Shown here: positions 1 through 44,483 of the stretch, piece after piece | How positions within the stretch are numbered: position 1 is the first letter of the stretch | Layout: the number at the start of each line of letters is the position of its first letter | Source of the DNA: a virus | Direction: 5' to 3' (one strand) | DNA length: 44,483 bases | Virus record (IMG/VR): IMGVR_UViG_3300029375_000005 | Position numbers and translations under genes: made by a program | The notes under the pieces: model-generated | What the model was told of the DNA's origin: nothing | The model's input: the letters and a program-made list of their open reading frames with translations, nothing else | Databases searched by the model: none

Positions 1-121
1 AAACAATAATCCACCAGCTACCATCTCCGCCAAACATGCCGTCATTATTTCTACCGTTTCCAGTAGCAGCGGCAATATCTGCTAAGCTATAATTTCCATC
101 CATAATATAATCTCCTTTTTT
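1..121. repeat. Direct terminal repeat, copy 1 (identical to 44363..44483)
   Basis: Read by eye: bases 1-121 (aaacaataatccaccagc...tctcctttttt) recur exactly at 44363-44483. Identity ends at 122. The repeat lies inside the 5' part of the 259-aa ORF, so the break point is arbitrary (circular-assembly overlap or terminal redundancy). Confidence 0.9.
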
Positions 122-126
122 GTGTA

Positions 127-156
127 TTTACATCAATCTGGCCAGATTGTAATGTA
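127..156. other. Imperfect hairpin (TACATCAATCTGG / CCAGATTG-ta-ATGTA) between the 73-aa and 259-aa ORFs
   Basis: Perfect 16-bp palindrome caatctggccagattg at 134-149, extended by 5 bp after a 2-nt bulge. No U-tract on either strand, so not a classical terminator. Confidence 0.4.
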
Positions 157-378
157 CTATTTCATTCCTTTCAACATGTGCTGGAATTGCCCTGCCATCT
201 GCTGAACCTGATTAAGTTGCTGTTGAGAAATCTTCCCAGACTGTAACATCTTCTCAACTTCTGCTTTCGGGTCTCCCTTAAAATTCTGTCTAAATTGCAT
301 GAACTGCTGTATCATCTGCATTGGCCCGTTTCCCTGTGACATCCCACCACCGAGGGTGTTAAATAATGGATTACTCAT
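157..378 (-). CDS. Hypothetical small Gln-rich protein (73 aa)
   Basis: ORF track. SD GGGAGG lies 8 nt upstream of the ATG. 8-nt ATGAGTAA overlap with the upstream ORF. Composition is Q/M/G-rich (GGGMSQGNGPMQMIQQFMQFRQNF). Confidence 0.6.
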   Translation of the reverse strand: MSNPLFNTLGGGMSQGNGPMQMIQQFMQFRQNFKGDPKAEVEKMLQSGKISQQQLNQVQQMAGQFQHMLKGMK

Positions 379-841
379 CTGCGTTTCCTCCCTTGACTGC
401 TGATTCCTGCACGGTATTAGCTCTAACAGGTTCAGAAAATGAATTTAATCGGTTTATGATAGCTTCGTATTTGCCCTTCAAATCATCATATTCCTGTCTG
501 GTGACATATTTACTGTCCATGTTCTGAACAGACTGCTTAGGCGGCATCTGAGCACCTACTTCATGGTATTCAAACGTCCGTAATGGTTGTGGCATACCGG
601 AAACGTCTGTGGATTTTATGTAGAACTTTTCACTTTCACTGTCCATCAGTAAAACGCTTGTCCCGGGTGCTACCAGATAGGATTTTGCACCCACTTCGCC
701 AGATACCCACAGAATGCCACTATTATTCTGCTGTGGTTGCTGTACTGGTTGAGCTGGCATCTGGACAGGCTGTTGCTGAAATTGGTTCATCTGTCCCGGA
801 ACACCAAAACTATATTGATAAGGATTGTTATATAATGCCAT
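371..841 (-). CDS. Hypothetical protein, Q/P-rich N-terminus plus beta-rich core (156 aa from MALYNN)
   Basis: ORF 371..934 trimmed to Met32 (ATG at 841), because the upstream extension runs into the divergent promoter region. N-terminus QFQQQPVQMPAQPVQQPQQNN, followed by GILWVSGEVGAKSYLVAPGTSVLLMDSESEKFYIKS. Confidence 0.6.
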   Translation of the reverse strand: MALYNNPYQYSFGVPGQMNQFQQQPVQMPAQPVQQPQQNNSGILWVSGEVGAKSYLVAPGTSVLLMDSESEKFYIKSTDVSGMPQPLRTFEYHEVGAQMPPKQSVQNMDSKYVTRQEYDDLKGKYEAIINRLNSFSEPVRANTVQESAVKGGNADE

Positions 842-917
842 CTTATGCACCGCCTTTCTAATTATATTTTTGCATAGATGTATCAATCTAAAAAGTTCAA
901 AAAAGTATCGAAAAAGT

Positions 918-946
918 ATTGTGTAATAACGCACATAGATTTATAA
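918..946 (+). promoter_or_regulatory. Sigma70-type promoter P1 (TTGTGT-17-TATAAT) with operator AATAACGCACATAGAT filling the spacer
   Basis: -35 at 918-923, 17-nt spacer at 924-940, -10 at 941-946, just upstream of the RHH gene. The spacer sequence is repeated at 1151-1166 and 1175-1190. Confidence 0.55.
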
Positions 947-969
947 TTGAGAAAAAAGGAGGGATTAAC

Positions 970-1149
970 ATGGCAACAGAAGCGCAGAAAAGAGCGGTAA
1001 GAAAGTATGAGAACAGCAACTATAGGCTAAACATTGTCTTTCCAAAAGGAACTAAAGAGAGGATTGAAAAGCTCGGTCTTGGCAAGAGCAACAGTGCCTT
1101 TATCAGGGATGTTGTTCTGTCAGAGCTCGACAGGCTAGAAAAAAAATAA
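970..1149 (+). CDS. Ribbon-helix-helix (Arc/CopG-like) DNA-binding protein, 59 aa
   Basis: SD AAGGAGGG 6 nt upstream of the ATG at 970. Sequence MATEAQKRAVRKYENSNYRLNIVFPKGTKERIEKL...AFIRDVVLSELDR fits the beta-strand/helix/helix RHH pattern. The longer ORF-track start (919) lies inside the promoter. Confidence 0.7.
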   Translation: MATEAQKRAVRKYENSNYRLNIVFPKGTKERIEKLGLGKSNSAFIRDVVLSELDRLEKK

Positions 1150-1150
1150 A

Positions 1151-1166
1151 AATAACGCACATATAC
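1151..1166 (+). promoter_or_regulatory. Operator repeat copy 2 (AATAACGCACATATAC)
   Basis: 14 of 16 positions match the copy at 924-939. Sits immediately upstream of the -35 of P2. Confidence 0.5.
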
Positions 1167-1168
1167 GC

Positions 1169-1197
1169 TTGACATATAACGCACATAGATGTATAAT
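1169..1197 (+). promoter_or_regulatory. Consensus sigma70 promoter P2 (TTGACA-17-TATAAT) with operator copy 3 in the spacer
   Basis: -35 at 1169-1174. The spacer 1175-1191 contains ATAACGCACATAGAT. -10 at 1192-1197. Confidence 0.6.
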
Positions 1198-1258
1198 AAA
1201 GACAGTTAAAGAAAACCAATTACACAGCCCCTACAAGGGGCGGAACGGAGGAAAAAAG

Positions 1259-1462
1259 ATGAGAAAATTTGAATTGAAACAGGTAGCCCGAAACAATTCC
1301 GAAAACTTCGGATGTGCCAAAGTTACAGCAGCTTGGCTGTGCGGCACAGAGTCCCAGAAAGAGGATTTTATAAATTCTCTGGGCGAGAACTGGGTGAGAA
1401 TCCCGGCGGAACTTGTTGACGAGACCACCGAGCAGAATTTTATTTCTTACGCTCGGGCATAA
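1259..1462 (+). CDS. Hypothetical small protein (67 aa, MRKFELKQVARNN...)
   Basis: ORF 1169..1462 trimmed to the ATG at 1259, which is preceded by GGAGG plus 7 nt. The upstream part of the tracked ORF overlaps promoter P2. Confidence 0.55.
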   Translation: MRKFELKQVARNNSENFGCAKVTAAWLCGTESQKEDFINSLGENWVRIPAELVDETTEQNFISYARA

Positions 1463-1479
1463 GGAGGAGGGAAAAGAAG

Positions 1480-1683
1480 ATGTTAGAAAGAAAAATTGAT
1501 CGAGCAATTGAGAAAGAAGCAATAAAAACCGGGAAGATGGGAACCGAACTGGTGACCGTAGAAATGGCACTGACAAGTGGAGAAATCGAGGAGTTTAGAA
1601 ACCTCGAAAAATATGACAGCGATCATTATTTTTGGGAAATCGAGGGTAACACCCTTAGAATTTCCTATACAGAAGAAATTTAA
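1480..1683 (+). CDS. Hypothetical small acidic protein (67 aa)
   Basis: ORF track. SD AAGGAGGAGGG upstream of the start. Last gene of the plus-strand unit, followed by a terminator. Confidence 0.6.
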   Translation: MLERKIDRAIEKEAIKTGKMGTELVTVEMALTSGEIEEFRNLEKYDSDHYFWEIEGNTLRISYTEEI

Positions 1684-1763
1684 GAAAACGCCCGGAACTG
1701 TTCTTGAAATAGTACTGAATAAGTGCAAATTTTAATATTTCTATTTTGGAAAGACGCAAAATA

Positions 1764-1795
1764 AGCCCCTGAGAGATAATCCTGGGGCTTTTATT
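1764..1795. terminator. Bidirectional rho-independent terminator
   Basis: Stem AGCCCC (1764-1769) / GGGGCT (1784-1789) followed by TTTTATT on plus. The minus-strand reading gives AAAAGCCCC...GGGGCTTATTTT. Lies between convergent units. Confidence 0.7.
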
Positions 1796-1801
1796 GTCGT
1801 C

Positions 1802-2002
1802 TTAACACACTTTAATTATTTTATTATTCACCCTCCGGCTTAATCGTTTCGCCGTGGATATACTCACATTCATCTGTTCTGCACAGTATTCAAGAGTGTG
1901 TTCCTGACATCTCAGCCGAAACAGTCTTTCTTCGTCCGGTGTAAAATTGCACTCTAACAAGAATCTGTCTATATCTTTCTTAGTGAACACATATAATTTC
2001 AT
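1802..2002 (-). CDS. Small sigma-70 region-4-like HTH protein (66 aa)
   Basis: LFRLRCQEHTLEYCAEQMNVSISTAKRLSRRVNNKI matches the region-4 / LuxR-like HTH pattern. Start moved to the second ATG (2002), 7 nt after AAGGGG. Confidence 0.6.
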   Translation of the reverse strand: MKLYVFTKKDIDRFLLECNFTPDEERLFRLRCQEHTLEYCAEQMNVSISTAKRLSRRVNNKIIKVC

Positions 2003-2025
2003 GAGCATACCCCTTATTAATGCAA

Positions 2026-2331
2026 TTAACGCTGATTCTGTGCAAGATACTCCGTGAGCTTCTGCTTTGTTTTTTTTAACTCCTCGACGTTGTTTCCGCT
2101 GATCTGACTGTCTAGCATGGTTGATAACACTTCCAGAATTAATGAATCTCGTTCTGCGATTCTCCGAAGACTTTCATAATCTCGTCTATCATGCTCTTCC
2201 AGTGTCTCTACTCGCTTATTAAGTCGAAATACCGGAGTAATCCATTTAAAAATTACGGCTGCCGCGCCTCCGACAATAGACACCCCTCCGCAGATAGAGA
2301 GGAAAATCTGTACAAATTCTGATATGCTCAT
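2026..2331 (-). CDS. Membrane-anchored coiled-coil protein (101 aa)
   Basis: One N-terminal TM segment (FVQIFLSICGGVSIVGGAAAVIF), then charged helical sequence. SD AAGGAG present. ATGA overlap with the upstream ORF. Confidence 0.65.
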   Translation of the reverse strand: MSISEFVQIFLSICGGVSIVGGAAAVIFKWITPVFRLNKRVETLEEHDRRDYESLRRIAERDSLILEVLSTMLDSQISGNNVEELKKTKQKLTEYLAQNQR

Positions 2332-2717
2332 TTATTCTCCTTTTCCCAGTAATATACCGGGATCTCATTTCCGGAATCCCATGTATCGAAATATTTGCCA
2401 TCCTGCACTGTCACCACATGACCATCTATACAGAGAATGTATGTGCCTGTTGGATGATCTGCGCAAAAGTCATTGACTGTATAAATATATCGCTCCGACT
2501 GCTCAATCAGTTTTCGCCTGTATCCATGCTTATAGAGGTACGCTCCCCAGACATAATTTGCGCTCGGCATATCTGACAGAGTACATGCCTGTATCATTAA
2601 TCCGGCGAATACTGTTTCCCAGTCGAAGCCAGTTGCTTTACATATTGCCCGGACAACGCAATCTCCTGTTCTCTTATCCTTAACAGGATTTGGATTGAAA
2701 TATTCCCATCTATCCAT
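2328..2717 (-). CDS. Hypothetical protein with candidate Cys-His-Asp triad (129 aa)
   Basis: GDCVVRAICKATG ... CIDGHVVTV ... FDTWDSG has spacing reminiscent of papain-like peptidase or toxin folds. 1-nt overlap (TGATG) with the MuF gene. Confidence 0.65.
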   Translation of the reverse strand: MDRWEYFNPNPVKDKRTGDCVVRAICKATGFDWETVFAGLMIQACTLSDMPSANYVWGAYLYKHGYRRKLIEQSERYIYTVNDFCADHPTGTYILCIDGHVVTVQDGKYFDTWDSGNEIPVYYWEKENK

Positions 2718-3946
2718 CAGTCAATCCCCTTTGCTGTTTTATAGCGTTTTGCCGCTCCTCTGGCTTTAGCGGCGTTCTGGCGGTTCCACTTCGCGATCAT
2801 GAGCCGGTCTTGCAGTTCCCTCAGATCGTTCTGCTTGCAGTAATCTTTATATGTAGCATTTTGTTTCTGTAAAAGATAAGACTTCCGGTCAAGGTCTTGT
2901 TGGAGGGCAAATCTTGTCTGTTCGTCCTTGCAGTTATCAACCGCCGATTGCAGTCCAAGAACCTCTCTCTTCGTTTTGCGGATTCTTCGCTCATAAGTGC
3001 GTTGTCGTTGTTCTTTTTCATACTGCTTTCCTTTGTCGGCTTTATCCTGTGCTGATAGTTCTGCATAGGGATTGAATTCCCCGTCACTCGCCCCAAAACT
3101 ATGCCGGCAGTTGACCCCTGATAGTCCACTTGCCGTTCCATATCCGGTCAATGAGAAAGGTGGAAATTTCTTACTCTTGCCAGAACGAGAGTATATCTTG
3201 CCTTGCCAAAACGAGTGATTTCCCGGATTCTCGCCGCCGTCACCCGTCCTCGCTCCTATGTGCGCACTGACCAGAACTAAATCCCAGTCCATTTCTTCCA
3301 TGCGTTTTAGGGATATATCTCCCGTAGCCTGTGCCACACCAGTTCTGACAGAACGCGCAACTGCTGTTTCAATCGTGTCTTTTCTGCCAGATGGATATGT
3401 GACGGTAGCACCATCACTCACAACGTTATTGACTGCCTCTTTGATGGCTTGCGTATACCCAACCGCCCCAGTCATCACATGGTTATATGCAAGGTCGCAT
3501 TGCTCAATGTAGAGTCTCTGAGCGGCACTTGCGGTTGTTCTTGTAAAGTTCTTCCACTCTCCCATGGTCGCAAGCATATTCCGCTCCATGAGTCTTATCA
3601 TAGCTGGAGACTGTTCGAGCGGTACAGGGCTTAATCCTGCCGCCTTGTATACCTTGTCATCATAGTTCATTGCGGTGATTCCGGCATCTTCAAACGCTTC
3701 AAGAAGTTCCTGCTGTTCACGTTTGGTATATCTGGATAATTCTGCCAGAATGTCCTCTAGCAGTACACCGGATTCCTGTAGCGTTCTGATTCTCCACGCA
3801 TCAGCATTGGTCAGAATATAATCCTCACCTCTGCCGATTCTTGCCATCATCCGCGACACGATTTCAGAGATGATATACTGATGCAGTTCCTCTGCTATCT
3901 GTTCACTGCCCTCTGTTATCCGGCGTAAATATTCTGGGCTTAACAT
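2717..3946 (-). CDS. Minor head protein, Mu F / SPP1 gp7-like head morphogenesis protein
   Basis: 409 aa located directly after the portal gene. Typical MuF core (SGVNCRHSF) and a basic C-terminal tail. Confidence 0.85.
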   Translation of the reverse strand: MLSPEYLRRITEGSEQIAEELHQYIISEIVSRMMARIGRGEDYILTNADAWRIRTLQESGVLLEDILAELSRYTKREQQELLEAFEDAGITAMNYDDKVYKAAGLSPVPLEQSPAMIRLMERNMLATMGEWKNFTRTTASAAQRLYIEQCDLAYNHVMTGAVGYTQAIKEAVNNVVSDGATVTYPSGRKDTIETAVARSVRTGVAQATGDISLKRMEEMDWDLVLVSAHIGARTGDGGENPGNHSFWQGKIYSRSGKSKKFPPFSLTGYGTASGLSGVNCRHSFGASDGEFNPYAELSAQDKADKGKQYEKEQRQRTYERRIRKTKREVLGLQSAVDNCKDEQTRFALQQDLDRKSYLLQKQNATYKDYCKQNDLRELQDRLMIAKWNRQNAAKARGAAKRYKTAKGID

Positions 3947-3948
3947 AA

Positions 3949-5394
3949 CTATTCATCTCCAAACAGTTTTGGTTCGTCTGGCTGAGCTTCTTTGACCATT
4001 GCTTTCGCTTCTTCCTCAGTCATTCCCTCAAATTTTACAAAATACAACCATGCCGGTACCTTGCCAGTGGTCACATACTGCCACCATCTTGCACGGTCGT
4101 TTTCTCGCACATACAGGATGTCTCCAAAATCATAATTGACTTCATAAGCTCCGACTGGTGCAAGCCCGTACAGGTCAGCGTAGACGTTCAATGCGTAAAT
4201 AACTTCATCCAGACAGGATTCCAGTTTGTCCCTTACATCTTTGATGAACTGCACTGTCCTCTGCTGTTCTGCTTCTACTCCCGTAGCCGTCTGAATACCG
4301 CTAGATTCGTTAAAAACAAAGTACCCATTGGAGAATCCAATCTTGTACCCCAACTGGCTTAAAAGGGCATTTATGCCGCTTATACGAGTATCTGTGTTGA
4401 GTTGTGGATTGATTTCTTGATAAAACTCTTTCTCGTCCTGTCCGAATACATTCTTAACAAAATGTGGTAAGCTCATCTCGTTCCGTCTGTTCTCCATGCT
4501 CTGTGGTGACATAGCTGATACAGGCGTGCCGCTTGGCATCAGTAGTCTATCATCTGCCAGAACAATCTTCTGAGAATCAAAAATCTCTCCGGCATTACGG
4601 CTGTATGCAATGTCCAAATCCTTTAATTCCTCAATGGCTTCGGCAAATATCGGCAAGCCCAGTGGCGTACTGATATCCACATTGTTCGCCTGCGGTGTTC
4701 GGAGTATTCCGTACAGAGGTCCATCTAGCTTCTCGCCATTTGCTTTAAGTATCGGCGGTGTATCTGTCATGAGGTCGGCCCACTTGGTCTGTTTAAGGTC
4801 AATCTTATCACCGATTGACTGAGGGGATTTTGATACATAGGCTCTATTAGAAACGTAGTACGGATAGGTCGTCACGCCATCCACGGTAGTCTCAACAAAT
4901 CTATGATATTCAAGCCGTGTATAGTATTTCCGTCCAACAGTATAAGAATCCTTGAATATGATTCCCTTAATTTCCTGATTATCATAGTCCACGATCATCA
5001 CATCTGCCGGAGTAAATACGTCAATGCTTTCACCATTTGGCTTAATAAATACTGTTCCATAAGCACAGCCATATTCTACCCAGTGACGGATTTGAAAATA
5101 TACCTTGTCGATCTGTTCCTGTAGCCACGTAGCCCTTGCAGAACCGTCTATCTGAATGCCGATCGCCAGCGTTGCGAGCCGAGCTGTTTCTGAGCAGACA
5201 GATTTAGCAAAATTGATCGTCTTGATATTATTCTTATCATCCAGCCATTCCGGCGCACCTCTGTAAATGTTCGCGCACCGGTTAATCAGCGATTCCATCT
5301 CTGGAAATTCTGCTGCCTGAATGTTGAAGTCCTCTTCGGCTTGTTTTTTGAATATCATATTAAACCACCTTTTTAGTGTTGTTATAAGTCCCAT
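3949..5394 (-). CDS. Portal protein
   Basis: 481 aa, size and position after TerL fit a portal. Alternative start at Met13 (5358) has a better SD (AAGGTGG). Confidence 0.85.
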   Translation of the reverse strand: MGLITTLKRWFNMIFKKQAEEDFNIQAAEFPEMESLINRCANIYRGAPEWLDDKNNIKTINFAKSVCSETARLATLAIGIQIDGSARATWLQEQIDKVYFQIRHWVEYGCAYGTVFIKPNGESIDVFTPADVMIVDYDNQEIKGIIFKDSYTVGRKYYTRLEYHRFVETTVDGVTTYPYYVSNRAYVSKSPQSIGDKIDLKQTKWADLMTDTPPILKANGEKLDGPLYGILRTPQANNVDISTPLGLPIFAEAIEELKDLDIAYSRNAGEIFDSQKIVLADDRLLMPSGTPVSAMSPQSMENRRNEMSLPHFVKNVFGQDEKEFYQEINPQLNTDTRISGINALLSQLGYKIGFSNGYFVFNESSGIQTATGVEAEQQRTVQFIKDVRDKLESCLDEVIYALNVYADLYGLAPVGAYEVNYDFGDILYVRENDRARWWQYVTTGKVPAWLYFVKFEGMTEEEAKAMVKEAQPDEPKLFGDE

Positions 5395-6635
5395 TATGCA
5401 CTGTAACCTCTCCTGTTAAACAACGGCTCATAAGCATATCTAAGTGCCGAGATTGCATGATCATCTCCGTCAGGATAACCACTTATTACATTTCCCTCTT
5501 TGTCCCGATCGTACTCATATTCTGTGATTTCTTTATATGCGTTCGGTGTTCGCTTCGGGTCAATGACTATAGTCTTTGTCTGTAAGAATTTGAAACCATA
5601 CTCGATACTTCCCGGTCCTTTGATTGCTCCTCTTGCAGGAAGTCCGGCATCCCGGAAGTCATTCACAGACTTAGGTTCCGCAGAATCACATATCATTGTG
5701 TAATCGTCATAGCCTTTTTTCTTGATCCAATCAGCAGTCTTAGAGTTGCTCCATTTATTTACATACAGCTCGTCAATCAGATATATCTTCTCTCTGGCAG
5801 AATCATAATAAGTTCGGAGATAGCAGAAGGCATCCGGGTACCATCCATAATCTACGCCAGCGAAAATGCGGTCCATGTGGCTGATCTCTTCGTCTGTAAT
5901 ATCTCTGATTTCGAGATATTCAAATACGTTTCCGCCGTCACCATTCGGGACGCCCAGGTATTCATGCTCATAGGCTTCTGGGCGAATCTGTTTGAGATGT
6001 TCGGCATCGTCAAAAAACTGTTGTCCAAGCCATTCCTTTGGAACCGTTCTGTAATCAGAAGAATGAACATATCTGTCGTCTCTCTGGATTAATACTTCCT
6101 CATTCATGAAGTTATGTCTTGTTTTTGGTGGGTTGAATGACATAAAAGTCCAGTAGTCTTTTCCACCTCGCATCGATGACTGCAAGATGCTTCGTACTTC
6201 TTCCATTCCGGTAAAAGTATCACATTCTTCCAGCCATGCAAAAGCAAAGTATCCGAATGGAGCTTTTAACGACTTTAATTTCATTCTGTCATCAACGCCA
6301 CGAAACATTATAGTCTGTCCAGTCGGCATATATGTTATTTTCATTGGGCTGACAGTACATTTAAAATCACCATCAAGATGCAATGCTGATATAGCAAATT
6401 GCATCTGTGAAAAAACGCTATCTCTTAATGTGTTCGCTGTTTTTCTGAATATGATACAATGCTTATCTCTATTCTCTTTTCTTGTCATTAGCAATATAAT
6501 GACAATGCTCACGAAAGAAGACTTGCAGCTTCCACGTCCACCTTTGAATACATAATAAGTATGTTTGTGTTCTAAAATATCTCTTAGCACATTATCGAAA
6601 TTATACGGAAATAAATCATCTGCGGATATTTTCAT
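5394..6635 (-). CDS. terL: Terminase large subunit
   Basis: Walker A FKGGRGSCKSS, an acidic Walker B region and a C-terminal nuclease-like region (DGDDHAISALRY). 413 aa. Confidence 0.95.
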   Translation of the reverse strand: MKISADDLFPYNFDNVLRDILEHKHTYYVFKGGRGSCKSSFVSIVIILLMTRKENRDKHCIIFRKTANTLRDSVFSQMQFAISALHLDGDFKCTVSPMKITYMPTGQTIMFRGVDDRMKLKSLKAPFGYFAFAWLEECDTFTGMEEVRSILQSSMRGGKDYWTFMSFNPPKTRHNFMNEEVLIQRDDRYVHSSDYRTVPKEWLGQQFFDDAEHLKQIRPEAYEHEYLGVPNGDGGNVFEYLEIRDITDEEISHMDRIFAGVDYGWYPDAFCYLRTYYDSAREKIYLIDELYVNKWSNSKTADWIKKKGYDDYTMICDSAEPKSVNDFRDAGLPARGAIKGPGSIEYGFKFLQTKTIVIDPKRTPNAYKEITEYEYDRDKEGNVISGYPDGDDHAISALRYAYEPLFNRRGYSA

Positions 6636-7285
6636 ACTGCTTCATATCTCCAAACATATCCATAGGCTGTGGGACGTCCACCCGAACAGCATCGAGAAAT
6701 GGCACTATTCTTATAGCCTAACGCTCGCTCCACGTCCATAGTGCAGTCCCATGTTTTTATTATTTTACCATTGTATCTGTCTATCTGATTAACCCTTTTG
6801 GCTGAAACGCTTTTACTACCTCTATGGGAATCGCCAATTCTTCTTTTGGTTTCGTCTGAAAGCTTTCTTCCTGTTTGAGTTATTGCTCTTTTAGCTACAA
6901 CTTCTTTTGTGTGCAGCCTATCGCCGAAATGAAGCTGCGTTGCTGTCTTACTCATTTTCTTCTTTGTACGAGCGCAACGCTTCTTTCCGAAATTTCCACC
7001 ACTGTCAAAATTAAATCCGTACTTTTCTTCATTGCTTCGATGTTCTGCAATGCTTTTTCGTTCAATTAATTCGGCTTCTTCTTTGGTGAGATTATCGGAT
7101 ATAATTTCATGCTTAATCCCTTCCCAACCATATTTTTTTATAATTTTGAAGAAATCATCGTTTCCGTAATATCCGCTGTCCCACCTTGCTTTTACTGTTT
7201 TGCAAGTCATTCCTATATACACTCTGCCATCAGGCACAGTATGTTTATATACTTTATATCTTCTCTCCGTTTCTGGTAAGTTCAA
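6632..7285 (-). CDS. GIY-YIG homing endonuclease (free-standing, between terS and terL)
   Basis: YKVYKHTVPDGRVYIGMT (GIY-YIG), repeated G.K.SDETK.RI NUMOD3-like motifs, and a C-terminal NUMOD1/IENR1-like GYKNSAISRCCSGGRPTAYGYVWRY. TTG start at 7285 with GGAGG 9 nt upstream. Overlaps the terS 3' end by 32 nt. Confidence 0.85.
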   Translation of the reverse strand: MNLPETERRYKVYKHTVPDGRVYIGMTCKTVKARWDSGYYGNDDFFKIIKKYGWEGIKHEIISDNLTKEEAELIERKSIAEHRSNEEKYGFNFDSGGNFGKKRCARTKKKMSKTATQLHFGDRLHTKEVVAKRAITQTGRKLSDETKRRIGDSHRGSKSVSAKRVNQIDRYNGKIIKTWDCTMDVERALGYKNSAISRCCSGGRPTAYGYVWRYEAV

Positions 7286-7619
7286 TTACTATGCCCTCCT
7301 CTTTTTCTTCTTTCATTTCCGGTTCTGGGTTATCTCTCCATTTATCACGTTTTCTGTTTTTTAACCAGAATATTTGAGCCGTGGTATTCCCCTCAAGAGC
7401 ATTTTTGAAAAGTGCATTTTCTACTAAGTAATCAGCTATTTCTTTCCCTTCTTTTAGGGACTCCGAAATCTCCGAATATTTCTTTTTCCATTCATATAAT
7501 GTCGATGGGGAAATGCACATATTTTTTGCAATCTGCTCGTCAGTTAAACCATCTCTAGCCCAACCTTTTAAAAGTACTTGACCTTCTTGAGAAAGCCAAT
7601 ATTCATACTTTCCCGCCAT
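7254..7619 (-). CDS. terS: Terminase small subunit
   Basis: HTH (LTDEQIAKNMCISPSTLYEWKKKY) plus the AQIFWLKNRKRDKW motif typical of TerS. Start set at MAGKYEYW (7619), downstream of GGAGGTG. Confidence 0.8.
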   Translation of the reverse strand: MAGKYEYWLSQEGQVLLKGWARDGLTDEQIAKNMCISPSTLYEWKKKYSEISESLKEGKEIADYLVENALFKNALEGNTTAQIFWLKNRKRDKWRDNPEPEMKEEKEEGIVIELTRNGEKI

Positions 7620-7642
7620 ATTAACCTTCTCACCTCCAGACA

Positions 7643-7698
7643 TAAAAACGCCCTAGCATAGTTATAGTTATATATACTATAATACCATACTAGGGCGT
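7643..7698 (-). terminator. Large hairpin (9-bp GC stem, 33-nt AT-rich loop) plus T5 tract immediately upstream of terS
   Basis: acgccctag (7648-7656) pairs with ctagggcgt (7690-7698). The loop contains the inner palindrome TATAGT..ACTATA. The minus-strand stem is followed by TTTTT (7643-7647). Confidence 0.5.
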
Positions 7699-7738
7699 AC
7701 ATAGCTCTCTACCACTTTTATAAATTTTTAAGTTTTTT

Positions 7739-8035
7739 TTAAAGCCTGCCAATCAGTTTGGCCAGATGATAATATTCCGCCATGACCTTGCGTTTGTATC
7801 CGTAAAAGTCATTCTCTGTTGCAGGAACTGTCCTGATCTTCTCCATTGTCCGATAACCAATACTGTTCACGATGCTGTCATAGATTTGTGATTCGATGCC
7901 GGGCGCATATTTGATAGATACCTGTAACAGATTATATTTATCGCTCTCACTAAGATTCCGCAAGTGACTTTGTAATGTCGGTATATCATCCGGCGGTACT
8001 CCGTAATCAATCAGTGTTGCCTTTCTTAACTTCAT
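7739..8035 (-). CDS. Hypothetical protein (98 aa), last gene before the late-operon hairpin
   Basis: ORF track. SD AAGGTGA 5 nt upstream of the start. Confidence 0.6.
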   Translation of the reverse strand: MKLRKATLIDYGVPPDDIPTLQSHLRNLSESDKYNLLQVSIKYAPGIESQIYDSIVNSIGYRTMEKIRTVPATENDFYGYKRKVMAEYYHLAKLIGRL

Positions 8036-8216
8036 TTATTTCACCTTCTTCATTCAAACTCCAGTCACATGGTATGCCTTGAAAACATTCTGGACAGTGC
8101 TCGTAGAATCCGCAACCTTTGCAATCCGCTGGCTATCTAGTACAATATTGTTGTAATACGCGGTATGCTGATATAGCAAGGTTTGGCGTTATGTCTGGTG
8201 TAGGTCTGTTATTCAT
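8007..8216 (-). pseudogene. Small Cys-rich ORF (69 codons) interrupted by an in-frame TAG at 8133..8135
   Basis: ATG at 8216 overlaps the upstream stop (ATGA). Reads MNNRPTPDITPNLAISAYRVLQQYCTR-TAG-PADCKGCGFYEHCPECFQGIPCDWSLNEEGEINEVKKGNTD. There is no start codon after the TAG in that frame apart from a TTG five codons before the end of the Cys-rich part. Confidence 0.45.
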
Positions 8217-8698
8217 TTCTTCATCTCCTCCAGTTTCTTTACCGTTTTCCTGTAATCTCTGTTTGCAGACCGAAACATCATCAGAAGTATTTCAGATACA
8301 GGCCTCGCTCTGTTGGCTCGTTTGGCTTTCTTGGCACATATAAGTTCGTTTCCTTCTGGGACATATATTCCTACATGATACGGGATTTTCAAAAATACTG
8401 TTGCAGCTAATTCCCCTGGCATAACCAAATAATTGTAATCTCCAATGAAATTCAATCCATGGCCAGATTTGAAATCTTCAATAGATGACTTGATTTCATA
8501 GCAATAGCAATCACCTTTTTCTATCCCGGAAACACTATTGTTCACTGGAACAAATTTCATATAGTCCACTCTAACTGCATGGTTTGTAGAATAATCAAAC
8601 GTCACCTCTTTTGCCCAGTAGATACGAGGATCGTTGTTCGGATTGATTTTCTTTTCAATCATGGTTGATAATTCTGCCGTAATCTCAGGCCTTGTCAT
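8213..8698 (-). CDS. PD-(D/E)XK nuclease-like protein (MmcB-like), 161 aa
   Basis: VRVDYMKF ... CYCYEIKSSIEDF fits the D...E.K nuclease motif. The family name is from memory only. Confidence 0.55.
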   Translation of the reverse strand: MTRPEITAELSTMIEKKINPNNDPRIYWAKEVTFDYSTNHAVRVDYMKFVPVNNSVSGIEKGDCYCYEIKSSIEDFKSGHGLNFIGDYNYLVMPGELAATVFLKIPYHVGIYVPEGNELICAKKAKRANRARPVSEILLMMFRSANRDYRKTVKKLEEMKK

Positions 8699-9047
8699 TC
8701 TTCATCTCCTCCAGCTTCTTCGCGGCTTCTTCACGGGTGAGGAATACCAAATCATTTAATTCTCCGAGCCATTCATCATGGTTTGCCCACAAAAACTGTT
8801 TGCCATCTTTGCCACATTCAATTCCACTTAACACGTTTTCCCGAATATCCATGCCGCATATGTCCCATACAGTTGTGCCAATAGGACACGGCAATCTCAC
8901 AAGCAAGCCCTGTTCTTCTAAGTCTTCATAAACAGCAAGTTTCGTAAGAATTTTATCCGCAAACGGTTTTAATAATCCATCCGTAATTTCTTCTTTTGCA
9001 ACTCCTGTACCATCAACATTTCTTTCTCTTTCTGTTAATCTCTCCAT
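8685..9047 (-). CDS. Hypothetical protein (120 aa)
   Basis: ORF track. The ATG directly follows the TAG stop of the upstream ORF. Confidence 0.6.
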   Translation of the reverse strand: MERLTERERNVDGTGVAKEEITDGLLKPFADKILTKLAVYEDLEEQGLLVRLPCPIGTTVWDICGMDIRENVLSGIECGKDGKQFLWANHDEWLGELNDLVFLTREEAAKKLEEMKNDKA

Positions 9048-9410
9048 CTACTTCACCTCTTCCATCTGACTTTCTACAGTATCTGCAAGCAACTTCAAGG
9101 ACTCAATAAATGGTTCCGTCAATGCTGTTCTGTCTGGGTATTTAGTGAATGTTCTGACAAGTTTTACTGCATCCTTGATTTTTTCTTCATCTTTGACGAT
9201 TTCGGACGCTTCGCACAATATCCTTTCATTGTCTCTGCAAGTGACCATCTTGCTACTATAAAAATTCAATATGTTTGGAATTGGAATTTCGACAGGGTTT
9301 AAATGGTTTACTCTCGCCCATGTGAATCCCTGAAGCTTTGCCATTTTCAGAACACTCAAATATTCTTCCTGTGTCTTTACAAACACGATTTTTCCAGTTA
9401 AAATAATCAT
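9048..9410 (-). CDS. Hypothetical protein (120 aa)
   Basis: ORF track. SD GAGGTGGAG upstream of the start. Confidence 0.6.
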   Translation of the reverse strand: MIILTGKIVFVKTQEEYLSVLKMAKLQGFTWARVNHLNPVEIPIPNILNFYSSKMVTCRDNERILCEASEIVKDEEKIKDAVKLVRTFTKYPDRTALTEPFIESLKLLADTVESQMEEVK

Positions 9411-9435
9411 TTCTCCACCTCTTATCGCTTACTTT

Positions 9436-9759
9436 TTATCGCTTGTTTTCATCGCTTGTTTCTGTAATTTCTCTCAAGCAGGCATTCCAACCAACCGCAA
9501 TAATATCTTTTTGTGATTCTACATTGTCATTCGGAACGATATACTCTTTTTTCTCCGGCAATGGCTTCAATGGACACCATTTAGGTCTTGATTTGCTTTC
9601 GTAATCATAATGTTCTTCTGTCATCAGAATTACATCATAATCTAAACAATCAGCTAATTCACAATAACCCACATATTCAAGTTCACCGCAGTATGAAGTT
9701 CCGAACGGGCAATCATAGCAATTTTCTGGTGCGTCTATCACTAATACTGATTTACTCAT
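9436..9759 (-). CDS. Hypothetical Cys-rich protein (107 aa from MSKSVLV)
   Basis: Start set at 9759, where ATGAGTAA overlaps the YopX stop. Contains CYDCPF...C...C...C...WCPL. Confidence 0.6.
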   Translation of the reverse strand: MSKSVLVIDAPENCYDCPFGTSYCGELEYVGYCELADCLDYDVILMTEEHYDYESKSRPKWCPLKPLPEKKEYIVPNDNVESQKDIIAVGWNACLREITETSDENKR

Positions 9760-10252
9760 CTGATTCCTCCTGCAATAATTCTGGATTGTCAAAAATGCTT
9801 CCAACTACTTCCATTTCGCACCTGTCGATATAATCTTTGGTCAGTGGCATTGAATAGCAGAATGGTTCACATCTGCTGATTGCGTCTGTCGGAATAATCT
9901 CATAATGCCATCCGACAACTTTATCTACTATGGACCCGGTTTCAATATTTCTTACACCAAATTCTCCAAATACCGTTTTTACAAGGTCTTCTGAATTTCC
10001 ATGACACATCAAAATATCATTCTCCCAGATTTTCTTGCCGTTCTTATCTGTTAATCCTGTGTACTCGCATATTGTATCCGGATCAACTTCGTCAAATTCA
10101 TCCGCCATAACGGTCCATTTGCCTATTACCAATTTCCCTATGAATATTCGCTTTTCTCCCGGCATTCCACCATCCAACAGGTATCCCTCTATCCATTCAC
10201 CGTTATCTTTTTTCTTTCCCTTAAAAAGAATTTCTCTCATTAACTCCACCAT
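9752..10252 (-). CDS. YopX-family protein
   Basis: MREILFKGKKKDNGEWIEGYLL ... typical YopX N-terminus. True start may be the ATG at 10240. Confidence 0.65.
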   Translation of the reverse strand: MVELMREILFKGKKKDNGEWIEGYLLDGGMPGEKRIFIGKLVIGKWTVMADEFDEVDPDTICEYTGLTDKNGKKIWENDILMCHGNSEDLVKTVFGEFGVRNIETGSIVDKVVGWHYEIIPTDAISRCEPFCYSMPLTKDYIDRCEMEVVGSIFDNPELLQEESDE

Positions 10253-10505
10253 CCTCTACTTGTCCTGATTCTTCTAACCAATTTTCAACACATGGTAGGC
10301 AGATATAGCAACTGCGCCAACCTTGTCCTTCTACTATTGCTTTTTGATTCAACATTCTTTCGCCTTTAGGTACCTGTTTTTCACATACGCAGCATAAATG
10401 AGAAACCCTTATTTTTACGATTTTTTCTGTCAGATTTGATTCCGAGCCATCCATATCCCCTGCGAATATCTGACTATCAATATACATTTCTTCTGGATAT
10501 TTCAT
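10221..10505 (-). CDS. Hypothetical zinc-finger-like protein (94 aa)
   Basis: CCVCEKQ ... CYICLPC paired-Cys motifs. ATGA coupling with the upstream ORF. Confidence 0.6.
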   Translation of the reverse strand: MKYPEEMYIDSQIFAGDMDGSESNLTEKIVKIRVSHLCCVCEKQVPKGERMLNQKAIVEGQGWRSCYICLPCVENWLEESGQVEDGGVNERNSF

Positions 10506-10894
10506 TCAACTCCACCGCCTTTCACGAACTTAATTGTTACATCCATTATCTTGTCCTCCACATAGCGCTCTGGAAGCGGCATCCAGGCATTGACAAATAA
10601 GCCAATTTCAAGAAAACTTTCGTCCTGGTTTCCGACTCTGAATGTGCCTCCACCTTCATTATCAACCGTATATCTTCCGATTGCCGGAATATCGCAGTTA
10701 TCAAGTGATATGGCAATGTATTTGTCCGGTTCTGGTAGTCTCTCATCAACTGGAATCCATCTATTAGAATTCATCAGATCAATGGCTTTCTTCTGTTCAG
10801 CTTCTGTTTCACAGTGTATTACAATGTCATAGGTATCATCGTATGCACTAAATGTGCCGTCTTCGTTCTGCGCAAATGTCATTTCGTCGCTCAT
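10502..10894 (-). CDS. DUF551-like protein (130 aa)
   Basis: NRWIPVDERLPEPDKYI resembles the DUF551 signature (W.pv...LPe). ATGA coupling on both sides. Confidence 0.6.
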   Translation of the reverse strand: MSDEMTFAQNEDGTFSAYDDTYDIVIHCETEAEQKKAIDLMNSNRWIPVDERLPEPDKYIAISLDNCDIPAIGRYTVDNEGGGTFRVGNQDESFLEIGLFVNAWMPLPERYVEDKIMDVTIKFVKGGGVE

Positions 10895-11196
10895 ACTTCC
10901 ACCTCACTATCCTCTGGCATCTGGAATATCATTTTTTTCATAAAATCTTTTCTAATAGTTTTTGCAATTGATGTATTATCTTTTCCCCTCTGAGATTCAC
11001 TAGCCGATTTGCAGACATCAGGAAGAAGAATTTCATTTAATTTTGCATCTGCATATGCATCCTGAATCATGTCCAGTACTTTCATAGCTTTTTCTCTGGT
11101 GGAATATTCTCCGAGTAAATAACTGCATCCAGTGATATATGATGTTACAACTGTTTTTTGTAGTTCCTTCTGCAATTTCGATACCAGCTGATACAT
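10891..11196 (-). CDS. Hypothetical protein (101 aa)
   Basis: ORF track. Poor SD. See the finding about the overlapping SD-led ORF that starts at 11239. Confidence 0.5.
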   Translation of the reverse strand: MYQLVSKLQKELQKTVVTSYITGCSYLLGEYSTREKAMKVLDMIQDAYADAKLNEILLPDVCKSASESQRGKDNTSIAKTIRKDFMKKMIFQMPEDSEVEV

Positions 11197-11232
11197 TAAA
11201 ATTAACTAATATCTCTTTATTCTGACTTCTGA

Positions 11233-11598
11233 TTAACATTTTGCGTCCTCCTTGTAATTCTCAACCGCAGCTATCTTATTTTCGTACATTGCAATTATGT
11301 TTTTAAATCTGCGAATATCATTATTGTATTTTTCCAAGAATGTTTCTTTTACGAACTGATAATTAGGTTCTTCCAACGCAATGTACGGTGTTGAAGAACC
11401 AGAAATTTTTCCAATATCTTCTTTTTTTACATATCCAATGTAAAGTCTTTCTGGAAACTGTGCTACTGCTCTGTACGTCTTTGGTTTCTCAATTACCTCG
11501 CATTCCTCAACTCTGACTTTAAAAACAGGGTCTCCGAATGTTCTAGTTTCCGGATTGAATTCTCTGTCATTGTCTAAAATGTAGAAATATAATTTCAT
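11233..11598 (-). CDS. Hypothetical protein (121 aa)
   Basis: ORF track. SD GAGGA 6 nt upstream of the start. Confidence 0.6.
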   Translation of the reverse strand: MKLYFYILDNDREFNPETRTFGDPVFKVRVEECEVIEKPKTYRAVAQFPERLYIGYVKKEDIGKISGSSTPYIALEEPNYQFVKETFLEKYNNDIRRFKNIIAMYENKIAAVENYKEDAKC

Positions 11599-11659
11599 TT
11601 TCCATCCTCACTTTCCCCATGTAAGTAACTGACACGCTATTGTGCAGTCCTCCATGATT

Positions 11660-12541
11660 TTAATATTCAATAAAATCAGATAATTCCATCTGACCATCTA
11701 AATTGTCGTCGTTCATCCACCACCTAAATACATCCTCTCCGGTCTCCCATTGAGTTTCTAATTCTTTTTCTTTTCGAGCATCTAACATTCTTTCAAAAGC
11801 TCTAATATAAGACTGTTTGTACTTAGGAAAATCTGCAAATTCTTTACACCTCTTTTTCCCGGCCATAGGACAGCCAATACAGCCAACACGATCATATCCA
11901 CATTTGTACAAATCACAAGTTTCTATATGCTCTGAATTGATAAATTCCCATATATCAGAATCCTTCCAGTCAATGATGGGATTGACAACCATTTTGTTTT
12001 TCTGCATACAAAGTTCATTCATTCTGCGATTGGCGTCATTGTCGTTCATTAGCATAACTGATGTGAATTTTTCTTTAGTTGCCTTTGTCGCACCAATTTT
12101 TTCAAATTCTTCTCTTTCTTTTCTCTGCCTGCTTTCAGCCCATCTTATACCAGTGGCAATATATCTATTTGTGCACCCTGTTTCTTTAAGAACTTGACAG
12201 CAGTAGCGAACTTGCCTTGTTGGTGGCATCAATTTTAATGGAATTAATTTCCACATCGTGATATGTTCGCCTTTATACTTCGGCATTTCTATTTCGCATT
12301 TAATTCCTTTTTCTTCCAAACTTTTAAATACATTTCGTATGTGCCGTACAGTTTGCGGTGCATCTGCCGTGGTGTGACTATTGTGTACCTCAAATGGTAT
12401 GCCGCTCCTGCGAAAGAGTTCTAGCATCACATCGGAGTCTTTTCCTCCGGAATATGTGCACACAAGTGGCTTTCCATAATGTTTCAACGAAAGATCAGAT
12501 GCAAGTCGAATTCTCTCAATTGCTTTTTGCTCTAAATCCAT
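11660..12541 (-). CDS. PAPS reductase / PP-loop ATP-pyrophosphatase family protein (DndC/IbrA-like)
   Basis: PP-loop CTYSGGKDSDVMLEL and a C-terminal Cys cluster CDLYKCGYDRVGCIGCPMA. 293 aa. Confidence 0.8.
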   Translation of the reverse strand: MDLEQKAIERIRLASDLSLKHYGKPLVCTYSGGKDSDVMLELFRRSGIPFEVHNSHTTADAPQTVRHIRNVFKSLEEKGIKCEIEMPKYKGEHITMWKLIPLKLMPPTRQVRYCCQVLKETGCTNRYIATGIRWAESRQRKEREEFEKIGATKATKEKFTSVMLMNDNDANRRMNELCMQKNKMVVNPIIDWKDSDIWEFINSEHIETCDLYKCGYDRVGCIGCPMAGKKRCKEFADFPKYKQSYIRAFERMLDARKEKELETQWETGEDVFRWWMNDDNLDGQMELSDFIEY

Positions 12542-12602
12542 TTATTTCTCCTATCCAAATGCTATCTGTCTGTTATTCTGCAAATAAATCACCAGCGCAG
12601 CT

Positions 12603-12983
12603 TTACGCTCCATATCTCTTAATCAGCTCCTTATAATCATCACAAATCTGAATGTGATGCTTCTTTTCCAGATTATCAACCATTTCAGACAATGATGTTT
12701 TTCCAGAATTGATATCATTGATGTAGTTATTAATTCTTTTTACGGACTTCATGTAACGTTTCCATCCCCATCCATGTAATTCGTGCATTACATAGAACAA
12801 AATCACAAAATTCAGCACGTCAGACCAGTTCTTTCCATCCTCGAACCCATCATCAAAGGCTTTTAACTCCATCTCTTTTAACTCTTTCTGGCAGTTCTGG
12901 ATAGACTGTGCGAACATATGAGATTGTTTATTTGTATATGGAATGAATGCTTTCTTTTTCTGCTTGATTTTTAGGCTTCCCAT
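12603..12983 (-). CDS. Hypothetical protein (126 aa)
   Basis: ORF track. SD AGGAGGG 8 nt upstream of the start. Confidence 0.55.
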   Translation of the reverse strand: MGSLKIKQKKKAFIPYTNKQSHMFAQSIQNCQKELKEMELKAFDDGFEDGKNWSDVLNFVILFYVMHELHGWGWKRYMKSVKRINNYINDINSGKTSLSEMVDNLEKKHHIQICDDYKELIKRYGA

Positions 12984-13228
12984 CCAACAACCCTCCTTAT
13001 GTTTTCTGTTAAAGCATCAAACTGTTTTAACATCTTCCGACATCCGTTTCTGGTCACCTGCATATCTTCGGCAGAGTCATCTATCCAATATTTGCCGTCA
13101 ATCGGATAGCTGTTATCCAAGAATGTACGGAATCTGCATTTTGTAAGTCCGAATTTATTCATAATTTCTCTTTGCGTCAAGGGCTCTACAAATTCACCAT
13201 CTGCTGTAACAATGTCATAAAGTTTCAT
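12971..13228 (-). CDS. Hypothetical protein (85 aa)
   Basis: ORF track. ATGA coupling with the upstream ORF. Confidence 0.55.
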   Translation of the reverse strand: MKLYDIVTADGEFVEPLTQREIMNKFGLTKCRFRTFLDNSYPIDGKYWIDDSAEDMQVTRNGCRKMLKQFDALTENIRRVVGWEA

Positions 13229-13491
13229 TTTATCTCCTTGTTTATCTTTCTCATTCCGTACCCAACTGGAGTATATGCCCTGTCGGTACTGGGGTGGTTT
13301 GTTCTGAGTAAACCATCATCAATCAACTGATTGATATGTTTCCAGACCGTAGCTCTCCCGGCATCTACCTTTTCAGAAATCTCCGTAATCGACGGTGCAT
13401 ATCCAACCAGTTTAATATAACTGACGATATACATATAAATTTCTTTCCTGAGAGCCTGTCTCTGTTTGTATCTATTCTTCGTGTTGTACAT
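13225..13491 (-). CDS. Winged-helix DNA-binding protein (LexA-N/MarR-like), 88 aa
   Basis: YAPSITEISEKVDAGRATVWKHINQLIDDGLL fits a wHTH pattern. Confidence 0.55.
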   Translation of the reverse strand: MYNTKNRYKQRQALRKEIYMYIVSYIKLVGYAPSITEISEKVDAGRATVWKHINQLIDDGLLRTNHPSTDRAYTPVGYGMRKINKEIK

Positions 13492-13735
13492 TCTTTCTCA
13501 ATCCTCTCTGCTTAGAACTTAAAGCATTGTTTAAAGCTAATATACAGCCCAGAATGAACTGCTTATCATTCTGATCAGGACATATACCCGCCAACTCTCC
13601 AAGCTCATCTAAGCGATTACACACTTGTTCAGAATAGTCGTCCGTAAGCTCCACCTGATAGAACTCCTTTATAACTTTCCAGAATTCTGTCATAAACCTT
13701 TGTATAATTGGAATATCTTTAGCTTCTACTTTCAT
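13472..13735 (-). CDS. Hypothetical protein (87 aa)
   Basis: ORF track. SD AAGGAG 7 nt upstream of the start. Confidence 0.55.
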   Translation of the reverse strand: MKVEAKDIPIIQRFMTEFWKVIKEFYQVELTDDYSEQVCNRLDELGELAGICPDQNDKQFILGCILALNNALSSKQRGLRKNVQHEE

Positions 13736-13752
13736 CTTCCATCTCCTTTATA

Positions 13753-13954
13753 TGTAACCTATTTAAAAAATCCGGTTTCATTTGGGTTACAAAAAAATCC
13801 AGTATTTATGCGAGTTTGAGACGTTTGCAACCGTGTAACCGTGTAACTCACATATTCCCTATATAGGAGAAAAAAATAATTTCATTCTCATATTTTTATT
13901 TTTCTATATATATATATATATTCTGAAAAGTTACAAGGTTACTCGGTTACAAAA
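13753..13954. promoter_or_regulatory. Non-coding iteron / (TA)n region, putative replication origin or regulatory hub
   Basis: GTTAC/GTAAC motifs: GTAACC at 13753, GGTTACAAAA at 13785 and 13945, tandem CGTGTAAC x2 at 13832-13847, and GTTAC x3 with 8-bp period at 13930-13949. Also (TA)8 at 13905-13921 and A/T runs. No credible ORF. Confidence 0.4.
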
Positions 13955-15874
13955 CTAATCAAATATCGGATCCGATATCTGGAACAAACTCGCCTTTTTC
14001 TGCTCTTCCAGGTATCTATCAAGATCATTTACCACTCTCAAACAGCAAAACTTTTTTGGATTTCTGCTTTCTGACTCTCTTTTTAAGATGTTACCGTACT
14101 TATTGTTGGAAATAACAAGTCCCATCTTCATACCCCATGACAGAAACGCTTTTTTGGAATATCCGCCATTTTTGCAGATGTTGTTGAGCGCAGTCGGGTA
14201 GAAGTACACTAACCGGTTCATTTCTCCATCTTTTTCGATGGGATCTCCCCATTTTTCACAAGGTGTATCAACGTCGAAGCGCTGCTCATTCATAGCAATC
14301 ATATCCACCAGATATTCATAACAACGTTCGTTCGGGGATACATCCGATACATCAGCAAGCGTGTTTTTGGCATCTTGTATATCAATATACTGCATATCCT
14401 TAAAAAGCATATCTGCGGCGATTCTATCCGCGGTCAGGACAATCGATAAGGAAAGTAGCTGTTTATCTGTTTTATCGTCTGATGCGATTTTTTTTAAAAT
14501 CTCCTGCTGGATATTTTTAATCTTATCAACACCCATTTCTTCCAGTACTGCCACGAAGTCTTTTCCGGCAAAGCCATAGTTTTTTTTGAGAATATCAATG
14601 GTATCTTGCGGATTCTCGAACAACTTATCATGCGTGCATTCTACTTCAAGAATACGGTTTACAGCGCCACCCTGGTTTACGTAGGACTGTAATGGATACT
14701 CACCGTTTGTGAGGATACACAACTTCCACGTGCTTTCTCTTGTTAAGCCAAGTTCTTTGTTGGATCTGGTTTTTCCTTGGCCGGAACAGAGATCATACAC
14801 GATTCGCTCAAAGTTTTCCTCAATCTTCTTATCCTTCTGGCTTGTATCATCAAGGATAAGGGGAAGATTATTGAGCATGTCAGCTTTTACTTCCAGGCCC
14901 ACATCCGAACTCTTGAAGTTGCCTATGTACTTGTTTTCGGACGGATCCGCCCAGACTGAAGCGGCCAGCATGTGGGTAACAGACTTTCCGTTTCCGGTAA
15001 GACCCCATAAGTCGGTAAAAAATGGAAGCGCATCCAATGGCTTAATCAGAACACTGGCGAAAGACGCTGCCAGCATAAACTTAATTTCGAATTTATCCTG
15101 CTGCCTGATCTTTTTTACATGTTCATACCAAGTTTCCCTATCTCCTTTTACCCGAATGGCTTCAAAAAGTTGCCTGAACTTTGCATCCCCATCGAATATG
15201 ATTTCCTCGCTGTATGGCAGGAAACCGTCTCCAATCCATCCAAGTTTTCCAGACGAATATTGTATTTCTATGTACTCATCGTTCAGATTTTCCACATCTG
15301 ATAAGTACCTCACAAGGTGTTTGGCAGTCTCTGATGTTACAGCTATCCCGTTCTTGGATAGTCCTACAATCTTGGATGCAGTTGCTACGACATCTTTTGG
15401 AACAATAATCTCTTGCCATTTATTGTTACGTTTAAAGGCAATTTTTATCTGTTCTTCACCTGTCTGAATATTTTTTAAGCGTTCAACCGGCAATATAGGA
15501 TGATAGCAGGCCCTAACATCTGTTATTCCAGTAGCAGAATTCCAAGTGCAAATTCCATCATCTGCTGCGATCCAGTTTCCACAGGCCATTCTATCGTAGG
15601 GACTATCCGTAAAGTTCGTATAATGTTCTACAAGACTGGTTTCTTTTAATTGCCTCCGGATATCTTCCTGTTCTTGCCTTTTTATATCTTTTTGCACTTT
15701 TTTGTATGCGTTTACCACGCTTGTAAACTCTGTTTTGCACCTCAATTCAGATGCTCGAAGCGCAAGGCTGGCCAACAGTTCAGCCCTGTAAATCTCATCC
15801 TCCTGATTAAACACCTCATCCAGCACTTCCCGAGACATAATGGATTTTGCATCCAACTTGTTCAAAGGAACCAT
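13955..15874 (-). CDS. DUF927-type / SF3-like replicative helicase (P-loop NTPase)
   Basis: Walker A GLTGNGKS, Walker B LPLILDD, and an N-terminal CGNW..DDGI region typical of DUF927 proteins. 639 aa. SD GAGGTGA upstream. Confidence 0.8.
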   Translation of the reverse strand: MVPLNKLDAKSIMSREVLDEVFNQEDEIYRAELLASLALRASELRCKTEFTSVVNAYKKVQKDIKRQEQEDIRRQLKETSLVEHYTNFTDSPYDRMACGNWIAADDGICTWNSATGITDVRACYHPILPVERLKNIQTGEEQIKIAFKRNNKWQEIIVPKDVVATASKIVGLSKNGIAVTSETAKHLVRYLSDVENLNDEYIEIQYSSGKLGWIGDGFLPYSEEIIFDGDAKFRQLFEAIRVKGDRETWYEHVKKIRQQDKFEIKFMLAASFASVLIKPLDALPFFTDLWGLTGNGKSVTHMLAASVWADPSENKYIGNFKSSDVGLEVKADMLNNLPLILDDTSQKDKKIEENFERIVYDLCSGQGKTRSNKELGLTRESTWKLCILTNGEYPLQSYVNQGGAVNRILEVECTHDKLFENPQDTIDILKKNYGFAGKDFVAVLEEMGVDKIKNIQQEILKKIASDDKTDKQLLSLSIVLTADRIAADMLFKDMQYIDIQDAKNTLADVSDVSPNERCYEYLVDMIAMNEQRFDVDTPCEKWGDPIEKDGEMNRLVYFYPTALNNICKNGGYSKKAFLSWGMKMGLVISNNKYGNILKRESESRNPKKFCCLRVVNDLDRYLEEQKKASLFQISDPIFD

Positions 15875-15890
15875 CTATATCACCTCTTTT

Positions 15891-16376
15891 CTAATACGGT
15901 ATATTATTCAATTTTCCGTGCAAGTACAGCACTTTTTGAAGTGCATTCCATGCCTCACACCATCTATCAGAAAATGGTTCCCACCTCTCGATTTCTGCCC
16001 GGTAAAAATCAATATCAAGCAAACATTCCTTCAATTCAGCTTTTTTCTTTTGTTCTTCCTTACGCCTCATTTCCATCTGCTTTTGGTGGTGATATATTGC
16101 CATTCTGGAAGAGAAGTTTGGTTTCTGGTAAGTCCCCCCAAGTACGGTAAAAGCTGTCTTAAAATCGCAATTATCCATGTTCTGGATAAATGTAAATATG
16201 TCGCCTGTTGCACCACAGCCAAAGCAATAATAACTGTCTTTATAGATTTTCATGGATGCGGTACGGTCACCGTTATGAAAGGGACACTGCATAAATCCTG
16301 CTCTGTTTGGAACCATACCATATCTGCTCAGAACGTCCCTCATGCTATTCTGTTGTTTAATTGTTTCTTTATCCAT
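15891..16376 (-). CDS. CHC2 (DnaG-type) zinc-finger protein without a visible Toprim domain
   Basis: CPFHNGDRTASMKIYKDSYYCFGCGATGDIFTFI. Start set at MDKETIK (16376), where ATGGATAA overlaps the upstream stop. Confidence 0.8.
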   Translation of the reverse strand: MDKETIKQQNSMRDVLSRYGMVPNRAGFMQCPFHNGDRTASMKIYKDSYYCFGCGATGDIFTFIQNMDNCDFKTAFTVLGGTYQKPNFSSRMAIYHHQKQMEMRRKEEQKKKAELKECLLDIDFYRAEIERWEPFSDRWCEAWNALQKVLYLHGKLNNIPY

Positions 16377-16857
16377 TTGACAGAATCTCCAAAATTCTTT
16401 TGCCAGTGTTTTTCTTGTCACAAAACAGAAATTCAACATCATACTTGCGTTGCATCGTGCAAAGAATCTTATATAAGACATCTCCATGCATAACTTTCTG
16501 TTCCTGCTCTACCCAGACGCCATTTTTTTTAACTCTTTTCTTTGTTCGGGGATTCTCCCACCAGAGAACATCATCCAGTTTTTCAATCCCTTTTCCATGC
16601 TCACACAGGAACACGAGCTTTATTCCTGCTTCATTTGCCCGGATGATCTCAGCACGAAATCTTTCATGCTGCTGGCACACATTTCCACATAATTCAGAAA
16701 GATTTTGCTTTCGGTCAATAACCAGTCGAGGGTTGTCGTAATTCATGTAATCCCCGACGTAGAGCTTCGACACAAACCATTTCTCCCCTGCTGCATCAAA
16801 TGCTTTCTTAATGCCATCAATAACTTTCTGGTGTTCCCTACTGTCAATTTGTATCAT
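16369..16857 (-). CDS. ERCC4/Mus81-type nuclease (candidate junction resolvase)
   Basis: VGDYMNYDNPRLVIDRKQNLSELCGNV matches the GDx(n)ERKx3D ERCC4 motif. ATGA overlap with ssb. Confidence 0.7.
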   Translation of the reverse strand: MIQIDSREHQKVIDGIKKAFDAAGEKWFVSKLYVGDYMNYDNPRLVIDRKQNLSELCGNVCQQHERFRAEIIRANEAGIKLVFLCEHGKGIEKLDDVLWWENPRTKKRVKKNGVWVEQEQKVMHGDVLYKILCTMQRKYDVEFLFCDKKNTGKRILEILSNG

Positions 16858-17276
16858 GCGAACGGTATCTCCTCGTCAATTCCATCTGGAATACTCATAA
16901 AACCATCCGGGTCTGTTTCTGGACGCGGCACCTCCGACTTCTGCTGGCTCTGGTTAGCGCCTTTGCTTTCGCCAAACTCAATCTCCTCCACGACAATGTC
17001 TGTCGTGTATACCTTCTGTCCATCACGATTAGTGTAACTGCCGGTCTGGATTCTCCCGGATAAATCCGCTTTCATTCCTTTAGAAAAATATTTCTCGATA
17101 AATTCTGCCGACTTTCCGAAAGCGATACAATTCAAAAAATCTGCTTTCTGATCGGAACCCTCTTTCACGAATCTTCTGTCTACCGCAATAGAAAGCCTTG
17201 CAATAGATGTCCCATCATTGGTGTACTTTATTTCTGGATCACGTGTAAATCTTCCTGTAAGAATTACTTTATTCAT
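16854..17276 (-). CDS. ssb: Single-stranded DNA-binding protein
   Basis: MNKVILTGRFTRDPEIKYT... OB fold and acidic C-terminal tail DEEIPFA. SD AAGGAG 7 nt upstream of the ATG at 17276. Confidence 0.9.
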   Translation of the reverse strand: MNKVILTGRFTRDPEIKYTNDGTSIARLSIAVDRRFVKEGSDQKADFLNCIAFGKSAEFIEKYFSKGMKADLSGRIQTGSYTNRDGQKVYTTDIVVEEIEFGESKGANQSQQKSEVPRPETDPDGFMSIPDGIDEEIPFA

Positions 17277-17280
17277 GCTG

Positions 17281-17910
17281 TTACTCCTTTTCTGTATGCT
17301 GTTTGTCATAGTCAATTAATATCTTCAGGCATTTCTGACCTTTTTCCTTGGTAAGAGACTTAATATCGTTTACCTTAAAACGAGTTTTAATCTGTTCCAA
17401 AAGCTTAGCTTCCGGGTACTTATCAATGATATTTTTAATTGACATAGTAGTCTCGGAACTAATCATCTCAGTTTCTTTTGCCGATTCCGCTTTCCTGCCG
17501 GACGTTTTTCCTTTCTCTCCTGTATTAGTAGAATCACTGTCTTTATTATCATCAATACAGAACAGTCCATTTAAAGCGTATTTTCTGGCATAAGATGAAG
17601 CTGCACCTGTCACCTGTGAAGAATCCATGCCTTTCTTAGACTCTTCTTCCCTTGCATAAGCAACAGTTGTAATCTCACCGGTATCTTCACAGTCGTTCAG
17701 ATGAGCTTCTGCCCTGACATATATTCTGTCTCCAACAACTTCCATCCGATCTGTGACGCTTAACACAGTCTTTGTTTCTGCCAGAAGCGGTTTTACAGCC
17801 TCCAGAATATCCTCACAGCTCCTGTATTTGTATTTCCCGAAGGAATTGTACTGTCCTTTAGGGGCTTTCAGCTTTGACTGAATAATACCTAACTTCTCAT
17901 ATATATTCAC
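17281..17910 (-). CDS. ERF-family single-strand annealing recombinase
   Basis: NSFGKYKYRSCEDILEAVKPLL ... SYARKYALNGLF. GTG start with AAGGAGG 7 nt upstream. Confidence 0.85.
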   Translation of the reverse strand: MNIYEKLGIIQSKLKAPKGQYNSFGKYKYRSCEDILEAVKPLLAETKTVLSVTDRMEVVGDRIYVRAEAHLNDCEDTGEITTVAYAREEESKKGMDSSQVTGAASSYARKYALNGLFCIDDNKDSDSTNTGEKGKTSGRKAESAKETEMISSETTMSIKNIIDKYPEAKLLEQIKTRFKVNDIKSLTKEKGQKCLKILIDYDKQHTEKE

Positions 17911-17912
17911 TT

Positions 17913-18113
17913 CTATTCCTCCTTGTCATAAACCACATGTTTGCTGCCCTCAATAATCAGCAAGCTTGCAATATCTTTCATTGATAAGGTTGATTCGTTA
18001 TAGATTTCGACCAGTGCGTTGTGTGCGTCTGATGAAACCTTTACAACCTGATTGTCTTTTCCGGTTACCAGTTGTTTCTTTCTTGCCGGAATACGGATTT
18101 CAAATTCACTCAT
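17913..18113 (-). CDS. Hypothetical protein (66 aa)
   Basis: ORF track. SD AAGGAGG upstream of the start. Confidence 0.55.
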   Translation of the reverse strand: MSEFEIRIPARKKQLVTGKDNQVVKVSSDAHNALVEIYNESTLSMKDIASLLIIEGSKHVVYDKEE

Positions 18114-18276
18114 TCGTTTCCTCCTTATACGATTTCTGAGCCGTTAAAAGCCCATTTAGAGCCTGTACATAGTTTGCTAGCATTCTTGCCTTGTATGATT
18201 CTTCAATGGGGTTATCCGGGACTGTGGCAAGCTGTATATCAATCAATCTCAGAACTTCATTAATTCTCTCATCCAT
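18106..18276 (-). CDS. Hypothetical small protein (56 aa, MDERINEVLRLIDIQ...)
   Basis: Below the ORF-track size cut-off and translated by hand. Fills the gap between flanking genes. Its stop overlaps the next ATG (ATGAGTGA). Confidence 0.45.
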   Translation of the reverse strand: MDERINEVLRLIDIQLATVPDNPIEESYKARMLANYVQALNGLLTAQKSYKEETNE

Positions 18277-18278
18277 GT

Positions 18279-18503
18279 TCACACCGCCTTGAAAAAACAG
18301 TACAGGTTGTCTGAAGCATCTCCGAACTTCTCTCCATCAATATCTTCGGCTTTGTGGTATTCCACATGATCCAGAGACATATCACAGTTTTCATAATCCA
18401 GAATGTAATCACCTCTGGACTGAAGCTCTCTGAGCAGCTCGTTGATACATCCTGCTATCTCCAGACTGGGAAGAAGTTTCATAATCGCTATCTGTTTACT
18501 CAT
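18279..18503 (-). CDS. Hypothetical acidic protein (74 aa from MSKQIAIM)
   Basis: Start set at 18503, where ATGAGTAA overlaps the upstream stop. Confidence 0.55.
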   Translation of the reverse strand: MSKQIAIMKLLPSLEIAGCINELLRELQSRGDYILDYENCDMSLDHVEYHKAEDIDGEKFGDASDNLYCFFKAV

Positions 18504-18777
18504 TTGGACACTTCCCATCTATCAGAAGTTCCAACAAGAATGCTTTGATTTTATTAAGCTTTTCACGGCTTTCTTTCTCGTAAAATGGATTAAAAGATAC
18601 GTCTTGGTACAAATCCCACTTGAATTTGCCGTAGGGAAGGGCAGCGTCTTCTTTTCTCTTGAGTCCACATGCTCTCAATCCATAAATTGAATAATCGAAT
18701 GAGACACTTGCTGTCGGAACTTCGTTCACGACTCTTTTGCATAATCCGTAAATTTCATCAATCTCTTTCTCGAACAT
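18496..18777 (-). CDS. Hypothetical protein (93 aa from MFEKEIDE)
   Basis: Tracked ORF 18496..18903 trimmed to Met43, which follows AAGGAGG. The upstream part overlaps a small membrane ORF in another frame. Confidence 0.55.
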   Translation of the reverse strand: MFEKEIDEIYGLCKRVVNEVPTASVSFDYSIYGLRACGLKRKEDAALPYGKFKWDLYQDVSFNPFYEKESREKLNKIKAFLLELLIDGKCPNE

Positions 18778-18797
18778 CTTCTTATCCTCCTTATTTC

Positions 18798-18929
18798 CTA
18801 CTGCCAGTCTGCTTCCATCTGGCGTACTGCCCATGCTGCCGAGATACCGAAAAAGATGTTTAGCCAGATAGGTATATCCACATATTTCCCGGCGAGCATG
18901 CATACGGCGATCAACATATATTCTTTCAT
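18798..18929 (-). CDS. Possible small membrane peptide (43 aa)
   Basis: Hand-translated: MKEYMLIAVCMLAGKYVDIPIWLNIFFGISAAWAVRQMEADWQ. The ATG lies 1 nt after the previous stop. Two hydrophobic stretches. Confidence 0.35.
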   Translation of the reverse strand: MKEYMLIAVCMLAGKYVDIPIWLNIFFGISAAWAVRQMEADWQ

Positions 18930-18930
18930 T

Positions 18931-19107
18931 TTATTTCATTTCTCCTGCAATCCACGCAAGGTTGCTTGCCACCAGTGCGGCAGCCGTCACAACCCATGCT
19001 GTGAACCATCTTTTTGACTTTTTCTTGCTTTCTTCGACAATTTCAGTCGCAAGTGTTACTTCGATGTCAGCCCATGTTGGCTGATTTTTGTTTCTAATTT
19101 CGCTCAT
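18931..19107 (-). CDS. Possible small membrane protein (58 aa)
   Basis: Hand-translated: MSEIRNKNQPTWADIEV...KRWFTAWVVTAAALVASNLAWIAGEMK, with one C-terminal TM. AAGGAG lies 13 nt upstream, which is a long spacing. Confidence 0.4.
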   Translation of the reverse strand: MSEIRNKNQPTWADIEVTLATEIVEESKKKSKRWFTAWVVTAAALVASNLAWIAGEMK

Positions 19108-19143
19108 ATCTAGCTAATTTCTCCTTATTTTTTCTTATTTGTC

Positions 19144-19172
19144 TTTACAATTAGCAGATAGAGAACTATAAT
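19144..19172 (+). promoter_or_regulatory. Near-consensus sigma70 promoter on the plus strand (TTTACA-17-TATAAT) inside the minus-strand early operon
   Basis: -35 at 19144-19149 and -10 at 19167-19172. Transcription would run antisense into the 109-aa gene. Downstream hairpins: CCACTAA-ggtgt-TTAGTGG and CCGG..GGAG-gtttcgg-CTCC..CCGG. Confidence 0.3.
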
Positions 19173-19242
19173 GTATCTATCCACTAAGGTGTTTTAGTGG
19201 TGCAAAGCTCCGGGGTGGAGGTTTCGGCTCCCTCCGGGGCAC

Positions 19243-19572
19243 TCACTTATTGAGAGCCTCTTTGCCTTTCCAGACATGACCAGTTACTTCATAGACTTTC
19301 CTAGGGCTTATGATGTATGTGATTCGTCCACCGGAAAGGCTTTTTGCTGGCTTGTTATTCTGCACAGCCACGCCAATCGGCAACCATCCATACACAATTC
19401 CTGCCCGGATTGCTGTAATAGGAAGTCCGATCAGTTGACTCGCGTCGGCTACGGTCATATTCTCTGACGAGAACTCCGGCATCTGTGGAATGCCTGATAT
19501 GATTCTCGCAACCTCTGCGGCGAACTGATGAATCTGTGCATTCTGCTCTACGTAATTATCAACTGCACTCAT
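19243..19572 (-). CDS. Putative HTH DNA-binding protein (excisionase/AlpA-like), 109 aa
   Basis: MTVADASQLIGLPITAIRAGIVYGWLP ... RITYIISPRKVYEVTG fits the pattern of small MerR-type phage DNA-binding proteins. The functional call is inference. Confidence 0.5.
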   Translation of the reverse strand: MSAVDNYVEQNAQIHQFAAEVARIISGIPQMPEFSSENMTVADASQLIGLPITAIRAGIVYGWLPIGVAVQNNKPAKSLSGGRITYIISPRKVYEVTGHVWKGKEALNK

Positions 19573-19585
19573 ATAAACCTCTTTT

Positions 19586-20278
19586 CTAACTGATACTCAT
19601 TTGAGCGTTACAGTCACGTATCATCATTACTGTATTGGTGCATGGATGCCAATTTCTGACATATTCCATAGATTCTTCAAATCTCAGCTTAGGAATGTTA
19701 TTGCGGGCATTTACTGTGAAGTAAGTCTTTATATCCCTGTTGCATTCAGCAAATACTTTCTTGCCAATTTCCTTGTAAGCATTTGATTCTTTCCCACCAA
19801 GGTGAGCAATTACGACACTTGACACTAAGTCCCTAATAGCTTCCTGCTGTGCATAGTCAATAGTCATGGTGTTTTCAAGTCTGTTAAGCCGTTCTTCGTG
19901 ATCTAAGAATCCTGTCGCAATAACCTGTATCTGTTCAACTGTCGTCAGTGGTTTCCGGTATGAGCCTGTCTTTCTGATTGTCGGAAGAACTTCATCCATA
20001 ACCCATGATTCGAATTTCTCTGCTGATGGAAGTTTCGATTTCATAATCAAGCGGTACAAATCTCCCTCTGTTATGAAACTTGCTTCCTGATTCCTGCCGA
20101 GAGAATCTGTGAGGTGGTGTTTTACCACCCCACGGCAATGCTGTTTAAGTGCATTAACCGTGTCCTTGTAACCAAGTGCTTTCGCAACGTCAGCTCCAAC
20201 AAAATACGGTTTCCCGTCAATTTCTATTGTTCGAATTTCTCCGAACTCTCCTGAATTAAAAATCTGTAATTCGTTCAT
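19586..20278 (-). CDS. Antirepressor (Bro-N domain plus ORF6C-like C-terminus)
   Basis: LQIFNSGEFGEIRTIEIDGKPYFVGADVAKALGY ... ESWVMDEVLPTIRKTGSY is the Bro-N signature. Confidence 0.85.
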   Translation of the reverse strand: MNELQIFNSGEFGEIRTIEIDGKPYFVGADVAKALGYKDTVNALKQHCRGVVKHHLTDSLGRNQEASFITEGDLYRLIMKSKLPSAEKFESWVMDEVLPTIRKTGSYRKPLTTVEQIQVIATGFLDHEERLNRLENTMTIDYAQQEAIRDLVSSVVIAHLGGKESNAYKEIGKKVFAECNRDIKTYFTVNARNNIPKLRFEESMEYVRNWHPCTNTVMMIRDCNAQMSIS

Positions 20279-20497
20279 TTATACTCCTTTCTGCTCTGGA
20301 ATTTTCGGTTCAAGAAACTTGTCAGTCCCAACAGATAACGCCCCGCAAATTAATTCGTATTCATCGAAATCTAATCTGCGATTTCCATTGAGAGAAAGAT
20401 TGAGTTTCTGAACAGGAATGCCAGTTTTATTGGCGACAAATGTCTGTGTTATGCCGTTGTTCTCAAGGTATGACTTAATTTTTTTACCAACGCACAT
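20279..20497 (-). CDS. Cro-like XRE-family HTH regulator (72 aa)
   Basis: KIKSYLENNGITQTFVANKTGIPVQKLNLSLNG. Start set at the ATG at 20497, 8 nt after AAGGAG. First gene of the leftward early operon. Confidence 0.8.
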   Translation of the reverse strand: MCVGKKIKSYLENNGITQTFVANKTGIPVQKLNLSLNGNRRLDFDEYELICGALSVGTDKFLEPKIPEQKGV

Positions 20498-20544
20498 TCT
20501 CATTTCTCCTTTCTGTTTGAATTTCGTTCTCATCGAACAATTAC

Positions 20545-20573
20545 AGTATAACTTCGAACTATCCGAATGTCAA
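20545..20573 (-). promoter_or_regulatory. Early lytic promoter (TTGACA-17-TATACT, minus strand)
   Basis: In the reverse complement, -35 is at 20568-20573, the 17-nt spacer contains TTCGAA, and -10 is at 20545-20550. Confidence 0.6.
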
Positions 20574-20579
20574 GAAGAA

Positions 20580-20598
20580 ATTTCGAGAAAATCGAAAT
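20580..20598. promoter_or_regulatory. Operator-like inverted repeat ATTTCGA-gaaaa-TCGAAAT
   Basis: Perfect 7-bp arms between the two divergent promoters. The half-site TCGAAAT recurs at 20614-20620 inside the plus-promoter spacer, and TTCGAA recurs at 20554-20559 inside the minus-promoter spacer. Confidence 0.5.
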
Positions 20599-20605
20599 TA
20601 TTTTA

Positions 20606-20634
20606 TTGACAGTTCGAAATTTCTATATTATTAT
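20606..20634 (+). promoter_or_regulatory. Repressor-gene promoter (TTGACA-17-TATTAT, plus strand)
   Basis: -35 at 20606-20611, -10 at 20629-20634. The spacer contains the TCGAAATTTC palindrome. Confidence 0.6.
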
Positions 20635-20658
20635 TAATCATGAAAGGAGGAACCGATA

Positions 20659-21003
20659 ATGACATTTGGCGAGAAAATCAAGCAAGCCAGAACGGCAAAG
20701 AAGCTGACTCAGAAGCAACTTGCAGAAAAAATCAATGCAAAGCATAATTCAATTAGCGACTGGGAAAAAGATAAGTGTAAACCAGATATGGACACCATTG
20801 AGCTTCTATGTGGCGTTTTGGAAGTAACACCGACATACCTCATGGGTTCTAAAAGCGATGACGATTATGCAATCATAATTGGAAATCTTATGTCAGAACC
20901 TGACATCTTAGATTTTATCGAGGAATACAAAGCACTCGATAAAGAAGATAAGAAAGCAATAAAACAAATAGTTTCATCACTAAACAAAAAGAGCAAGGGT
21001 TAA
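20659..21003 (+). CDS. cI-like XRE-family HTH repressor (114 aa, no peptidase domain)
   Basis: FGEKIKQARTAKKLTQKQLAEKINAKHNSISDWEKDK. SD AAAGGAGG upstream. Divergent from the cro-like gene. Confidence 0.85.
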   Translation: MTFGEKIKQARTAKKLTQKQLAEKINAKHNSISDWEKDKCKPDMDTIELLCGVLEVTPTYLMGSKSDDDYAIIIGNLMSEPDILDFIEEYKALDKEDKKAIKQIVSSLNKKSKG

Positions 21004-21116
21004 TCCCCTTGCTTCTTTGATTTTAGATATTTGATAAGAATTGTATAGACAAATTTTAACTTGCCCTCATTTTCAGTATTCTCTATCATCTCAATAATTT
21101 CCTTCTTATAATCCAT
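21000..21116 (-). CDS. Possible 38-aa ORF convergent with the repressor gene
   Basis: Hand-translated: MDYKKEIIEMIENTENEGKLKFVYTILIKYLKSKKQGD. SD GGGAGGA 7 nt upstream. Its stop overlaps the repressor stop. Could be fortuitous. Confidence 0.3.
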   Translation of the reverse strand: MDYKKEIIEMIENTENEGKLKFVYTILIKYLKSKKQGD

Positions 21117-21692
21117 AAATAATCCTCCCTGTCACAACTACCACCTACACTACAGTATATGTCCGGCTGTGGGAAATAGAACCGAACATTAGTTCGTTTT
21201 TGCTATTATACCATCTATTCCGACTCTTGGCAACTGCCAAATATACACATGGACTTTTGTTATTTCATAGGCAAACTTTACAATCTCAAAGAAAATTATG
21301 CTTTCACAGAAGAAAAATGCGAGATCACAAACTTTTCCACCGCCGTTGTTTGTATGCGGATACTTCTGGACAGAATGCTCCTGATATACCGTATACGAAT
21401 GAACTATCTGCATATCCTTCTGATTATTATTGGAAATTATCTTTTGTGGGGTATGTACAAGACTAAATACCTTATAGATCAGCAAGAGAAGTACAAAGCA
21501 CTTAAAACATTTCTTTTTCATCTAAATCACTCTATTTCGTTCTAAATCTTTACAATATGTTCGTAAAATGATAAAATAAAAATACCACATATAACCGTAC
21601 TTTACATAATATCGCAAAATCAGCGGTACAAAATACATAATCCGCATAAAAAGTGCGAAGCGTGGCGAAAACATATCAGGAGGGTGTTTATC

Positions 21693-21992
21693 ATGAATGA
21701 AAAGAAAAAATATTGTAAGCACTGCGGAGAACTTATTGACGACGACTGCGTAGTGTGTCCTAAGTGCGGAAAACAAGTAGAGCAGTTGACTTCTAACAAC
21801 AGAGACATCATCATTAATAATTCTGCATCTTCCTCTGCGTCCTCAGCGGCGAGTTCAGGTACACCGTATATAAAGCGGAAAATGCCATGGTATCTAAGCT
21901 GGTTCTGGATTTTAATATTGGGTGCTTGTTCTGGCGGAATATATTGGATTGTTGGAATTATAATGAGATCAAATTGGAAATCACATAATTAA
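21693..21992 (+). CDS. Zinc-ribbon protein with C-terminal TM segments (99 aa), lysogeny-module moron
   Basis: CKHCGELIDDDCVVCPKCG, an S-rich linker, then WYLSWFWILILGACSGGIYWIVGIIM. AGGAGG lies 9 nt upstream of the ATG at 21693. Confidence 0.7.
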   Translation: MNEKKKYCKHCGELIDDDCVVCPKCGKQVEQLTSNNRDIIINNSASSSASSAASSGTPYIKRKMPWYLSWFWILILGACSGGIYWIVGIIMRSNWKSHN

Positions 21993-22168
21993 ATAAAAAA
22001 CCGCCCTGGCATTGGCGTACCGGGACGGCGTTTATACATCTCCGGAGAGATGCTATATTCTGGCAAAACATATTGTATCATCTTCGGAGCAGTCGAACAA
22101 GACAGAAAATTTGTTCGGCTGTTATTTTTATACCTAAAAACAGCTACATAAAGAAAAGAGGAATAAAA

Positions 22169-23347
22169 ATGGCGAAGAAAAGAAAGAAATATCCAAAATT
22201 GCCGAATAACTTCGGCTCTATTCGGTACCTTGGCAAGAACCGGAGAAACTGCTTCGCAGTGCATCCACCGGCTACACCGGATGATACTGGCAAACTAAAA
22301 CGTCCGCCGGCGATCTGCTACGTGGATGACTGGATAAAAGGCTTTACTGTCCTGACAGCTTACAAAGCCGGCACGTATCAACCAGGCATGGAGCGGACTC
22401 TTGAGGTATCCCCCACAACCGACATAGACACTCTTATAAGCCGCTTGATTGCCGACTACAATACAATCAAGGGTGTAGAGGATAAGCACCCGGAAATCAA
22501 GAAATTGACGTTCTCAGAGGTATATAAACAGTTTTATGCGTGGAAGTTCCCAAATGGGACAAAACTGTCATGCAGTTCAAGGGAAGCATATCGGACGGCT
22601 TACACGAACTGCACCGTTCTGCACAATCGCATATTCGAAGATTTAAAGGCTCCTGATATGCAAAAGGTTATTGATGATTGCAAGCTGAAAAAGCAAAGCC
22701 AGATGGCTATTTTAACTCTATTCAAGCAGATGTACAAATATGCCGTATACTCAGAAATTGTAACGGAAAATAAGGCGTTATATGTCCATGTTAATGCTGA
22801 TAATGACACCGAACATGGAACGCCATTTTCTGATCAGGAACTACAAACTTTATGGGATAATGCCAACGATCCAGAAGTGCAGCTCATTCTTATTATGTGC
22901 TATTCTGGTTGGAGAATTGGTGAAGTGTTAAAACTTACGACCAACTTGGAAGAGAAATACTTTCAAGGTGGAATCAAAACAAAAGCCGGTAAAAACAGAA
23001 TTGTTCCGATACATCCTGCCATATACCATTTTGCTGAACAGAAAGTGCTGGCACAAGATGGAAAACTATGTGTATATACTCAGCAACACCATAGAAAAGC
23101 GTTGTTCTATCCTACACTGGAACGTTTGGGAATAGTCGGAAATCCGAAACACACGCCGCACGATTGTCGACATACCTTTTCTGCGCTGTGTGAAAAATAC
23201 GGTGTCCGGGAGAATGACCGAAAGCGAATGCTCGGCCACTCTTTTGGTGGAGATGTTACAAACGCTGTGTACGGCCACAGAACACTGGAAGAACTCCGGA
23301 CAGAAATAGAAAAGATAAAAGTTCCATTTGTGACTAACTGTGACTAA
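22169..23347 (+). CDS. int: Tyrosine recombinase / phage integrase
   Basis: Catalytic motifs HTPHDCRHTFSA and LGHS....AVYGH near the C-terminus. Start set at MAKKRKKYPKLP (22169) with an AAGAGGA SD. Confidence 0.9.
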   Translation: MAKKRKKYPKLPNNFGSIRYLGKNRRNCFAVHPPATPDDTGKLKRPPAICYVDDWIKGFTVLTAYKAGTYQPGMERTLEVSPTTDIDTLISRLIADYNTIKGVEDKHPEIKKLTFSEVYKQFYAWKFPNGTKLSCSSREAYRTAYTNCTVLHNRIFEDLKAPDMQKVIDDCKLKKQSQMAILTLFKQMYKYAVYSEIVTENKALYVHVNADNDTEHGTPFSDQELQTLWDNANDPEVQLILIMCYSGWRIGEVLKLTTNLEEKYFQGGIKTKAGKNRIVPIHPAIYHFAEQKVLAQDGKLCVYTQQHHRKALFYPTLERLGIVGNPKHTPHDCRHTFSALCEKYGVRENDRKRMLGHSFGGDVTNAVYGHRTLEELRTEIEKIKVPFVTNCD

Positions 23348-23594
23348 CGGAACCCATTTTAATCTTTCTAAAACAACCGAAATATCATTATCGAAATGCC
23401 GGAAACCCTATTAAAATCAACGTTTTCAGCGATTTTGCAAGGATTTCCCACATTTCATTTTCATTATTCTAATTTTATTGATTGTGACTAACAAATAGAA
23501 TTTAGAAAATTGTGCAAATGCCTGTAAATACAGTGTTTTTAGCACTATTATATTAGGAAACAATATTTTTATTTGTGACTAACGTGTGACTAAC
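23340..23594 (+). repeat. attP-like region with five direct GTGACTAAC repeats (candidate integrase arm sites)
   Basis: Copies at 23340-23348, 23350-23358, 23484-23492, 23575-23583 and 23586-23594. The first two overlap the last integrase codons. AT-rich, no ORF. Confidence 0.5.
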
Positions 23595-23635
23595 GATAAC
23601 AGTCTAAAACTTCCGAAATGATACTAAATATGTTT

Positions 23636-23667
23636 AAAGATAAAACTCCCGGGGTTAATTCCCCGGG
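23636..23667 (-). terminator. Rho-independent terminator after the endolysin gene
   Basis: CCCGGGG (23648-23654) / CCCCGGG (23661-23667) with a 6-nt loop. The minus strand continues AGTTTTATCTTT. Confidence 0.7.
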
Positions 23668-23671
23668 AAAA

Positions 23672-25099
23672 TCATTTAGAAATTTCTGTAATTCTGGTGA
23701 ATGTTCCTTTTGGAATAAATTCAAAAACAAACCCTTCTGTCGGATGTGGGATGCGGATGAAATACCATTTCAGCCCCGAACTGTCTGTTTCTGTGTACTT
23801 CATCACCTCTACAACTGCACCTTTTTTTAACTGCGGAAACAGTTTTGACGGGCTGTTTTTGTTTGATTTTGTATAGCATTTTGTGTCCTTTTTGATCTGT
23901 GCAATATAGGCTCTGGTGTTCTGCTTTTTGGTTGTATCTGAGTCTGAAACTGACGTTGTATTTTTAACTAAACTGTAATTTGGAGTACAGAATTTTGTTC
24001 CGGGAAGGTTGCTGTTGTAGTAACTTTTCTGACATACGCCACCACCATTTGCGATAATTGTAGAGCCACCAGAAGTGTTTCCTTCGACTGTCCAGAATCG
24101 ATCTCCTGATACCTTTGTTACGATTCCGGTATGTGTAAATGTGCCATTTCGATAAAAAATAACAATATCTCCAATCTTCGGATTGCTGTTCAGGGTAAAC
24201 AAATCCGCCATTGTCGGACAGTAAACGTATGGCCAGTGCTTCAAAAGTTTCTTCGCTGTGTCTAAGCCGAATGCTTTCATGAAGCACCAACTCACGAATG
24301 CAGCGCACCATGGCTGCCTTTGATAATCCGGTTTAATATCTCGCCAGTATTTCGTATAATTATTTTCTCCGACATTTGCTGTCTTACTATCAAGCTGACT
24401 ATTGCTTGCCTTTTCAAGATATCCGGTTTCATTCTTTGCGATCTGGATTAATTTATCAATTGCTTTCATGTCTGTCTCCTCACTTTCCGGGAAATATGTT
24501 TTCAACGCATTATAAACAAATCTCTGTCTGTCCTTATATGCTCCCACCTGATTCCCTGTGTCCGTCTGGCAGGCTGCATAGAGATTATCAAGCGTATATG
24601 GCTTCTGAGTCTTTGCTAAAATCCTCGTTACTGCTCCCTGTCCGCCTTGGTGTCTAAAGTTCACGCACATAGCTTGCGCTCTGGCGTCTGTAACGCCCTG
24701 CTTAAGGGCTTCGTCTGCATAGGTGGATAACTGTTCATCCATAAGGCTATCTTGGCATTTAACGCCTAAATCGGACGAGATAAGAGCAACTATAGTGTCT
24801 GCGAGCTGTGATACCCTGGAAATATTAAAACATTCCCAGTTTGCGGTCTGGACCTGTTCCAAAAGTCTGACCTTGTCTATCTTCTTCCACTGTTCCGGGT
24901 CGGCATCGTAAATTCGTTCCAGAAGTGTTTTAGCTTCGATTCCGTACCACTGTCCCGCCCCGATTGTGATTGCGTGTTCTTCAGAAGAATTGGTGTAGGC
25001 TTCCGTGAAGTCCGAATAATCCTGCTGTCCGTAAACCTGTTCGCCAGTTTCGACCGCATAAATAATTTTCCTGAGAACTACTTTTTGATTATTTGTCAT
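23672..25099 (-). CDS. Multidomain endolysin: N-terminal lysozyme/transglycosylase-like domain, CHAP domain, C-terminal SH3-like wall-binding domain
   Basis: CHAP motifs QPWCAAFVSWCF, FTHTGIVTKV and TVEGNTS. C-terminal LKKGAVVEVMKYTETDSSGLKWYFIRI is SH3-like. The call for the N-terminal 200 aa (VETGEQVYG...) is weak. Confidence 0.85.
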   Translation of the reverse strand: MTNNQKVVLRKIIYAVETGEQVYGQQDYSDFTEAYTNSSEEHAITIGAGQWYGIEAKTLLERIYDADPEQWKKIDKVRLLEQVQTANWECFNISRVSQLADTIVALISSDLGVKCQDSLMDEQLSTYADEALKQGVTDARAQAMCVNFRHQGGQGAVTRILAKTQKPYTLDNLYAACQTDTGNQVGAYKDRQRFVYNALKTYFPESEETDMKAIDKLIQIAKNETGYLEKASNSQLDSKTANVGENNYTKYWRDIKPDYQRQPWCAAFVSWCFMKAFGLDTAKKLLKHWPYVYCPTMADLFTLNSNPKIGDIVIFYRNGTFTHTGIVTKVSGDRFWTVEGNTSGGSTIIANGGGVCQKSYYNSNLPGTKFCTPNYSLVKNTTSVSDSDTTKKQNTRAYIAQIKKDTKCYTKSNKNSPSKLFPQLKKGAVVEVMKYTETDSSGLKWYFIRIPHPTEGFVFEFIPKGTFTRITEISK

Positions 25100-25137
25100 A
25101 CAAAAATCCTCTCAAATTTTTCCTGCGTGCATAACGT

Positions 25138-25293
25138 TTACTGTAGTGAACCTGCTCTTTCTACCGTCCCATCCTCATTCAGCACATAGTCATCTTTTTT
25201 CAACTTTTCAATCACCTTTGCATTCCACAGCTCAGGAACATCTGTCCATTTTTTCAGCCCATTGATTACTCGTTCTTCGAAAAATTTAACCAT
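25138..25293 (-). CDS. XkdX-like small protein (51 aa)
   Basis: Hand-translated: MVKFFEERVINGLKKWTDVPELWNAKVIEKLKKDDYVLNEDGTVERAGSLQ. GGAGGTGG SD. ATGGTTAA overlap with the upstream stop. Typical position between fibre and lysin. Confidence 0.55.
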   Translation of the reverse strand: MVKFFEERVINGLKKWTDVPELWNAKVIEKLKKDDYVLNEDGTVERAGSLQ

Positions 25294-25525
25294 TGTTTCC
25301 ACCTCCAATGCCTGCAACTAAAGTAGCCAGTTCATCAAGTGCCGAATCATGCGTTGATACAAGTTCAGCCAGACCGTCAATACCATCACCATTAATTAGA
25401 ATTTTACGATTAGATTCCGCATTAAGCATTTGCATCACCAAGTCAAGTTTTTCAGACATTTCATTCAGTCTGTTTGAAACTCTATTAATTGCTTTATAAA
25501 TATTTGCAATTTCCTTTTTATCCAT
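25286..25525 (-). CDS. Hypothetical coiled-coil protein (79 aa)
   Basis: ATG at 25525, 5 nt after AGGAGG. No TM segment. Confidence 0.55.
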   Translation of the reverse strand: MDKKEIANIYKAINRVSNRLNEMSEKLDLVMQMLNAESNRKILINGDGIDGLAELVSTHDSALDELATLVAGIGGGNNG

Positions 25526-25582
25526 ATGCACCTCCTGTTCTTAGCCATTCAGCTATAAATAATTCATTAATTTACTAGGATT

Positions 25583-28018
25583 TTAGAAACATAAGCAAGG
25601 GGCGAGGCTCCTTTCTTGACTGGCATCGGCGATGTTCGTATTCCCTGTCGCATTCACAACACAGAAGGACTCATTGGCACTGCGGCGAGGCGAACGCTCC
25701 CACCAAATCCCAGACGTATAAGAATTGCTAGTTCGTGGGCTTTTATACCTGTTTGCGGTCGCATTCTTAAAGTATTGATACTGTGTTCCTTCACCTCCAA
25801 AAGAATATGGAATGTCACCAAAAATTTCGATTTCAGATAGTAAGAACGCATAATCGTTTGAAGTCTTGATTGTACTACTCTGACCTCCCACAGATGTCAG
25901 CTTTTTAACCTGTTTCATCATGCTTTGGACATAAGCAGGTAAACATTTCTTGTACACATTATTACACCATGTACGTCTTTCACAACCTTCCCAACCGCCG
26001 CTATTCATATCTGAGCTATTCATATAACCACATTCATGAGATGCATCGAGAGAATTGTTATATTCTGTCGTAGTGTCTAAATACAGCAGGCGTTCCGTCT
26101 GAATTGTAATAGCGGCTTTGGCCTTGCCATTGATAGCAGTTACCAAGTCGTCATGTTCAATTCCGATGATCACATAAGCATAATCATTTGCTTTGTGTGA
26201 CTCACTCACGCCTGTTGCATCCATAGTATTGTGATGGATGGTTCTCTTGTCGCCAACCGCCCAATATTCGCCAATATTGATTTTACCTGCGTAGTGCGCT
26301 TTAATCATCCTTGCTATTTCAGCATCCGTTCCGTCAGCGAATGTGACAATCTTCAATTCCCCTGGTTCACCGAGAAGTCTGTTTCCTGTATCGTAGTTGT
26401 ATACGCCATCAGTGTTGTATGGGAACAGCACGAAGTAATATTGTTTGTCGCTTGTTAACCCTGTGACTGTATAGCCTGTGGTTTTGTATTTATCTCGAAC
26501 CGTATTATCAACCACAAGCGTTCCGTCATCTGGATTTGCAGGATAGCCCGTTTCTTTCATTACAAGTTTTGTGCCAGCCCATGTAGAAAATGTTGAGCCA
26601 CTGATTACCGTGTTTTCAGGGTCTTGCCATTTAATTGTGACAGATGTGTTTGCATTTTCAATTGTTGGGTTGTTTACGGGTTTAGGGGTAACGGTCACGC
26701 CTCCGCCTTTTGCGTGGAGTGTTCCGTCTTCGTCTATGAATGTTGTCTTACCGTCGGGCTTAACCTTGCCAAGAGTTTCAGTTGTAGCAATCGGGACAGT
26801 CGCATCACTTCCCCTGTCTCCTTTTGGCCCTTTTATGTTGACTGTTTCGGGATTGGTGATTCCATCTGTGTTGCTCCAGCTTATATTTCCATCGGTGTCC
26901 ACACTTGGGACGAATGTAGTGCCCTTGTCTCCTTTAGGCCCGGCATCCCCAGCCTCTCCCTTTTCTCCTCGCGGCCCAGTATCTCCTTTTGCGCCCGTAT
27001 CGCCTTGCGGTCCGGTAATATTTACTGTCTGGGGGTTTTCAAGTCCCCCGTCATTACTCCAACTTATATTTCCTCTGCTGTCTACAACAGGAGTAAAGGT
27101 GATTCCTCGCACGCCAGCATCGCCTTGCTCGCCTTTTGGACCAACTGGTCCCTGTGGACCTTGCAGCCCAGTATCGCCTTTTAGACCCTGTATTCCCTGC
27201 TCTCCTTTTTCTCCGGGGTCTCCTTTTATGCCCTGCGGTCCCGGGTCGCCCTTTGGCCCTTGCGGACCAACTGGTCCCTGCGGACCTTGAGGCCCTTGAA
27301 TCCTGCCAGCATTGTTCCAATTCGCGCCGTCGAAAACCCACATTTCTCCGTCTATTAAATATGCATCGTTCTTCTCTGCGCTTAAAGGGAGGTCTGCCTC
27401 AGATTCTTTTGTACCAAGGATATTAAGAGATGTTCCATCATTTCCTTGTTCACCCTTTTCTCCTTGTGGGCCTTGTGGACCTTGTGGACCAACATCTCCT
27501 TTTTCACCTTGTGGTCCCTGCGGACCTTGAGGCCCTATAATATTACCAACATTTTCACTATCACCATCTGAAAATGTTATTGTCAAATTTCCATCTGTGT
27601 CGATACTGACCGCTGTGATAGAGATACCCCTTAGTGATTCTTTCTGCTCGGGTGTCAGCGATTCAAATGCTACGGTGCCATCCGCACCCTTTTCTCCCGG
27701 ATCACCTTTATCTCCTTTTTCACCCCTTGGACCCTGCGGGCCAGCAGGACCCTCTGCGCCTTTCTCTCCTTTATCTCCTTTTTCGCCTTTTGGACCCTGC
27801 GGGCCAACAAATTCTCCGGCATTGACCATCTCTGAAATATCCTCAATGGAACACAATCGTCTTACATCATTAGCCGCAAATGCAATGTATAAGGCTTTGC
27901 CAGATGGAACAGAAGGGTCATTGCCAAGAATCGCAACGGGCTCTCCAGGACGAATTTTCGATGTATCAAAATCAGCGTACATACCGCGCCGGAATTGTAT
28001 TGTATATGTATTGGCCAT
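25583..28018 (-). CDS. Collagen-like tail fibre / receptor-binding protein (811 aa)
   Basis: Multiple G-X-Y runs ([40 protein letters not shown]...), three related beta modules (..D.DGN.....S.....N....VNI.GP.G), and a C-terminal globular region ending WWERSP... Confidence 0.85.
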
Positions 28019-28033
28019 ATTAGACTTACCTCC

Positions 28034-28234
28034 TTATGAAAGGAAATTATTTTTTATGTAATCCTTTACGGAATCAAGATTTTTCTGTACATTGTCATCC
28101 ATTACAAGGAAATTACCTTTATTATTCTGACTGATGATACTTCCTGTGCTTTCGTCTACTTCTGAATAGGTGTAAGCAATGCGACTTCCTTCTCCAGTGC
28201 TGAGATTCATAAAACTTGTAAGAATTTTTTTCAT
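28034..28234 (-). CDS. Hypothetical protein (66 aa)
   Basis: ORF track. ATGA coupling to the upstream tail gene. Confidence 0.5.
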   Translation of the reverse strand: MKKILTSFMNLSTGEGSRIAYTYSEVDESTGSIISQNNKGNFLVMDDNVQKNLDSVKDYIKNNFLS

Positions 28235-31200
28235 GATATTTCCTCCATTTCGTCAATAATTTTTTTCCTGTTATTAAGAAGCTCTTTTTCGTAATCGGGT
28301 TCTGATATTTCAAGGCTTTTACTGTAGTCTGGCTCTGGCATGTCTGTGTCTATTGCCCTATCGTAAGCTGTTTCACTTGCATCAGCAAAACGCATGTGTT
28401 CATAGTCAGCTTGACGCGCTTTGACTTCAAATGCAAATTTAAGCCCCGGAGTACCTTTTACAGTGAAATATGTCTGTTCTTTTTGGTCTACCCAACAATC
28501 TCCATCTCCTTCCTTTTGCAAGAACACATAATATTCAATCCTTACATTAGTAGATTCTTGGAATATGTCATCTATGTCTATCAGACATGTGCCGTCTTCT
28601 GATATGGATGCTTCTCCGATGTCTCCAAACATGGGGGATGCCATTTCGTAGCAATAAAACGCCTGTGTACCATAGTTTTTTGTTGGAAAAATCCTCTTCT
28701 TTGTCCCTCGGACACTTAAATCCGCAAGGTCTGTCCCCGTTCCGATGCTATAGAAATGACCACTGGCTTCTACGTGCGTGCCTGCTTTAACTTTTTTTGA
28801 TGCCGAAACGCTGTCCGCCGAAACGCTAGCGCCAATCGAGGCTGAGCTTGCGTGTACGGCTCCTGTATAAAGATTGATTCCTCTAATTCGTGTTCCATAC
28901 AACGTCCCGTACCCCGGCACATATACTCCTGTATTCGTCTCTGAATAGACTTCTCCAGTCGACGCATTTAATATTATTTTGCCGTACGTACCGTCTGCTG
29001 TGAGTTCCTTGTATTCAACTTTCCATCCTGCTAATTCGCCTGTGTTAATATAATCGGCATTTATATACACATTGCCATTTGATAGATACAGACCTTTATT
29101 CTTGCTGTTATCGCTTAGCACATCAATAATCTCTTGTTTAGTCATCTTTCCTATATCGAGATCACTAAGCGCATTGTCTGTATAACGATTCGCATTCGAT
29201 AACGCTGTCGAAGCTTTATCTTCCGCAACGCTATATATTGTATCACCGTTTGTTAACGCAAATGTATTAGGTCTGAGCGTAACATTTCCGTAGTTATCAA
29301 TCGCAAATGTTGACGTTCCAGAACTGTTTGTAACGTTGATGTTCTTCAGATTAATCAAATCAGCTGAAATCTGACCTGATTTAATATAAGAAGCGTTTAT
29401 ATACAGATGTCCGTTCTGCATATAAATTCCCTCTTGCTTACCGTTATCCGTTAAAGCGTTAAAAACTCTTTCAAAATTGACAATTTTTTCAGCGTCCAGT
29501 TCCTGCCAAGTGCCATCAGTCCCAGAAAACATATATACCCGGCTCGTAGAAAAGTTCATGAAAATCGAGCCGTCATGTTTTTTATATTCTTCACTTTTCC
29601 ACTCAGATGCCGGATAGTTCTGCAATGTTGGTACATACGTGCCATAATAGTTCGGGATAGTCACATTATTTTGAACTGCCCCATCCACAACATCCTTGGC
29701 GATCTGTTCAATAGTTCTACTTTTCAGTGTAAAGTTTTCAACCTCTAATGTGACAGCGCCTGTGTCGGCATCTATTCTTAATGTCGTATTCCCATTATTG
29801 TCTTTTGCTGTAAAACCTCTCGTGTTAATCCATTCTGATTGAATACCGATGGCATAGAGAATATTCAGAACGGCATCTCCATTACTATCAAAGCCGGCTT
29901 TCCATGTCTGACCGCCGTCTACTGACAAGAAGAATCCATCAGCACTTGTCTTATAAATTACTTTAGAATCAGCAAGTGTAGGCTTATCATGCCGGTACGT
30001 AATTACGGAACCATCTTCTTGTACTTCCTCTGTATAGAAGAAACCCAGCGTGTTCGCTGCAAGCTCGTTCATTTGTTTGAGCTTTACGTCATAGGCAGAT
30101 AGTTTCTTCTCTATATCTTTTTTTGACTGCTCTACCGCTGCTTGCTGACCACCAATAAACTCACTTACATCTTCTTCGGCACTCTTTGCACTACAGCTCC
30201 ATGATGTTGAGCCACCGAACACAAATTCTACATTAGTTGCAAATGATCTAAAAACACGATTTTTAGTGTCGATAAATTCGACTGAATCGCCGAAAGTGGC
30301 GTATCCGTTGGCAATTCCATCACATGAAAAAGGACGCATTCGCAAACCGATTAATTGTTTTCCAATAGCTTCAACGCCTGCCTGCGCATTTCCTGACAGC
30401 AGCTGGTTATCAATAGTAATTACATAGCCGTCCTGACCCGACATATATTCGGTTTCATCTTCTACATATTTGACGCCTGTTACAATAACATCGTCTACGT
30501 CATATTGTAGATTCTGGATTGAAAATAACGCGTGATAATCATTATTACTTAACGTACCACCATCAATTACAGTCCCTGTCGTCCACGGTTTAAGCGTGCC
30601 GCCATCCAGATTATCGCCACCTGTCCAATTTTTTACTGCTCCACCATCGTAAATAGTCGTATTGGTAAATGTCTTATCAAACGTAATAATCCTAAGTAAG
30701 TCATTTTCGTCGATTCTTGCATTTCCACCAGCTATCCCGGCACACATTCCGATTACTGTACGGTATGTCGCATTAGATGGCGCTTTCTGAATCTGAAAGT
30801 CCGCATTTGGAAACATTGCATCTCCAAGAGTGATTCCACATTGCTGACAGCATTCTGAGAGCAGTTCCTTGACTGTACAAGGAAAAGACAGGTTAGAATC
30901 ATATGTCTTATCAGCATTGTGCATTTTATCTAAGAGAGAAAGACTTATTTCGCTCGCCGTTGCAGGTTTTTTCGACACAATGTAAGTACCTCTCTTTATA
31001 GTTTCTATCCTGTCGGATAACTGCACATTGAGAAAGATAACAAACCTTGCGGCGTTAAAATTATATCCGTCAAAGCGTCCGTCATCATTTACCAATGATA
31101 AGCTTGCCGTTTTTTCTATTGCTACACCCACCGGAAAGTCCCCGGAGTCTGCTGAATCTACAAGATTATTTCCAGACAGGTAAAAGTCTTTTTTACCTAG

Positions 31201-31299
31201 CTTAAGAGTTGCACCATTTGACAATGTAACATTTGCTGTCACGTAATAATTTCTGTTTGTAAGAGATTCTTTCTTCAACTGAGTAGATACATTTATCAA
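28231..31299 (-). CDS. Tail-associated (Tal-like) minor structural / baseplate protein, 1022 aa
   Basis: Size and position directly after the TMP and Dit-like gene. No enzymatic motif recognised by eye. Confidence 0.75.
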   Translation of the reverse strand: MINVSTQLKKESLTNRNYYVTANVTLSNGATLKLGKKDFYLSGNNLVDSADSGDFPVGVAIEKTASLSLVNDDGRFDGYNFNAARFVIFLNVQLSDRIETIKRGTYIVSKKPATASEISLSLLDKMHNADKTYDSNLSFPCTVKELLSECCQQCGITLGDAMFPNADFQIQKAPSNATYRTVIGMCAGIAGGNARIDENDLLRIITFDKTFTNTTIYDGGAVKNWTGGDNLDGGTLKPWTTGTVIDGGTLSNNDYHALFSIQNLQYDVDDVIVTGVKYVEDETEYMSGQDGYVITIDNQLLSGNAQAGVEAIGKQLIGLRMRPFSCDGIANGYATFGDSVEFIDTKNRVFRSFATNVEFVFGGSTSWSCSAKSAEEDVSEFIGGQQAAVEQSKKDIEKKLSAYDVKLKQMNELAANTLGFFYTEEVQEDGSVITYRHDKPTLADSKVIYKTSADGFFLSVDGGQTWKAGFDSNGDAVLNILYAIGIQSEWINTRGFTAKDNNGNTTLRIDADTGAVTLEVENFTLKSRTIEQIAKDVVDGAVQNNVTIPNYYGTYVPTLQNYPASEWKSEEYKKHDGSIFMNFSTSRVYMFSGTDGTWQELDAEKIVNFERVFNALTDNGKQEGIYMQNGHLYINASYIKSGQISADLINLKNINVTNSSGTSTFAIDNYGNVTLRPNTFALTNGDTIYSVAEDKASTALSNANRYTDNALSDLDIGKMTKQEIIDVLSDNSKNKGLYLSNGNVYINADYINTGELAGWKVEYKELTADGTYGKIILNASTGEVYSETNTGVYVPGYGTLYGTRIRGINLYTGAVHASSASIGASVSADSVSASKKVKAGTHVEASGHFYSIGTGTDLADLSVRGTKKRIFPTKNYGTQAFYCYEMASPMFGDIGEASISEDGTCLIDIDDIFQESTNVRIEYYVFLQKEGDGDCWVDQKEQTYFTVKGTPGLKFAFEVKARQADYEHMRFADASETAYDRAIDTDMPEPDYSKSLEISEPDYEKELLNNRKKIIDEMEEIS

Positions 31300-31673
31300 A
31301 TCGGCTCAATCCTCCTTACATTGATAGACAAATCCGTCCACTTTTCTTCCCCATCTTTCAGAGTTTGCGCAGCCATGTTGAAATTTGATGCGTAGAATGT
31401 TCTGTCTATCCATCTTCCCGGAACAGTTGGGTCTTTATGGTGGAATGTGAATTGACTTTTGTTAAGTACAGTATTTAGTATGGTTGCTATTTCAGCCCAT
31501 GTAAGCTCGCCCCATTGCATGTCATACCCGCCAATTGTTCCCATTGGTGTATTGTGCATAATCAAATCCTGACTTCTTTTAGAGTCTTCCGTAGAAGTGG
31601 TTGCGAACACCGGTTTGTAACTATCCGGTGCTCTTATAACAACGTTGTCTATTTCAAATTGTTCCTGCGGCAT
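31296..31673 (-). CDS. Small distal-tail (Dit-like) protein, 125 aa
   Basis: Called from its position between the TMP and Tal-like genes. ATGA coupling. Confidence 0.5.
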   Translation of the reverse strand: MPQEQFEIDNVVIRAPDSYKPVFATTSTEDSKRSQDLIMHNTPMGTIGGYDMQWGELTWAEIATILNTVLNKSQFTFHHKDPTVPGRWIDRTFYASNFNMAAQTLKDGEEKWTDLSINVRRIEPI

Positions 31674-31683
31674 ATTCTTCTCC

Positions 31684-34600
31684 TTACGCTAACTCAAATG
31701 GGTTCTTCCCATTCCGGTTTCTTCTCATTTCAGCTTCACTGATAATAATATCTAACAGTTTTCTGCCGGATGCATTGACTGTAACATTGTAAGTGTTTCC
31801 ATCTCCCTGTCCTTTTCCTGACTCTTCCCGGACGATCTGACGCAACAGGCTTTCCGGTGCTTCCAAGTTATTACCTTTTTTCTGGTCGCCTAATACCGCA
31901 AGGAATTCGCTTCGTGGCGGAATAACTGCACCACTGGCCAGATACGGAATAGTTCCAATACGTGGAAATGTTGCATGAAATCCAATAGTCTTTGAACCAA
32001 ACGGTGTTGGAACAGTCCAAGGCCCAAAGGAAAATGCAGATTCAATTCCACCAATTGCATTATTAATCATTCCAACTGCATTATTAACAATACTGATTGC
32101 CTGATTAATCGGAGCTTTAATAAAATCCACAATGCCTTCAAATGCAGATCTGACTGCATCTCTGGCGGCATTAAACTTATTAGTGATAGCGTTTTTTATC
32201 GCTTCTACTTTATTAGACACAAACGTAGCTACGTTTTCCCATGTTCGGGATGTCTTGTTCTTTACGCTGTCCCATACGCCTACAACTTTAGTTTTAATTG
32301 CATTAAATACTGTGCTGGCTGTGGATTTAAGAGAGTTCCAAAGGCCAGAAAGTGTCTTTTTGATTGCGTTCCAGATTGTTGAAGTCAATGCTTTAATCGC
32401 ATTCCAAGCAGTGCTGATGATGCTCTTTATTATGCTCAACGCGCCTTTTGTTACGGTTTTAATTATCTCCCACGCACCCGACACAACATCTTTGATAAAA
32501 TTCCATGTTCCATCCGCAATCTCTTTTATTCCCTGCCAAGCCAGTTCCCAGTCTCCTGTGAAAACGCCTACAAGGAAATCAATGATTCCGCTCAGAGTGT
32601 CTGCTACATCACCAATTATTTTAATTAATGATTTTATGACTTTTATTGCTACGGTGCCTACAACGTTAATTACTTCCGCCATAACTGGAAGCAAATTCGC
32701 AATTATCCAGTTAATTAAAGGCACTAACACCGATTCCCACAGAAGTTTCAGGGAATCAATAAGTTTACCGAGGAAAGTCTCTATCTTTAAAATTGCGTCC
32801 CCTAATGGTCCCTCTAATAGCCCTTTGATTTGTTCTGCTAGTCCTTGAAAAATAGGAAGAACGTACGTGTTATATCCAGTTATCAGAGTTCCAAATATGC
32901 TTGATAGTCCATTTGCTATAGAATCAAAGAACGGCTTTACGTGTTCATCGTATAACCTCGATATTGCGTCACTAAGGTTTTGAACAACTGTTAAGACCCC
33001 ACTTGTTACAGTTTCTATTACTCCGAGGCTACCCTCGATTGCGGACTTTAAAATGTCCTTGTTGTCGATAAAAGGCTGCGCAATCATGTTAAGGATATCT
33101 CTGCCAAGTTTTGCAGCCGTTTCTGTAAGAACCATTCCGATTTCAGCAAAGATTCCGATTAAATCCGCAGTAATCTGCTGTGCGGTTTCTCCACCAAAAA
33201 CTGAGAAAACATCCGCAAAGGCGACTGCAAGATTCCCTGCGATTTGCGAAATTTCAGAGCCGATATTGAACATATCTATCAGATAGTTCTTTATTCTTTG
33301 CGTGTTCTGCTTTAAAAACTTTTCAATTCCGCCTATAATGTTTTGTGCAATTGTCAATCCAATTCTGGCAAATGAACCGGCAACTTGTCCAATTGCATAT
33401 GCAAATGAATCAAGAAAATTATTTGCTGCTTTAGTAACTTCTGAATCAGTAAAGATATCCTTTAAAGATTTCCATATGGAATCGAGATCCTTTTTTATTC
33501 CGTCAAGAATTGGTTCGTAATCTCCTAATCCATCCCAGAATCCTTTTGCGATTAACTTAGCCAACTGTTTAAATCTGTCGATTATCTTTTTTAGCGGTTT
33601 TGACATTTTATCAAGAACTGTCTCACCCTCTGCCAATTTTCCATAATCAACATTTTGTACAGCATCTTTCATCTGATCTGCAAGTCCGCCGGTTGCGCCC
33701 GGTACTTTTGACGATGAATCTGTGCTTTTATCCGTTGAGTAATTATTTATTTCGTCAAGAGGACTAAGATATCCTTTTGCCGCCTTAGTAGCTTTCTTAG
33801 TTGCATCTGCTGTATCATTTGTCGCATCTGCCAGCTTTTCGGCATTGTTGGCAGCATCTCCATATTGGTCTGCCGTATCAGCTATTGCATCTGTTCCGAC
33901 AAGACCTGCACCACTTGCGCCTGTCTGGCCAGATGATTTCTTTCCAGTGATTAATTCCGTAAATGACTTGAAGGCATTTGCCAGAGTTGCTAACTTACCG
34001 AGCAAGATATTAATAACTCTCAAAACGGGAGTGAAGAGATTGATTAATCCCTGTCCGACTGTTGCCTTGAGAGATTGCAACTGTAACTGCATCACTCTGA
34101 CCTGGTTCGCCCATGAGTCAGATGTTCGAATGAAATCACCAGATGCGGCAGACAACTGTTTCTGTACAAAAGCCAAGCGGAGAGCCACTTTCTCCTGTTC
34201 AGTCATGGCGGATGTGGTTTTACCATAGCCATTTGCCAGCGCGAACTGGTCAAGCGCCGACTGGGTCATTACCACACCGAGGTCCTTGAGTGTTTCCGTT
34301 TCACCTGTAAACACTGATTTCAACTTAATATAAGCCAAGTCCTGACTGATGTTATAGAACGAAGCCACATCACCAGTCAGCTGTGTCAGAGCTGTTGACA
34401 TGTCGTAAGCCTGTGCTTCAGAGAAACCGAACGACTTAGACATTGCTCCGAACGTACCAACATACCTTTTTGCCATTGTCTCTGACAGTCCAGCTGAAGT
34501 CATGGCATTCTTTGCAAATTCGTTCACCTTGTCCGACATGGTTGTAAATGTAACATCAACCACGTTCTGTACTTCTGCGAGGTCGGAACCAAGCTCCACA

Positions 34601-34776
34601 CACTCTTTTCCGAACTGTGCTAACTTGCCAACTGCGAATGCTCCGCCAATCAGTATGCCTATTTTTTTTACTACGCTGCCAAGTCCGTTAAAAGACTGCC
34701 TGATTGCTGATACGCCGTTTTGCACGCCTGATGTGTCCATTCTGGTATCAATAATGACTGAGCCATCAGCAGCCAT
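31684..34776 (-). CDS. Tail tape measure protein
   Basis: 1030 aa, long helical repeats, a hydrophobic central region, and position after the two chaperone genes. Confidence 0.9.
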   Translation of the reverse strand: MAADGSVIIDTRMDTSGVQNGVSAIRQSFNGLGSVVKKIGILIGGAFAVGKLAQFGKECVELGSDLAEVQNVVDVTFTTMSDKVNEFAKNAMTSAGLSETMAKRYVGTFGAMSKSFGFSEAQAYDMSTALTQLTGDVASFYNISQDLAYIKLKSVFTGETETLKDLGVVMTQSALDQFALANGYGKTTSAMTEQEKVALRLAFVQKQLSAASGDFIRTSDSWANQVRVMQLQLQSLKATVGQGLINLFTPVLRVINILLGKLATLANAFKSFTELITGKKSSGQTGASGAGLVGTDAIADTADQYGDAANNAEKLADATNDTADATKKATKAAKGYLSPLDEINNYSTDKSTDSSSKVPGATGGLADQMKDAVQNVDYGKLAEGETVLDKMSKPLKKIIDRFKQLAKLIAKGFWDGLGDYEPILDGIKKDLDSIWKSLKDIFTDSEVTKAANNFLDSFAYAIGQVAGSFARIGLTIAQNIIGGIEKFLKQNTQRIKNYLIDMFNIGSEISQIAGNLAVAFADVFSVFGGETAQQITADLIGIFAEIGMVLTETAAKLGRDILNMIAQPFIDNKDILKSAIEGSLGVIETVTSGVLTVVQNLSDAISRLYDEHVKPFFDSIANGLSSIFGTLITGYNTYVLPIFQGLAEQIKGLLEGPLGDAILKIETFLGKLIDSLKLLWESVLVPLINWIIANLLPVMAEVINVVGTVAIKVIKSLIKIIGDVADTLSGIIDFLVGVFTGDWELAWQGIKEIADGTWNFIKDVVSGAWEIIKTVTKGALSIIKSIISTAWNAIKALTSTIWNAIKKTLSGLWNSLKSTASTVFNAIKTKVVGVWDSVKNKTSRTWENVATFVSNKVEAIKNAITNKFNAARDAVRSAFEGIVDFIKAPINQAISIVNNAVGMINNAIGGIESAFSFGPWTVPTPFGSKTIGFHATFPRIGTIPYLASGAVIPPRSEFLAVLGDQKKGNNLEAPESLLRQIVREESGKGQGDGNTYNVTVNASGRKLLDIIISEAEMRRNRNGKNPFELA

Positions 34777-34791
34777 GTGTCCACCTCCTAA

Positions 34792-35364
34792 CTATTTGAG
34801 GTTCAACATCTCATTCAGCGCATCCTTGTACGCTTGCTCCTCGTCGCTGAGACGTGTTTTTATATCAATAATGTTCTTATTTTCTTGATAGAATTTCTTC
34901 TCCCATTTATCGAGTTTTTCACCCTTTGCTTTTTTTGACCGGATTCCAACTACGGTATTAAAAAGGCACTCGCCAGACTCCATGAAATATCCAAGAAACG
35001 TCCACCAGTGCATATAAGGCACTGCTCTGATTTCTTTGCCCGCAACCTTGTTTACAGCCGGAACAATCATGTCTCCGTCCTGTTCCCAGTCCATCAAACG
35101 GGGTTTCGGCTTGTTCGGACTATCGTCAACTTGACCGCAGTCAATAAACTCGCAAGCTTTCTGGCAAGCTTCTGTAAGATGTCCCGGGGGTATACTCCGC
35201 CAGTCCTCAAATAGAATCTGTAGCATAACAACTGCTTTAGCCTGCTCATCCAGTTCTGGGTCATTCATGGCTATGAGAATATCAATAATTACTCGAAAAT
35301 CCGTCCTGATAGAAAAATCCACCCCACTGATATTTAGTGAGGTGGGCAACTCATAGGCGGTCAT
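34792..35364 (-). CDS. Tail assembly protein (phage Gp15-like)
   Basis: N-terminus LPTSLNISGVDFSIRTDFRVIIDILIAMNDPELD resembles the Gp15 family. Lies upstream of the TMP. Confidence 0.65.
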   Translation of the reverse strand: MTAYELPTSLNISGVDFSIRTDFRVIIDILIAMNDPELDEQAKAVVMLQILFEDWRSIPPGHLTEACQKACEFIDCGQVDDSPNKPKPRLMDWEQDGDMIVPAVNKVAGKEIRAVPYMHWWTFLGYFMESGECLFNTVVGIRSKKAKGEKLDKWEKKFYQENKNIIDIKTRLSDEEQAYKDALNEMLNLK

Positions 35365-35795
35365 TTTGTATACTTCTCCGTATATTTATTGACTACTTCC
35401 TGCATTTTTTTCTTCCTCTTTTCAATTTCTGGAGCAAGTGCTTCATTGATTTTGTCCAGAACGATATAGGCAAACACCTGACCATTTCCAAAAACAGTCG
35501 TTGCGGTAATTGGTTCTTTAAATAAATTTTTAGATGCTTCATATCCGAGCATATAATTGATTTTGTCCTCGATCTGCTTATTAATCTCCGCCATCTCTTT
35601 ACTGGAAGAAACATTTTTAACAGATTCCTGAGCCTGTTCAAAGAAAGTTTCCAATTCTTCCGCTCTTGCTGCAACGTTAATGTCGGTAGGATTTAACTTA
35701 AATGAAGAGAATACTTCGCCCTGTTTGTTTGTAAATGTGAAAAGAAGAAATCCGTCGTCAATATTTGTGTTGATTGTTTTTGCCATTTTCTGCAC
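35361..35795 (-). CDS. Tail assembly chaperone
   Basis: 144 aa, acidic, between the major tail protein and the Gp15-like gene. ATGA overlap. No slippery heptamer seen. Confidence 0.6.
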   Translation of the reverse strand: MQKMAKTINTNIDDGFLLFTFTNKQGEVFSSFKLNPTDINVAARAEELETFFEQAQESVKNVSSSKEMAEINKQIEDKINYMLGYEASKNLFKEPITATTVFGNGQVFAYIVLDKINEALAPEIEKRKKKMQEVVNKYTEKYTK

Positions 35796-35806
35796 CCTCC
35801 TAAAAA

Positions 35807-36307
35807 TTATTCGCTGTCAGCTGTGAATGTACCGGAACTGATATCGAACTTTCCTTTTACACGTTCGCCGGTATAATTGACGGTAAATGGAATCTGATAT
35901 CCAGATGTATCGCCACCATAGGAGGTCGGCACAACGTAGCAATCCTGCTGATATGCTTCATACTTGCCCGCTGTGGCTTCTGTCCAGAGATGAACCTCAA
36001 CTGCTTTTGTCTTGAGGTTGTCGTCTTTGAGGCGTCCATCTACAATCTTCTGTAACGCCGTAAACAGATCAGAAGTAGTGTCTGCATAGAACGGATCAGC
36101 ATCAGAAGAAACTTCATAGCCATTATGTTTAAATGTGGATTCTCCGAGAATGTTTTTAGATGTTTCGGTGTCTGGATTGAGTTCTACATTATACTCTTCC
36201 AGATCTTTTCCAAGGCGTTCATATTTCGGTGTCAGTCCTCCACAGAGGGAACCTGCGTCGATATAATGAGCCATATATTTACGGTCAATCTTGCCTGTAA
36301 CTGCCAT
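35807..36307 (-). CDS. Major tail protein
   Basis: 166 aa. KYMAHYIDAG....YERLGKDLEEYNVELNPD pattern typical of siphovirus major tail proteins. Confidence 0.8.
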   Translation of the reverse strand: MAVTGKIDRKYMAHYIDAGSLCGGLTPKYERLGKDLEEYNVELNPDTETSKNILGESTFKHNGYEVSSDADPFYADTTSDLFTALQKIVDGRLKDDNLKTKAVEVHLWTEATAGKYEAYQQDCYVVPTSYGGDTSGYQIPFTVNYTGERVKGKFDISSGTFTADSE

Positions 36308-36388
36308 AGAAATGTCCTTTCTGCCTATAACTTTTAAAAGGCTGTGTAGGTTAGCGACTATCTCTAATTGATAGCCGGTTGTTACTTG

Positions 36389-36898
36389 TTATATTACTTC
36401 ATAAGTGTTTTCGTAGCGTACTGACAATGGCAATAACCAATCCTGTACGCCACTCTCCTGTGGCTCTAAACCATAGGAGTTATCGCGAGTAATGCGCTTT
36501 ATCACTCGTCCCTGTGAAAGTTCAGGAAACGCATTTAAGCGTGTCTCAGAGCCGTTTATGACAACTGGTTCTCGACATATCCATTTACCGAGATTATCAA
36601 GGAACTTCTGAACAGATAACTTCTGCCTTTCCTTGTCGGATGCTGTTCGGTATACCACGTAAAATGGGTACTGGCATACCTGGTGCATTACGCCACAAAC
36701 ATCTTCTTTTTCTGAATAAATCAAAGCTCCATTATCTGCCGAGAACGCAATTCCTGATTCCTTGCCAAGTTCTTCAAACTTGATTGTTTCATTTTCATAC
36801 AGTCCCGGATACTGGTTCAGAAGTGCTTTCATGGCATCTGTCAGAATTTCGTATCCGGTTGCGTCTTTTCCGATAGGTTTATCTGCTATGCCTGCCAC
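36389..36898 (-). CDS. Tail-completion / minor capsid family protein (169 aa)
   Basis: Called from its position in the head-tail joining block. Confidence 0.55.
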   Translation of the reverse strand: MAGIADKPIGKDATGYEILTDAMKALLNQYPGLYENETIKFEELGKESGIAFSADNGALIYSEKEDVCGVMHQVCQYPFYVVYRTASDKERQKLSVQKFLDNLGKWICREPVVINGSETRLNAFPELSQGRVIKRITRDNSYGLEPQESGVQDWLLPLSVRYENTYEVI

Positions 36899-37370
36899 CT
36901 CCTGCCTGTGCTTTTACTTTGCGAACCCATGTGTCACCATATTGCCGTTTAGCGGCATCAAACCACTTTGCCTGTGCCCGTGGGTGAGCCTGTTTGGTGT
37001 ATTCAAGATTTTCCTTTGCGGCTGTCCGACCAGAAAACTGACTAACGAGAACTTTCTTTGCTCCACGTCTTGCGTAGGGACTTCCAGTTGCTTCATCAAC
37101 CATTCCTTTCCCCTCGTACAGAAAACGTCCATAAGGAGCCGCCGCCGCGCATACTTTCCCAGTTCCTTGTAAGGATGTACTCTCAACTCTTGTTCGGTTG
37201 ATAAAGTCCCCTGTAATCATCGGCATAAACGGCACCATACTGTCCATAACCATTCCATCAAGGAGATACTGGGCTTCTTGGTACTGTCTGGAGAACCTGT
37301 CCATATTTAACTTGATTTTCATATCTCCATCGACTACGGAGAATCCTTTAAAATGATGAATCTTACTCAT
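36879..37370 (-). CDS. Minor capsid / HK97 gp10-like head-tail joining protein (163 aa)
   Basis: PYGRFLYEGKGMVD ... FDAAKRQYGDTW resembles the minor-capsid/gp10 family. Confidence 0.65.
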   Translation of the reverse strand: MSKIHHFKGFSVVDGDMKIKLNMDRFSRQYQEAQYLLDGMVMDSMVPFMPMITGDFINRTRVESTSLQGTGKVCAAAAPYGRFLYEGKGMVDEATGSPYARRGAKKVLVSQFSGRTAAKENLEYTKQAHPRAQAKWFDAAKRQYGDTWVRKVKAQAGGGRHSR

Positions 37371-37371
37371 A

Positions 37372-37833
37372 TCACTTACCTAGAATCTCAAAGTGTGGAA
37401 TCAGTGTATATGGACCGCCTACACTGGTAATCTTAAACACATTATCCTTGTTCTCGTTCATGTACTGGTAGAATCCATTCCGATAATCACCATCAGATAC
37501 CGTTCCACCAGTCCACTCACCCTCCCAGAAGAATGACTCGTCCGAGAATGTGATAGTGTCTTCCAGAGCGTTGTTAATCTGCTGTTTCCACTCTTTAGGC
37601 GGCACCCATGGAAGAATCTTGCCGTCTTTATCAGTAATTGTTATATCGCCGTTCTGGACAGTGTATCGAACGTGTAATTGTGCGTTGTCAGTTGCGTCTG
37701 GTCCGTATTTTTTAAGGATTGCTCCCTTGTCCGTAATGAGGTCAACGCCGGATAAAACATGAGGATACCAGTACACATCTCCTGTCGTGGCTGATTCGTA
37801 ATAATTAAAAACCGTCACCGTTTTTTCGTACAT
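37372..37833 (-). CDS. Putative head-closure protein (153 aa)
   Basis: Called from its position. Begins KTVTVFNYY, typical of small beta-barrel head-closure proteins. Confidence 0.55.
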   Translation of the reverse strand: MYEKTVTVFNYYESATTGDVYWYPHVLSGVDLITDKGAILKKYGPDATDNAQLHVRYTVQNGDITITDKDGKILPWVPPKEWKQQINNALEDTITFSDESFFWEGEWTGGTVSDGDYRNGFYQYMNENKDNVFKITSVGGPYTLIPHFEILGK

Positions 37834-37842
37834 GATACCCTC

Positions 37843-38484
37843 CTATCCTTCGCATATTGCTTTTGAAAATCTATCAGAGAATGATTTTATTCGGACAATA
37901 TTACCTTTGCACTCTTCCGGCACTTTCCCGTAAAAGATAATGCTTTCTGGGTGCAACTTCTCAATCATGGCGTTGTAACCAGAAAGAAACAGTTCTTTCT
38001 TTTTCTTTCCGTTCATACAACCAACAGAAGATACTGCAACTGTTCCACCCTCTGGCTCCCCATCGAAACACCAATCGTAAGAATCCGGTGTACTCCATGA
38101 TATTGTTGGAATCACACGGCAACCATATTCTTGCAGATATGCACCTATCCAGTGTTTGCGGTAATGGTTGTATATCTGGATGGCTTTAGGGAAATCGGTA
38201 TAGGTGCTGAAATCCGGTGTTAGAATGTACCGGAATTTGCTCAACTTGTCCACGTATCTATCTGGATTTCTCCATAGTGCATCAAATTGGTAATCATCTA
38301 AGAAGAAATGAACAACTTTCTCTTCTGGATTATTGCATTTTCCTCTGGCATAATTAAAACCGACAAATTCGCAGTTACCCTCGAATGTCTCAGGTTTTAT
38401 CTGTGGTATACCGTATTCGCCGACACCGGGGAATATACGGCGGTTTAGATTTTCGTAAGCTATACTCGTCTCTCGGTTTGCCAT
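37843..38484 (-). CDS. DUF4417-like protein (213 aa)
   Basis: VHFFLDDYQFDALWRNPDRYVDKLSKFRYILTPDFSTYTDFPKAIQIYNHYRKHWIGAYLQ matches my recollection of the DUF4417 core. Confidence 0.7.
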   Translation of the reverse strand: MANRETSIAYENLNRRIFPGVGEYGIPQIKPETFEGNCEFVGFNYARGKCNNPEEKVVHFFLDDYQFDALWRNPDRYVDKLSKFRYILTPDFSTYTDFPKAIQIYNHYRKHWIGAYLQEYGCRVIPTISWSTPDSYDWCFDGEPEGGTVAVSSVGCMNGKKKKELFLSGYNAMIEKLHPESIIFYGKVPEECKGNIVRIKSFSDRFSKAICEG

Positions 38485-38487
38485 AGA

Positions 38488-38982
38488 TTACTTCTTTCCG
38501 CTTCCAAAGAACCATGAATCAAAGTTTTTCATTCTGCGCTTTCTAGCTCTGTCATAAGTGGTGGTAGTACGGCTTGTATCGTGCAAAGCACTTGTATCAC
38601 CTTTTTCAGATGCCTTTGAAAATTTGTGCATTTCATCTCTCATGGCTGTACTGGCATTGACTAATTTTCGATGTTCTATAGCAAGCCTTTGATTTTTAAA
38701 TAACGCCTCTGCACTTCCAAGTTTTGCGATTTTCTTTTTACTCTCGCTTAATCTGTCATTTATATAATTCATTGTCTTTACTGCTTCACTCTTTGTCTTG
38801 ATTGACTTAAAGTAGCTAGTGTTTTCCGAATTAATGACCTTCTCAAGTTTGCTGTCTTTTTTAACAGTTCCGCTTCCCCTTAAAGCATCACTTTTCTTTG
38901 AAGAATTAAAGTACACCTTCGCAATAAGCTTAGAAACCGGCTTCTCGTTACTTAACCCACTACTGCCACCACGTCCGCCCAT
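38488..38982 (-). CDS. Hypothetical basic K/S-rich protein starting MGGRGGSSG (164 aa)
   Basis: ORF track. Lys/Ser/Thr-rich, predicted to be largely helical or disordered. Confidence 0.55.
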   Translation of the reverse strand: MGGRGGSSGLSNEKPVSKLIAKVYFNSSKKSDALRGSGTVKKDSKLEKVINSENTSYFKSIKTKSEAVKTMNYINDRLSESKKKIAKLGSAEALFKNQRLAIEHRKLVNASTAMRDEMHKFSKASEKGDTSALHDTSRTTTTYDRARKRRMKNFDSWFFGSGKK

Positions 38983-38986
38983 AAAA

Positions 38987-39262
38987 TCACTCTTTCTGCA
39001 TTGCCTGCTTAATAACCTGATTCACGCCAGTTGCCGACAATCCGTTAAACATACCGACCGCAACCGCTGTGATATAATCCGTTGCCGGGAAGTCCGGGAT
39101 AACTCCCATCCCGACAGCTCCGAGAATGCCACCAATAACCGCCATGATTACCGGAATCCATTCATCAGAGATTCTTTTTGATGCTTTACAGCCCATTCCT
39201 ACGATATAGCATATCATAACGATTGCTATGCATGAACCTAGTGTTGAAATGTCCATAATCAT
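38987..39262 (-). CDS. Holin-like membrane protein (91 aa, 2-3 TM, charged C-terminus)
   Basis: TM1 LGSCIAIVMICYIVGMGC, TM2 WIPVIMAVIGGILGAVGMGVI, TM3 ITAVAVGMFNGLSATGV, tail NQVIKQAMQKE. Resembles Gram-positive phage holins of the IPVI..G..G...GvNQi.KQ type. Confidence 0.6.
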   Translation of the reverse strand: MIMDISTLGSCIAIVMICYIVGMGCKASKRISDEWIPVIMAVIGGILGAVGMGVIPDFPATDYITAVAVGMFNGLSATGVNQVIKQAMQKE

Positions 39263-39522
39263 ACCTCCAAATCAACTTTTTCCATAACTGCCCTTGCTTC
39301 CAGAACAGCAATATAATCCGTCATTGCTCTTACCTGCATATTGTAAGTGCTTCTCGGACAAGTAGGAGTAAATGAAAGTTCTCCTTTGTCCCATTTTTCA
39401 AGCATATTCGCAAGTTTCTTGTATCGAATAGCCACCTGCATATACTCTGCTTTAAAGCGTTCCTTGTAATCTGCGCTATTCATCATTTCAACGGTCTGTT
39501 TTAATTCCATCATTTCTATCAC
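39259..39522 (-). CDS. Small conserved helical phage protein (87 aa)
   Basis: KERFKAEYMQVAIRYKKL...TPTCPRSTYNMQVRAMTDYIAVLEARAVMEKVDL. This pattern is often annotated crAss001_48-related (from memory). Confidence 0.5.
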   Translation of the reverse strand: MIEMMELKQTVEMMNSADYKERFKAEYMQVAIRYKKLANMLEKWDKGELSFTPTCPRSTYNMQVRAMTDYIAVLEARAVMEKVDLEV

Positions 39523-40016
39523 ACTCCTGCATATAATACTGGTATTCCATCATCCGTCCTTACTCCCATTAGAAGCGGTAACGCTGTCTTAAGAAGTAAG
39601 TCATTCGTTTTCTGTACGTCCCCGGCGGTGGCATACACCGCACTCCATTCCTTTGCGCTTGCCCCAATTTGCTGAGGCGTTGCGTAAGAGATGGATTCGC
39701 TGCCAGATGATACAGATGTTACAATGCCTGTCGTGCTACCACCGGTCCCGATTGCAGTTGATGTACCGCTCGCAGCGGCATTGGTAGCATTCTTCTCGGC
39801 AAGCTCAATCTGATACATTAATTCAGCCAATGAACAGACTGCCTTTTTGATACGCTTCTGTGAGCGTTCGTTTGTTGGCAGTCCGTCCACCAACCTGTCA
39901 AATGTCATTGTATCCACAAAATCACTGGCTCTTTCTGCCAGTCGTGGAAAGTCGGTTTCTGGCACGACTGAACCGAAATATGAAGTTGTGTAAAATTCAT
40001 AATCTGCATAAGCCAT
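39519..40016 (-). CDS. Head-tail connector (gp6-like adaptor)
   Basis: MAYADYEFYTTSYFGSVVPETDFPRLAERASDFVD is the typical N-terminus of gp6-like connectors. Follows the MCP gene. Confidence 0.75.
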   Translation of the reverse strand: MAYADYEFYTTSYFGSVVPETDFPRLAERASDFVDTMTFDRLVDGLPTNERSQKRIKKAVCSLAELMYQIELAEKNATNAAASGTSTAIGTGGSTTGIVTSVSSGSESISYATPQQIGASAKEWSAVYATAGDVQKTNDLLLKTALPLLMGVRTDDGIPVLYAGV

Positions 40017-40037
40017 GCCAGTTACCTCCTACGTTTG

Positions 40038-41204
40038 TCATTTTGCTGTTACGCTTGCACTTCCGGCATTCAGCGCTTTGTATGTTCCATCACACTCAAC
40101 CACTGTAATCTTCTGCCCGGTTGCTGCCTTAATGTCGGCTTTTCCGTCCCATGTAGTCCAGTTTCTGAGATTCTGGCCATAAGTTACAGCTGTTTCAGAT
40201 GCACCAACTTTGTACTTGTACACATTGCCAGCGTTTTCTTTAGTCGGATTTACAGTGATTTTTGTATCACCAGTTGCTGTTCCTTCCGCAGATGTTACTG
40301 CCAGAGTGCCGAGCGTTGGTGTTTCGTCAATGGTAATTACTGCAATTGCATCAATGTACTCTGCAAAAAGAGTAAGTCCCATAACCGCAAACGCTTCGGA
40401 TACTGCTGTGTGGTAGTTGCCCTGTGTATGGAATCCGATCAGGTTTGTTTCGCCAGATACGGTATACACAAGACCTGCTCTCGCAAAGTCAGACTCGTTC
40501 GGGTCTACATAGTAAAGTACGATGTTCTCAACAGGGGTAGCAATAACCTGTCCTCTCGGAATCTCGCTGTCGGACAGTAAGAAGATTGTATTGAATCCCA
40601 TAAAGTCCTTCATGTACTGGAATCCGAACTGATTCTGAATAGTGATCTCAGCTGCTCCGAGATATTCATATACGTCCAGAATGTTGACAAATCCAACAAC
40701 GCCAGTCACATTTCTGTGCATCTGTTTAAATTTGTTTTCAACACGACCCTTAGCCATTGCCAGAGCCATCTGGAATGTTGTTTCTGTGGAAGTAAGTGTA
40801 CCGGTTTTCAGATAGTCATAGAATCTGCCGGTAACATCAGTCTGAAGCTGGAAAAGAAACTCGTCATCAGTCATCTGAACAGCGTTCTCATAACCGTGGT
40901 CCTTGATTGCTTCGATAGATACAGCCTTTGCGTACTTTTCGATAGTCATTTCCGCATAGGTCTTTTCTTTTACGGTAAACTTGCTGTAAGGGATTTCCTC
41001 ACCCTCACCAACTTTTCCACTCTGTAAAGTACCCTCTGCGTATTTGGACTTGAGTACAGCACCCGGCTGCTTTTTGATAGGTCTCATGATACCCAGAATA
41101 TCACGTAAGTGCTGCCAGTTTCTTTCGAATCTGGTAACAAAGTCAATCTCACGTGCCGTGACATGAATATCATTAGTCATAATAAGATTTGTTTTTGCTG
41201 GCAT
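40038..41204 (-). CDS. Major capsid protein with C-terminal Ig-like domain
   Basis: 388 aa after the scaffold gene. The C-terminal roughly 90 aa (LAVTSAEGTATGDTKITVNP...KITVVECDGTYKALNAGSASVTAK) looks like a Big_2-type Ig domain. Confidence 0.85.
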   Translation of the reverse strand: MPAKTNLIMTNDIHVTAREIDFVTRFERNWQHLRDILGIMRPIKKQPGAVLKSKYAEGTLQSGKVGEGEEIPYSKFTVKEKTYAEMTIEKYAKAVSIEAIKDHGYENAVQMTDDEFLFQLQTDVTGRFYDYLKTGTLTSTETTFQMALAMAKGRVENKFKQMHRNVTGVVGFVNILDVYEYLGAAEITIQNQFGFQYMKDFMGFNTIFLLSDSEIPRGQVIATPVENIVLYYVDPNESDFARAGLVYTVSGETNLIGFHTQGNYHTAVSEAFAVMGLTLFAEYIDAIAVITIDETPTLGTLAVTSAEGTATGDTKITVNPTKENAGNVYKYKVGASETAVTYGQNLRNWTTWDGKADIKAATGQKITVVECDGTYKALNAGSASVTAK

Positions 41205-41281
41205 AAAAAATCCTTTCTACCCATAATTGTTAAGGTATTGGGTTAGCGGCTATACCCTGATGTATAGTCGGTGTAAAAAAA

Positions 41282-41914
41282 TCACTGGAATAACTGGATA
41301 TTCTGAGCGATTGCAGCCTGTCTCTCGGACGGGTCTTTGATTGCTTCGATATCTTTTTTGGTCATACTTCCCGGTGTCTGCTGCTGTCCAACGTGAGTGG
41401 TAAATCTTGCCTGATTCTGCTGAGCCTGCTGCTGAGATTCATCCACAAAAGCGGATGCGTCAGACTGTTTCATCTGTTCGATCAGGTCGTTTAATCCAAG
41501 GATTTTGCCATCTTTCAGCTTCAATCCGGCTTCTTTGATGTCTGCCATAACAGACTTCTTTGCTGCTTCGCTGGAAAACTTAACATCATCGAGTGCCGCT
41601 TTCAGAGCATCTGAGAAATCTCTGTCGTAGATTTTTGCGTTGAACTCTTTTTCTGCGTCCTCGGCTTTTTTCTTCCATCCAGCAAGCTCTGTCTGAATGT
41701 TTTCCGGGTCGATACCGTCAAAACCTTTTAAGGTTTCTTCTGCTGTCTCAGCACGTTCTTTCCAGTTGTCACGTTCACCCTCGACTTTTAACAGAGTTTT
41801 CGCTACTTCCTTTGCATTCTTGTAATTCTCAGAGAGTGCTTTCTTTACATCTGCCTGTTTATCCTCCGGGATTTCAATTCCAAATGATTTTAAAGTGTCA
41901 ATAAGTTTCTGCAT
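41282..41914 (-). CDS. Scaffolding protein (GP20-like)
   Basis: 210 aa, helical, K/E-rich (FGIEIPEDKQADVKKAL...). Lies immediately upstream of the MCP gene. Confidence 0.85.
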   Translation of the reverse strand: MQKLIDTLKSFGIEIPEDKQADVKKALSENYKNAKEVAKTLLKVEGERDNWKERAETAEETLKGFDGIDPENIQTELAGWKKKAEDAEKEFNAKIYDRDFSDALKAALDDVKFSSEAAKKSVMADIKEAGLKLKDGKILGLNDLIEQMKQSDASAFVDESQQQAQQNQARFTTHVGQQQTPGSMTKKDIEAIKDPSERQAAIAQNIQLFQ

Positions 41915-41991
41915 AACATCCTCCTGGTCGTGTTTATTGACCTGCCGCCGCAGGTAAATGGATTAAGCCAGTTAGACCACTGGCAGGGTAA

Positions 41992-42063
41992 TCGGAAAGG
42001 CAGGAATCGAACCTACGGCACATAGCTTACAATGCCATTGCTCTACCACTGAGCTACATTCCA
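41992..42063 (-). tRNA. tRNA-Thr (anticodon UGU), acceptor stem imperfect
   Basis: Reverse complement: TGGAATG TA GCTC AGTGGTA GAGC A ATGGC ATTGTAA GCTAT GTGCC GTAGG TTCGATT CCTGC CTTTCCG A. D, anticodon and T arms are canonical. The acceptor has U1.G72 and a U6.U67 mismatch. No encoded CCA. Confidence 0.65.
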
Positions 42064-42194
42064 TGCCGCCTGTAACGGACAGTTAAAAAAAACTGAGTTG
42101 AGTTTCACCTTTTTCGCTATAGCGTAAACCCACCTGAGACATAGACCACCTGTATACAAACAGCTTAACTCTAAGCGGATTAAAGCAGAACGCC

Positions 42195-42263
42195 CGGAAT
42201 CGAACCGGAGACCAGAGCGCGACTCTGTCAGTTTTCCACTAGCGTACATTCCACATAACCCGG
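42195..42263 (-). ncRNA. Aberrant tRNA-like element (canonical T arm, non-canonical D/anticodon region)
   Basis: Reverse complement: TGGAATG TACGCTAGTGGAAAACTGA CAGAG-TCGCG-CTCTG GTC TCCGG TTCGATT CCGGG CGTTCTG C. The acceptor needs three G.U pairs. The 5' 9-mer TGGAATGTA is identical to that of tRNA-Thr. No D stem. The anticodon-position hairpin has a 5-nt (or open 7-nt GUCGCGC) loop. Confidence 0.4.
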
Positions 42264-42402
42264 ATTCCCGGGTTAGCAAGGTGTTTAACGTGTCATGCCT
42301 GCCACGAGTTGTTTCGGATATTTATTTCTTTTTTAAAAGAAAAGTATGAATAACAAAAACCTTAATCAAGGAGGTGAGCCATCTTGCGTGCCAGATGGCA
42401 AA

Positions 42403-42452
42403 TACGCACGACAGGATTCGAACCTGTTCAACTTTCCGTTAAAGCGTGCGTA
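42403..42452 (-). ncRNA. Truncated tRNA-like minihelix (8-bp acceptor-like stem, small hairpin, T arm)
   Basis: Reverse complement: TACGCACG CTTT-AACGG-AAAG TTGA ACAGG TTCGAAT CCTGT CGTGCGTA. No D arm and no 7-nt anticodon loop with U33. Followed by the hairpin GCCATCT-ggcacgca-AGATGGC. Confidence 0.4.
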
Positions 42453-42546
42453 CCAGCTACTAAATTAAAGAAAGGAGGATTAAAACGAAAATGTCAAAAA
42501 CAACCGTTTTACTTGTGCTTCCTGCTGCACAATTACATTATAACAG

Positions 42547-42555
42547 ATTTCTTTT
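42547..42555 (-). promoter_or_regulatory. Possible extended -10 (TGTTATAAT) upstream of the tRNA-like cluster
   Basis: The reverse complement of 42547-42555 reads TGTTATAAT. No good -35 element. Confidence 0.3.
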
Positions 42556-42583
42556 AACTACCTCTCTACCACTTTTTGTGTTT

Positions 42584-43138
42584 TTAGAGCATATCACGGA
42601 GTTTTTCTACGTATCTCTTGACAAGATCACGTTCTTCCCGGCACTCTGCATCCTTGGACATATCACTCATTTCTGTTGTAAGTTCGTCCAGATGTTCTTC
42701 CAGAGCGGCAAGCATCTTTCTTTTGCAGTCCTCAGACTTGCCGGAACGATAGCTCTGTTTCTGCGTCATGTAATCGTCATAAGCATCTCGTCCGTCAGAG
42801 CGGCTGTAATGTCCTCTAACATAATGCTCACCACGTCTGGCATAAGAACTGCCTCGGTCATAATCCGGCATCATTCTGCCGTCATTTGCGCTGTATCTCC
42901 CCATGCTGTCGCGCTTTCTTCCGCGTTCGCTGTAATCGTCATTGTATCCGCCACGCATCTCATCAAGGACAGTGTTATAGTACTCCACTTTCTTGTCCCA
43001 GTACTGCGTGTTCTTTATGTCTTTGTACATATCAATCAGTTTGTATGTCATTTCCAGATTTCCAGTGGTCAGTCCATTATCAGCGATTTTGGACAGTTCG
43101 TCTTCAATTCTTGCACATAAGTCTTTAATGTCTCTCAT
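42584..43138 (-). CDS. Hypothetical protein with helical ends and an R/G/Y/D-rich low-complexity centre (184 aa)
   Basis: SD GGAGGTG 6 nt upstream of the start. Centre reads RGGYNDDYSERGRKRDSMGRYSANDGRMMPDYDRGSSYARRGEHYVRGHYSRSDGRDAYDDY. Confidence 0.7.
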   Translation of the reverse strand: MRDIKDLCARIEDELSKIADNGLTTGNLEMTYKLIDMYKDIKNTQYWDKKVEYYNTVLDEMRGGYNDDYSERGRKRDSMGRYSANDGRMMPDYDRGSSYARRGEHYVRGHYSRSDGRDAYDDYMTQKQSYRSGKSEDCKRKMLAALEEHLDELTTEMSDMSKDAECREERDLVKRYVEKLRDML

Positions 43139-43149
43139 AATCGCACCTC

Positions 43150-43572
43150 CTACGCTTCTCTGGTCACAACAATGTTTGCGTTCGCAACAGAAATTGCCTG
43201 ATCGCTTGTGTTTTCTATTGCGACATTAACGCAACATCCACAAGGAACGTCAATATAGATACCTGCGGACACATTATTGTACTGATTTACTGCTGCCGGT
43301 GTGGAAATCATCTGAGAAGAAAGAACCGGCTCACCAGAAATTGCAATTGCCAGAGAAATAGCTCCGACAGTACCGCCTGTTGGAATTGCGATATTACCAG
43401 AAAAATCCACGAAGAATCTCGCTTTACACTGGTTAGTCAGTCCTCTCAGAGTGATGATTCCACTTCCCTCTCTGTGCTGAATGCAGTTAGAACCCTTAAC
43501 TGCTGTGTTTGAAAATACTACGTTTCCATTTGCTGCTACAGTCTGAGCAGCTACATTTGTAAATTCTGCCAT
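43150..43572 (-). CDS. Small beta-rich protein, possible BclA-C-terminal/C1q- or Ena-like jelly roll with CGCC motif (140 aa)
   Basis: Tracked ORF trimmed to MAEFTNV (ATG at 43572, AAAGGAG 8 nt upstream). Alternating beta pattern: AAQTVAANGNVVFSNTAV...ITLRG...ARFFVDFSGNIAIPTGGTVGAISLAIAISGEPV...IYIDVPCGCCVNVAIENTSDQAISVANANIVVTREA. Confidence 0.65.
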   Translation of the reverse strand: MAEFTNVAAQTVAANGNVVFSNTAVKGSNCIQHREGSGIITLRGLTNQCKARFFVDFSGNIAIPTGGTVGAISLAIAISGEPVLSSQMISTPAAVNQYNNVSAGIYIDVPCGCCVNVAIENTSDQAISVANANIVVTREA

Positions 43573-43685
43573 AAAGAATACTCCTTTCATATAACAAAAA
43601 GGGCAGGTATCAGCCTGCCCATCTGTGTAATACGGCATAAGCCGACATCCGAAATCAATCGAAAGATACTCTCGATATGAAGTTG

Positions 43686-44465
43686 TCAGCAATTACATCC
43701 AGTGTTGCATCCGCATCCGTAATATGTGTTCGGGTTCGGTACCTGGTAAGCCGGAATCGGTGCTGGATTGATTGCATTAATGAGCTGCTGTGTCTGAGAA
43801 GCCATTGCAGTTGTGAGAAGTGCGCTCTGGCGATCCTGAGATGCAGCACGTCTGAGATCATTATTCTCAGCCTGCAGACTAGAAATCTTTTCATTGCAAA
43901 GATAGTCAAGAATGGCTCTTGTTCCTGCATTCTGACTGTCAATAATGTCTCTTGTGTTACTGTTCATTGTGTTCTGCAATGCGCAGGTATTCTGTGCCAT
44001 ATTGTAGTTTACGCCCTGGATAGCTTCCCTGGTTTCACAACAGCAGTTCGCAAGCTGTGCCTGTAAAGCGTTGGCGTTCTGCATATTCGCTACAGTATCA
44101 GCATTGATTGCCTGCTGGATTCCAAAGCCGGTCTGCATGATGTTTGTGTTGATTCCATTGAATCCAGTAAGCATACCGTTATTCATGGCATAAAAGCCAT
44201 CGCACAGGCCACTGTTGATTCCGTCAAGTTTGCTGATTACTGCGGAGTTATCGAATCCTCTCTGAATGTCTGCCTGGGTAGCTGCTGTGGCTGTATATCC
44301 GCCGCCGTTGCCATTATTGCCCCAGCCGTTGTTTCCCCATCCGAAGAAAGCAAAAATGAATAAAACAATAATCCACCAGCTACCATCTCCGCCAAACATG
44401 CCGTCATTATTTCTACCGTTTCCAGTAGCAGCGGCAATATCTGCTAAGCTATAATTTCCATCCAT
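43686..44465 (-). CDS. Membrane-anchored Gly/Asn/Gln-rich protein with Cys clusters (259 aa)
   Basis: SD AAGGAG 8 nt upstream. N-terminus GGDGSWWIIVLFIFAFFGWGNNGWGNNGNGGG (one TM), a long N/Q/A-rich region containing NCCCETREA, and the extreme C-terminus YYGCGCNTGCNC. Confidence 0.7.
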   Translation of the reverse strand: MDGNYSLADIAAATGNGRNNDGMFGGDGSWWIIVLFIFAFFGWGNNGWGNNGNGGGYTATAATQADIQRGFDNSAVISKLDGINSGLCDGFYAMNNGMLTGFNGINTNIMQTGFGIQQAINADTVANMQNANALQAQLANCCCETREAIQGVNYNMAQNTCALQNTMNSNTRDIIDSQNAGTRAILDYLCNEKISSLQAENNDLRRAASQDRQSALLTTAMASQTQQLINAINPAPIPAYQVPNPNTYYGCGCNTGCNC

Positions 44466-44483
44466 AATATAATCTCCTTTTTT
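44363..44483. repeat. Direct terminal repeat, copy 2 (identical to 1..121)
   Basis: See copy 1. Confidence 0.9.

Follow-up and report, generated by a model that had tools for sequence, protein, structure and literature searches.

The closest precedent for the locus studied here is Aca14, an RHH protein that represses its own operon together with a neighbouring operon, which codes for AcrIF6 and for a homolog of Cas5f (Feussner et al. 2026, 10.64898/2026.07.27.740549). AcrIB3 is an anti-CRISPR protein derived from Cas5b, with homologs reported in Listeria only, and orphan viral cas genes have been found to mark anti-defence loci (Katz et al., 10.1101/2023.06.24.545427). In classical acr–aca loci the regulators are HTH repressors, such as Aca1 and Aca2, and a very strong early-type promoter is combined with a co-encoded autorepressor and with highly variable small acidic cargo, among which the regulators are shuffled. 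Like the cassette described below, those loci sit in a head-gene region, in their case that of Mu-like Pseudomonas phages. In immI of phage P22, which lies among the late genes of a temperate phage and where Arc and Mnt control ant, an early burst from a strong promoter is ended by an RHH repressor.

For phages infecting the dominant Firmicutes of the gut, very few anti-defence genes have been described, and the usual route to their discovery leans on HTH Aca regulators. We here analyzed a cassette in a temperate human-gut siphovirus, with 'the window' denoting the whole stretch of 44,483 bases (44.5 kb) that was studied. As judged from its sequence, the cassette would be an Aca-like arrangement in which an RHH family with direct-repeat boxes differs from the described Aca14. 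The locus provides a second sequence-recognisable anchor, in the form of an RHH family combined with a sharply defined 14-bp box in consensus promoters. If the circuit proposed below is true, RHH control of anti-defence genes would reach beyond the single Aca14 example from 2026, to a different RHH lineage, operator geometry and bacterial phylum, and ORF2, ORF3 and their partners would become candidates for anti-CRISPR testing.

The cassette and its slot

The features of the cassette and its immediate flanks are as follows.

371–841, minus strand: 156-aa Q-rich head-region protein (phrog_21718), left flank, outside the cassette; adjoins the slot in all related phages
890–918, plus strand: A-rich sequence upstream of P1, a conserved flank common to all cassette types, extending through the TTG of the −35 element
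919–947, plus strand: P1, predicted promoter of the RHH gene; TTGTGT (919–924), 17-nt spacer, TATAAT (942–947)
925–940, plus strand: putative operator box O1, AATAACGCACATAGAT, core 929–937; fills the P1 spacer
970–1149, plus strand: 59-aa basic RHH protein, pI 10, Arc/AmrZ-like; SD AGGAGGG at 957–963
1151–1166, plus strand: putative operator box O2, AATAACGCACATATAC; 2 bp past the RHH stop codon and 2 bp upstream of the P2 −35 element
1169–1197, plus strand: predicted promoter P2; TTGACA (1169–1174), 17-nt spacer, TATAAT (1192–1197), read directly
1175–1190, plus strand: putative operator box O3, tATAACGCACATAGAT, also given as TATAACGCACATAGAT; fills the P2 spacer
1227–1241, plus strand: GC hairpin GCCCC-TACAA-GGGGC, located in the leader of ORF2 and followed after 5 nt by the SD
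1259–1462, plus strand: ORF2, 67 aa, pI 5.0, not assigned to any known family; occurs downstream of RHH, HTH_3/19 and HTH_26 regulators
1480–1683, plus strand: ORF3, 67 aa, pI 4.6, likewise of no known family; modelled with confidence as alpha/beta
1689–1703, plus strand: junction where the sister cassettes L092 and L095 hold 946 bp extra (blastn)
1751–1803, both strands: terminator-type hairpin, core arms 1757–1769 and 1784–1796
1802–2008, minus strand: 68-aa sigma-70 region-4-like protein, right flank, outside the cassette

The cassette is a mobile accessory unit in a hypervariable slot of this phage. Using the sigma-70 region-4-like protein as an anchor, 80 related loci were fetched, and the slot, located in the head-gene region between the gene for the sigma-like protein and the head gene that follows, was found to be empty in 44 of 81 related phages, to hold an HTH-regulated cassette in 29 and an RHH-type cassette in eight; the exact form seen in the window occurred in three. 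An empty slot measured 57–101 bp. In MT835739, 57 bp replace window positions 877–1805, and MT839401 carries a different cassette of 1.56 kb at the same place. The hotspot was found in at least 575 IMG/VR contigs, and in these orphan Cas5b, HTH-regulated cassettes and small proteins of unknown kind, the latter in dozens, take each other's place. Homology with locus L002 and with the HTH cassettes stops at window position 921. Within the HTH cassettes, the promoter spacer contains one of two palindromes, according to which of two HTH classes is encoded, and these 29 cassettes follow the pattern of classical acr–aca loci closely. The RHH-type cassette differs from that pattern in the class of its regulator, in lying on the opposite strand with a terminator of its own, and in the window holding no homolog of a validated Acr.

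The initial annotation had called the unit a moron, and this designation was borne out by close relatives with flanks about 89% identical, which at the same junction either lack the cassette or carry another one. The unit has its own predicted promoter and its own terminator between conserved genes, and it is absent from otherwise near-identical phages. Its GC content (40%, compared with 44–45% in the flanks and 41% in the genome) did not set it apart from the flanks in composition and gave no mark of foreign origin. Within the morphogenesis region it is, as had been correctly recognized, the one credible unit on the plus strand; elsewhere in the genome, genes on this strand make up the repressor/integrase module at 20.6–23.3 kb. 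The phage is temperate, encoding an integrase, a repressor and a canonical Ant (19586–20278). An Rfam scan of positions 700–2100 with E-values up to 1 found nothing.

At its downstream end, the cassette has a two-strand hairpin where a bidirectional terminator had been proposed. This hairpin folds at −23.6 kcal/mol on the plus strand (z −4.4) and −22.2 kcal/mol on the minus strand (z −4.9), has a U-rich tail on both strands, and is positioned at the end of the cassette on the plus strand and of the sigma-like gene on the minus strand. It is found also in other cassette types, and phages with an empty slot likewise retain a terminator at the junction. The earlier suggestion of a head-on collision between cassette and late transcription is weak, because this two-strand hairpin separates the cassette from the late genes that run towards it, and because a terminator is kept even where the slot is empty.

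The RHH regulator, its promoters and its putative operators

Both promoters were found where they had first been placed, with spacers and hexamers as described. P2 was the sole 12/12 match to a sigma-70-type promoter when both strands of the 44.5-kb window were scanned, shuffled sequences giving none, and by consensus match it appears to be the strongest promoter of the genome. P1 has a perfect −10 element and a weak −35 element (3 of 6 positions), which is why the promoter scan did not list it; in sister phages its −10 element is conserved, whereas the last three bases of the −35 element vary (TTGCAC, TTGTAC, TTGTTT).

The three repeats were likewise recovered by a repeat search at the positions first given. 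Allowing up to two mismatches, the 15-mer had no occurrence beyond these three copies in the 44,483 bases, and the 9-bp core ACGCACATA had one extra copy, within the endolysin gene at 24663 and probably due to chance. Across loci, the box takes the form of an approximately 14-bp direct repeat with the consensus ATWACGCACATATA, and it occupies the same promoter positions in about 20 Lachnospiraceae/Oscillospiraceae loci from different genomes. In the RHH regulatory DNA of these approximately 20 loci, ACGCAC boxes occur at 10.7 per kb, compared with 0.39 per kb elsewhere, a 27-fold difference, and 87 of 88 are oriented on the gene strand. They are always placed in the spacer and/or adjoining the −35 element of P1 and P2, with one to four copies per promoter and with variable spacing (24, 26 or 35 bp). 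In most of the other genomes, the TAA stop codon of the RHH gene itself begins the box at the O2 position; in L107 and L109, where the RHH gene follows another gene, boxes are seen at P2 only. One locus, L096, encodes an RHH protein of only 32% identity and has a different box, CATAGTTTAATAA, in exactly the same promoter positions.

The RHH protein itself has more than 300 homologs and matches phrog_31631, a PHROG family of unknown function (1.7e-18). Its gene is under purifying selection, with a pN/pS of 0.06 and variation concentrated at third codon positions, and residues G27, T28 and I32 are nearly invariant. The single protein gave no match in Pfam, NCBIfam or PADLOC, nor by tblastn against 50,697 GenBank phage records, and PDB sequence searches with it or with a profile of close homologs gave chance matches only. 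Reaching solved RHH structures required an exhaustive representative search for distant relatives; the resulting profile of 79 sequences matched AmrZ (3qoq, E 0.002) and the RHH domain of PutA (2ay0, E 0.009), with weaker matches to HP0222, ParG and Arc (E 0.06–0.8). When members of the family were compared with Pfam, three matched Arc (best 8e-9) and one RHH_5. The layout of the protein (YRLNIVFP, KGTKERIEKLGL, GKSNS, AFIRDVVLSELDRLEK) by eye fits a strand–helix–helix with a G-x-S/T/N turn. The RHH identity given by the initial annotation holds, though only transitively, through the profile of distant relatives and not through any direct match in Pfam or PDB.

That this protein would autoregulate P1 and gate P2, as had been suggested, gains good support because the box positions are conserved and because the divergent RHH protein is accompanied by a different box. 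We infer DNA binding, repression and timing of expression, and consider it highly probable that the RHH protein controls both its own promoter and P2. As in acr–aca loci, a small, predicted DNA-binding protein is co-encoded with a putative operator over the locus promoter. The RHH protein is paired with at least eight unrelated cargos; in other genomes the same RHH–P2 platform drives ParE-like toxin pairs (two genomes) and assorted tiny proteins, so that anti-defence genes are not the only cargo which the regulator serves.

With Aca14 the protein has in common a small RHH architecture with an N-terminal helical extension, putative operators that overlap the core promoter, the same putative operator at its own promoter and at that of the adjacent cargo (in most of the approximately 20 loci), and an orphan Cas5 homolog nearby, which is Cas5f for Aca14 and Cas5b in the sister cassettes here. 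A convincing sequence relationship is nonetheless not apparent: BLASTP gave no alignment with Aca14 of P. multocida (WP_005725436.1), and hhalign gave E 0.06 with a shallow profile and E 3e-4 with the 79-sequence profile, the latter at a probability of 39% over 40 columns. Aca14 has one AT-rich inverted repeat over the −10 element, whereas the present family has 14-bp direct repeats within the spacer or beside the −35 element, no inverted repeat overlapping the −10 element and 87 of 88 boxes on one strand. A search for a palindrome within the box, or for likeness to the Aca14 half-site CATATACA, gave short partial matches only. Furthermore, the csx20 cargo of P. multocida shares the operon of aca14, while here the regulator comes first and has a promoter to itself, and the hosts are Proteobacteria for Aca14 and Lachnospiraceae/Oscillospiraceae in our case. 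Several same-orientation boxes over promoters are also seen with two other RHH repressors, Omega of pSM19035 and MetJ, but there as contiguous 7–8-bp units in plasmid or metabolic regulons, in contrast to the approximately 14-bp boxes placed 24–35 bp apart in a phage cargo cassette.

Cargo proteins and their link to orphan Cas5b

The cassette has three open reading frames with strong SDs, as originally described, each preceded by GGAGG 7–8 nt upstream (1247–1251 for ORF2). ORF2 and ORF3 are real genes, since their pN/pS values are 0.16 and 0.24, with variation again concentrated at third codon positions. Both encode small, soluble and acidic proteins that are neither membrane- nor nuclease-like, and both, as the first reading had it, resisted recognition: no match was found in NCBIfam (including its Acr models), Pfam or PADLOC, and no function in PHROG. 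The AF2 model of ORF2 was poor (pLDDT 61) and gave no meaningful fold match in Foldseek. That of ORF3 was good (pLDDT 84), and had no PDB match below E 0.07, the best being de novo designed alpha/beta proteins (E ≥0.075); in BFVD it matched a single entry, an uncharacterised gut siphovirus protein. Homology to a validated anti-defence protein was accordingly not found for the cargo in NCBIfam, Pfam, PADLOC, PHROG, PDB or BFVD.

The GC hairpin in the ORF2 leader folds at −11.2 kcal/mol with a z of −1.9, weak when taken alone; its stem is kept, with differing loops, wherever ORF2 occurs, including inside the operon of L096. Elsewhere, ORF2 heads operons of the type ORF2–HTH–c6. The ORF2/ORF3 operon stands behind three different regulator types in other genomes, and the cargo is variable among close relatives and shuffled among regulators, as in acr–aca loci.

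Comparison by blastn aligned window positions 850–1688 with L092 2379–3209, and window positions 1704–2049 with L092 4156–4496. The 946 bp that L092 and L095 hold in addition, missing from the window, encode an acidic protein of 64 aa and a 229-aa orphan homolog of Cas5b. These two genes recur together with ORF2 and ORF3 behind RHH, HTH_26 and distant RHH regulators, and we propose that the window cassette may be a shortened form of a five-gene unit consisting of RHH, ORF2, ORF3, the 64-aa protein and the Cas5b-like protein. The latter assignment is based upon PADLOC (4e-23) and TIGR01895 (7e-20), together with 32% identity to a genuine Cas5b of Listeria encoded in a cas8b-cas7-cas5-cas3 operon. 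Two matches of the protein in Listeria 'phages' were considered as AcrIB3-type genes and rejected; their neighbours are Cas8b, Cas7 and Cas3, and they are therefore genuine cas operons that confirm the Cas5b homology only. As with AcrIB3, the orphan Cas5b homolog of the sister cassettes lies in a phage accessory locus, and its divergence from real Cas5b is similar (32% identity here, 38% for AcrIB3, as compared through Cas5b only). The difference is that the Cas5b-like gene is missing from the window, so that the link of the window cargo to Cas5b is one of guilt by association. Among the other cargo of the sister cassettes no NCBIfam Acr matches were found; one protein weakly resembles AcrIIA3 (E 1.6e-4, N-terminus only), which is not solid.

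Proposed mechanism and alternative functions

In the mechanism that we propose, the 59-aa RHH protein would bind the direct-repeat box ATWACGCACATATA, one copy of which fills the P1 spacer while two others flank the −35 element of P2 and fill its spacer. Upon entry into a cell without RHH protein, host RNA polymerase would fire both promoters, giving an early burst of ORF2 and ORF3; as RHH protein builds up, it would occlude both core promoters and keep expression low, also in the lysogen, with the two-strand hairpin insulating the neighbouring late genes. ORF2 and ORF3 would act as anti-defence proteins, with type I-B CRISPR-Cas as the best-guess target. We somewhat favour this overall reading, an Aca-like autoregulated anti-defence locus that is probably directed against type I-B CRISPR. 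For the anti-defence function of the cargo considered by itself, the chances seem to us slightly short of even. That function is favoured among those offered by the initial annotation because ORF2 and ORF3 are linked to orphan Cas5b and because the cargo shuffles among Aca-like regulators. A more far-reaching version can be put forward tentatively, in which the 59-aa protein would be the founding member of a new RHH-type Aca family, one recognising ATWACGCACATATA boxes and widespread in Lachnospiraceae/Oscillospiraceae phages and prophages, and in which ORF2 and ORF3 would each represent a new anti-CRISPR family, probably directed at type I-B and working with or alongside a Cas5b decoy. If so, the box could tag further anti-defence genes when mining gut viromes.

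The other functions originally offered fared differently. A type II toxin–antitoxin pair, with RHH as the antitoxin and ORF2 and/or ORF3 as the toxin, has in its favour that autoregulation by way of repeated operators is common among RHH antitoxins, that one source labels a homolog of the RHH protein 'antitoxin', and that ParE-like cargo is present in two genomes. It is contradicted by the locus in several respects and we rejected it as very improbable. The RHH gene and ORF2 are no tight pair but are separated by a 110-bp gap holding an independent 12/12 promoter; the RHH protein is a bare 59-aa domain without a toxin-binding tail; ORF2 and ORF3 are acidic and matched no toxin family; and partners are freely exchanged, with RHH combined with at least eight cargos, ORF2 and ORF3 occurring with HTH regulators and without RHH, and ParE, where present, bringing a partner gene of its own. 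Exclusion or defence on behalf of the lysogen fared better. Here, prophage-expressed ORF2 and ORF3 would benefit the lysogen through superinfection exclusion or abortive infection, with RHH only setting a steady level. The phage is temperate, its cassette has sigma-A-type promoters and a terminator, the same platform drives the ParE-like toxin/partner pairs in two genomes, and genes for defence and for counter-defence are often found side by side in prophage hotspots. We nevertheless regard such lysogenic conversion as unlikely, if worth keeping in view: ORF2 and ORF3 had no PADLOC match and do not resemble membrane proteins or nucleases, and their recurrent partner, orphan Cas5b, belongs to a class shown to act as anti-CRISPR.

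A developmental module of the P22 immI type would have the Arc-like repressor restrain small effectors, made in an early burst, that act on the phage repressor or host machinery as antirepressors or takeover proteins. The Arc/AmrZ-like family, with members matching Pfam Arc, its location among the late genes of a phage that is temperate, and a strong early-type promoter under putative negative feedback all agree with that picture. It is improbable, however, as the cassette is dispensable, with the slot empty in 44 of 81 relatives, and its cargo exchangeable and devoid of Ant or BRO domains, compared with the 300-aa antirepressor of P22, in a phage that already has a canonical Ant. The operator of Arc itself is a palindrome of 21 bp, to which the protein binds in tetrameric form. 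Decay is a further alternative to the anti-defence reading, and to our judgement a slightly poorer one than the immI comparison. In that case the five-gene cassette with the Cas5b-like gene would be the functional unit, leaving ORF2 and ORF3 without an independent role after loss of the 946 bp. The clean 946-bp difference from L092 and L095 agrees with such a course, as does further erosion in two sister phages, L006 having an internal deletion in ORF3 and L045 lacking it. Against it, ORF2 and ORF3 are intact in the window and under purifying selection, their exact arrangement is common to three of the 81 sampled phages, and ORF2 is found in other operons that have no Cas5b-like gene.

Layout of the cassette

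The window comprises the whole 44.5-kb genome of a temperate, siphovirus-like phage, encoding a primase/helicase, tail fibre genes and an endolysin in addition to the genes listed here, and its related contigs, 43-46 kb in length, come from human gut samples.

Phage genes and flanks of the cassette
371-841, minus, 156-aa head-region gene (left flank)
1802-2008, minus, 68-aa sigma-70 region-4-like gene (right flank)
2717-3946, minus, minor head protein
3949-5394, minus, portal
5394-6635, minus, large terminase
19586-20278, minus, Ant antirepressor
20659-21003, plus, CI-like repressor
22073-23347, plus, integrase
40038-41204, minus, major head protein

Among the morphogenesis genes, the cassette is the only credible plus-strand unit. 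Its two promoters, three repeat copies, reading frames and hairpin, as described in the initial annotation, were all read from the sequence where they had been placed.

Elements of the cassette
919-947, plus, promoter P1, TTGTGT-17-TATAAT
925-940, repeat box O1
970-1149, plus, 59-aa ribbon-helix-helix (RHH) protein
1151-1166, repeat box O2
1169-1197, plus, promoter P2, TTGACA-17-TATAAT
1175-1190, repeat box O3
1259-1462, plus, ORF2, 67 aa
1480-1683, plus, ORF3, 67 aa
1751-1803, both strands, hairpin

The strong Shine-Dalgarno sites claimed for the three ORFs were likewise present at each, and the proposed bidirectional terminator is a hairpin that folds stably on either strand (-23.6 and -22.2 kcal/mol, z below -4), flanked by U-rich tails in both directions. 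P2 is the sole 12/12 promoter match in 44.5 kb (zero in shuffled sequence), and the P1 -35 element is weak, with 3/6 consensus bases. The repeat is not due to chance, since its 15-mer, with up to two mismatches allowed, was confined to the three cassette sites in the whole genome. The pN/pS values of RHH, ORF2 and ORF3 (0.06, 0.16 and 0.24) indicate purifying selection on all three; the pI is 10.0 for the basic RHH protein and 5.0 and 4.6 for the acidic ORF2 and ORF3.

The 9-bp box core, ACGCACATA, occurs a fourth time, within the endolysin gene (24663-24671, plus); this copy is probably meaningless, because about 0.3 copies are expected in the genome by chance. A GCCCC-loop-GGGGC hairpin at 1227-1241, a few bases 5' of the ORF2 Shine-Dalgarno site, accompanies ORF2 with differing loop sequence in every context (loci L092, L009 and L096 2754-2770, in the last inside an operon, 3' of a GIY-YIG gene), and may act in RNA processing, stability or translational control. 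The only 11/12 (near-consensus) promoters of the window, at 19144 (plus), 20573 (minus), 20606 (plus) and 21233 (minus), group at the divergent repressor/early-gene junction, presumably the lysis-lysogeny switch. The 68-aa sigma-like protein, encoded amid head genes, is little beyond a sigma-70 region-4-like helix-turn-helix (HTH) and may be a late-gene regulator; a terminator follows its gene in all relatives, and no promoter was identified for the head genes downstream of it.

A hypervariable slot

The site between the sigma-like gene and the next head gene was found to be variable. MT835739, with flanks 89% identical, yet has 57 bp in place of window 877-1805, and MT839401 carries another cassette of 1.56 kb between the same flanks, with the terminator in common. 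The sigma-like gene occurs on at least 575 IMG/VR contigs, and in the 81 phages surveyed (80 fetched loci and the window) the slot was empty (57-101 bp) in 44, held a cassette with a small HTH_3/HTH_19 regulator in 29 and an RHH cassette in eight. Empty slots retain a terminator hairpin, which comes in two forms whose self-complementary stems differ (CCGGAAAC/GTTTCTGG versus CTTAGAC/GTCTAAG, e.g. L001 3078-3134), and the slot junction thus marks the boundary between operons in each of these phages. In some empty slots a short repeat resembling TCTATGACTT also stands next to the hairpin, in one to three copies. The head-on collision with late transcription that had been anticipated is unlikely to matter, because a terminator separates late genes and cassette in every slot form. 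All cassettes have their upstream flank in common as far as the TTG of the first -35, which explains the odd TTGTGT of P1 as a recombination joint.

The HTH regulators have 55-59 aa, sometimes fused to a 170-250-aa N-terminal domain, and their promoters are TTGACA-17-TATTAT with a palindrome in the spacer (L002 426-1989; slots of L005, L008, L021, L056, L058 and others). A 106-aa protein of one such locus (L002 1216-1536) belongs to a family present in 29 slot cassettes; its N-terminal ~38 residues (MKYNKSEIMKNAWSIVRQ...ALKRAWEKAKE) weakly match NCBIfam AcrIIA3 (E 1.6e-4), and the remainder was related to nothing found.

The RHH protein and its putative operators

More than 300 close homologs of the 59-aa protein exist, but by itself it matched nothing in Pfam or PDB. 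An exhaustive profile search gave 195 relatives; the profile of 79 of them matches AmrZ (E 0.002) and the PutA RHH domain (0.009), and more weakly HP0222, ParG and Arc. Individual members match Pfam Arc (8e-9) and RHH_5, and some homologs are named in source databases after PutA-DNA or plasmid RHH structures. The RHH assignment is thus supported transitively, through distant-relative profile, individual members and homolog names. Homologs with 70-83% identity occur in the genomes of Blautia, Dorea, Roseburia, Eubacterium, Clostridium, Lachnoclostridium, Falcatimonas and Oscillospiraceae, within prophages and other elements.

Most loci of these homologs share the box consensus A-W-A-T-W-ACGCAC-A-T-A-T-A, with one box in the 17-nt spacer of a near-consensus promoter 5' of the RHH gene, a further box just upstream of its -35 and often two more farther up; a second promoter directly 3' of the gene has two boxes in the same two positions, the RHH stop codon TAA usually forming the first bases of a box. 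Where the RHH gene lies behind another gene (L107, L109), only the second promoter has boxes, and L120, with a 64%-identical homolog, showed none. ACGCAC density was 10.7 per kb in the RHH regulatory stretches, compared with 0.39 per kb over the remaining parts of the loci, and the gene strand carries 87 of the 88 copies. Locus L096, with a 32%-identical RHH, has exactly the same layout with a different box, CATAGTTTAATAA. In the HTH cassettes, two HTH sequence classes track two promoter-spacer palindromes, TCACYCRWTGAGTGA and CCACCAAATTGGTGG, and in a natural hybrid protein the specificity maps to the C-terminal part (segment SGKSKCPDYVRQ). This covariation at constant geometry is the main argument for our prediction that RHH, by binding to the boxes, blocks both core promoters.

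We hold such a regulatory circuit at P1 and P2 to be highly probable. On entry of a genome into a cell devoid of RHH, host RNA polymerase would fire both promoters, P2 above all, so that ORF2 and ORF3 would be made in an early pulse; accumulating RHH would then bind O1 within the spacer of P1 and, at P2, boxes O2 and O3, which lie around the -35 and within the spacer, bringing both promoters down to a low level, likewise in the lysogen. The two-strand hairpin would confine cassette transcription and end the late-gene transcript arriving from the right.

In many Lachnospiraceae loci (L107, L108, L111, L113-L119) P2 transcripts seem to begin with a stem-loop, absent from the window, directly 3' of the -10, with a purine-rich loop and compensatorily varying stems (TTAGTCC/GGGCTAA, TTGTCC/GGACAA, TTGTCAG/CTGACAA).

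Cargo and possible functions

The homologs of ORF2 and ORF3 are close ones only; they fall into 21 and 62 clusters, all of them unnamed and from gut metagenomes or gut phage assemblies, and family scans gave no match. The ORF2 structure model was poor; that of ORF3 was confident (pLDDT 84, alpha-beta-alpha-alpha-beta-beta), with no meaningful structural neighbour. For the commonest ORF3 variant, gene order was ORF2, ORF3, a 64-aa very acidic protein and a 229-aa protein in all eight listed places, L094 having an additional 264-aa gene just 5' of the 229-aa gene. This array stands behind three regulator types.

Regulators of the array
Type 1: the same RHH as in the window, same slot, same phage family (sister phages L092, L095)
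Type 2: HTH_26 protein
Type 3: distant RHHs in other elements

By sequence the 229-aa protein is a Cas5b homolog (PADLOC Cas5b 4e-23; TIGR01895 7e-20; 32% identity to a Listeria Cas5b within a cas8b-cas7-cas5-cas3 operon), with no other cas gene nearby. The window cassette equals that of L092 less exactly 946 bp, the 64-aa and Cas5b-homolog genes, and sister phages show additional ORF3 loss. ORF2 also heads ORF2-HTH-c6 operons in the same slot. The orphan Cas5b homolog is translationally coupled to the 64-aa protein in phage accessory cassettes (slot positions 1217-2097 in L056, also L065, L077 and L080; L092 3224-4107), and the pair looks like a candidate Cas5-decoy anti-CRISPR pair. AcrIB3, a Cas5b-derived orphan protein, is a documented anti-CRISPR, and orphan viral cas genes have already served as anchors for anti-defence loci (10.1101/2023.06.24.545427). 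In some elements, the ORF2/ORF3/Cas5b-like operons are interrupted by AP2-domain and GIY-YIG (homing-endonuclease-like) genes (L094 3417-4211; L096 2243-2737; L097 1466-1984).

The cassette would work like an acr-aca locus, most like that of Aca14, an RHH protein shown experimentally to repress its own operon and the next one, the autorepressor logic proposed here being that demonstrated for Aca repressors (10.64898/2026.07.27.740549). The RHH of the window is at most a possible Aca14 family member (nothing by BLASTP; hhalign E 3e-4, probability 39%), the putative operators are direct repeats in the spacer here and an inverted repeat over the -10 for Aca14, and no homolog of a validated inhibitor was found among the cargo genes. 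An anti-defence role of ORF2 and ORF3 is put forward tentatively, as slightly short of an even chance, with type I-B CRISPR as the best single guess for their target. A defence or exclusion moron expressed from the prophage seems rather unlikely.

Arc in P22 immI follows the same logic of an early pulse and then repression, but a developmental module of that kind is less likely, given that the phages can do without the cassette and that the genome encodes a canonical Ant elsewhere; we regard it as quite improbable. Purifying selection speaks against a decaying remnant, a very improbable reading, and a toxin-antitoxin system, for which every structural criterion tested failed, is scarcely credible. 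RHH is a marker of accessory cargo in general and not just of anti-defence genes, since the cargo of the RHH-P2 platform in other genomes comprises ParE-like toxin pairs, helical acidic proteins of 46-58 aa and further unknown proteins. The locus is of interest because RHH and its box form a tag defined by sequence, and because the slot is a rich hotspot in which to look for anti-defence genes of gut Firmicutes phages.

In two genomes, the RHH-controlled second promoter is followed by the gene of a ParE-family toxin (Pfam E 3e-5 and 1e-4) and then by that of an acidic partner of 61-70 aa (L106 3259-3744; L111 3286-3721). L121 (OR846720.1, 'Listeria phage LM 4-11-1', UNVERIFIED_ORG) contains a type I-B cas8b-cas7-cas5-cas3 operon at 36555-42100, which is either a CRISPR-Cas system carried by the phage or a piece of bacterial DNA within the assembly. 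The early region of the window has a PAPS-reductase-like gene (11660-12541, minus; phrog_424, 2.8e-43), and such genes occur in Aca-regulated cargo (supplementary Figure S10 of 10.64898/2026.07.27.740549).

What the first reader, a model, noticed from the sequence alone, without database searches (positions are those of the whole stretch)
42584..44465. Five-gene low-complexity / cysteine-cluster cassette inserted between MuF and the scaffold gene, spanning the junction
Established: in SPP1/Sfi11-like head modules, portal and MuF are normally followed directly by scaffold and MCP.

Seen: about 5.2 kb intervenes here (41915..44362 plus 1..2716 in circular coordinates). Its core is five co-directional, SD-led, tightly spaced ORFs of 156, 73, 259, 140 and 184 aa, with unusual compositions:
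- Q/P-rich and Q/M-rich stretches.
- A GWGNNGWGNNGNGGG repeat next to a single TM segment.
- Recurrent Cys clusters: NCCCE, and YYGCGCNTGCNC at the extreme C-terminus of the 259-aa protein, plus PCGCCV in the 140-aa protein.
- An R/G/Y/D-rich disordered core in the 184-aa protein.

Inference: this combination resembles building blocks of Firmicutes spore coats, exosporia or appendages. The parallels are YjcZ-like Gly-rich TM peptides, GerQ-like Q-rich N-termini, BclA-CTD or Ena-like beta-sandwiches with Cys connectors, and CotG-like basic Tyr-rich repeats. Alternatively it could be a disulfide-cross-linked capsid decoration or fibre set. I do not recognise either arrangement as a described phage module.
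Basis: partly seen in the sequence, partly recalled or inferred. Interest (0 to 1): 0.8.

Follow-up and report, generated by a model that had tools for sequence, protein, structure and literature searches.

The report
Mobile cysteine-rich accessory module in gut phages
The five odd-looking genes are real and strongly conserved, but they are not head-assembly genes: they are the core of a self-contained gene module of unknown function that moves as a unit among thousands of phages of gut and rumen Firmicutes, and only one of its proteins (a BclA/C1q-like trimer fold) resembles anything known.

Summary
Observation confirmed. The window is a circular about 44.36-kb temperate siphovirus with a 121-bp assembly overlap; exact copies of two of the proteins occur in a Blautia wexlerae isolate. 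The five minus-strand ORFs (156, 73, 259, 140, 184 aa) have the stated motifs and compositions and evolve under strong purifying selection (dN/dS 0.01-0.08).

They are the core of a conserved module: p156 > p73 > p259 > (p140 or an unrelated Cys-rich protein) > p184. A small sigma-region-4-like HTH gene and a Cys/His protein often accompany it. The order holds in 87 divergent loci. The module sits after the endolysin and before the integrase, between MuF and scaffold, or after the receptor-binding protein. It is therefore a mobile accessory unit, not part of the head pathway.

- p140 models confidently as a C1q/TNF jellyroll closest to Bacillus exosporium proteins (F-BclA, ExsF/BxpB, BclA).
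- p259 is a membrane-anchored helical protein with an invariant CCC motif and a C-terminal Cys cluster.
- The other proteins match nothing known.

A general spore-coat role is unlikely, because a complete copy sits in a lytic phage of non-sporulating Butyrivibrio. Function remains inferred. My best guess is a membrane-anchored, cross-linkable protein assembly made late in infection.

The parts
1802..2008 (-). p68: 68-aa sigma-70 region-4-like HTH protein. Frequent first gene of the module and its putative regulator.
   Evidence: Pfam Sigma70_r4 E=0.007; phrog_1190 'RNA polymerase sigma factor' E=4e-6; TIGR02937 E=2e-4. Homologues lie just upstream of the module in 56 of 87 loci.
1757..1790 (-). 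Terminator-like hairpin (AAGCCCC...GGGGCTT) plus T-run, directly after p68.
   Evidence: Read from the sequence. A hairpin plus T-run follows p68 in 32 of 41 loci that have an intergenic gap of at least 25 nt.
2328..2717 (-). p129: 129-aa protein in which D19-C20, H100 and D111 are invariant within module loci and at least 90% conserved family-wide. Putative papain-like hydrolase or transglutaminase-like enzyme. A facultative companion of the module.
   Evidence: phrog_3754. Conserved residues. Adjacent to the module in 44 of 87 loci, before p156 or after p184. Also occurs alone in Bacillus Tsamsa-like phages and in Lak megaphages. 1451 representative clusters. No Pfam or PDB match.
2026..2331 (-). 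p101: N-terminal transmembrane segment plus coiled coil. Occasional companion of the module.
   Evidence: Hydropathy maximum 2.21 at residues 9-27. Homologues upstream of p68 in 7 loci.
858..919 (-). Promoter-like region of the module: three phased T-tracts (ATACTTTTT / ATACTTTTTT / AACTTTTT, about 11-nt spacing), then ATGCAAAAATATAAT (a -10-like element) 20 nt before the p156 start codon.
   Evidence: Read from the sequence. A T-run followed by a -10-like hexamer lies within 300 nt upstream of the first module gene in 40 of 75 loci, against 9.4 +/- 2.8 in random windows. Similar sequences are visible in many loci.
371..841 (-). p156: Q/P-rich N-terminus, small beta-rich domain (residues about 40-100), and a C-terminal coiled-coil helix with a charged tail.
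   Evidence: phrog_21718 E=3e-39. Family alignment. Only coiled-coil matches in PDB. Present in 78 of 87 loci. dN/dS 0.052.
157..378 (-). p73: 73-aa protein rich in Q, M and G.
   Evidence: phrog_22984 E=2e-26. Follows p156 in 78 of 87 loci. dN/dS 0.041.
43686..44465 (-). p259, the anchor protein of the module. It has an acidic N-tail, a transmembrane segment (about residues 29-42), a G/N/W-rich linker, two long helices with an invariant CCC motif between them, a PxP motif and a C-terminal Cys cluster. The 5' end is duplicated at 1..103 by the assembly overlap.
   Evidence: phrog_16490 E=6e-59. AF2 secondary structure: H30-40, H73-139, H146-232, but pLDDT only 45. CCC in 83 of 83 homologues and a C-terminal Cys cluster in 66 of 83. 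Invariant columns. dN/dS 0.020.
43591..43620 (-). GC-rich hairpin (GGGCAGG...CCTGCCC) plus T-run between p259 and p140. Putative leaky terminator or transcript-stabilising hairpin.
   Evidence: Terminator scan. The intergenic RNA folds at -41.1 kcal/mol, z=-4.8. A hairpin plus T-run occurs at this position in 31 of 57 loci, against 4 of 65 for the p73-p259 spacer.
43150..43572 (-). p140: stand-alone C1q/TNF/BclA-C-like jellyroll with conserved Cys residues (C30, C49, C113, C114).
   Evidence: phrog_20016 E=1e-61. AF2 pLDDT 90.1, pTM 0.83. Foldseek PDB and BFVD hits. Conserved columns. Present in 53 of 87 loci, replaced by the unrelated Cys-rich D' protein in 27.
42584..43138 (-). p184: helical N- and C-terminal segments flanking an R/G/Y/D/S-rich, probably disordered core that carries the RRDSMGRYS and YVRGHYSR motifs.
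   Evidence: phrog_28802 E=1e-63. Family alignment. No Pfam or PDB match. Present in 71 of 87 loci. dN/dS 0.010.
1..121 (.). Terminal direct repeat identical to 44363..44483. An assembly overlap showing that the contig is circular.
   Evidence: Exact-match test.

Best explanation
Shown: The five ORFs are the core of a conserved, horizontally mobile accessory module of tailed phages of gut and rumen Bacillota. In this genome it happens to sit between MuF and the scaffold gene. It is not part of the head-assembly line.

Supported by motifs only: The module looks like its own transcription unit. A small sigma-region-4-like HTH gene (p68) ends in a terminator. A promoter-like element with a -10 hexamer but no recognisable -35 follows, then p156, p73 and p259. 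A hairpin and T-run after p259 should lower expression of p140 and p184.

Inferred mechanism:
- p259 is the main product. It inserts in the cytoplasmic membrane with its acidic N-tail outside and its 200-residue helical, cysteine-rich part inside.
- The other products have no signal peptides. They are the two Q-rich oligomerising proteins p156 and p73, the C1q/BclA-like trimer p140 (or its Cys-rich substitute D'), and the Arg/Tyr-rich disordered protein p184. They assemble on p259 late in infection into a membrane-anchored protein layer or condensate. Its conserved cysteines can bind metal or cross-link once the cell lyses.
- This resembles how exosporium layers are built in principle, but it is not tied to sporulation.

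The confidence figure refers to the whole statement. That it is a real, mobile, non-head accessory module I hold at about 0.85. The assembly mechanism I hold at about 0.3.
For: Real genes: dN/dS 0.01-0.08. The families are very large: each homologue search returned about 8000 clusters at 90% identity with E<=0.001, the limit on candidates scored. The exact p184 sequence is on at least 1000 contigs.

Unit character: the same gene order holds in 87 loci whose p259 identity falls to about 30%.

Mobility:
- The nearest upstream large gene has endolysin-type domains in roughly 15 of 68 loci and is MuF in 5.
- The nearest downstream large gene is an integrase or recombinase in about 10, a scaffold gene in 5, and host metabolic genes in several.
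- Annotated examples: Ceridwen, Dulem 33, 35, 36 and 39, and bajarodcaudo 2 and 5.

Decoupled from the capsid: 134 phage records share the window's MCP family. None of those listed outside the module-bearing gut, lemur and rumen phages (Streptococcus, Staphylococcus and Enterococcus phages, and Dorea and Flavonifractor phages at 54-60% identity) appears among the module-protein hits. Dulem 36 and 39 carry the module without that MCP.

Transcription signals.

p259 architecture and invariant Cys.

Acidic N-flank: mean 2.6 D/E against 0.5 K/R. No hydrophobic segment in p156, p73 or p184.

p140 fold.
Against: - No expression, localisation or interaction data exist.
- The p259 model is of low confidence (pLDDT 45), and its topology rests on a weak charge bias.
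- The promoter and terminator calls are motif matches.
- The strict extended -10 pattern was found in only 11 of 77 loci.
- No protein except p140 has any detectable relative of known function, so the assembly model rests on composition and co-occurrence.
- In this genome the module lies inside the late head operon and could simply be read through with it.
Confidence: 0.4

Rival explanations
1. Spore-surface conversion. The module is expressed in the mother cell of a sporulating lysogen and adds an exosporium- or coat-like layer or nap to the spore. In this reading p140 acts like ExsF/BxpB or a BclA head, p259 like a YjcZ-type anchor, and the Q-rich and Arg/Tyr-rich proteins as cross-linkable matrix.
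For: - The closest solved folds to p140 are all Bacillus exosporium proteins.
- Cys-rich proteins without signal peptides are typical of spore outer layers (established knowledge of ExsY/CotY and CdeC).
- The phage is temperate: it has an integrase at 22073..23347.
- Its host, Blautia wexlerae, is described as spore-forming (PMC9229247).
- The module has moron-like signals and often sits between the lysis genes and the integrase.
Against: - A complete, intact module occurs in Ceridwen, which has been observed only in the lytic cycle (PMC7372960). Its host, Butyrivibrio fibrisolvens, is a rumen bacterium, a group lacking many sporulation genes (PMC11170972).
- Other carriers are assigned to Lachnospira, Subdoligranulum, Ruminococcus bicirculans, Erysipelotrichaceae and Mollicutes-like MAGs. 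By my own knowledge most of these do not sporulate.
- There is no match to the YjcZ, GerQ, CotG or Ena (DUF3992) models.
- The upstream element looks sigma-A-like rather than sigma-E/K-like. This was judged by eye and not tested rigorously.
- The module is always co-directional with the late genes upstream (60 of 72 loci).
Confidence: 0.15
2. Virion accessory structure. The proteins are capsid decoration, head fibres or another particle-bound set, cross-linked through cysteines.
For: - Late-operon position next to the scaffold and MCP genes in this genome, in Dulem 35 and in bajarodcaudo 2.
- C1q-like domains are common in phage fibres and in giant-virus collagen-like proteins.
- No signal peptides.
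- Selection as strong as on structural genes.
- Present in a lytic phage.
Against: - p259 has a canonical transmembrane segment in 70 of 83 homologues, which does not fit a non-enveloped particle.
- The module is found with and without the window's MCP family, and close capsid relatives lack it.
- The nearest stand-alone structural relatives of p140 come from contigs labelled Sipho-, Myo- and Podoviridae.
- p140 is replaced by an unrelated protein in 27 of 87 loci.
- There is no match to PHROG head, decoration or tail families.
Confidence: 0.15
3. Lysis or egress accessory. A membrane-acting set that works with holin and endolysin, for example in timing or envelope disruption.
For: - The most frequent upstream neighbour is an endolysin-type gene.
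- Holin or XhlA-like small membrane proteins (p101 and relatives) are often adjacent.
- p259 is a membrane protein with a long helical part.
- The module is co-directional with late genes.
Against: - There is no similarity to any PHROG lysis family.
- This phage has its own holin-like gene (38987..39262) and endolysin (23672..25099) elsewhere.
- The end of the late operon is also the classical insertion site for unrelated cargo.
- Five proteins with low-complexity and C1q-like parts have no precedent in lysis.
Confidence: 0.1
4. Prophage-expressed membrane function, such as superinfection exclusion or another host-protective or host-modifying trait.
For: - Own promoter-like and terminator-like signals.
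- Position between the lysis genes and the integrase in many prophages.
- A membrane-anchored main product.
Against: - No PADLOC match apart from a coiled-coil-level ZorA hit at E=0.008.
- Known exclusion proteins are single small genes.
- The module is kept in a phage seen only in the lytic cycle.
- No enzymatic or nucleic-acid-binding domain is detectable.
Confidence: 0.1

Closest known systems
ExsFA/BxpB (ExsF) and the C-terminal domains of BclA and F-BclA of the Bacillus cereus-group exosporium (PDB 7r1m, 8d02, 9h3d, 1wck, 9h38)
   Same: p140 has the same C1q/TNF-type jellyroll fold, with TM 0.65-0.78 and Foldseek probability 1.0. Like ExsFA/BxpB it is a stand-alone domain of about 140-170 residues, has no signal peptide and contains cysteines.
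   Different: - Sequence identity is only 11-17%.
- The window protein does not reach Pfam BclA_C at all. A homologue scores 30 bits against a cut-off of 38.
- It has no collagen-like region and no exosporium leader.
- It is encoded in phages, including one that infects a non-sporulating host.
Morons of temperate phages: independent transcription units inserted between essential genes (Hendrix and colleagues; my own knowledge)
   Same: - Promoter-like and terminator-like signals flank the unit.
- It is present or absent among phages with related structural genes.
- It sits at different positions, most often at the end of the late operon.
   Different: - It comprises five to seven genes kept in fixed order across very divergent phages.
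- It is also present in a phage seen only in the lytic cycle.
- It is co-directional with late genes, so expression from the prophage is not shown.
Stand-alone C1q-like proteins of uncultivated gut phages in BFVD (e.g. A0A8S5U2A1, A0A8S5S925 'BclA protein')
   Same: They have the same fold and size, with TM 0.79-0.88. They are probably members or sisters of the p140 family.
   Different: All are uncharacterised, so they add no function.
Phage phi29 membrane-anchored organisers p16.7 and p1 (my own knowledge)
   Same: They are phage proteins with an N-terminal membrane anchor followed by coiled-coil regions, and they build assemblies on the inner face of the membrane.
   Different: - They are early genes tied to DNA replication.
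- They share no sequence similarity with the module.
- They have no cysteine clusters.
- They have no partner set like p140, p156, p73 and p184.

Membership tests
BclA_C / C1q-TNF jellyroll superfamily (p140) | Ten-stranded jellyroll fold superposable on BclA-CTD or C1q heads | tested here: met
   AF2 pLDDT 90.1. Foldseek PDB hits to 9h38, 9h3d, 8d02, 7r1m, 1wck, EDA and C1q at E 2e-7 to 1e-4.
BclA_C / C1q-TNF jellyroll superfamily (p140) | Sequence match to Pfam PF18573 above its gathering score | tested here: not met
   The window protein gives no hit at E<=0.1. The Dulem 35 homologue scores 30.3 bits against a cut-off of 38, E=4e-7. Profile against PDB sequences: no BclA hit.
BclA-type exosporium glycoprotein | N-terminal exosporium leader plus collagen-like GXX repeats before the C-terminal domain | tested here: not met
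   p140 is 140 aa and the jellyroll starts at residue 2. It has no GXX repeats (sequence).
BclA / ExsF-type trimer | Homotrimer formation | not testable with these tools
   Only monomer prediction was available.
Ena endospore appendage subunits (DUF3992) | Pfam DUF3992 match and an N-terminal Cys connector | tested here: not met
   No Pfam hit for p140 or for 27 D' proteins. Ena structures are not among the top Foldseek hits for p140. D' has N-terminal cysteines, but no structure could be predicted for it.
YjcZ-family sporulation protein (N-terminus of p259) | Match to the NCBIfam/TIGRFAM model for tiny Gly-rich transmembrane proteins | tested here: not met
   No NCBIfam hit at E<=0.1. p259 is 259 aa, not a tiny peptide.
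GerQ (p156, p73) | Match to Pfam Spore_GerQ | tested here: not met
   No Pfam hit. The resemblance is limited to Q-richness.
CotG/ExsB-like coat proteins (p184) | Tandem basic Ser/Tyr-rich repeats | tested here: not met
   No substantial tandem repeat in the gene. The core is Arg/Asp/Tyr/Gly-rich and variable in length, without repeat units.
Phage head decoration, scaffold or internal head proteins | Match to a PHROG or Pfam head family, and linkage to one capsid type | tested here: not met
   All five proteins hit PHROGs of unknown function only. Module presence is decoupled from the MCP family.
Moron-type accessory unit | Own promoter and terminator; variable presence and position among related phages | tested here: inconclusive
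   Variable position and presence are shown. Promoter and terminator are motif-level only. Expression was not tested.
Known anti-phage defence systems | Match to a PADLOC model | tested here: not met
   Only a coiled-coil-level ZorA hit, E=0.008.
Lysis cassette (holin, endolysin, spanin) | Match to a PHROG or Pfam lysis family | tested here: not met
   None for the five proteins. The phage's own holin-like and endolysin genes are elsewhere.
Papain-like or C39 peptidase, or transglutaminase (p129) | Sequence or profile match to a family of known fold; Cys-His-Asp triad | tested here: inconclusive
   D19-C20, H100 and D111 are invariant among 37 module-locus sequences and at least 90% conserved across 71 representatives, which fits a triad. 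No Pfam or PDB match.

The most novel reading that the evidence does not exclude
The module builds a spore-coat-like protective matrix for the phage itself. In this reading a membrane-anchored, cysteine-, tyrosine- and glutamine-rich assembly forms in the dying cell. It cross-links when the lysate meets oxygen and occludes progeny virions or the cell ghost. Phages of strict anaerobes would thereby survive passage between hosts. This would be a bacterial-virus counterpart of baculovirus occlusion bodies, assembled from exosporium-like parts.
Probability: 0.06. Interest if true: 0.9.

Novelty: categorically new. Interest (0 to 1): 0.62.

Why it matters
This is one of the most widespread conserved multi-gene units in phages of human-gut Lachnospiraceae and Oscillospiraceae that has no assigned function.
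- Each core protein has thousands of sequence clusters.
- The exact p184 sequence is seen on at least 1000 public contigs.
- Selection on it is as strong as on capsid genes.

The module moves between unrelated phage backbones, so it must give a portable benefit. Its make-up has no described counterpart in phage biology: a membrane anchor with invariant cysteine clusters, an exosporium-type C1q fold, and three low-complexity proteins. A cultured phage (Ceridwen on Butyrivibrio fibrisolvens) and a cultured lysogen (Blautia wexlerae) carry it, so the question can be tested directly.

Tried and rejected
- **Family scans.** Pfam, NCBIfam, PADLOC and PDB-sequence searches, with single sequences and with family profiles, found nothing for p156, p73, p259, p184, D' or p129.
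- **p259 structure.** The AF2 run failed (pLDDT 45) because the allowed alignment was only 80-98% identical. I therefore ran no fold search on it.
- **p140 versus D'.** hhalign gave no relationship, probability 0.3%.
- **p129 domain partners.** The search over 1.84 billion representatives gave 1451 relatives, almost all single-domain. The ten longest carried no convincing Pfam domain; one had only sub-threshold hits. In Bacillus phage Kirov p129 is not next to any module gene, so I treat it as a facultative companion.
- **Promoter pattern.** A strict extended -10 pattern (TGnGAnAAT) was too narrow: 11 of 77 loci against about 5 expected. A looser pattern, T-run plus -10-like hexamer, was enriched.
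- **Double-glycine leader idea.** I considered a double-glycine leader in p259 cleaved by p129. I dropped it because the spacing of hydrophobic residues does not fit the known leader consensus and p129 is not always present.
- **Literature.** Searches found no description of the module.
Full report
**What the window is.** Bases 1-121 are identical to 44363-44483, so the contig is a circular genome of 44,362 bp with an assembly overlap. All late genes are on the minus strand, in this order:
- large terminase (6635..5394), portal (5394..3949), MuF-type minor capsid protein (3946..2717, Pfam Phage_min_cap2 E=5e-74);
- the region in question;
- scaffold (41914..41282, Pfam Phage_scaffold E=6e-22), major capsid protein (41204..40038), connectors and tail;
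- a collagen-repeat tail fibre (28018..25583) and an endolysin (25099..23672);
- an integrase on the other strand (22073..23347).

The exact p156 and p184 sequences are in a Blautia wexlerae isolate (MZT60359.1, MZT60355.1). The exact p184 is seen on at least 1000 public contigs. This is therefore a very common temperate phage of a human-gut Lachnospiraceae.

**Check of the observation.** The five ORFs, their Shine-Dalgarno sequences, the motifs and the compositions are as described. Against close relatives the median dN/dS values are:
- p156 0.052, p73 0.041, p259 0.020, p140 0.076, p184 0.010;
- for comparison, scaffold 0.068, MCP 0.069, MuF 0.041.

So these are genuine, strongly constrained proteins, including the low-complexity ones.

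Three corrections apply. The stated coordinates hold only three of the five genes. The 5' end of p259 is duplicated by the overlap. The 5.2-kb interval is a mosaic. Besides the five genes it holds:
- p129, a protein with conserved Cys, His and Asp residues;
- p101, with a transmembrane segment and a coiled coil;
- p68, a sigma-70 region-4-like HTH protein;
- a plus-strand three-ORF island with a 12/12 sigma-70 promoter;
- a tRNA-Thr with two tRNA remnants.

Close relatives carry different islands at the same spot.

**The five genes are the core of a conserved unit.**
- All five match PHROG families of unknown function at E from 1e-26 to 1e-63. None matches Pfam or NCBIfam.
- tblastn against GenBank phages found the genes together in uncultivated gut phages, in lemur and rodent faecal phages, and in one cultured phage, Butyrivibrio virus Ceridwen.
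- In Ceridwen the order is p68, p129, p156, p73, p259, p140, a homing-endonuclease-like gene, then a p184 homologue.
- I scanned one genome per GTDB species with a p259 profile, which gave 231 confirmed places, of which the best 80 were kept. I then built family profiles over those 80 loci plus 7 phage loci.
- Among the 87 loci, all chosen for p259, I found p156 in 78, p73 in 78, p140 in 53, an unrelated Cys-rich 127-139-aa protein (D') in 27, p184 in 71, p68 in 56 and p129 in 44.
- The order is always p156 > p73 > p259 > (p140 or D') > p184. p68 lies upstream. p129 lies either before p156 or after p184. Many of the missing cases are short contigs.

**The unit is mobile and not tied to the head module.**
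- In Dulem 35 and bajarodcaudo 2 it lies between the MuF-position gene and the scaffold or capsid genes, as in the window.
- In Ceridwen, Dulem 33 and bajarodcaudo 5 it follows the holin and endolysin.
- In Dulem 33 an integrase follows it. In Dulem 39 it follows an integrase. In Dulem 36 it follows the receptor-binding protein.
- Over the 68 loci I could score, the nearest large upstream gene carries endolysin-type domains in roughly 15 (Amidase_2, PG_binding_1, CHAP, SH3_3, GH25, Amidase_3, glucosaminidase, M23, CW_7) and is MuF in 5.
- The nearest downstream gene is an integrase or recombinase in about 10, a scaffold gene in 5, and host metabolic genes in several.
- Upstream neighbours are co-directional in 60 of 72 loci. 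Downstream neighbours are co-directional in only 35 of 70.
- The window's capsid family is shared with 134 phage records, among them Streptococcus, Staphylococcus and Enterococcus phages and close relatives such as Dorea phage DO134P1 and Flavonifractor phage Chenonceau. These do not appear among the module hits. Dulem 36 and 39 carry the module but not this capsid family.

**Signals.**
- A GC-rich hairpin with a T-run follows p68 in 32 of 41 loci and follows p259 in 31 of 57. It occurs in only 4 of 65 p73-p259 spacers.
- In the window these elements are at 1757-1790 and 43591-43620. The p259-p140 spacer folds at -41.1 kcal/mol, z=-4.8.
- A T-run followed by a -10-like hexamer lies upstream of the first module gene in 40 of 75 loci, against 9.4 +/- 2.8 in random windows.
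- The window has ATGCAAAAATATAAT 20 nt before the p156 start, preceded by three phased T-tracts.
- I read this as a separate transcription unit with an internal attenuator that favours p156, p73 and p259 over p140 and p184. These are motif matches, not measurements.

**The proteins.**
- *p140.* It models with pLDDT 90.1. Its best solved matches are the F-BclA C-terminal domain, ExsF, BxpB, ExsFA and BclA of the Bacillus exosporium, then EDA, 4-1BBL and C1q. In BFVD the best matches are stand-alone proteins of 130-143 aa from uncultivated Sipho-, Myo- and Podoviridae contigs. A 46%-identical homologue hits Pfam BclA_C below threshold.
- *p259.* It could not be modelled with confidence (pLDDT 45). 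The consistent features are a hydrophobic segment at about residues 29-42, two long helices, a CCC motif in 83 of 83 homologues, a C-terminal Cys cluster in 66 of 83, and a median of 11 cysteines. Its N-flank is acidic (mean 2.6 D/E, 0.5 K/R) and its C-flank slightly more basic. This weakly favours the large part being cytoplasmic, which fits the absence of signal peptides in the partners.
- *p156.* It has a Q/P/Y-rich head, a small beta-rich domain and a coiled-coil helix.
- *p184.* It has helical ends and a variable Arg/Tyr/Gly/Asp core with conserved RRDSMGRYS-type motifs.
- *D'.* It shows no relationship to p140 and matches nothing.
- *p129.* Its D-C, H and D residues are invariant within module loci and at least 90% conserved across the family. 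It has 1451 representative clusters and occurs alone in Bacillus and Lak phages. It has no assignable fold.

**What it most likely does.** The shown facts point to a portable function that acts in the infected or lysogenic cell rather than in head assembly:
- a mobile unit decoupled from the capsid type;
- a main product with a transmembrane segment;
- partners without export signals;
- oligomerising and low-complexity parts;
- conserved cysteine clusters;
- a C1q-type trimer, a fold whose known family members bind ligands or anchor fibres.

I infer a membrane-anchored multi-protein layer or condensate built late in infection. The cysteines would bind metal or cross-link after lysis.

**The rivals.**
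- *Spore-surface reading.* It keeps some weight because the p140 fold is exosporium-like and the window's host is called spore-forming (PMC9229247). It cannot be the general function. Ceridwen has a complete, intact module, has only been seen to grow lytically (PMC7372960), and infects a rumen Butyrivibrio; rumen Lachnospiraceae lack many sporulation genes (PMC11170972). Many other carriers are assigned to lineages that, to my knowledge, do not sporulate, although MAG assignments of phage contigs are unreliable.
- *Virion-decoration reading.* It is weakened by the membrane anchor, by the decoupling from capsid type and by the p140/D' replacement.
- *Lysis accessory or exclusion function.* Neither can be excluded, but neither has positive support beyond position.

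**Comparison with what is known.** The only family-level link is p140 to the BclA_C/C1q superfamily, at fold level. Membership in the YjcZ, GerQ, CotG, Ena, head-decoration, lysis and defence families was tested and not met. As genetic architecture the unit resembles a moron, but it is a fixed five-to-seven-gene set and is also present in a phage seen only in the lytic cycle. Literature searches found no description of it. I therefore rate it as lying outside known kinds of system, while stressing that its function is inferred and not shown.

Noticed in passing
window 1-121 and 44363-44483: An exact 121-bp terminal direct repeat, which is an assembly overlap. The true circular length is 44,362 bp, and the first 103 bases repeat the 5' end of the p259 gene.
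   Followed up: yes
window 919-1683 (+ strand): A three-ORF island lies antisense to the late operon. A perfect TTGACA-17-TATAAT promoter sits at 1169-1197. The first ORF resembles a ribbon-helix-helix protein, judged by eye. Close relatives have nothing here or a different three-gene island (L170), so the gap between p68/p101 and p156 is an insertion hot spot.
   Followed up: partly
window 41992-42451 (- strand): One intact tRNA-Thr (UGU) lies at 41992-42063. Upstream are two tRNA-like remnants: a T-arm-like GGTTCGATTCC at 42193-42209, and a 19-bit tRNA match at 42403-42451. This looks like a decayed tRNA array between the module and the scaffold gene.
   Followed up: partly
window 38987-39262 (- strand): A holin-family gene (phrog_1129; Pfam Phage_holin_5_2 in relatives) sits among the head-tail connector genes, about 14 kb from the endolysin at 23672-25099. 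Dulem 35 has the same arrangement.
   Followed up: no
L168, L169, L171 (close relatives), between portal and MuF: Relatives carry a large variable gene between portal and MuF that the window lacks. It is a 763-aa protein with a weak polysaccharide deacetylase hit, a 603-aa protein with a faint pectate-lyase-like hit, or a 434-aa collagen-repeat protein.
   Followed up: no
L081 9518-10312 (Ceridwen) and L083 8410-8961 (Dulem 33): Endonuclease genes are inserted inside the module: between p140 and p184 in Ceridwen (homing-endonuclease-like by eye, annotated hypothetical), and on the opposite strand between p73 and p259 in Dulem 33 (annotated endonuclease). The flanking module genes remain intact.
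   Followed up: partly
L085 10902-11321, L086 10813-11196, L087 7659-8063 and 24 further loci: A Cys-rich protein family of 127-139 aa (D', median 9 Cys, N-terminal MACKxxCKLC motif) replaces p140 at the same position in 27 of 87 loci. It has no detectable similarity to p140 or to any Pfam or PDB entry.
   Followed up: partly
L082 8057-8218, also L088, L089, L092, L093, L120, L135: In several module variants an extra conserved small ORF of about 50 aa (MFKDEVLEKIF...QS..VH..E.VLEE) lies between the promoter-like element and p156. Another small family (s76, about 76 aa) lies between p259 and p140/D' in most of its 8 loci.
   Followed up: no
window 2328-2717 (p129) and Bacillus phage Kirov L172 3989-4387: The p129 family has a conserved D-C...H...D pattern and 1451 representative clusters. 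It is spread over Bacillus Tsamsa-like phages, Geobacillus GBK2 and Prevotella Lak megaphages. Some depositors annotate it as 'putative peptidase', yet it has no Pfam family.
   Followed up: partly
window 37843-38484 (- strand): A 213-aa ORF matching phrog_940 ('nuclease') and phrog_8680 lies inside the structural gene block. DUF4417 proteins also appear just downstream of the module in Dulem 39 and one other locus.
   Followed up: no

Follow-up and report, generated by a model that had tools for sequence, protein, structure and literature searches.

What does a short, beta-rich protein encoded among the head genes of a gut phage do, and does it belong to the virion, to the surface of the host or to the interior of the infected cell? 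The stretch of DNA analysed here (the window, 44,483 nucleotides) is a whole phage genome, circularly permuted, and belongs to a temperate siphovirus of gut Firmicutes. The genes listed for it are all on the minus strand, namely those for the terminase large subunit (5394-6635), portal (3949-5394), minor head protein (2717-3946), scaffold (41282-41914), major capsid protein (40038-41204), tape measure (31684-34776), collagen-like fibre (25583-28018), endolysin (23672-25099) and Bro-N antirepressor (19586-20278), except the tyrosine integrase (22073-23347) and a CI-like HTH protein (20659-21003), which are on the plus strand; a tRNA-Thr lies at 41992-42063. The gene in question, called B hereafter (43150..43572, minus strand), is found between the minor head protein and scaffold genes, on the late strand.

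The reading frame of B is open on the minus strand over 43150..43692. Its conserved start is the ATG at 43572, which is preceded by GAAAGGAG and an 8-nt spacer and hence has a good RBS, and the in-frame extension upstream of this ATG is not conserved. From the conserved start the product is exactly 140 aa long (MAEFTNVAAQ...IVVTREA), as the initial annotation had stated for this beta-rich ORF. At E≤0.001 we found at least 7,970 homologous database proteins (best 1e-78); B also matches 721 clusters at 50% identity as well as phrog_20016 ('unknown function', 1e-61), and the median dN/dS against 53 distinct relatives is ~0.06. Together with a confident structure model (see below), these values establish B as a genuine gene under very strong purifying selection and not a chance ORF. 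The sequence features named earlier are all present, with AAQTVAANGNVVFSNTAV at residues 8-25, IPTGGTVGAISLAIAISGEPV at residues 63-83, PCGCCV at residues 110-115 and ISVANANIVVTREA at the C-terminal end, although the distance from PCGCCV to the C-terminus is 25 residues and not about 30 as had been given. B has five cysteines (30, 49, 111, 113 and 114), none of them near the N-terminus. The best-conserved motif in an alignment of 75 representatives is GNIAxPTGGT, with N60 invariant; GCC is the majority state and not an invariant one, CC being kept in 62 of the 64 loci described below and absent from some of the 50%-cluster representatives. There is no signal peptide or hydrophobic leader, as MAEFTNV leads straight into the first beta strand, and no GXX repeats or collagen-like stalk were found in B.

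For modelling we used the alignment of 75 representatives, which are 37-59% identical. In the AlphaFold2 monomer (pLDDT 98.0, pTM 0.90) DSSP assigned 11 strand segments; the model is all-beta and shows the ten-strand jelly-roll sandwich of TNF topology that characterises the TNF/C1q-like superfamily (SSF49842). The best Foldseek match in the PDB is the CTD of the F-BclA tip fibrillum of B. thuringiensis (9h38, E 5e-8, TM 0.71-0.76); other top matches are ExsFA/BxpB (7r1m, 8d02 and 9h3d, TM 0.76), the BclA CTD (1wck, 3twi and 2z5w, TM about 0.69-0.70) and EDA-A1 (1rj7, TM about 0.7), and C1q, cerebellin and 4-1BBL heads follow in several entries with lower TM. Foldseek gives a probability of 1.00 for BclA-CTD, F-BclA-CTD, EDA-A1, C1q, 4-1BBL and ExsFA (TM 0.57-0.76). 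In BFVD the best matches are free-standing proteins of 130-145 aa from uncultured phages (TM 0.8-0.9), two of them auto-named 'BclA protein', and many C1q or collagen fibre proteins are also matched; the look-alikes come from contigs named Sipho-, Myo- and Podoviridae. The resemblance to a BclA-CTD/C1q jelly roll, which had been noticed by eye only, is therefore confirmed at the level of the predicted structure, and B may be described as a stand-alone TNF/C1q/BclA-CTD-like jelly roll.

Sequence searches returned no match for B in Pfam-A at E≤1 (the HMMs of BclA_C PF18573, C1q PF00386 and TNF PF00229 included) or in NCBIfam. Nothing significant was obtained from sequence and profile searches of the PDB either (best E 0.13 and 0.089), the top profile match at the non-significant E of 0.089 being 9h38, the same entry that Foldseek ranks best. 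Since it lies outside PF18573 and is devoid of the stalk and leader by which BclA is defined, B is classed as a new family by sequence, though not by fold. On assigning the DSSP strands by inference to the canonical A-H scheme, GNIAxPTGGT would form the C-D loop at the distal apex, while Cys49 (B-C loop) and C111-G-C113-C114 (F-G turn) would lie at the base, beside both termini. It may be noted that in BclA, C1q and the TNF ligands it is at the base that the stalk enters.

The structural neighbours were compared with B in turn. The CTDs of BclA and F-BclA, found on the spore surface of the Bacillus cereus group, are like B in size (~135-140 aa) and in the predicted all-beta TNF-like jelly roll, yet B is only 12-17% identical to them and has no Pfam match. 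Also, in contrast to BclA, B is a free-standing phage ORF of gut anaerobes lying outside sporulation regulons, with a CGCC turn and a dedicated membrane-protein neighbour (gene A, see below). We rejected its identification as a BclA-type collagen-like glycoprotein, as neither an exosporium leader nor a (GXX)n stalk precedes the head. ExsFA/BxpB, which anchors in the basal layer of the exosporium, is like B a stand-alone TNF-like protein without a stalk, and single-domain B conforms to this type of free-standing TNF-like protein of about 150-170 aa. ExsF is trimeric, and peptides of its partners bind in the clefts between its protomers (PMC12357932), which provides a functional precedent for B as a docking platform for A. 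Unlike ExsFA/BxpB, however, B is phage-borne and found in a phage context instead of a sporulation locus, shows no sequence similarity to it, and has as its proposed partner a membrane coiled-coil protein and not a collagen-like fibre. Our search of the literature on phage BclA/C1q-like accessory proteins and on phage-encoded coat or exosporium genes gave nothing relevant.

The initial annotation had also likened B to the Ena (DUF3992) subunits with their Cys-rich connectors, and this part of the proposal was not borne out. The structure prediction and Foldseek search suggested there place B among TNF/C1q/BclA-like proteins, with no Ena among the best 50 Foldseek PDB matches; neither DUF3992 nor DUF4183 matches B, and its cysteines are internal, so that the N-terminal connector is missing. 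Ena/DUF3992 identity is thus not supported, and only the small beta-rich size class and a CC motif are shared with Ena1A/Ena1B, the fold class being another one. It is consequently very improbable, in our estimate, that B polymerises head-to-tail through its Cys motif into a disulfide-locked, SDS-resistant filament, even though five cysteines including the CGCC turn are available and a protein that can replace B (B2, see below) has an N-terminal C-x3-C-x2-C that is superficially like the Ena connector. Members of the TNF-like fold are almost always homotrimeric and form closed trimers, not helical polymers, and some members of the B family dispense with the CC altogether.

To see what accompanies B, its neighbourhood was compared in 64 loci (58 from GTDB species genomes, 5 annotated phage records and the window), with neighbour genes called by clustering of same-strand ORFs; 80 further IMG/VR loci, of which almost all exceed 95% identity to the window, served solely for dN/dS and for a check of the RNA motif described below. 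The genes follow a fixed order, [F7 HTH] - F5 - [F9 HTH] - F3 - F4 - A - B - C - [F6], where B is present in all 64 loci, A in 59, C in 56, F3 in 49, F4 in 43, F5 in 39 and F6 in 17. The shortfalls are mostly due to contig ends, and most of the five loci without A end before the position of A, which in essentially every locus is directly upstream of B. In the window, C (42584..43138, minus strand, 184 aa) follows B, as it does in 56 of the 64 loci, and has helical ends around a low-complexity centre rich in R, G, Y, S and D. F4 (157..378, minus strand, 73 aa, phrog_22984) is a Q-rich helical protein directly upstream of A across the circular junction of the window. In F3 (371..841, minus strand, 156 aa from its ATG, phrog_21718) an N-terminus rich in P, Q and Y is followed by a conserved beta core (WVxGExGAKSYLVAP...FYIKSxDxSGMP) and then by a C-terminal helix. 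F9 (1802..2008, minus strand, 68 aa) is a small sigma-70 region-4-like HTH protein; either F9 or the related F7, which is of the same small sigma-r4-like kind, occurs in about one third of the module copies. The remaining gene of the window copy, F5 (2328..2717, minus strand, 129 aa, phrog_3754), has invariant D19-C20, H100 and D111, which suggests a papain- or C39-like Cys-His-Asp triad and a peptidase-like protein; 'putative peptidase' is the annotation given to homologues of F5 in Tsamsa-like phages of Bacillus. Every module family is of 'unknown function' in PHROGs, and Pfam, NCBIfam, PADLOC and PDB searches with B, A, C, F3, F4, F5, F6 and B2 gave nothing significant. The PADLOC defence models match neither B nor C, and the one match to A is a weak coiled-coil one, to the ZorA tail (E 0.008).

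Gene A (43686..44465, minus strand, 259 aa) is the obligatory neighbour of B and carries one TM helix (WWIIVLFIFAFFGW). The tail in front of this helix is acidic and ~28 aa long with almost no K/R; across the homologues its median length is 30 aa, with a median of 0 K/R and 2 D/E. After the helix comes a G/W/N-rich linker, then long N/Q-rich helices, and the C-terminus consists of a PxPxPAY motif followed by a Cys-rich, GCGC-type tail (GCGCNTGCNC). The CCC at residues 141-143 is invariant and the GCGC nearly so. The model of A, with the TM helix and helices spanning 62-232, is of low confidence (pLDDT 44). There is no strict co-variation of cysteines between A and B, for in one locus (L147) B is without the CC while A keeps its Cys tail; the CC is almost fixed (62/64), and the contigs of the other CC-less variants are too short or have no A. 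Insertions interrupt A in some loci. A group I intron (RF00028, 70.5 bits) splits the gene in L040; it has homed into the invariant CCC codons, which marks this DNA as the most conserved site of A, and both the U expected ahead of the 5′ splice site and a terminal G are present. In L052 the gene is split by a 1.7-kb insertion that has a GIY-YIG-like ORF. As a separate observation, the N-termini of some A proteins look like double-glycine leaders and F5 looks like a C39 peptidase, both being matters of resemblance only.

A structured RNA of ~120 nt with three hairpins (43571..43687, minus strand) separates the stop codon of A from the start codon of B. P1 is variable and covarying, P2 reads AAUGUUCGGC-N4/5-GCCGAUA, and P3 is GC-rich with a U-run and terminator-like, with the RBS and ATG of B coming next. 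By covariance model the element was found once per locus and in module orientation in 38 of 67 sources, and in the loci checked it directly follows the stop of A, also in several that have an extra small ORF before B. All 18 pairs show compensatory changes, and 90.7% of the RNA cells are paired as against 36-65% in slid controls, with 0 of 500 shuffles reaching as high a value, on an alignment that was fitted to the model; no match was found in Rfam. Given a covarying, terminator-like RNA between the two genes, the expression of A and of B is decoupled or tuned, as far as this can be read from sequence, and with such a hairpin in between neither equal amounts nor the same timing of both proteins would be required.

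Nor is B the only protein that occurs after A. In Clostridium phage XP41-N3, Bajarodcaudo 2 and 5, Dulem 36 and two contigs from the human gut this slot is taken by B2, a Cys-rich beta protein of 123-146 aa with an invariant N-terminal C-x3/9-C-x2-C and at least 4,633 unnamed homologues. No match to it was found in Pfam or the PDB. Kinship of B2 with B was considered and dropped, the two being not demonstrably related (hhalign probability 0.8%). As B2 can replace B, the specific fold of B may not be essential to the module.

Where the module lies in phage genomes bears on its function. PHROG scans of the flanks gave mainly endolysins and amidases upstream and mainly integrases downstream, a scaffold being found in only 4 loci. 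The usual site is hence the one between endolysin and integrase, where the late operon ends and accessory genes ('morons') are classically found, and transcription is co-directional with the late genes. Butyrivibrio phage Ceridwen has the complete module after the lysis genes and a predicted terminator (A, B and C are there QHJ73768, QHJ73769 and QHJ73771), Dulem virus 39 has it after the integrase, and in XP41-N3 it is downstream of an amidase-holin pair, from which it is separated by an antirepressor gene and some twelve small ORFs. A prophage of Eubacterium ramulus carries it as well. The A-B pair occurs together at three different genome positions, and the same module adjoins unrelated head and tail gene sets; the location in the head-gene block, as in the window and Dulem virus 35, is a minority arrangement. 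Ceridwen was isolated on Butyrivibrio fibrisolvens and only a lytic cycle was observed for it (Ceridwen paper), whose main text does not mention mass spectrometry. The hosts according to GTDB are Lachnospiraceae, Oscillospiraceae, Ruminococcus, Clostridium, Selenomonadaceae and Solobacterium, some contigs being clearly mis-binned, and the module is also found in a contig assigned to Subdoligranulum; most hosts are Clostridia, including C. perfringens. We conclude that this is a mobile accessory module of temperate Firmicutes siphophages.

Mobility and the usual position between lysin and integrase argue against a core virion role of B. Such a role would make B a trimeric knob or decoration on the capsid or a fibre, with the other module proteins as assembly or attachment factors, and it would fit the location between the minor head and scaffold/major capsid genes on the late strand in the window and Dulem virus 35. 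TNF/C1q-like knobs are indeed frequent as receptor-binding or spike domains of phages (8ke9, 9eul and many BFVD fibre proteins), assembly into a virion needs no signal peptide, and both the very strong purifying selection on B and the retention of the module in Ceridwen, for which no cycle but the lytic one was seen, would suit a structural protein. But the known knobs of this fold class, the CBD of the short tail fibre of cyanophage A-1(L) (8ke9) and the central spike of phi812 (9eul), are C-terminal domains of long fibres from the tail module, whereas the 140 aa of B are encoded by an ORF of their own within an accessory module. It has no stalk or connector by which to be attached to a fibre, and its profile does not match the collagen-like fibre of the window phage itself. 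Further points against a virion protein are the unrelated head and tail genes alongside the module, the bona fide TM helix of the obligatory neighbour A and the terminator-like element ahead of B. On balance we regard incorporation of B into the virion as unlikely.

The closest solved structures, F-BclA, BclA and ExsFA/BxpB, are Bacillus spore-surface proteins, and they lead to another explanation, in which a lysogenic-conversion module builds or modifies a Cys-cross-linked layer on the spore (exosporium- or coat-like) or on the cell surface. B would then be BclA/ExsF-like, C and F3 a low-complexity matrix, and F5 a processing or cross-linking enzyme. The absence of a signal peptide is compatible with this explanation, as coat and exosporium proteins are made in the mother-cell cytoplasm without signal peptides. 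The module also has a classical moron position from lysin to integrase, its own small sigma-r4-like regulator, mostly clostridial hosts with C. perfringens among them, and a composition that may be called coat-like (Cys-rich A and B2, Tyr/Arg/Gly/Ser-rich C and Pro/Gln/Tyr-rich F3). Yet the hosts do not all agree with it. Butyrivibrio fibrisolvens is a non-spore-former, and some further hosts, for which contigs of Selenomonadaceae, Solobacterium and Subdoligranulum carry the module, are believed not to sporulate. The complete module of Ceridwen, in a non-sporulating host and with the lytic cycle as the only one seen, argues against a purely spore-surface role. Also against it are the co-direction of transcription with the late operon, the fragmentation of A and B in two decaying prophages on large contigs (L021 and L033), which is unexpected for a trait that benefits the host, and the want of any homology of B to coat or exosporium families in Pfam and NCBIfam. 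Both the surface-layer explanation and the parts it gives to B, C, F3 and F5 are in our view improbable.

The reading that we prefer, at a rough probability of 0.35 and hence tentatively, is that trimeric B stays in the cytoplasm and serves as a head or adaptor docking on membrane-bound A, and is not among the proteins from which the virion is built. By analogy with nearly all members of its fold, B would be a homotrimer, and for want of a leader it would be synthesised and retained in the cytoplasm. The acidic N-tail of A without K/R points to an N-out/C-in anchorage in the cytoplasmic membrane. A may form a trimeric coiled coil, with the base of the B trimer docking on its C-terminal Cys-rich tails. 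In favour of cysteines at this interface we counted the conservation of CCC and GCGC in A and of CC in B. The complex would then be comparable to an ExsF-like docking platform or to a type-II TNF ligand split over two genes. Type-II TNF ligands (EDA-A1, 1rj7; 4-1BBL) share the head fold with B (TM ~0.70), and A and B taken together, with a short N-tail, a TM helix, a stalk and a TNF-like head, mimic such a ligand. They differ from it in having stalk and head as separate polypeptides and a topology that is probably cytoplasmic and not extracellular; they are bacterial/viral, and there is no homology beyond the fold. The apex loop GNIAxPTGGT would be the ligand-binding face of B, and the terminator-like RNA would set the ratio in which A and B are expressed. 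The pair could thereby serve as an accessory device at the membrane during infection or lysogeny, in superinfection exclusion or in the control of lysis or assembly. We counted against this accessory device the poor model of A, the terminator-like hairpin between the two genes, the CC-less B of L147, the replacement of B by B2 in some phages, the common occurrence of TNF-like knobs on phage fibres (8ke9, 9eul), the lack of a signal from any PADLOC defence family, and the head-gene-block position in the window and Dulem virus 35, which is compatible with a virion role.

The probability that remains beyond the accessory device, the virion component, the spore- or cell-surface layer and the Ena-type fibre is given to something else. 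We also considered a more far-reaching idea, in which F5, F3, F4, A, B or B2 and C, with or without a Dps-like protein, constitute an unrecognised membrane-nucleated, Cys-cross-linked assembly. This could be an exosporium- or appendage-like layer or fibre, built either within infected cells or on lysogens or spores, where B would be the BclA/ExsF-like trimer, B2 an alternative Cys-connector subunit and the three-hairpin RNA an attenuator that tunes expression. We hold this idea to be doubtful in all three respects, as to the assembly, its form and location, and the parts played by B, B2 and the RNA.

In the literature and databases searched we did not find a description of the B sequence family, its stand-alone phage form or its fixed pairing with A, nor of the module of six to eight genes, the interchangeable B2 or the RNA between A and B. 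B, A and B2 each have unnamed homologues by the thousand in the gut viromes of humans and animals, and a confident fold for B together with fixed partners turns this dark matter of the gut virome into a testable unit, for which Butyrivibrio phage Ceridwen is a cultivable test system. The covarying intergenic RNA is a candidate for a new cis-regulatory motif. A membrane-tethered complex of A and B resembling a TNF ligand, if it does form, would add a new type to the accessory devices of Firmicutes phages; should the module instead make a structure of the coat or appendage kind, then phages would have a hand in shaping the surfaces of the dominant gut Clostridia and their biology.

A conserved three-hairpin RNA was found on the (-) strand of the window (43571-43687), in the interval between the membrane-protein gene A and B, the gene of the 140-aa TNF/C1q/BclA-CTD-like protein, and it is also conserved at the related loci collected for comparison (L009:9883-10003, L031:7933-8053 and 35 others). 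The first hairpin, P1, is variable, P2 has the form AAUGUUCGGC..GCCGAUA, and P3 carries a U-run and resembles a terminator. Compensatory changes were seen in 18 of the 18 pairs. No Rfam family was matched by this RNA, which we regard as a candidate for a new attenuator or stabiliser motif. The slot after A is filled in some phages by B2, a Cys-rich, beta-type protein of 123-146 aa that is unrelated to B and has an invariant N-terminal C..C..C (L144:5670-6047, L145:5902-6321, L150:4313-4696, L151:4306-4710, L152:4377-4817 and L153:1601-1972). B2 has at least 4,633 homologues, all of them unnamed, and is without a match in Pfam or PDB. Some module variants carry an additional protein of 175-335 aa (L154:4604-5197, L150:4913-5692, L145:6326-7333 and L144:6628-7155), the motif of which, F(L/F)GL.G(F/Y)K(R/K)(L/M)HE(F/Y), resembles by eye a Dps/ferritin-like signature; a Pfam scan of one member (L144:6628-7152) gave no match. 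Elsewhere in the window, several blocks of collagen-like GXX repeats occur in the 811-aa tail fibre (25583-28018, (-)), whose C-terminal domain (phrog_37900) is unannotated; the fibre was found to be unrelated to B in a profile search. The 670-nt gap between C and the scaffold gene (41915-42583) is without convincing ORFs and holds a tRNA-Thr (UGU) at 41992-42063 on the (-) strand.

At the other end of the module, the invariant D-C, H and D residues of F5 (window 2328-2717, (-)) suggest a papain- or C39-like triad, and double-glycine-leader-like N-termini (LSAADVAAV..GN/GG) are present in some A proteins; F5 and A could be a protease-substrate pair. F5 is also found outside the module, in Bacillus Tsamsa-like phages, Geobacillus phage GBK2 and Prevotella Lak megaphages. 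Between F9, the small HTH gene, and F3 lies a lineage-specific insert of three small ORFs on the opposite strand (window 919-1683, (+)), with a perfect (12/12) sigma-70 promoter at 1169-1197 and a ribbon-helix-helix-like look to the first ORF (MATEAQKRAVRKYENSNYRLNIVFPKGTKERIEKL...); nothing in Pfam was matched by these ORFs, and the insert may represent a cassette of the toxin-antitoxin or moron type. The gene A is itself interrupted at two of the related loci, by a group I intron (L040:9263-9564; RF00028, 70.5 bits) inserted inside the codons of its invariant cysteine triplet, and by an insertion with a GIY-YIG-like ORF that splits the gene (L052, about 4770-6070). In Butyrivibrio virus Ceridwen an extra gene is present between B and C (L001:6518-7312), and its 264-aa product, which has a Cys-rich N-terminus, looks by eye like an HNH or homing endonuclease, a further sign of mobile-element traffic in the module.
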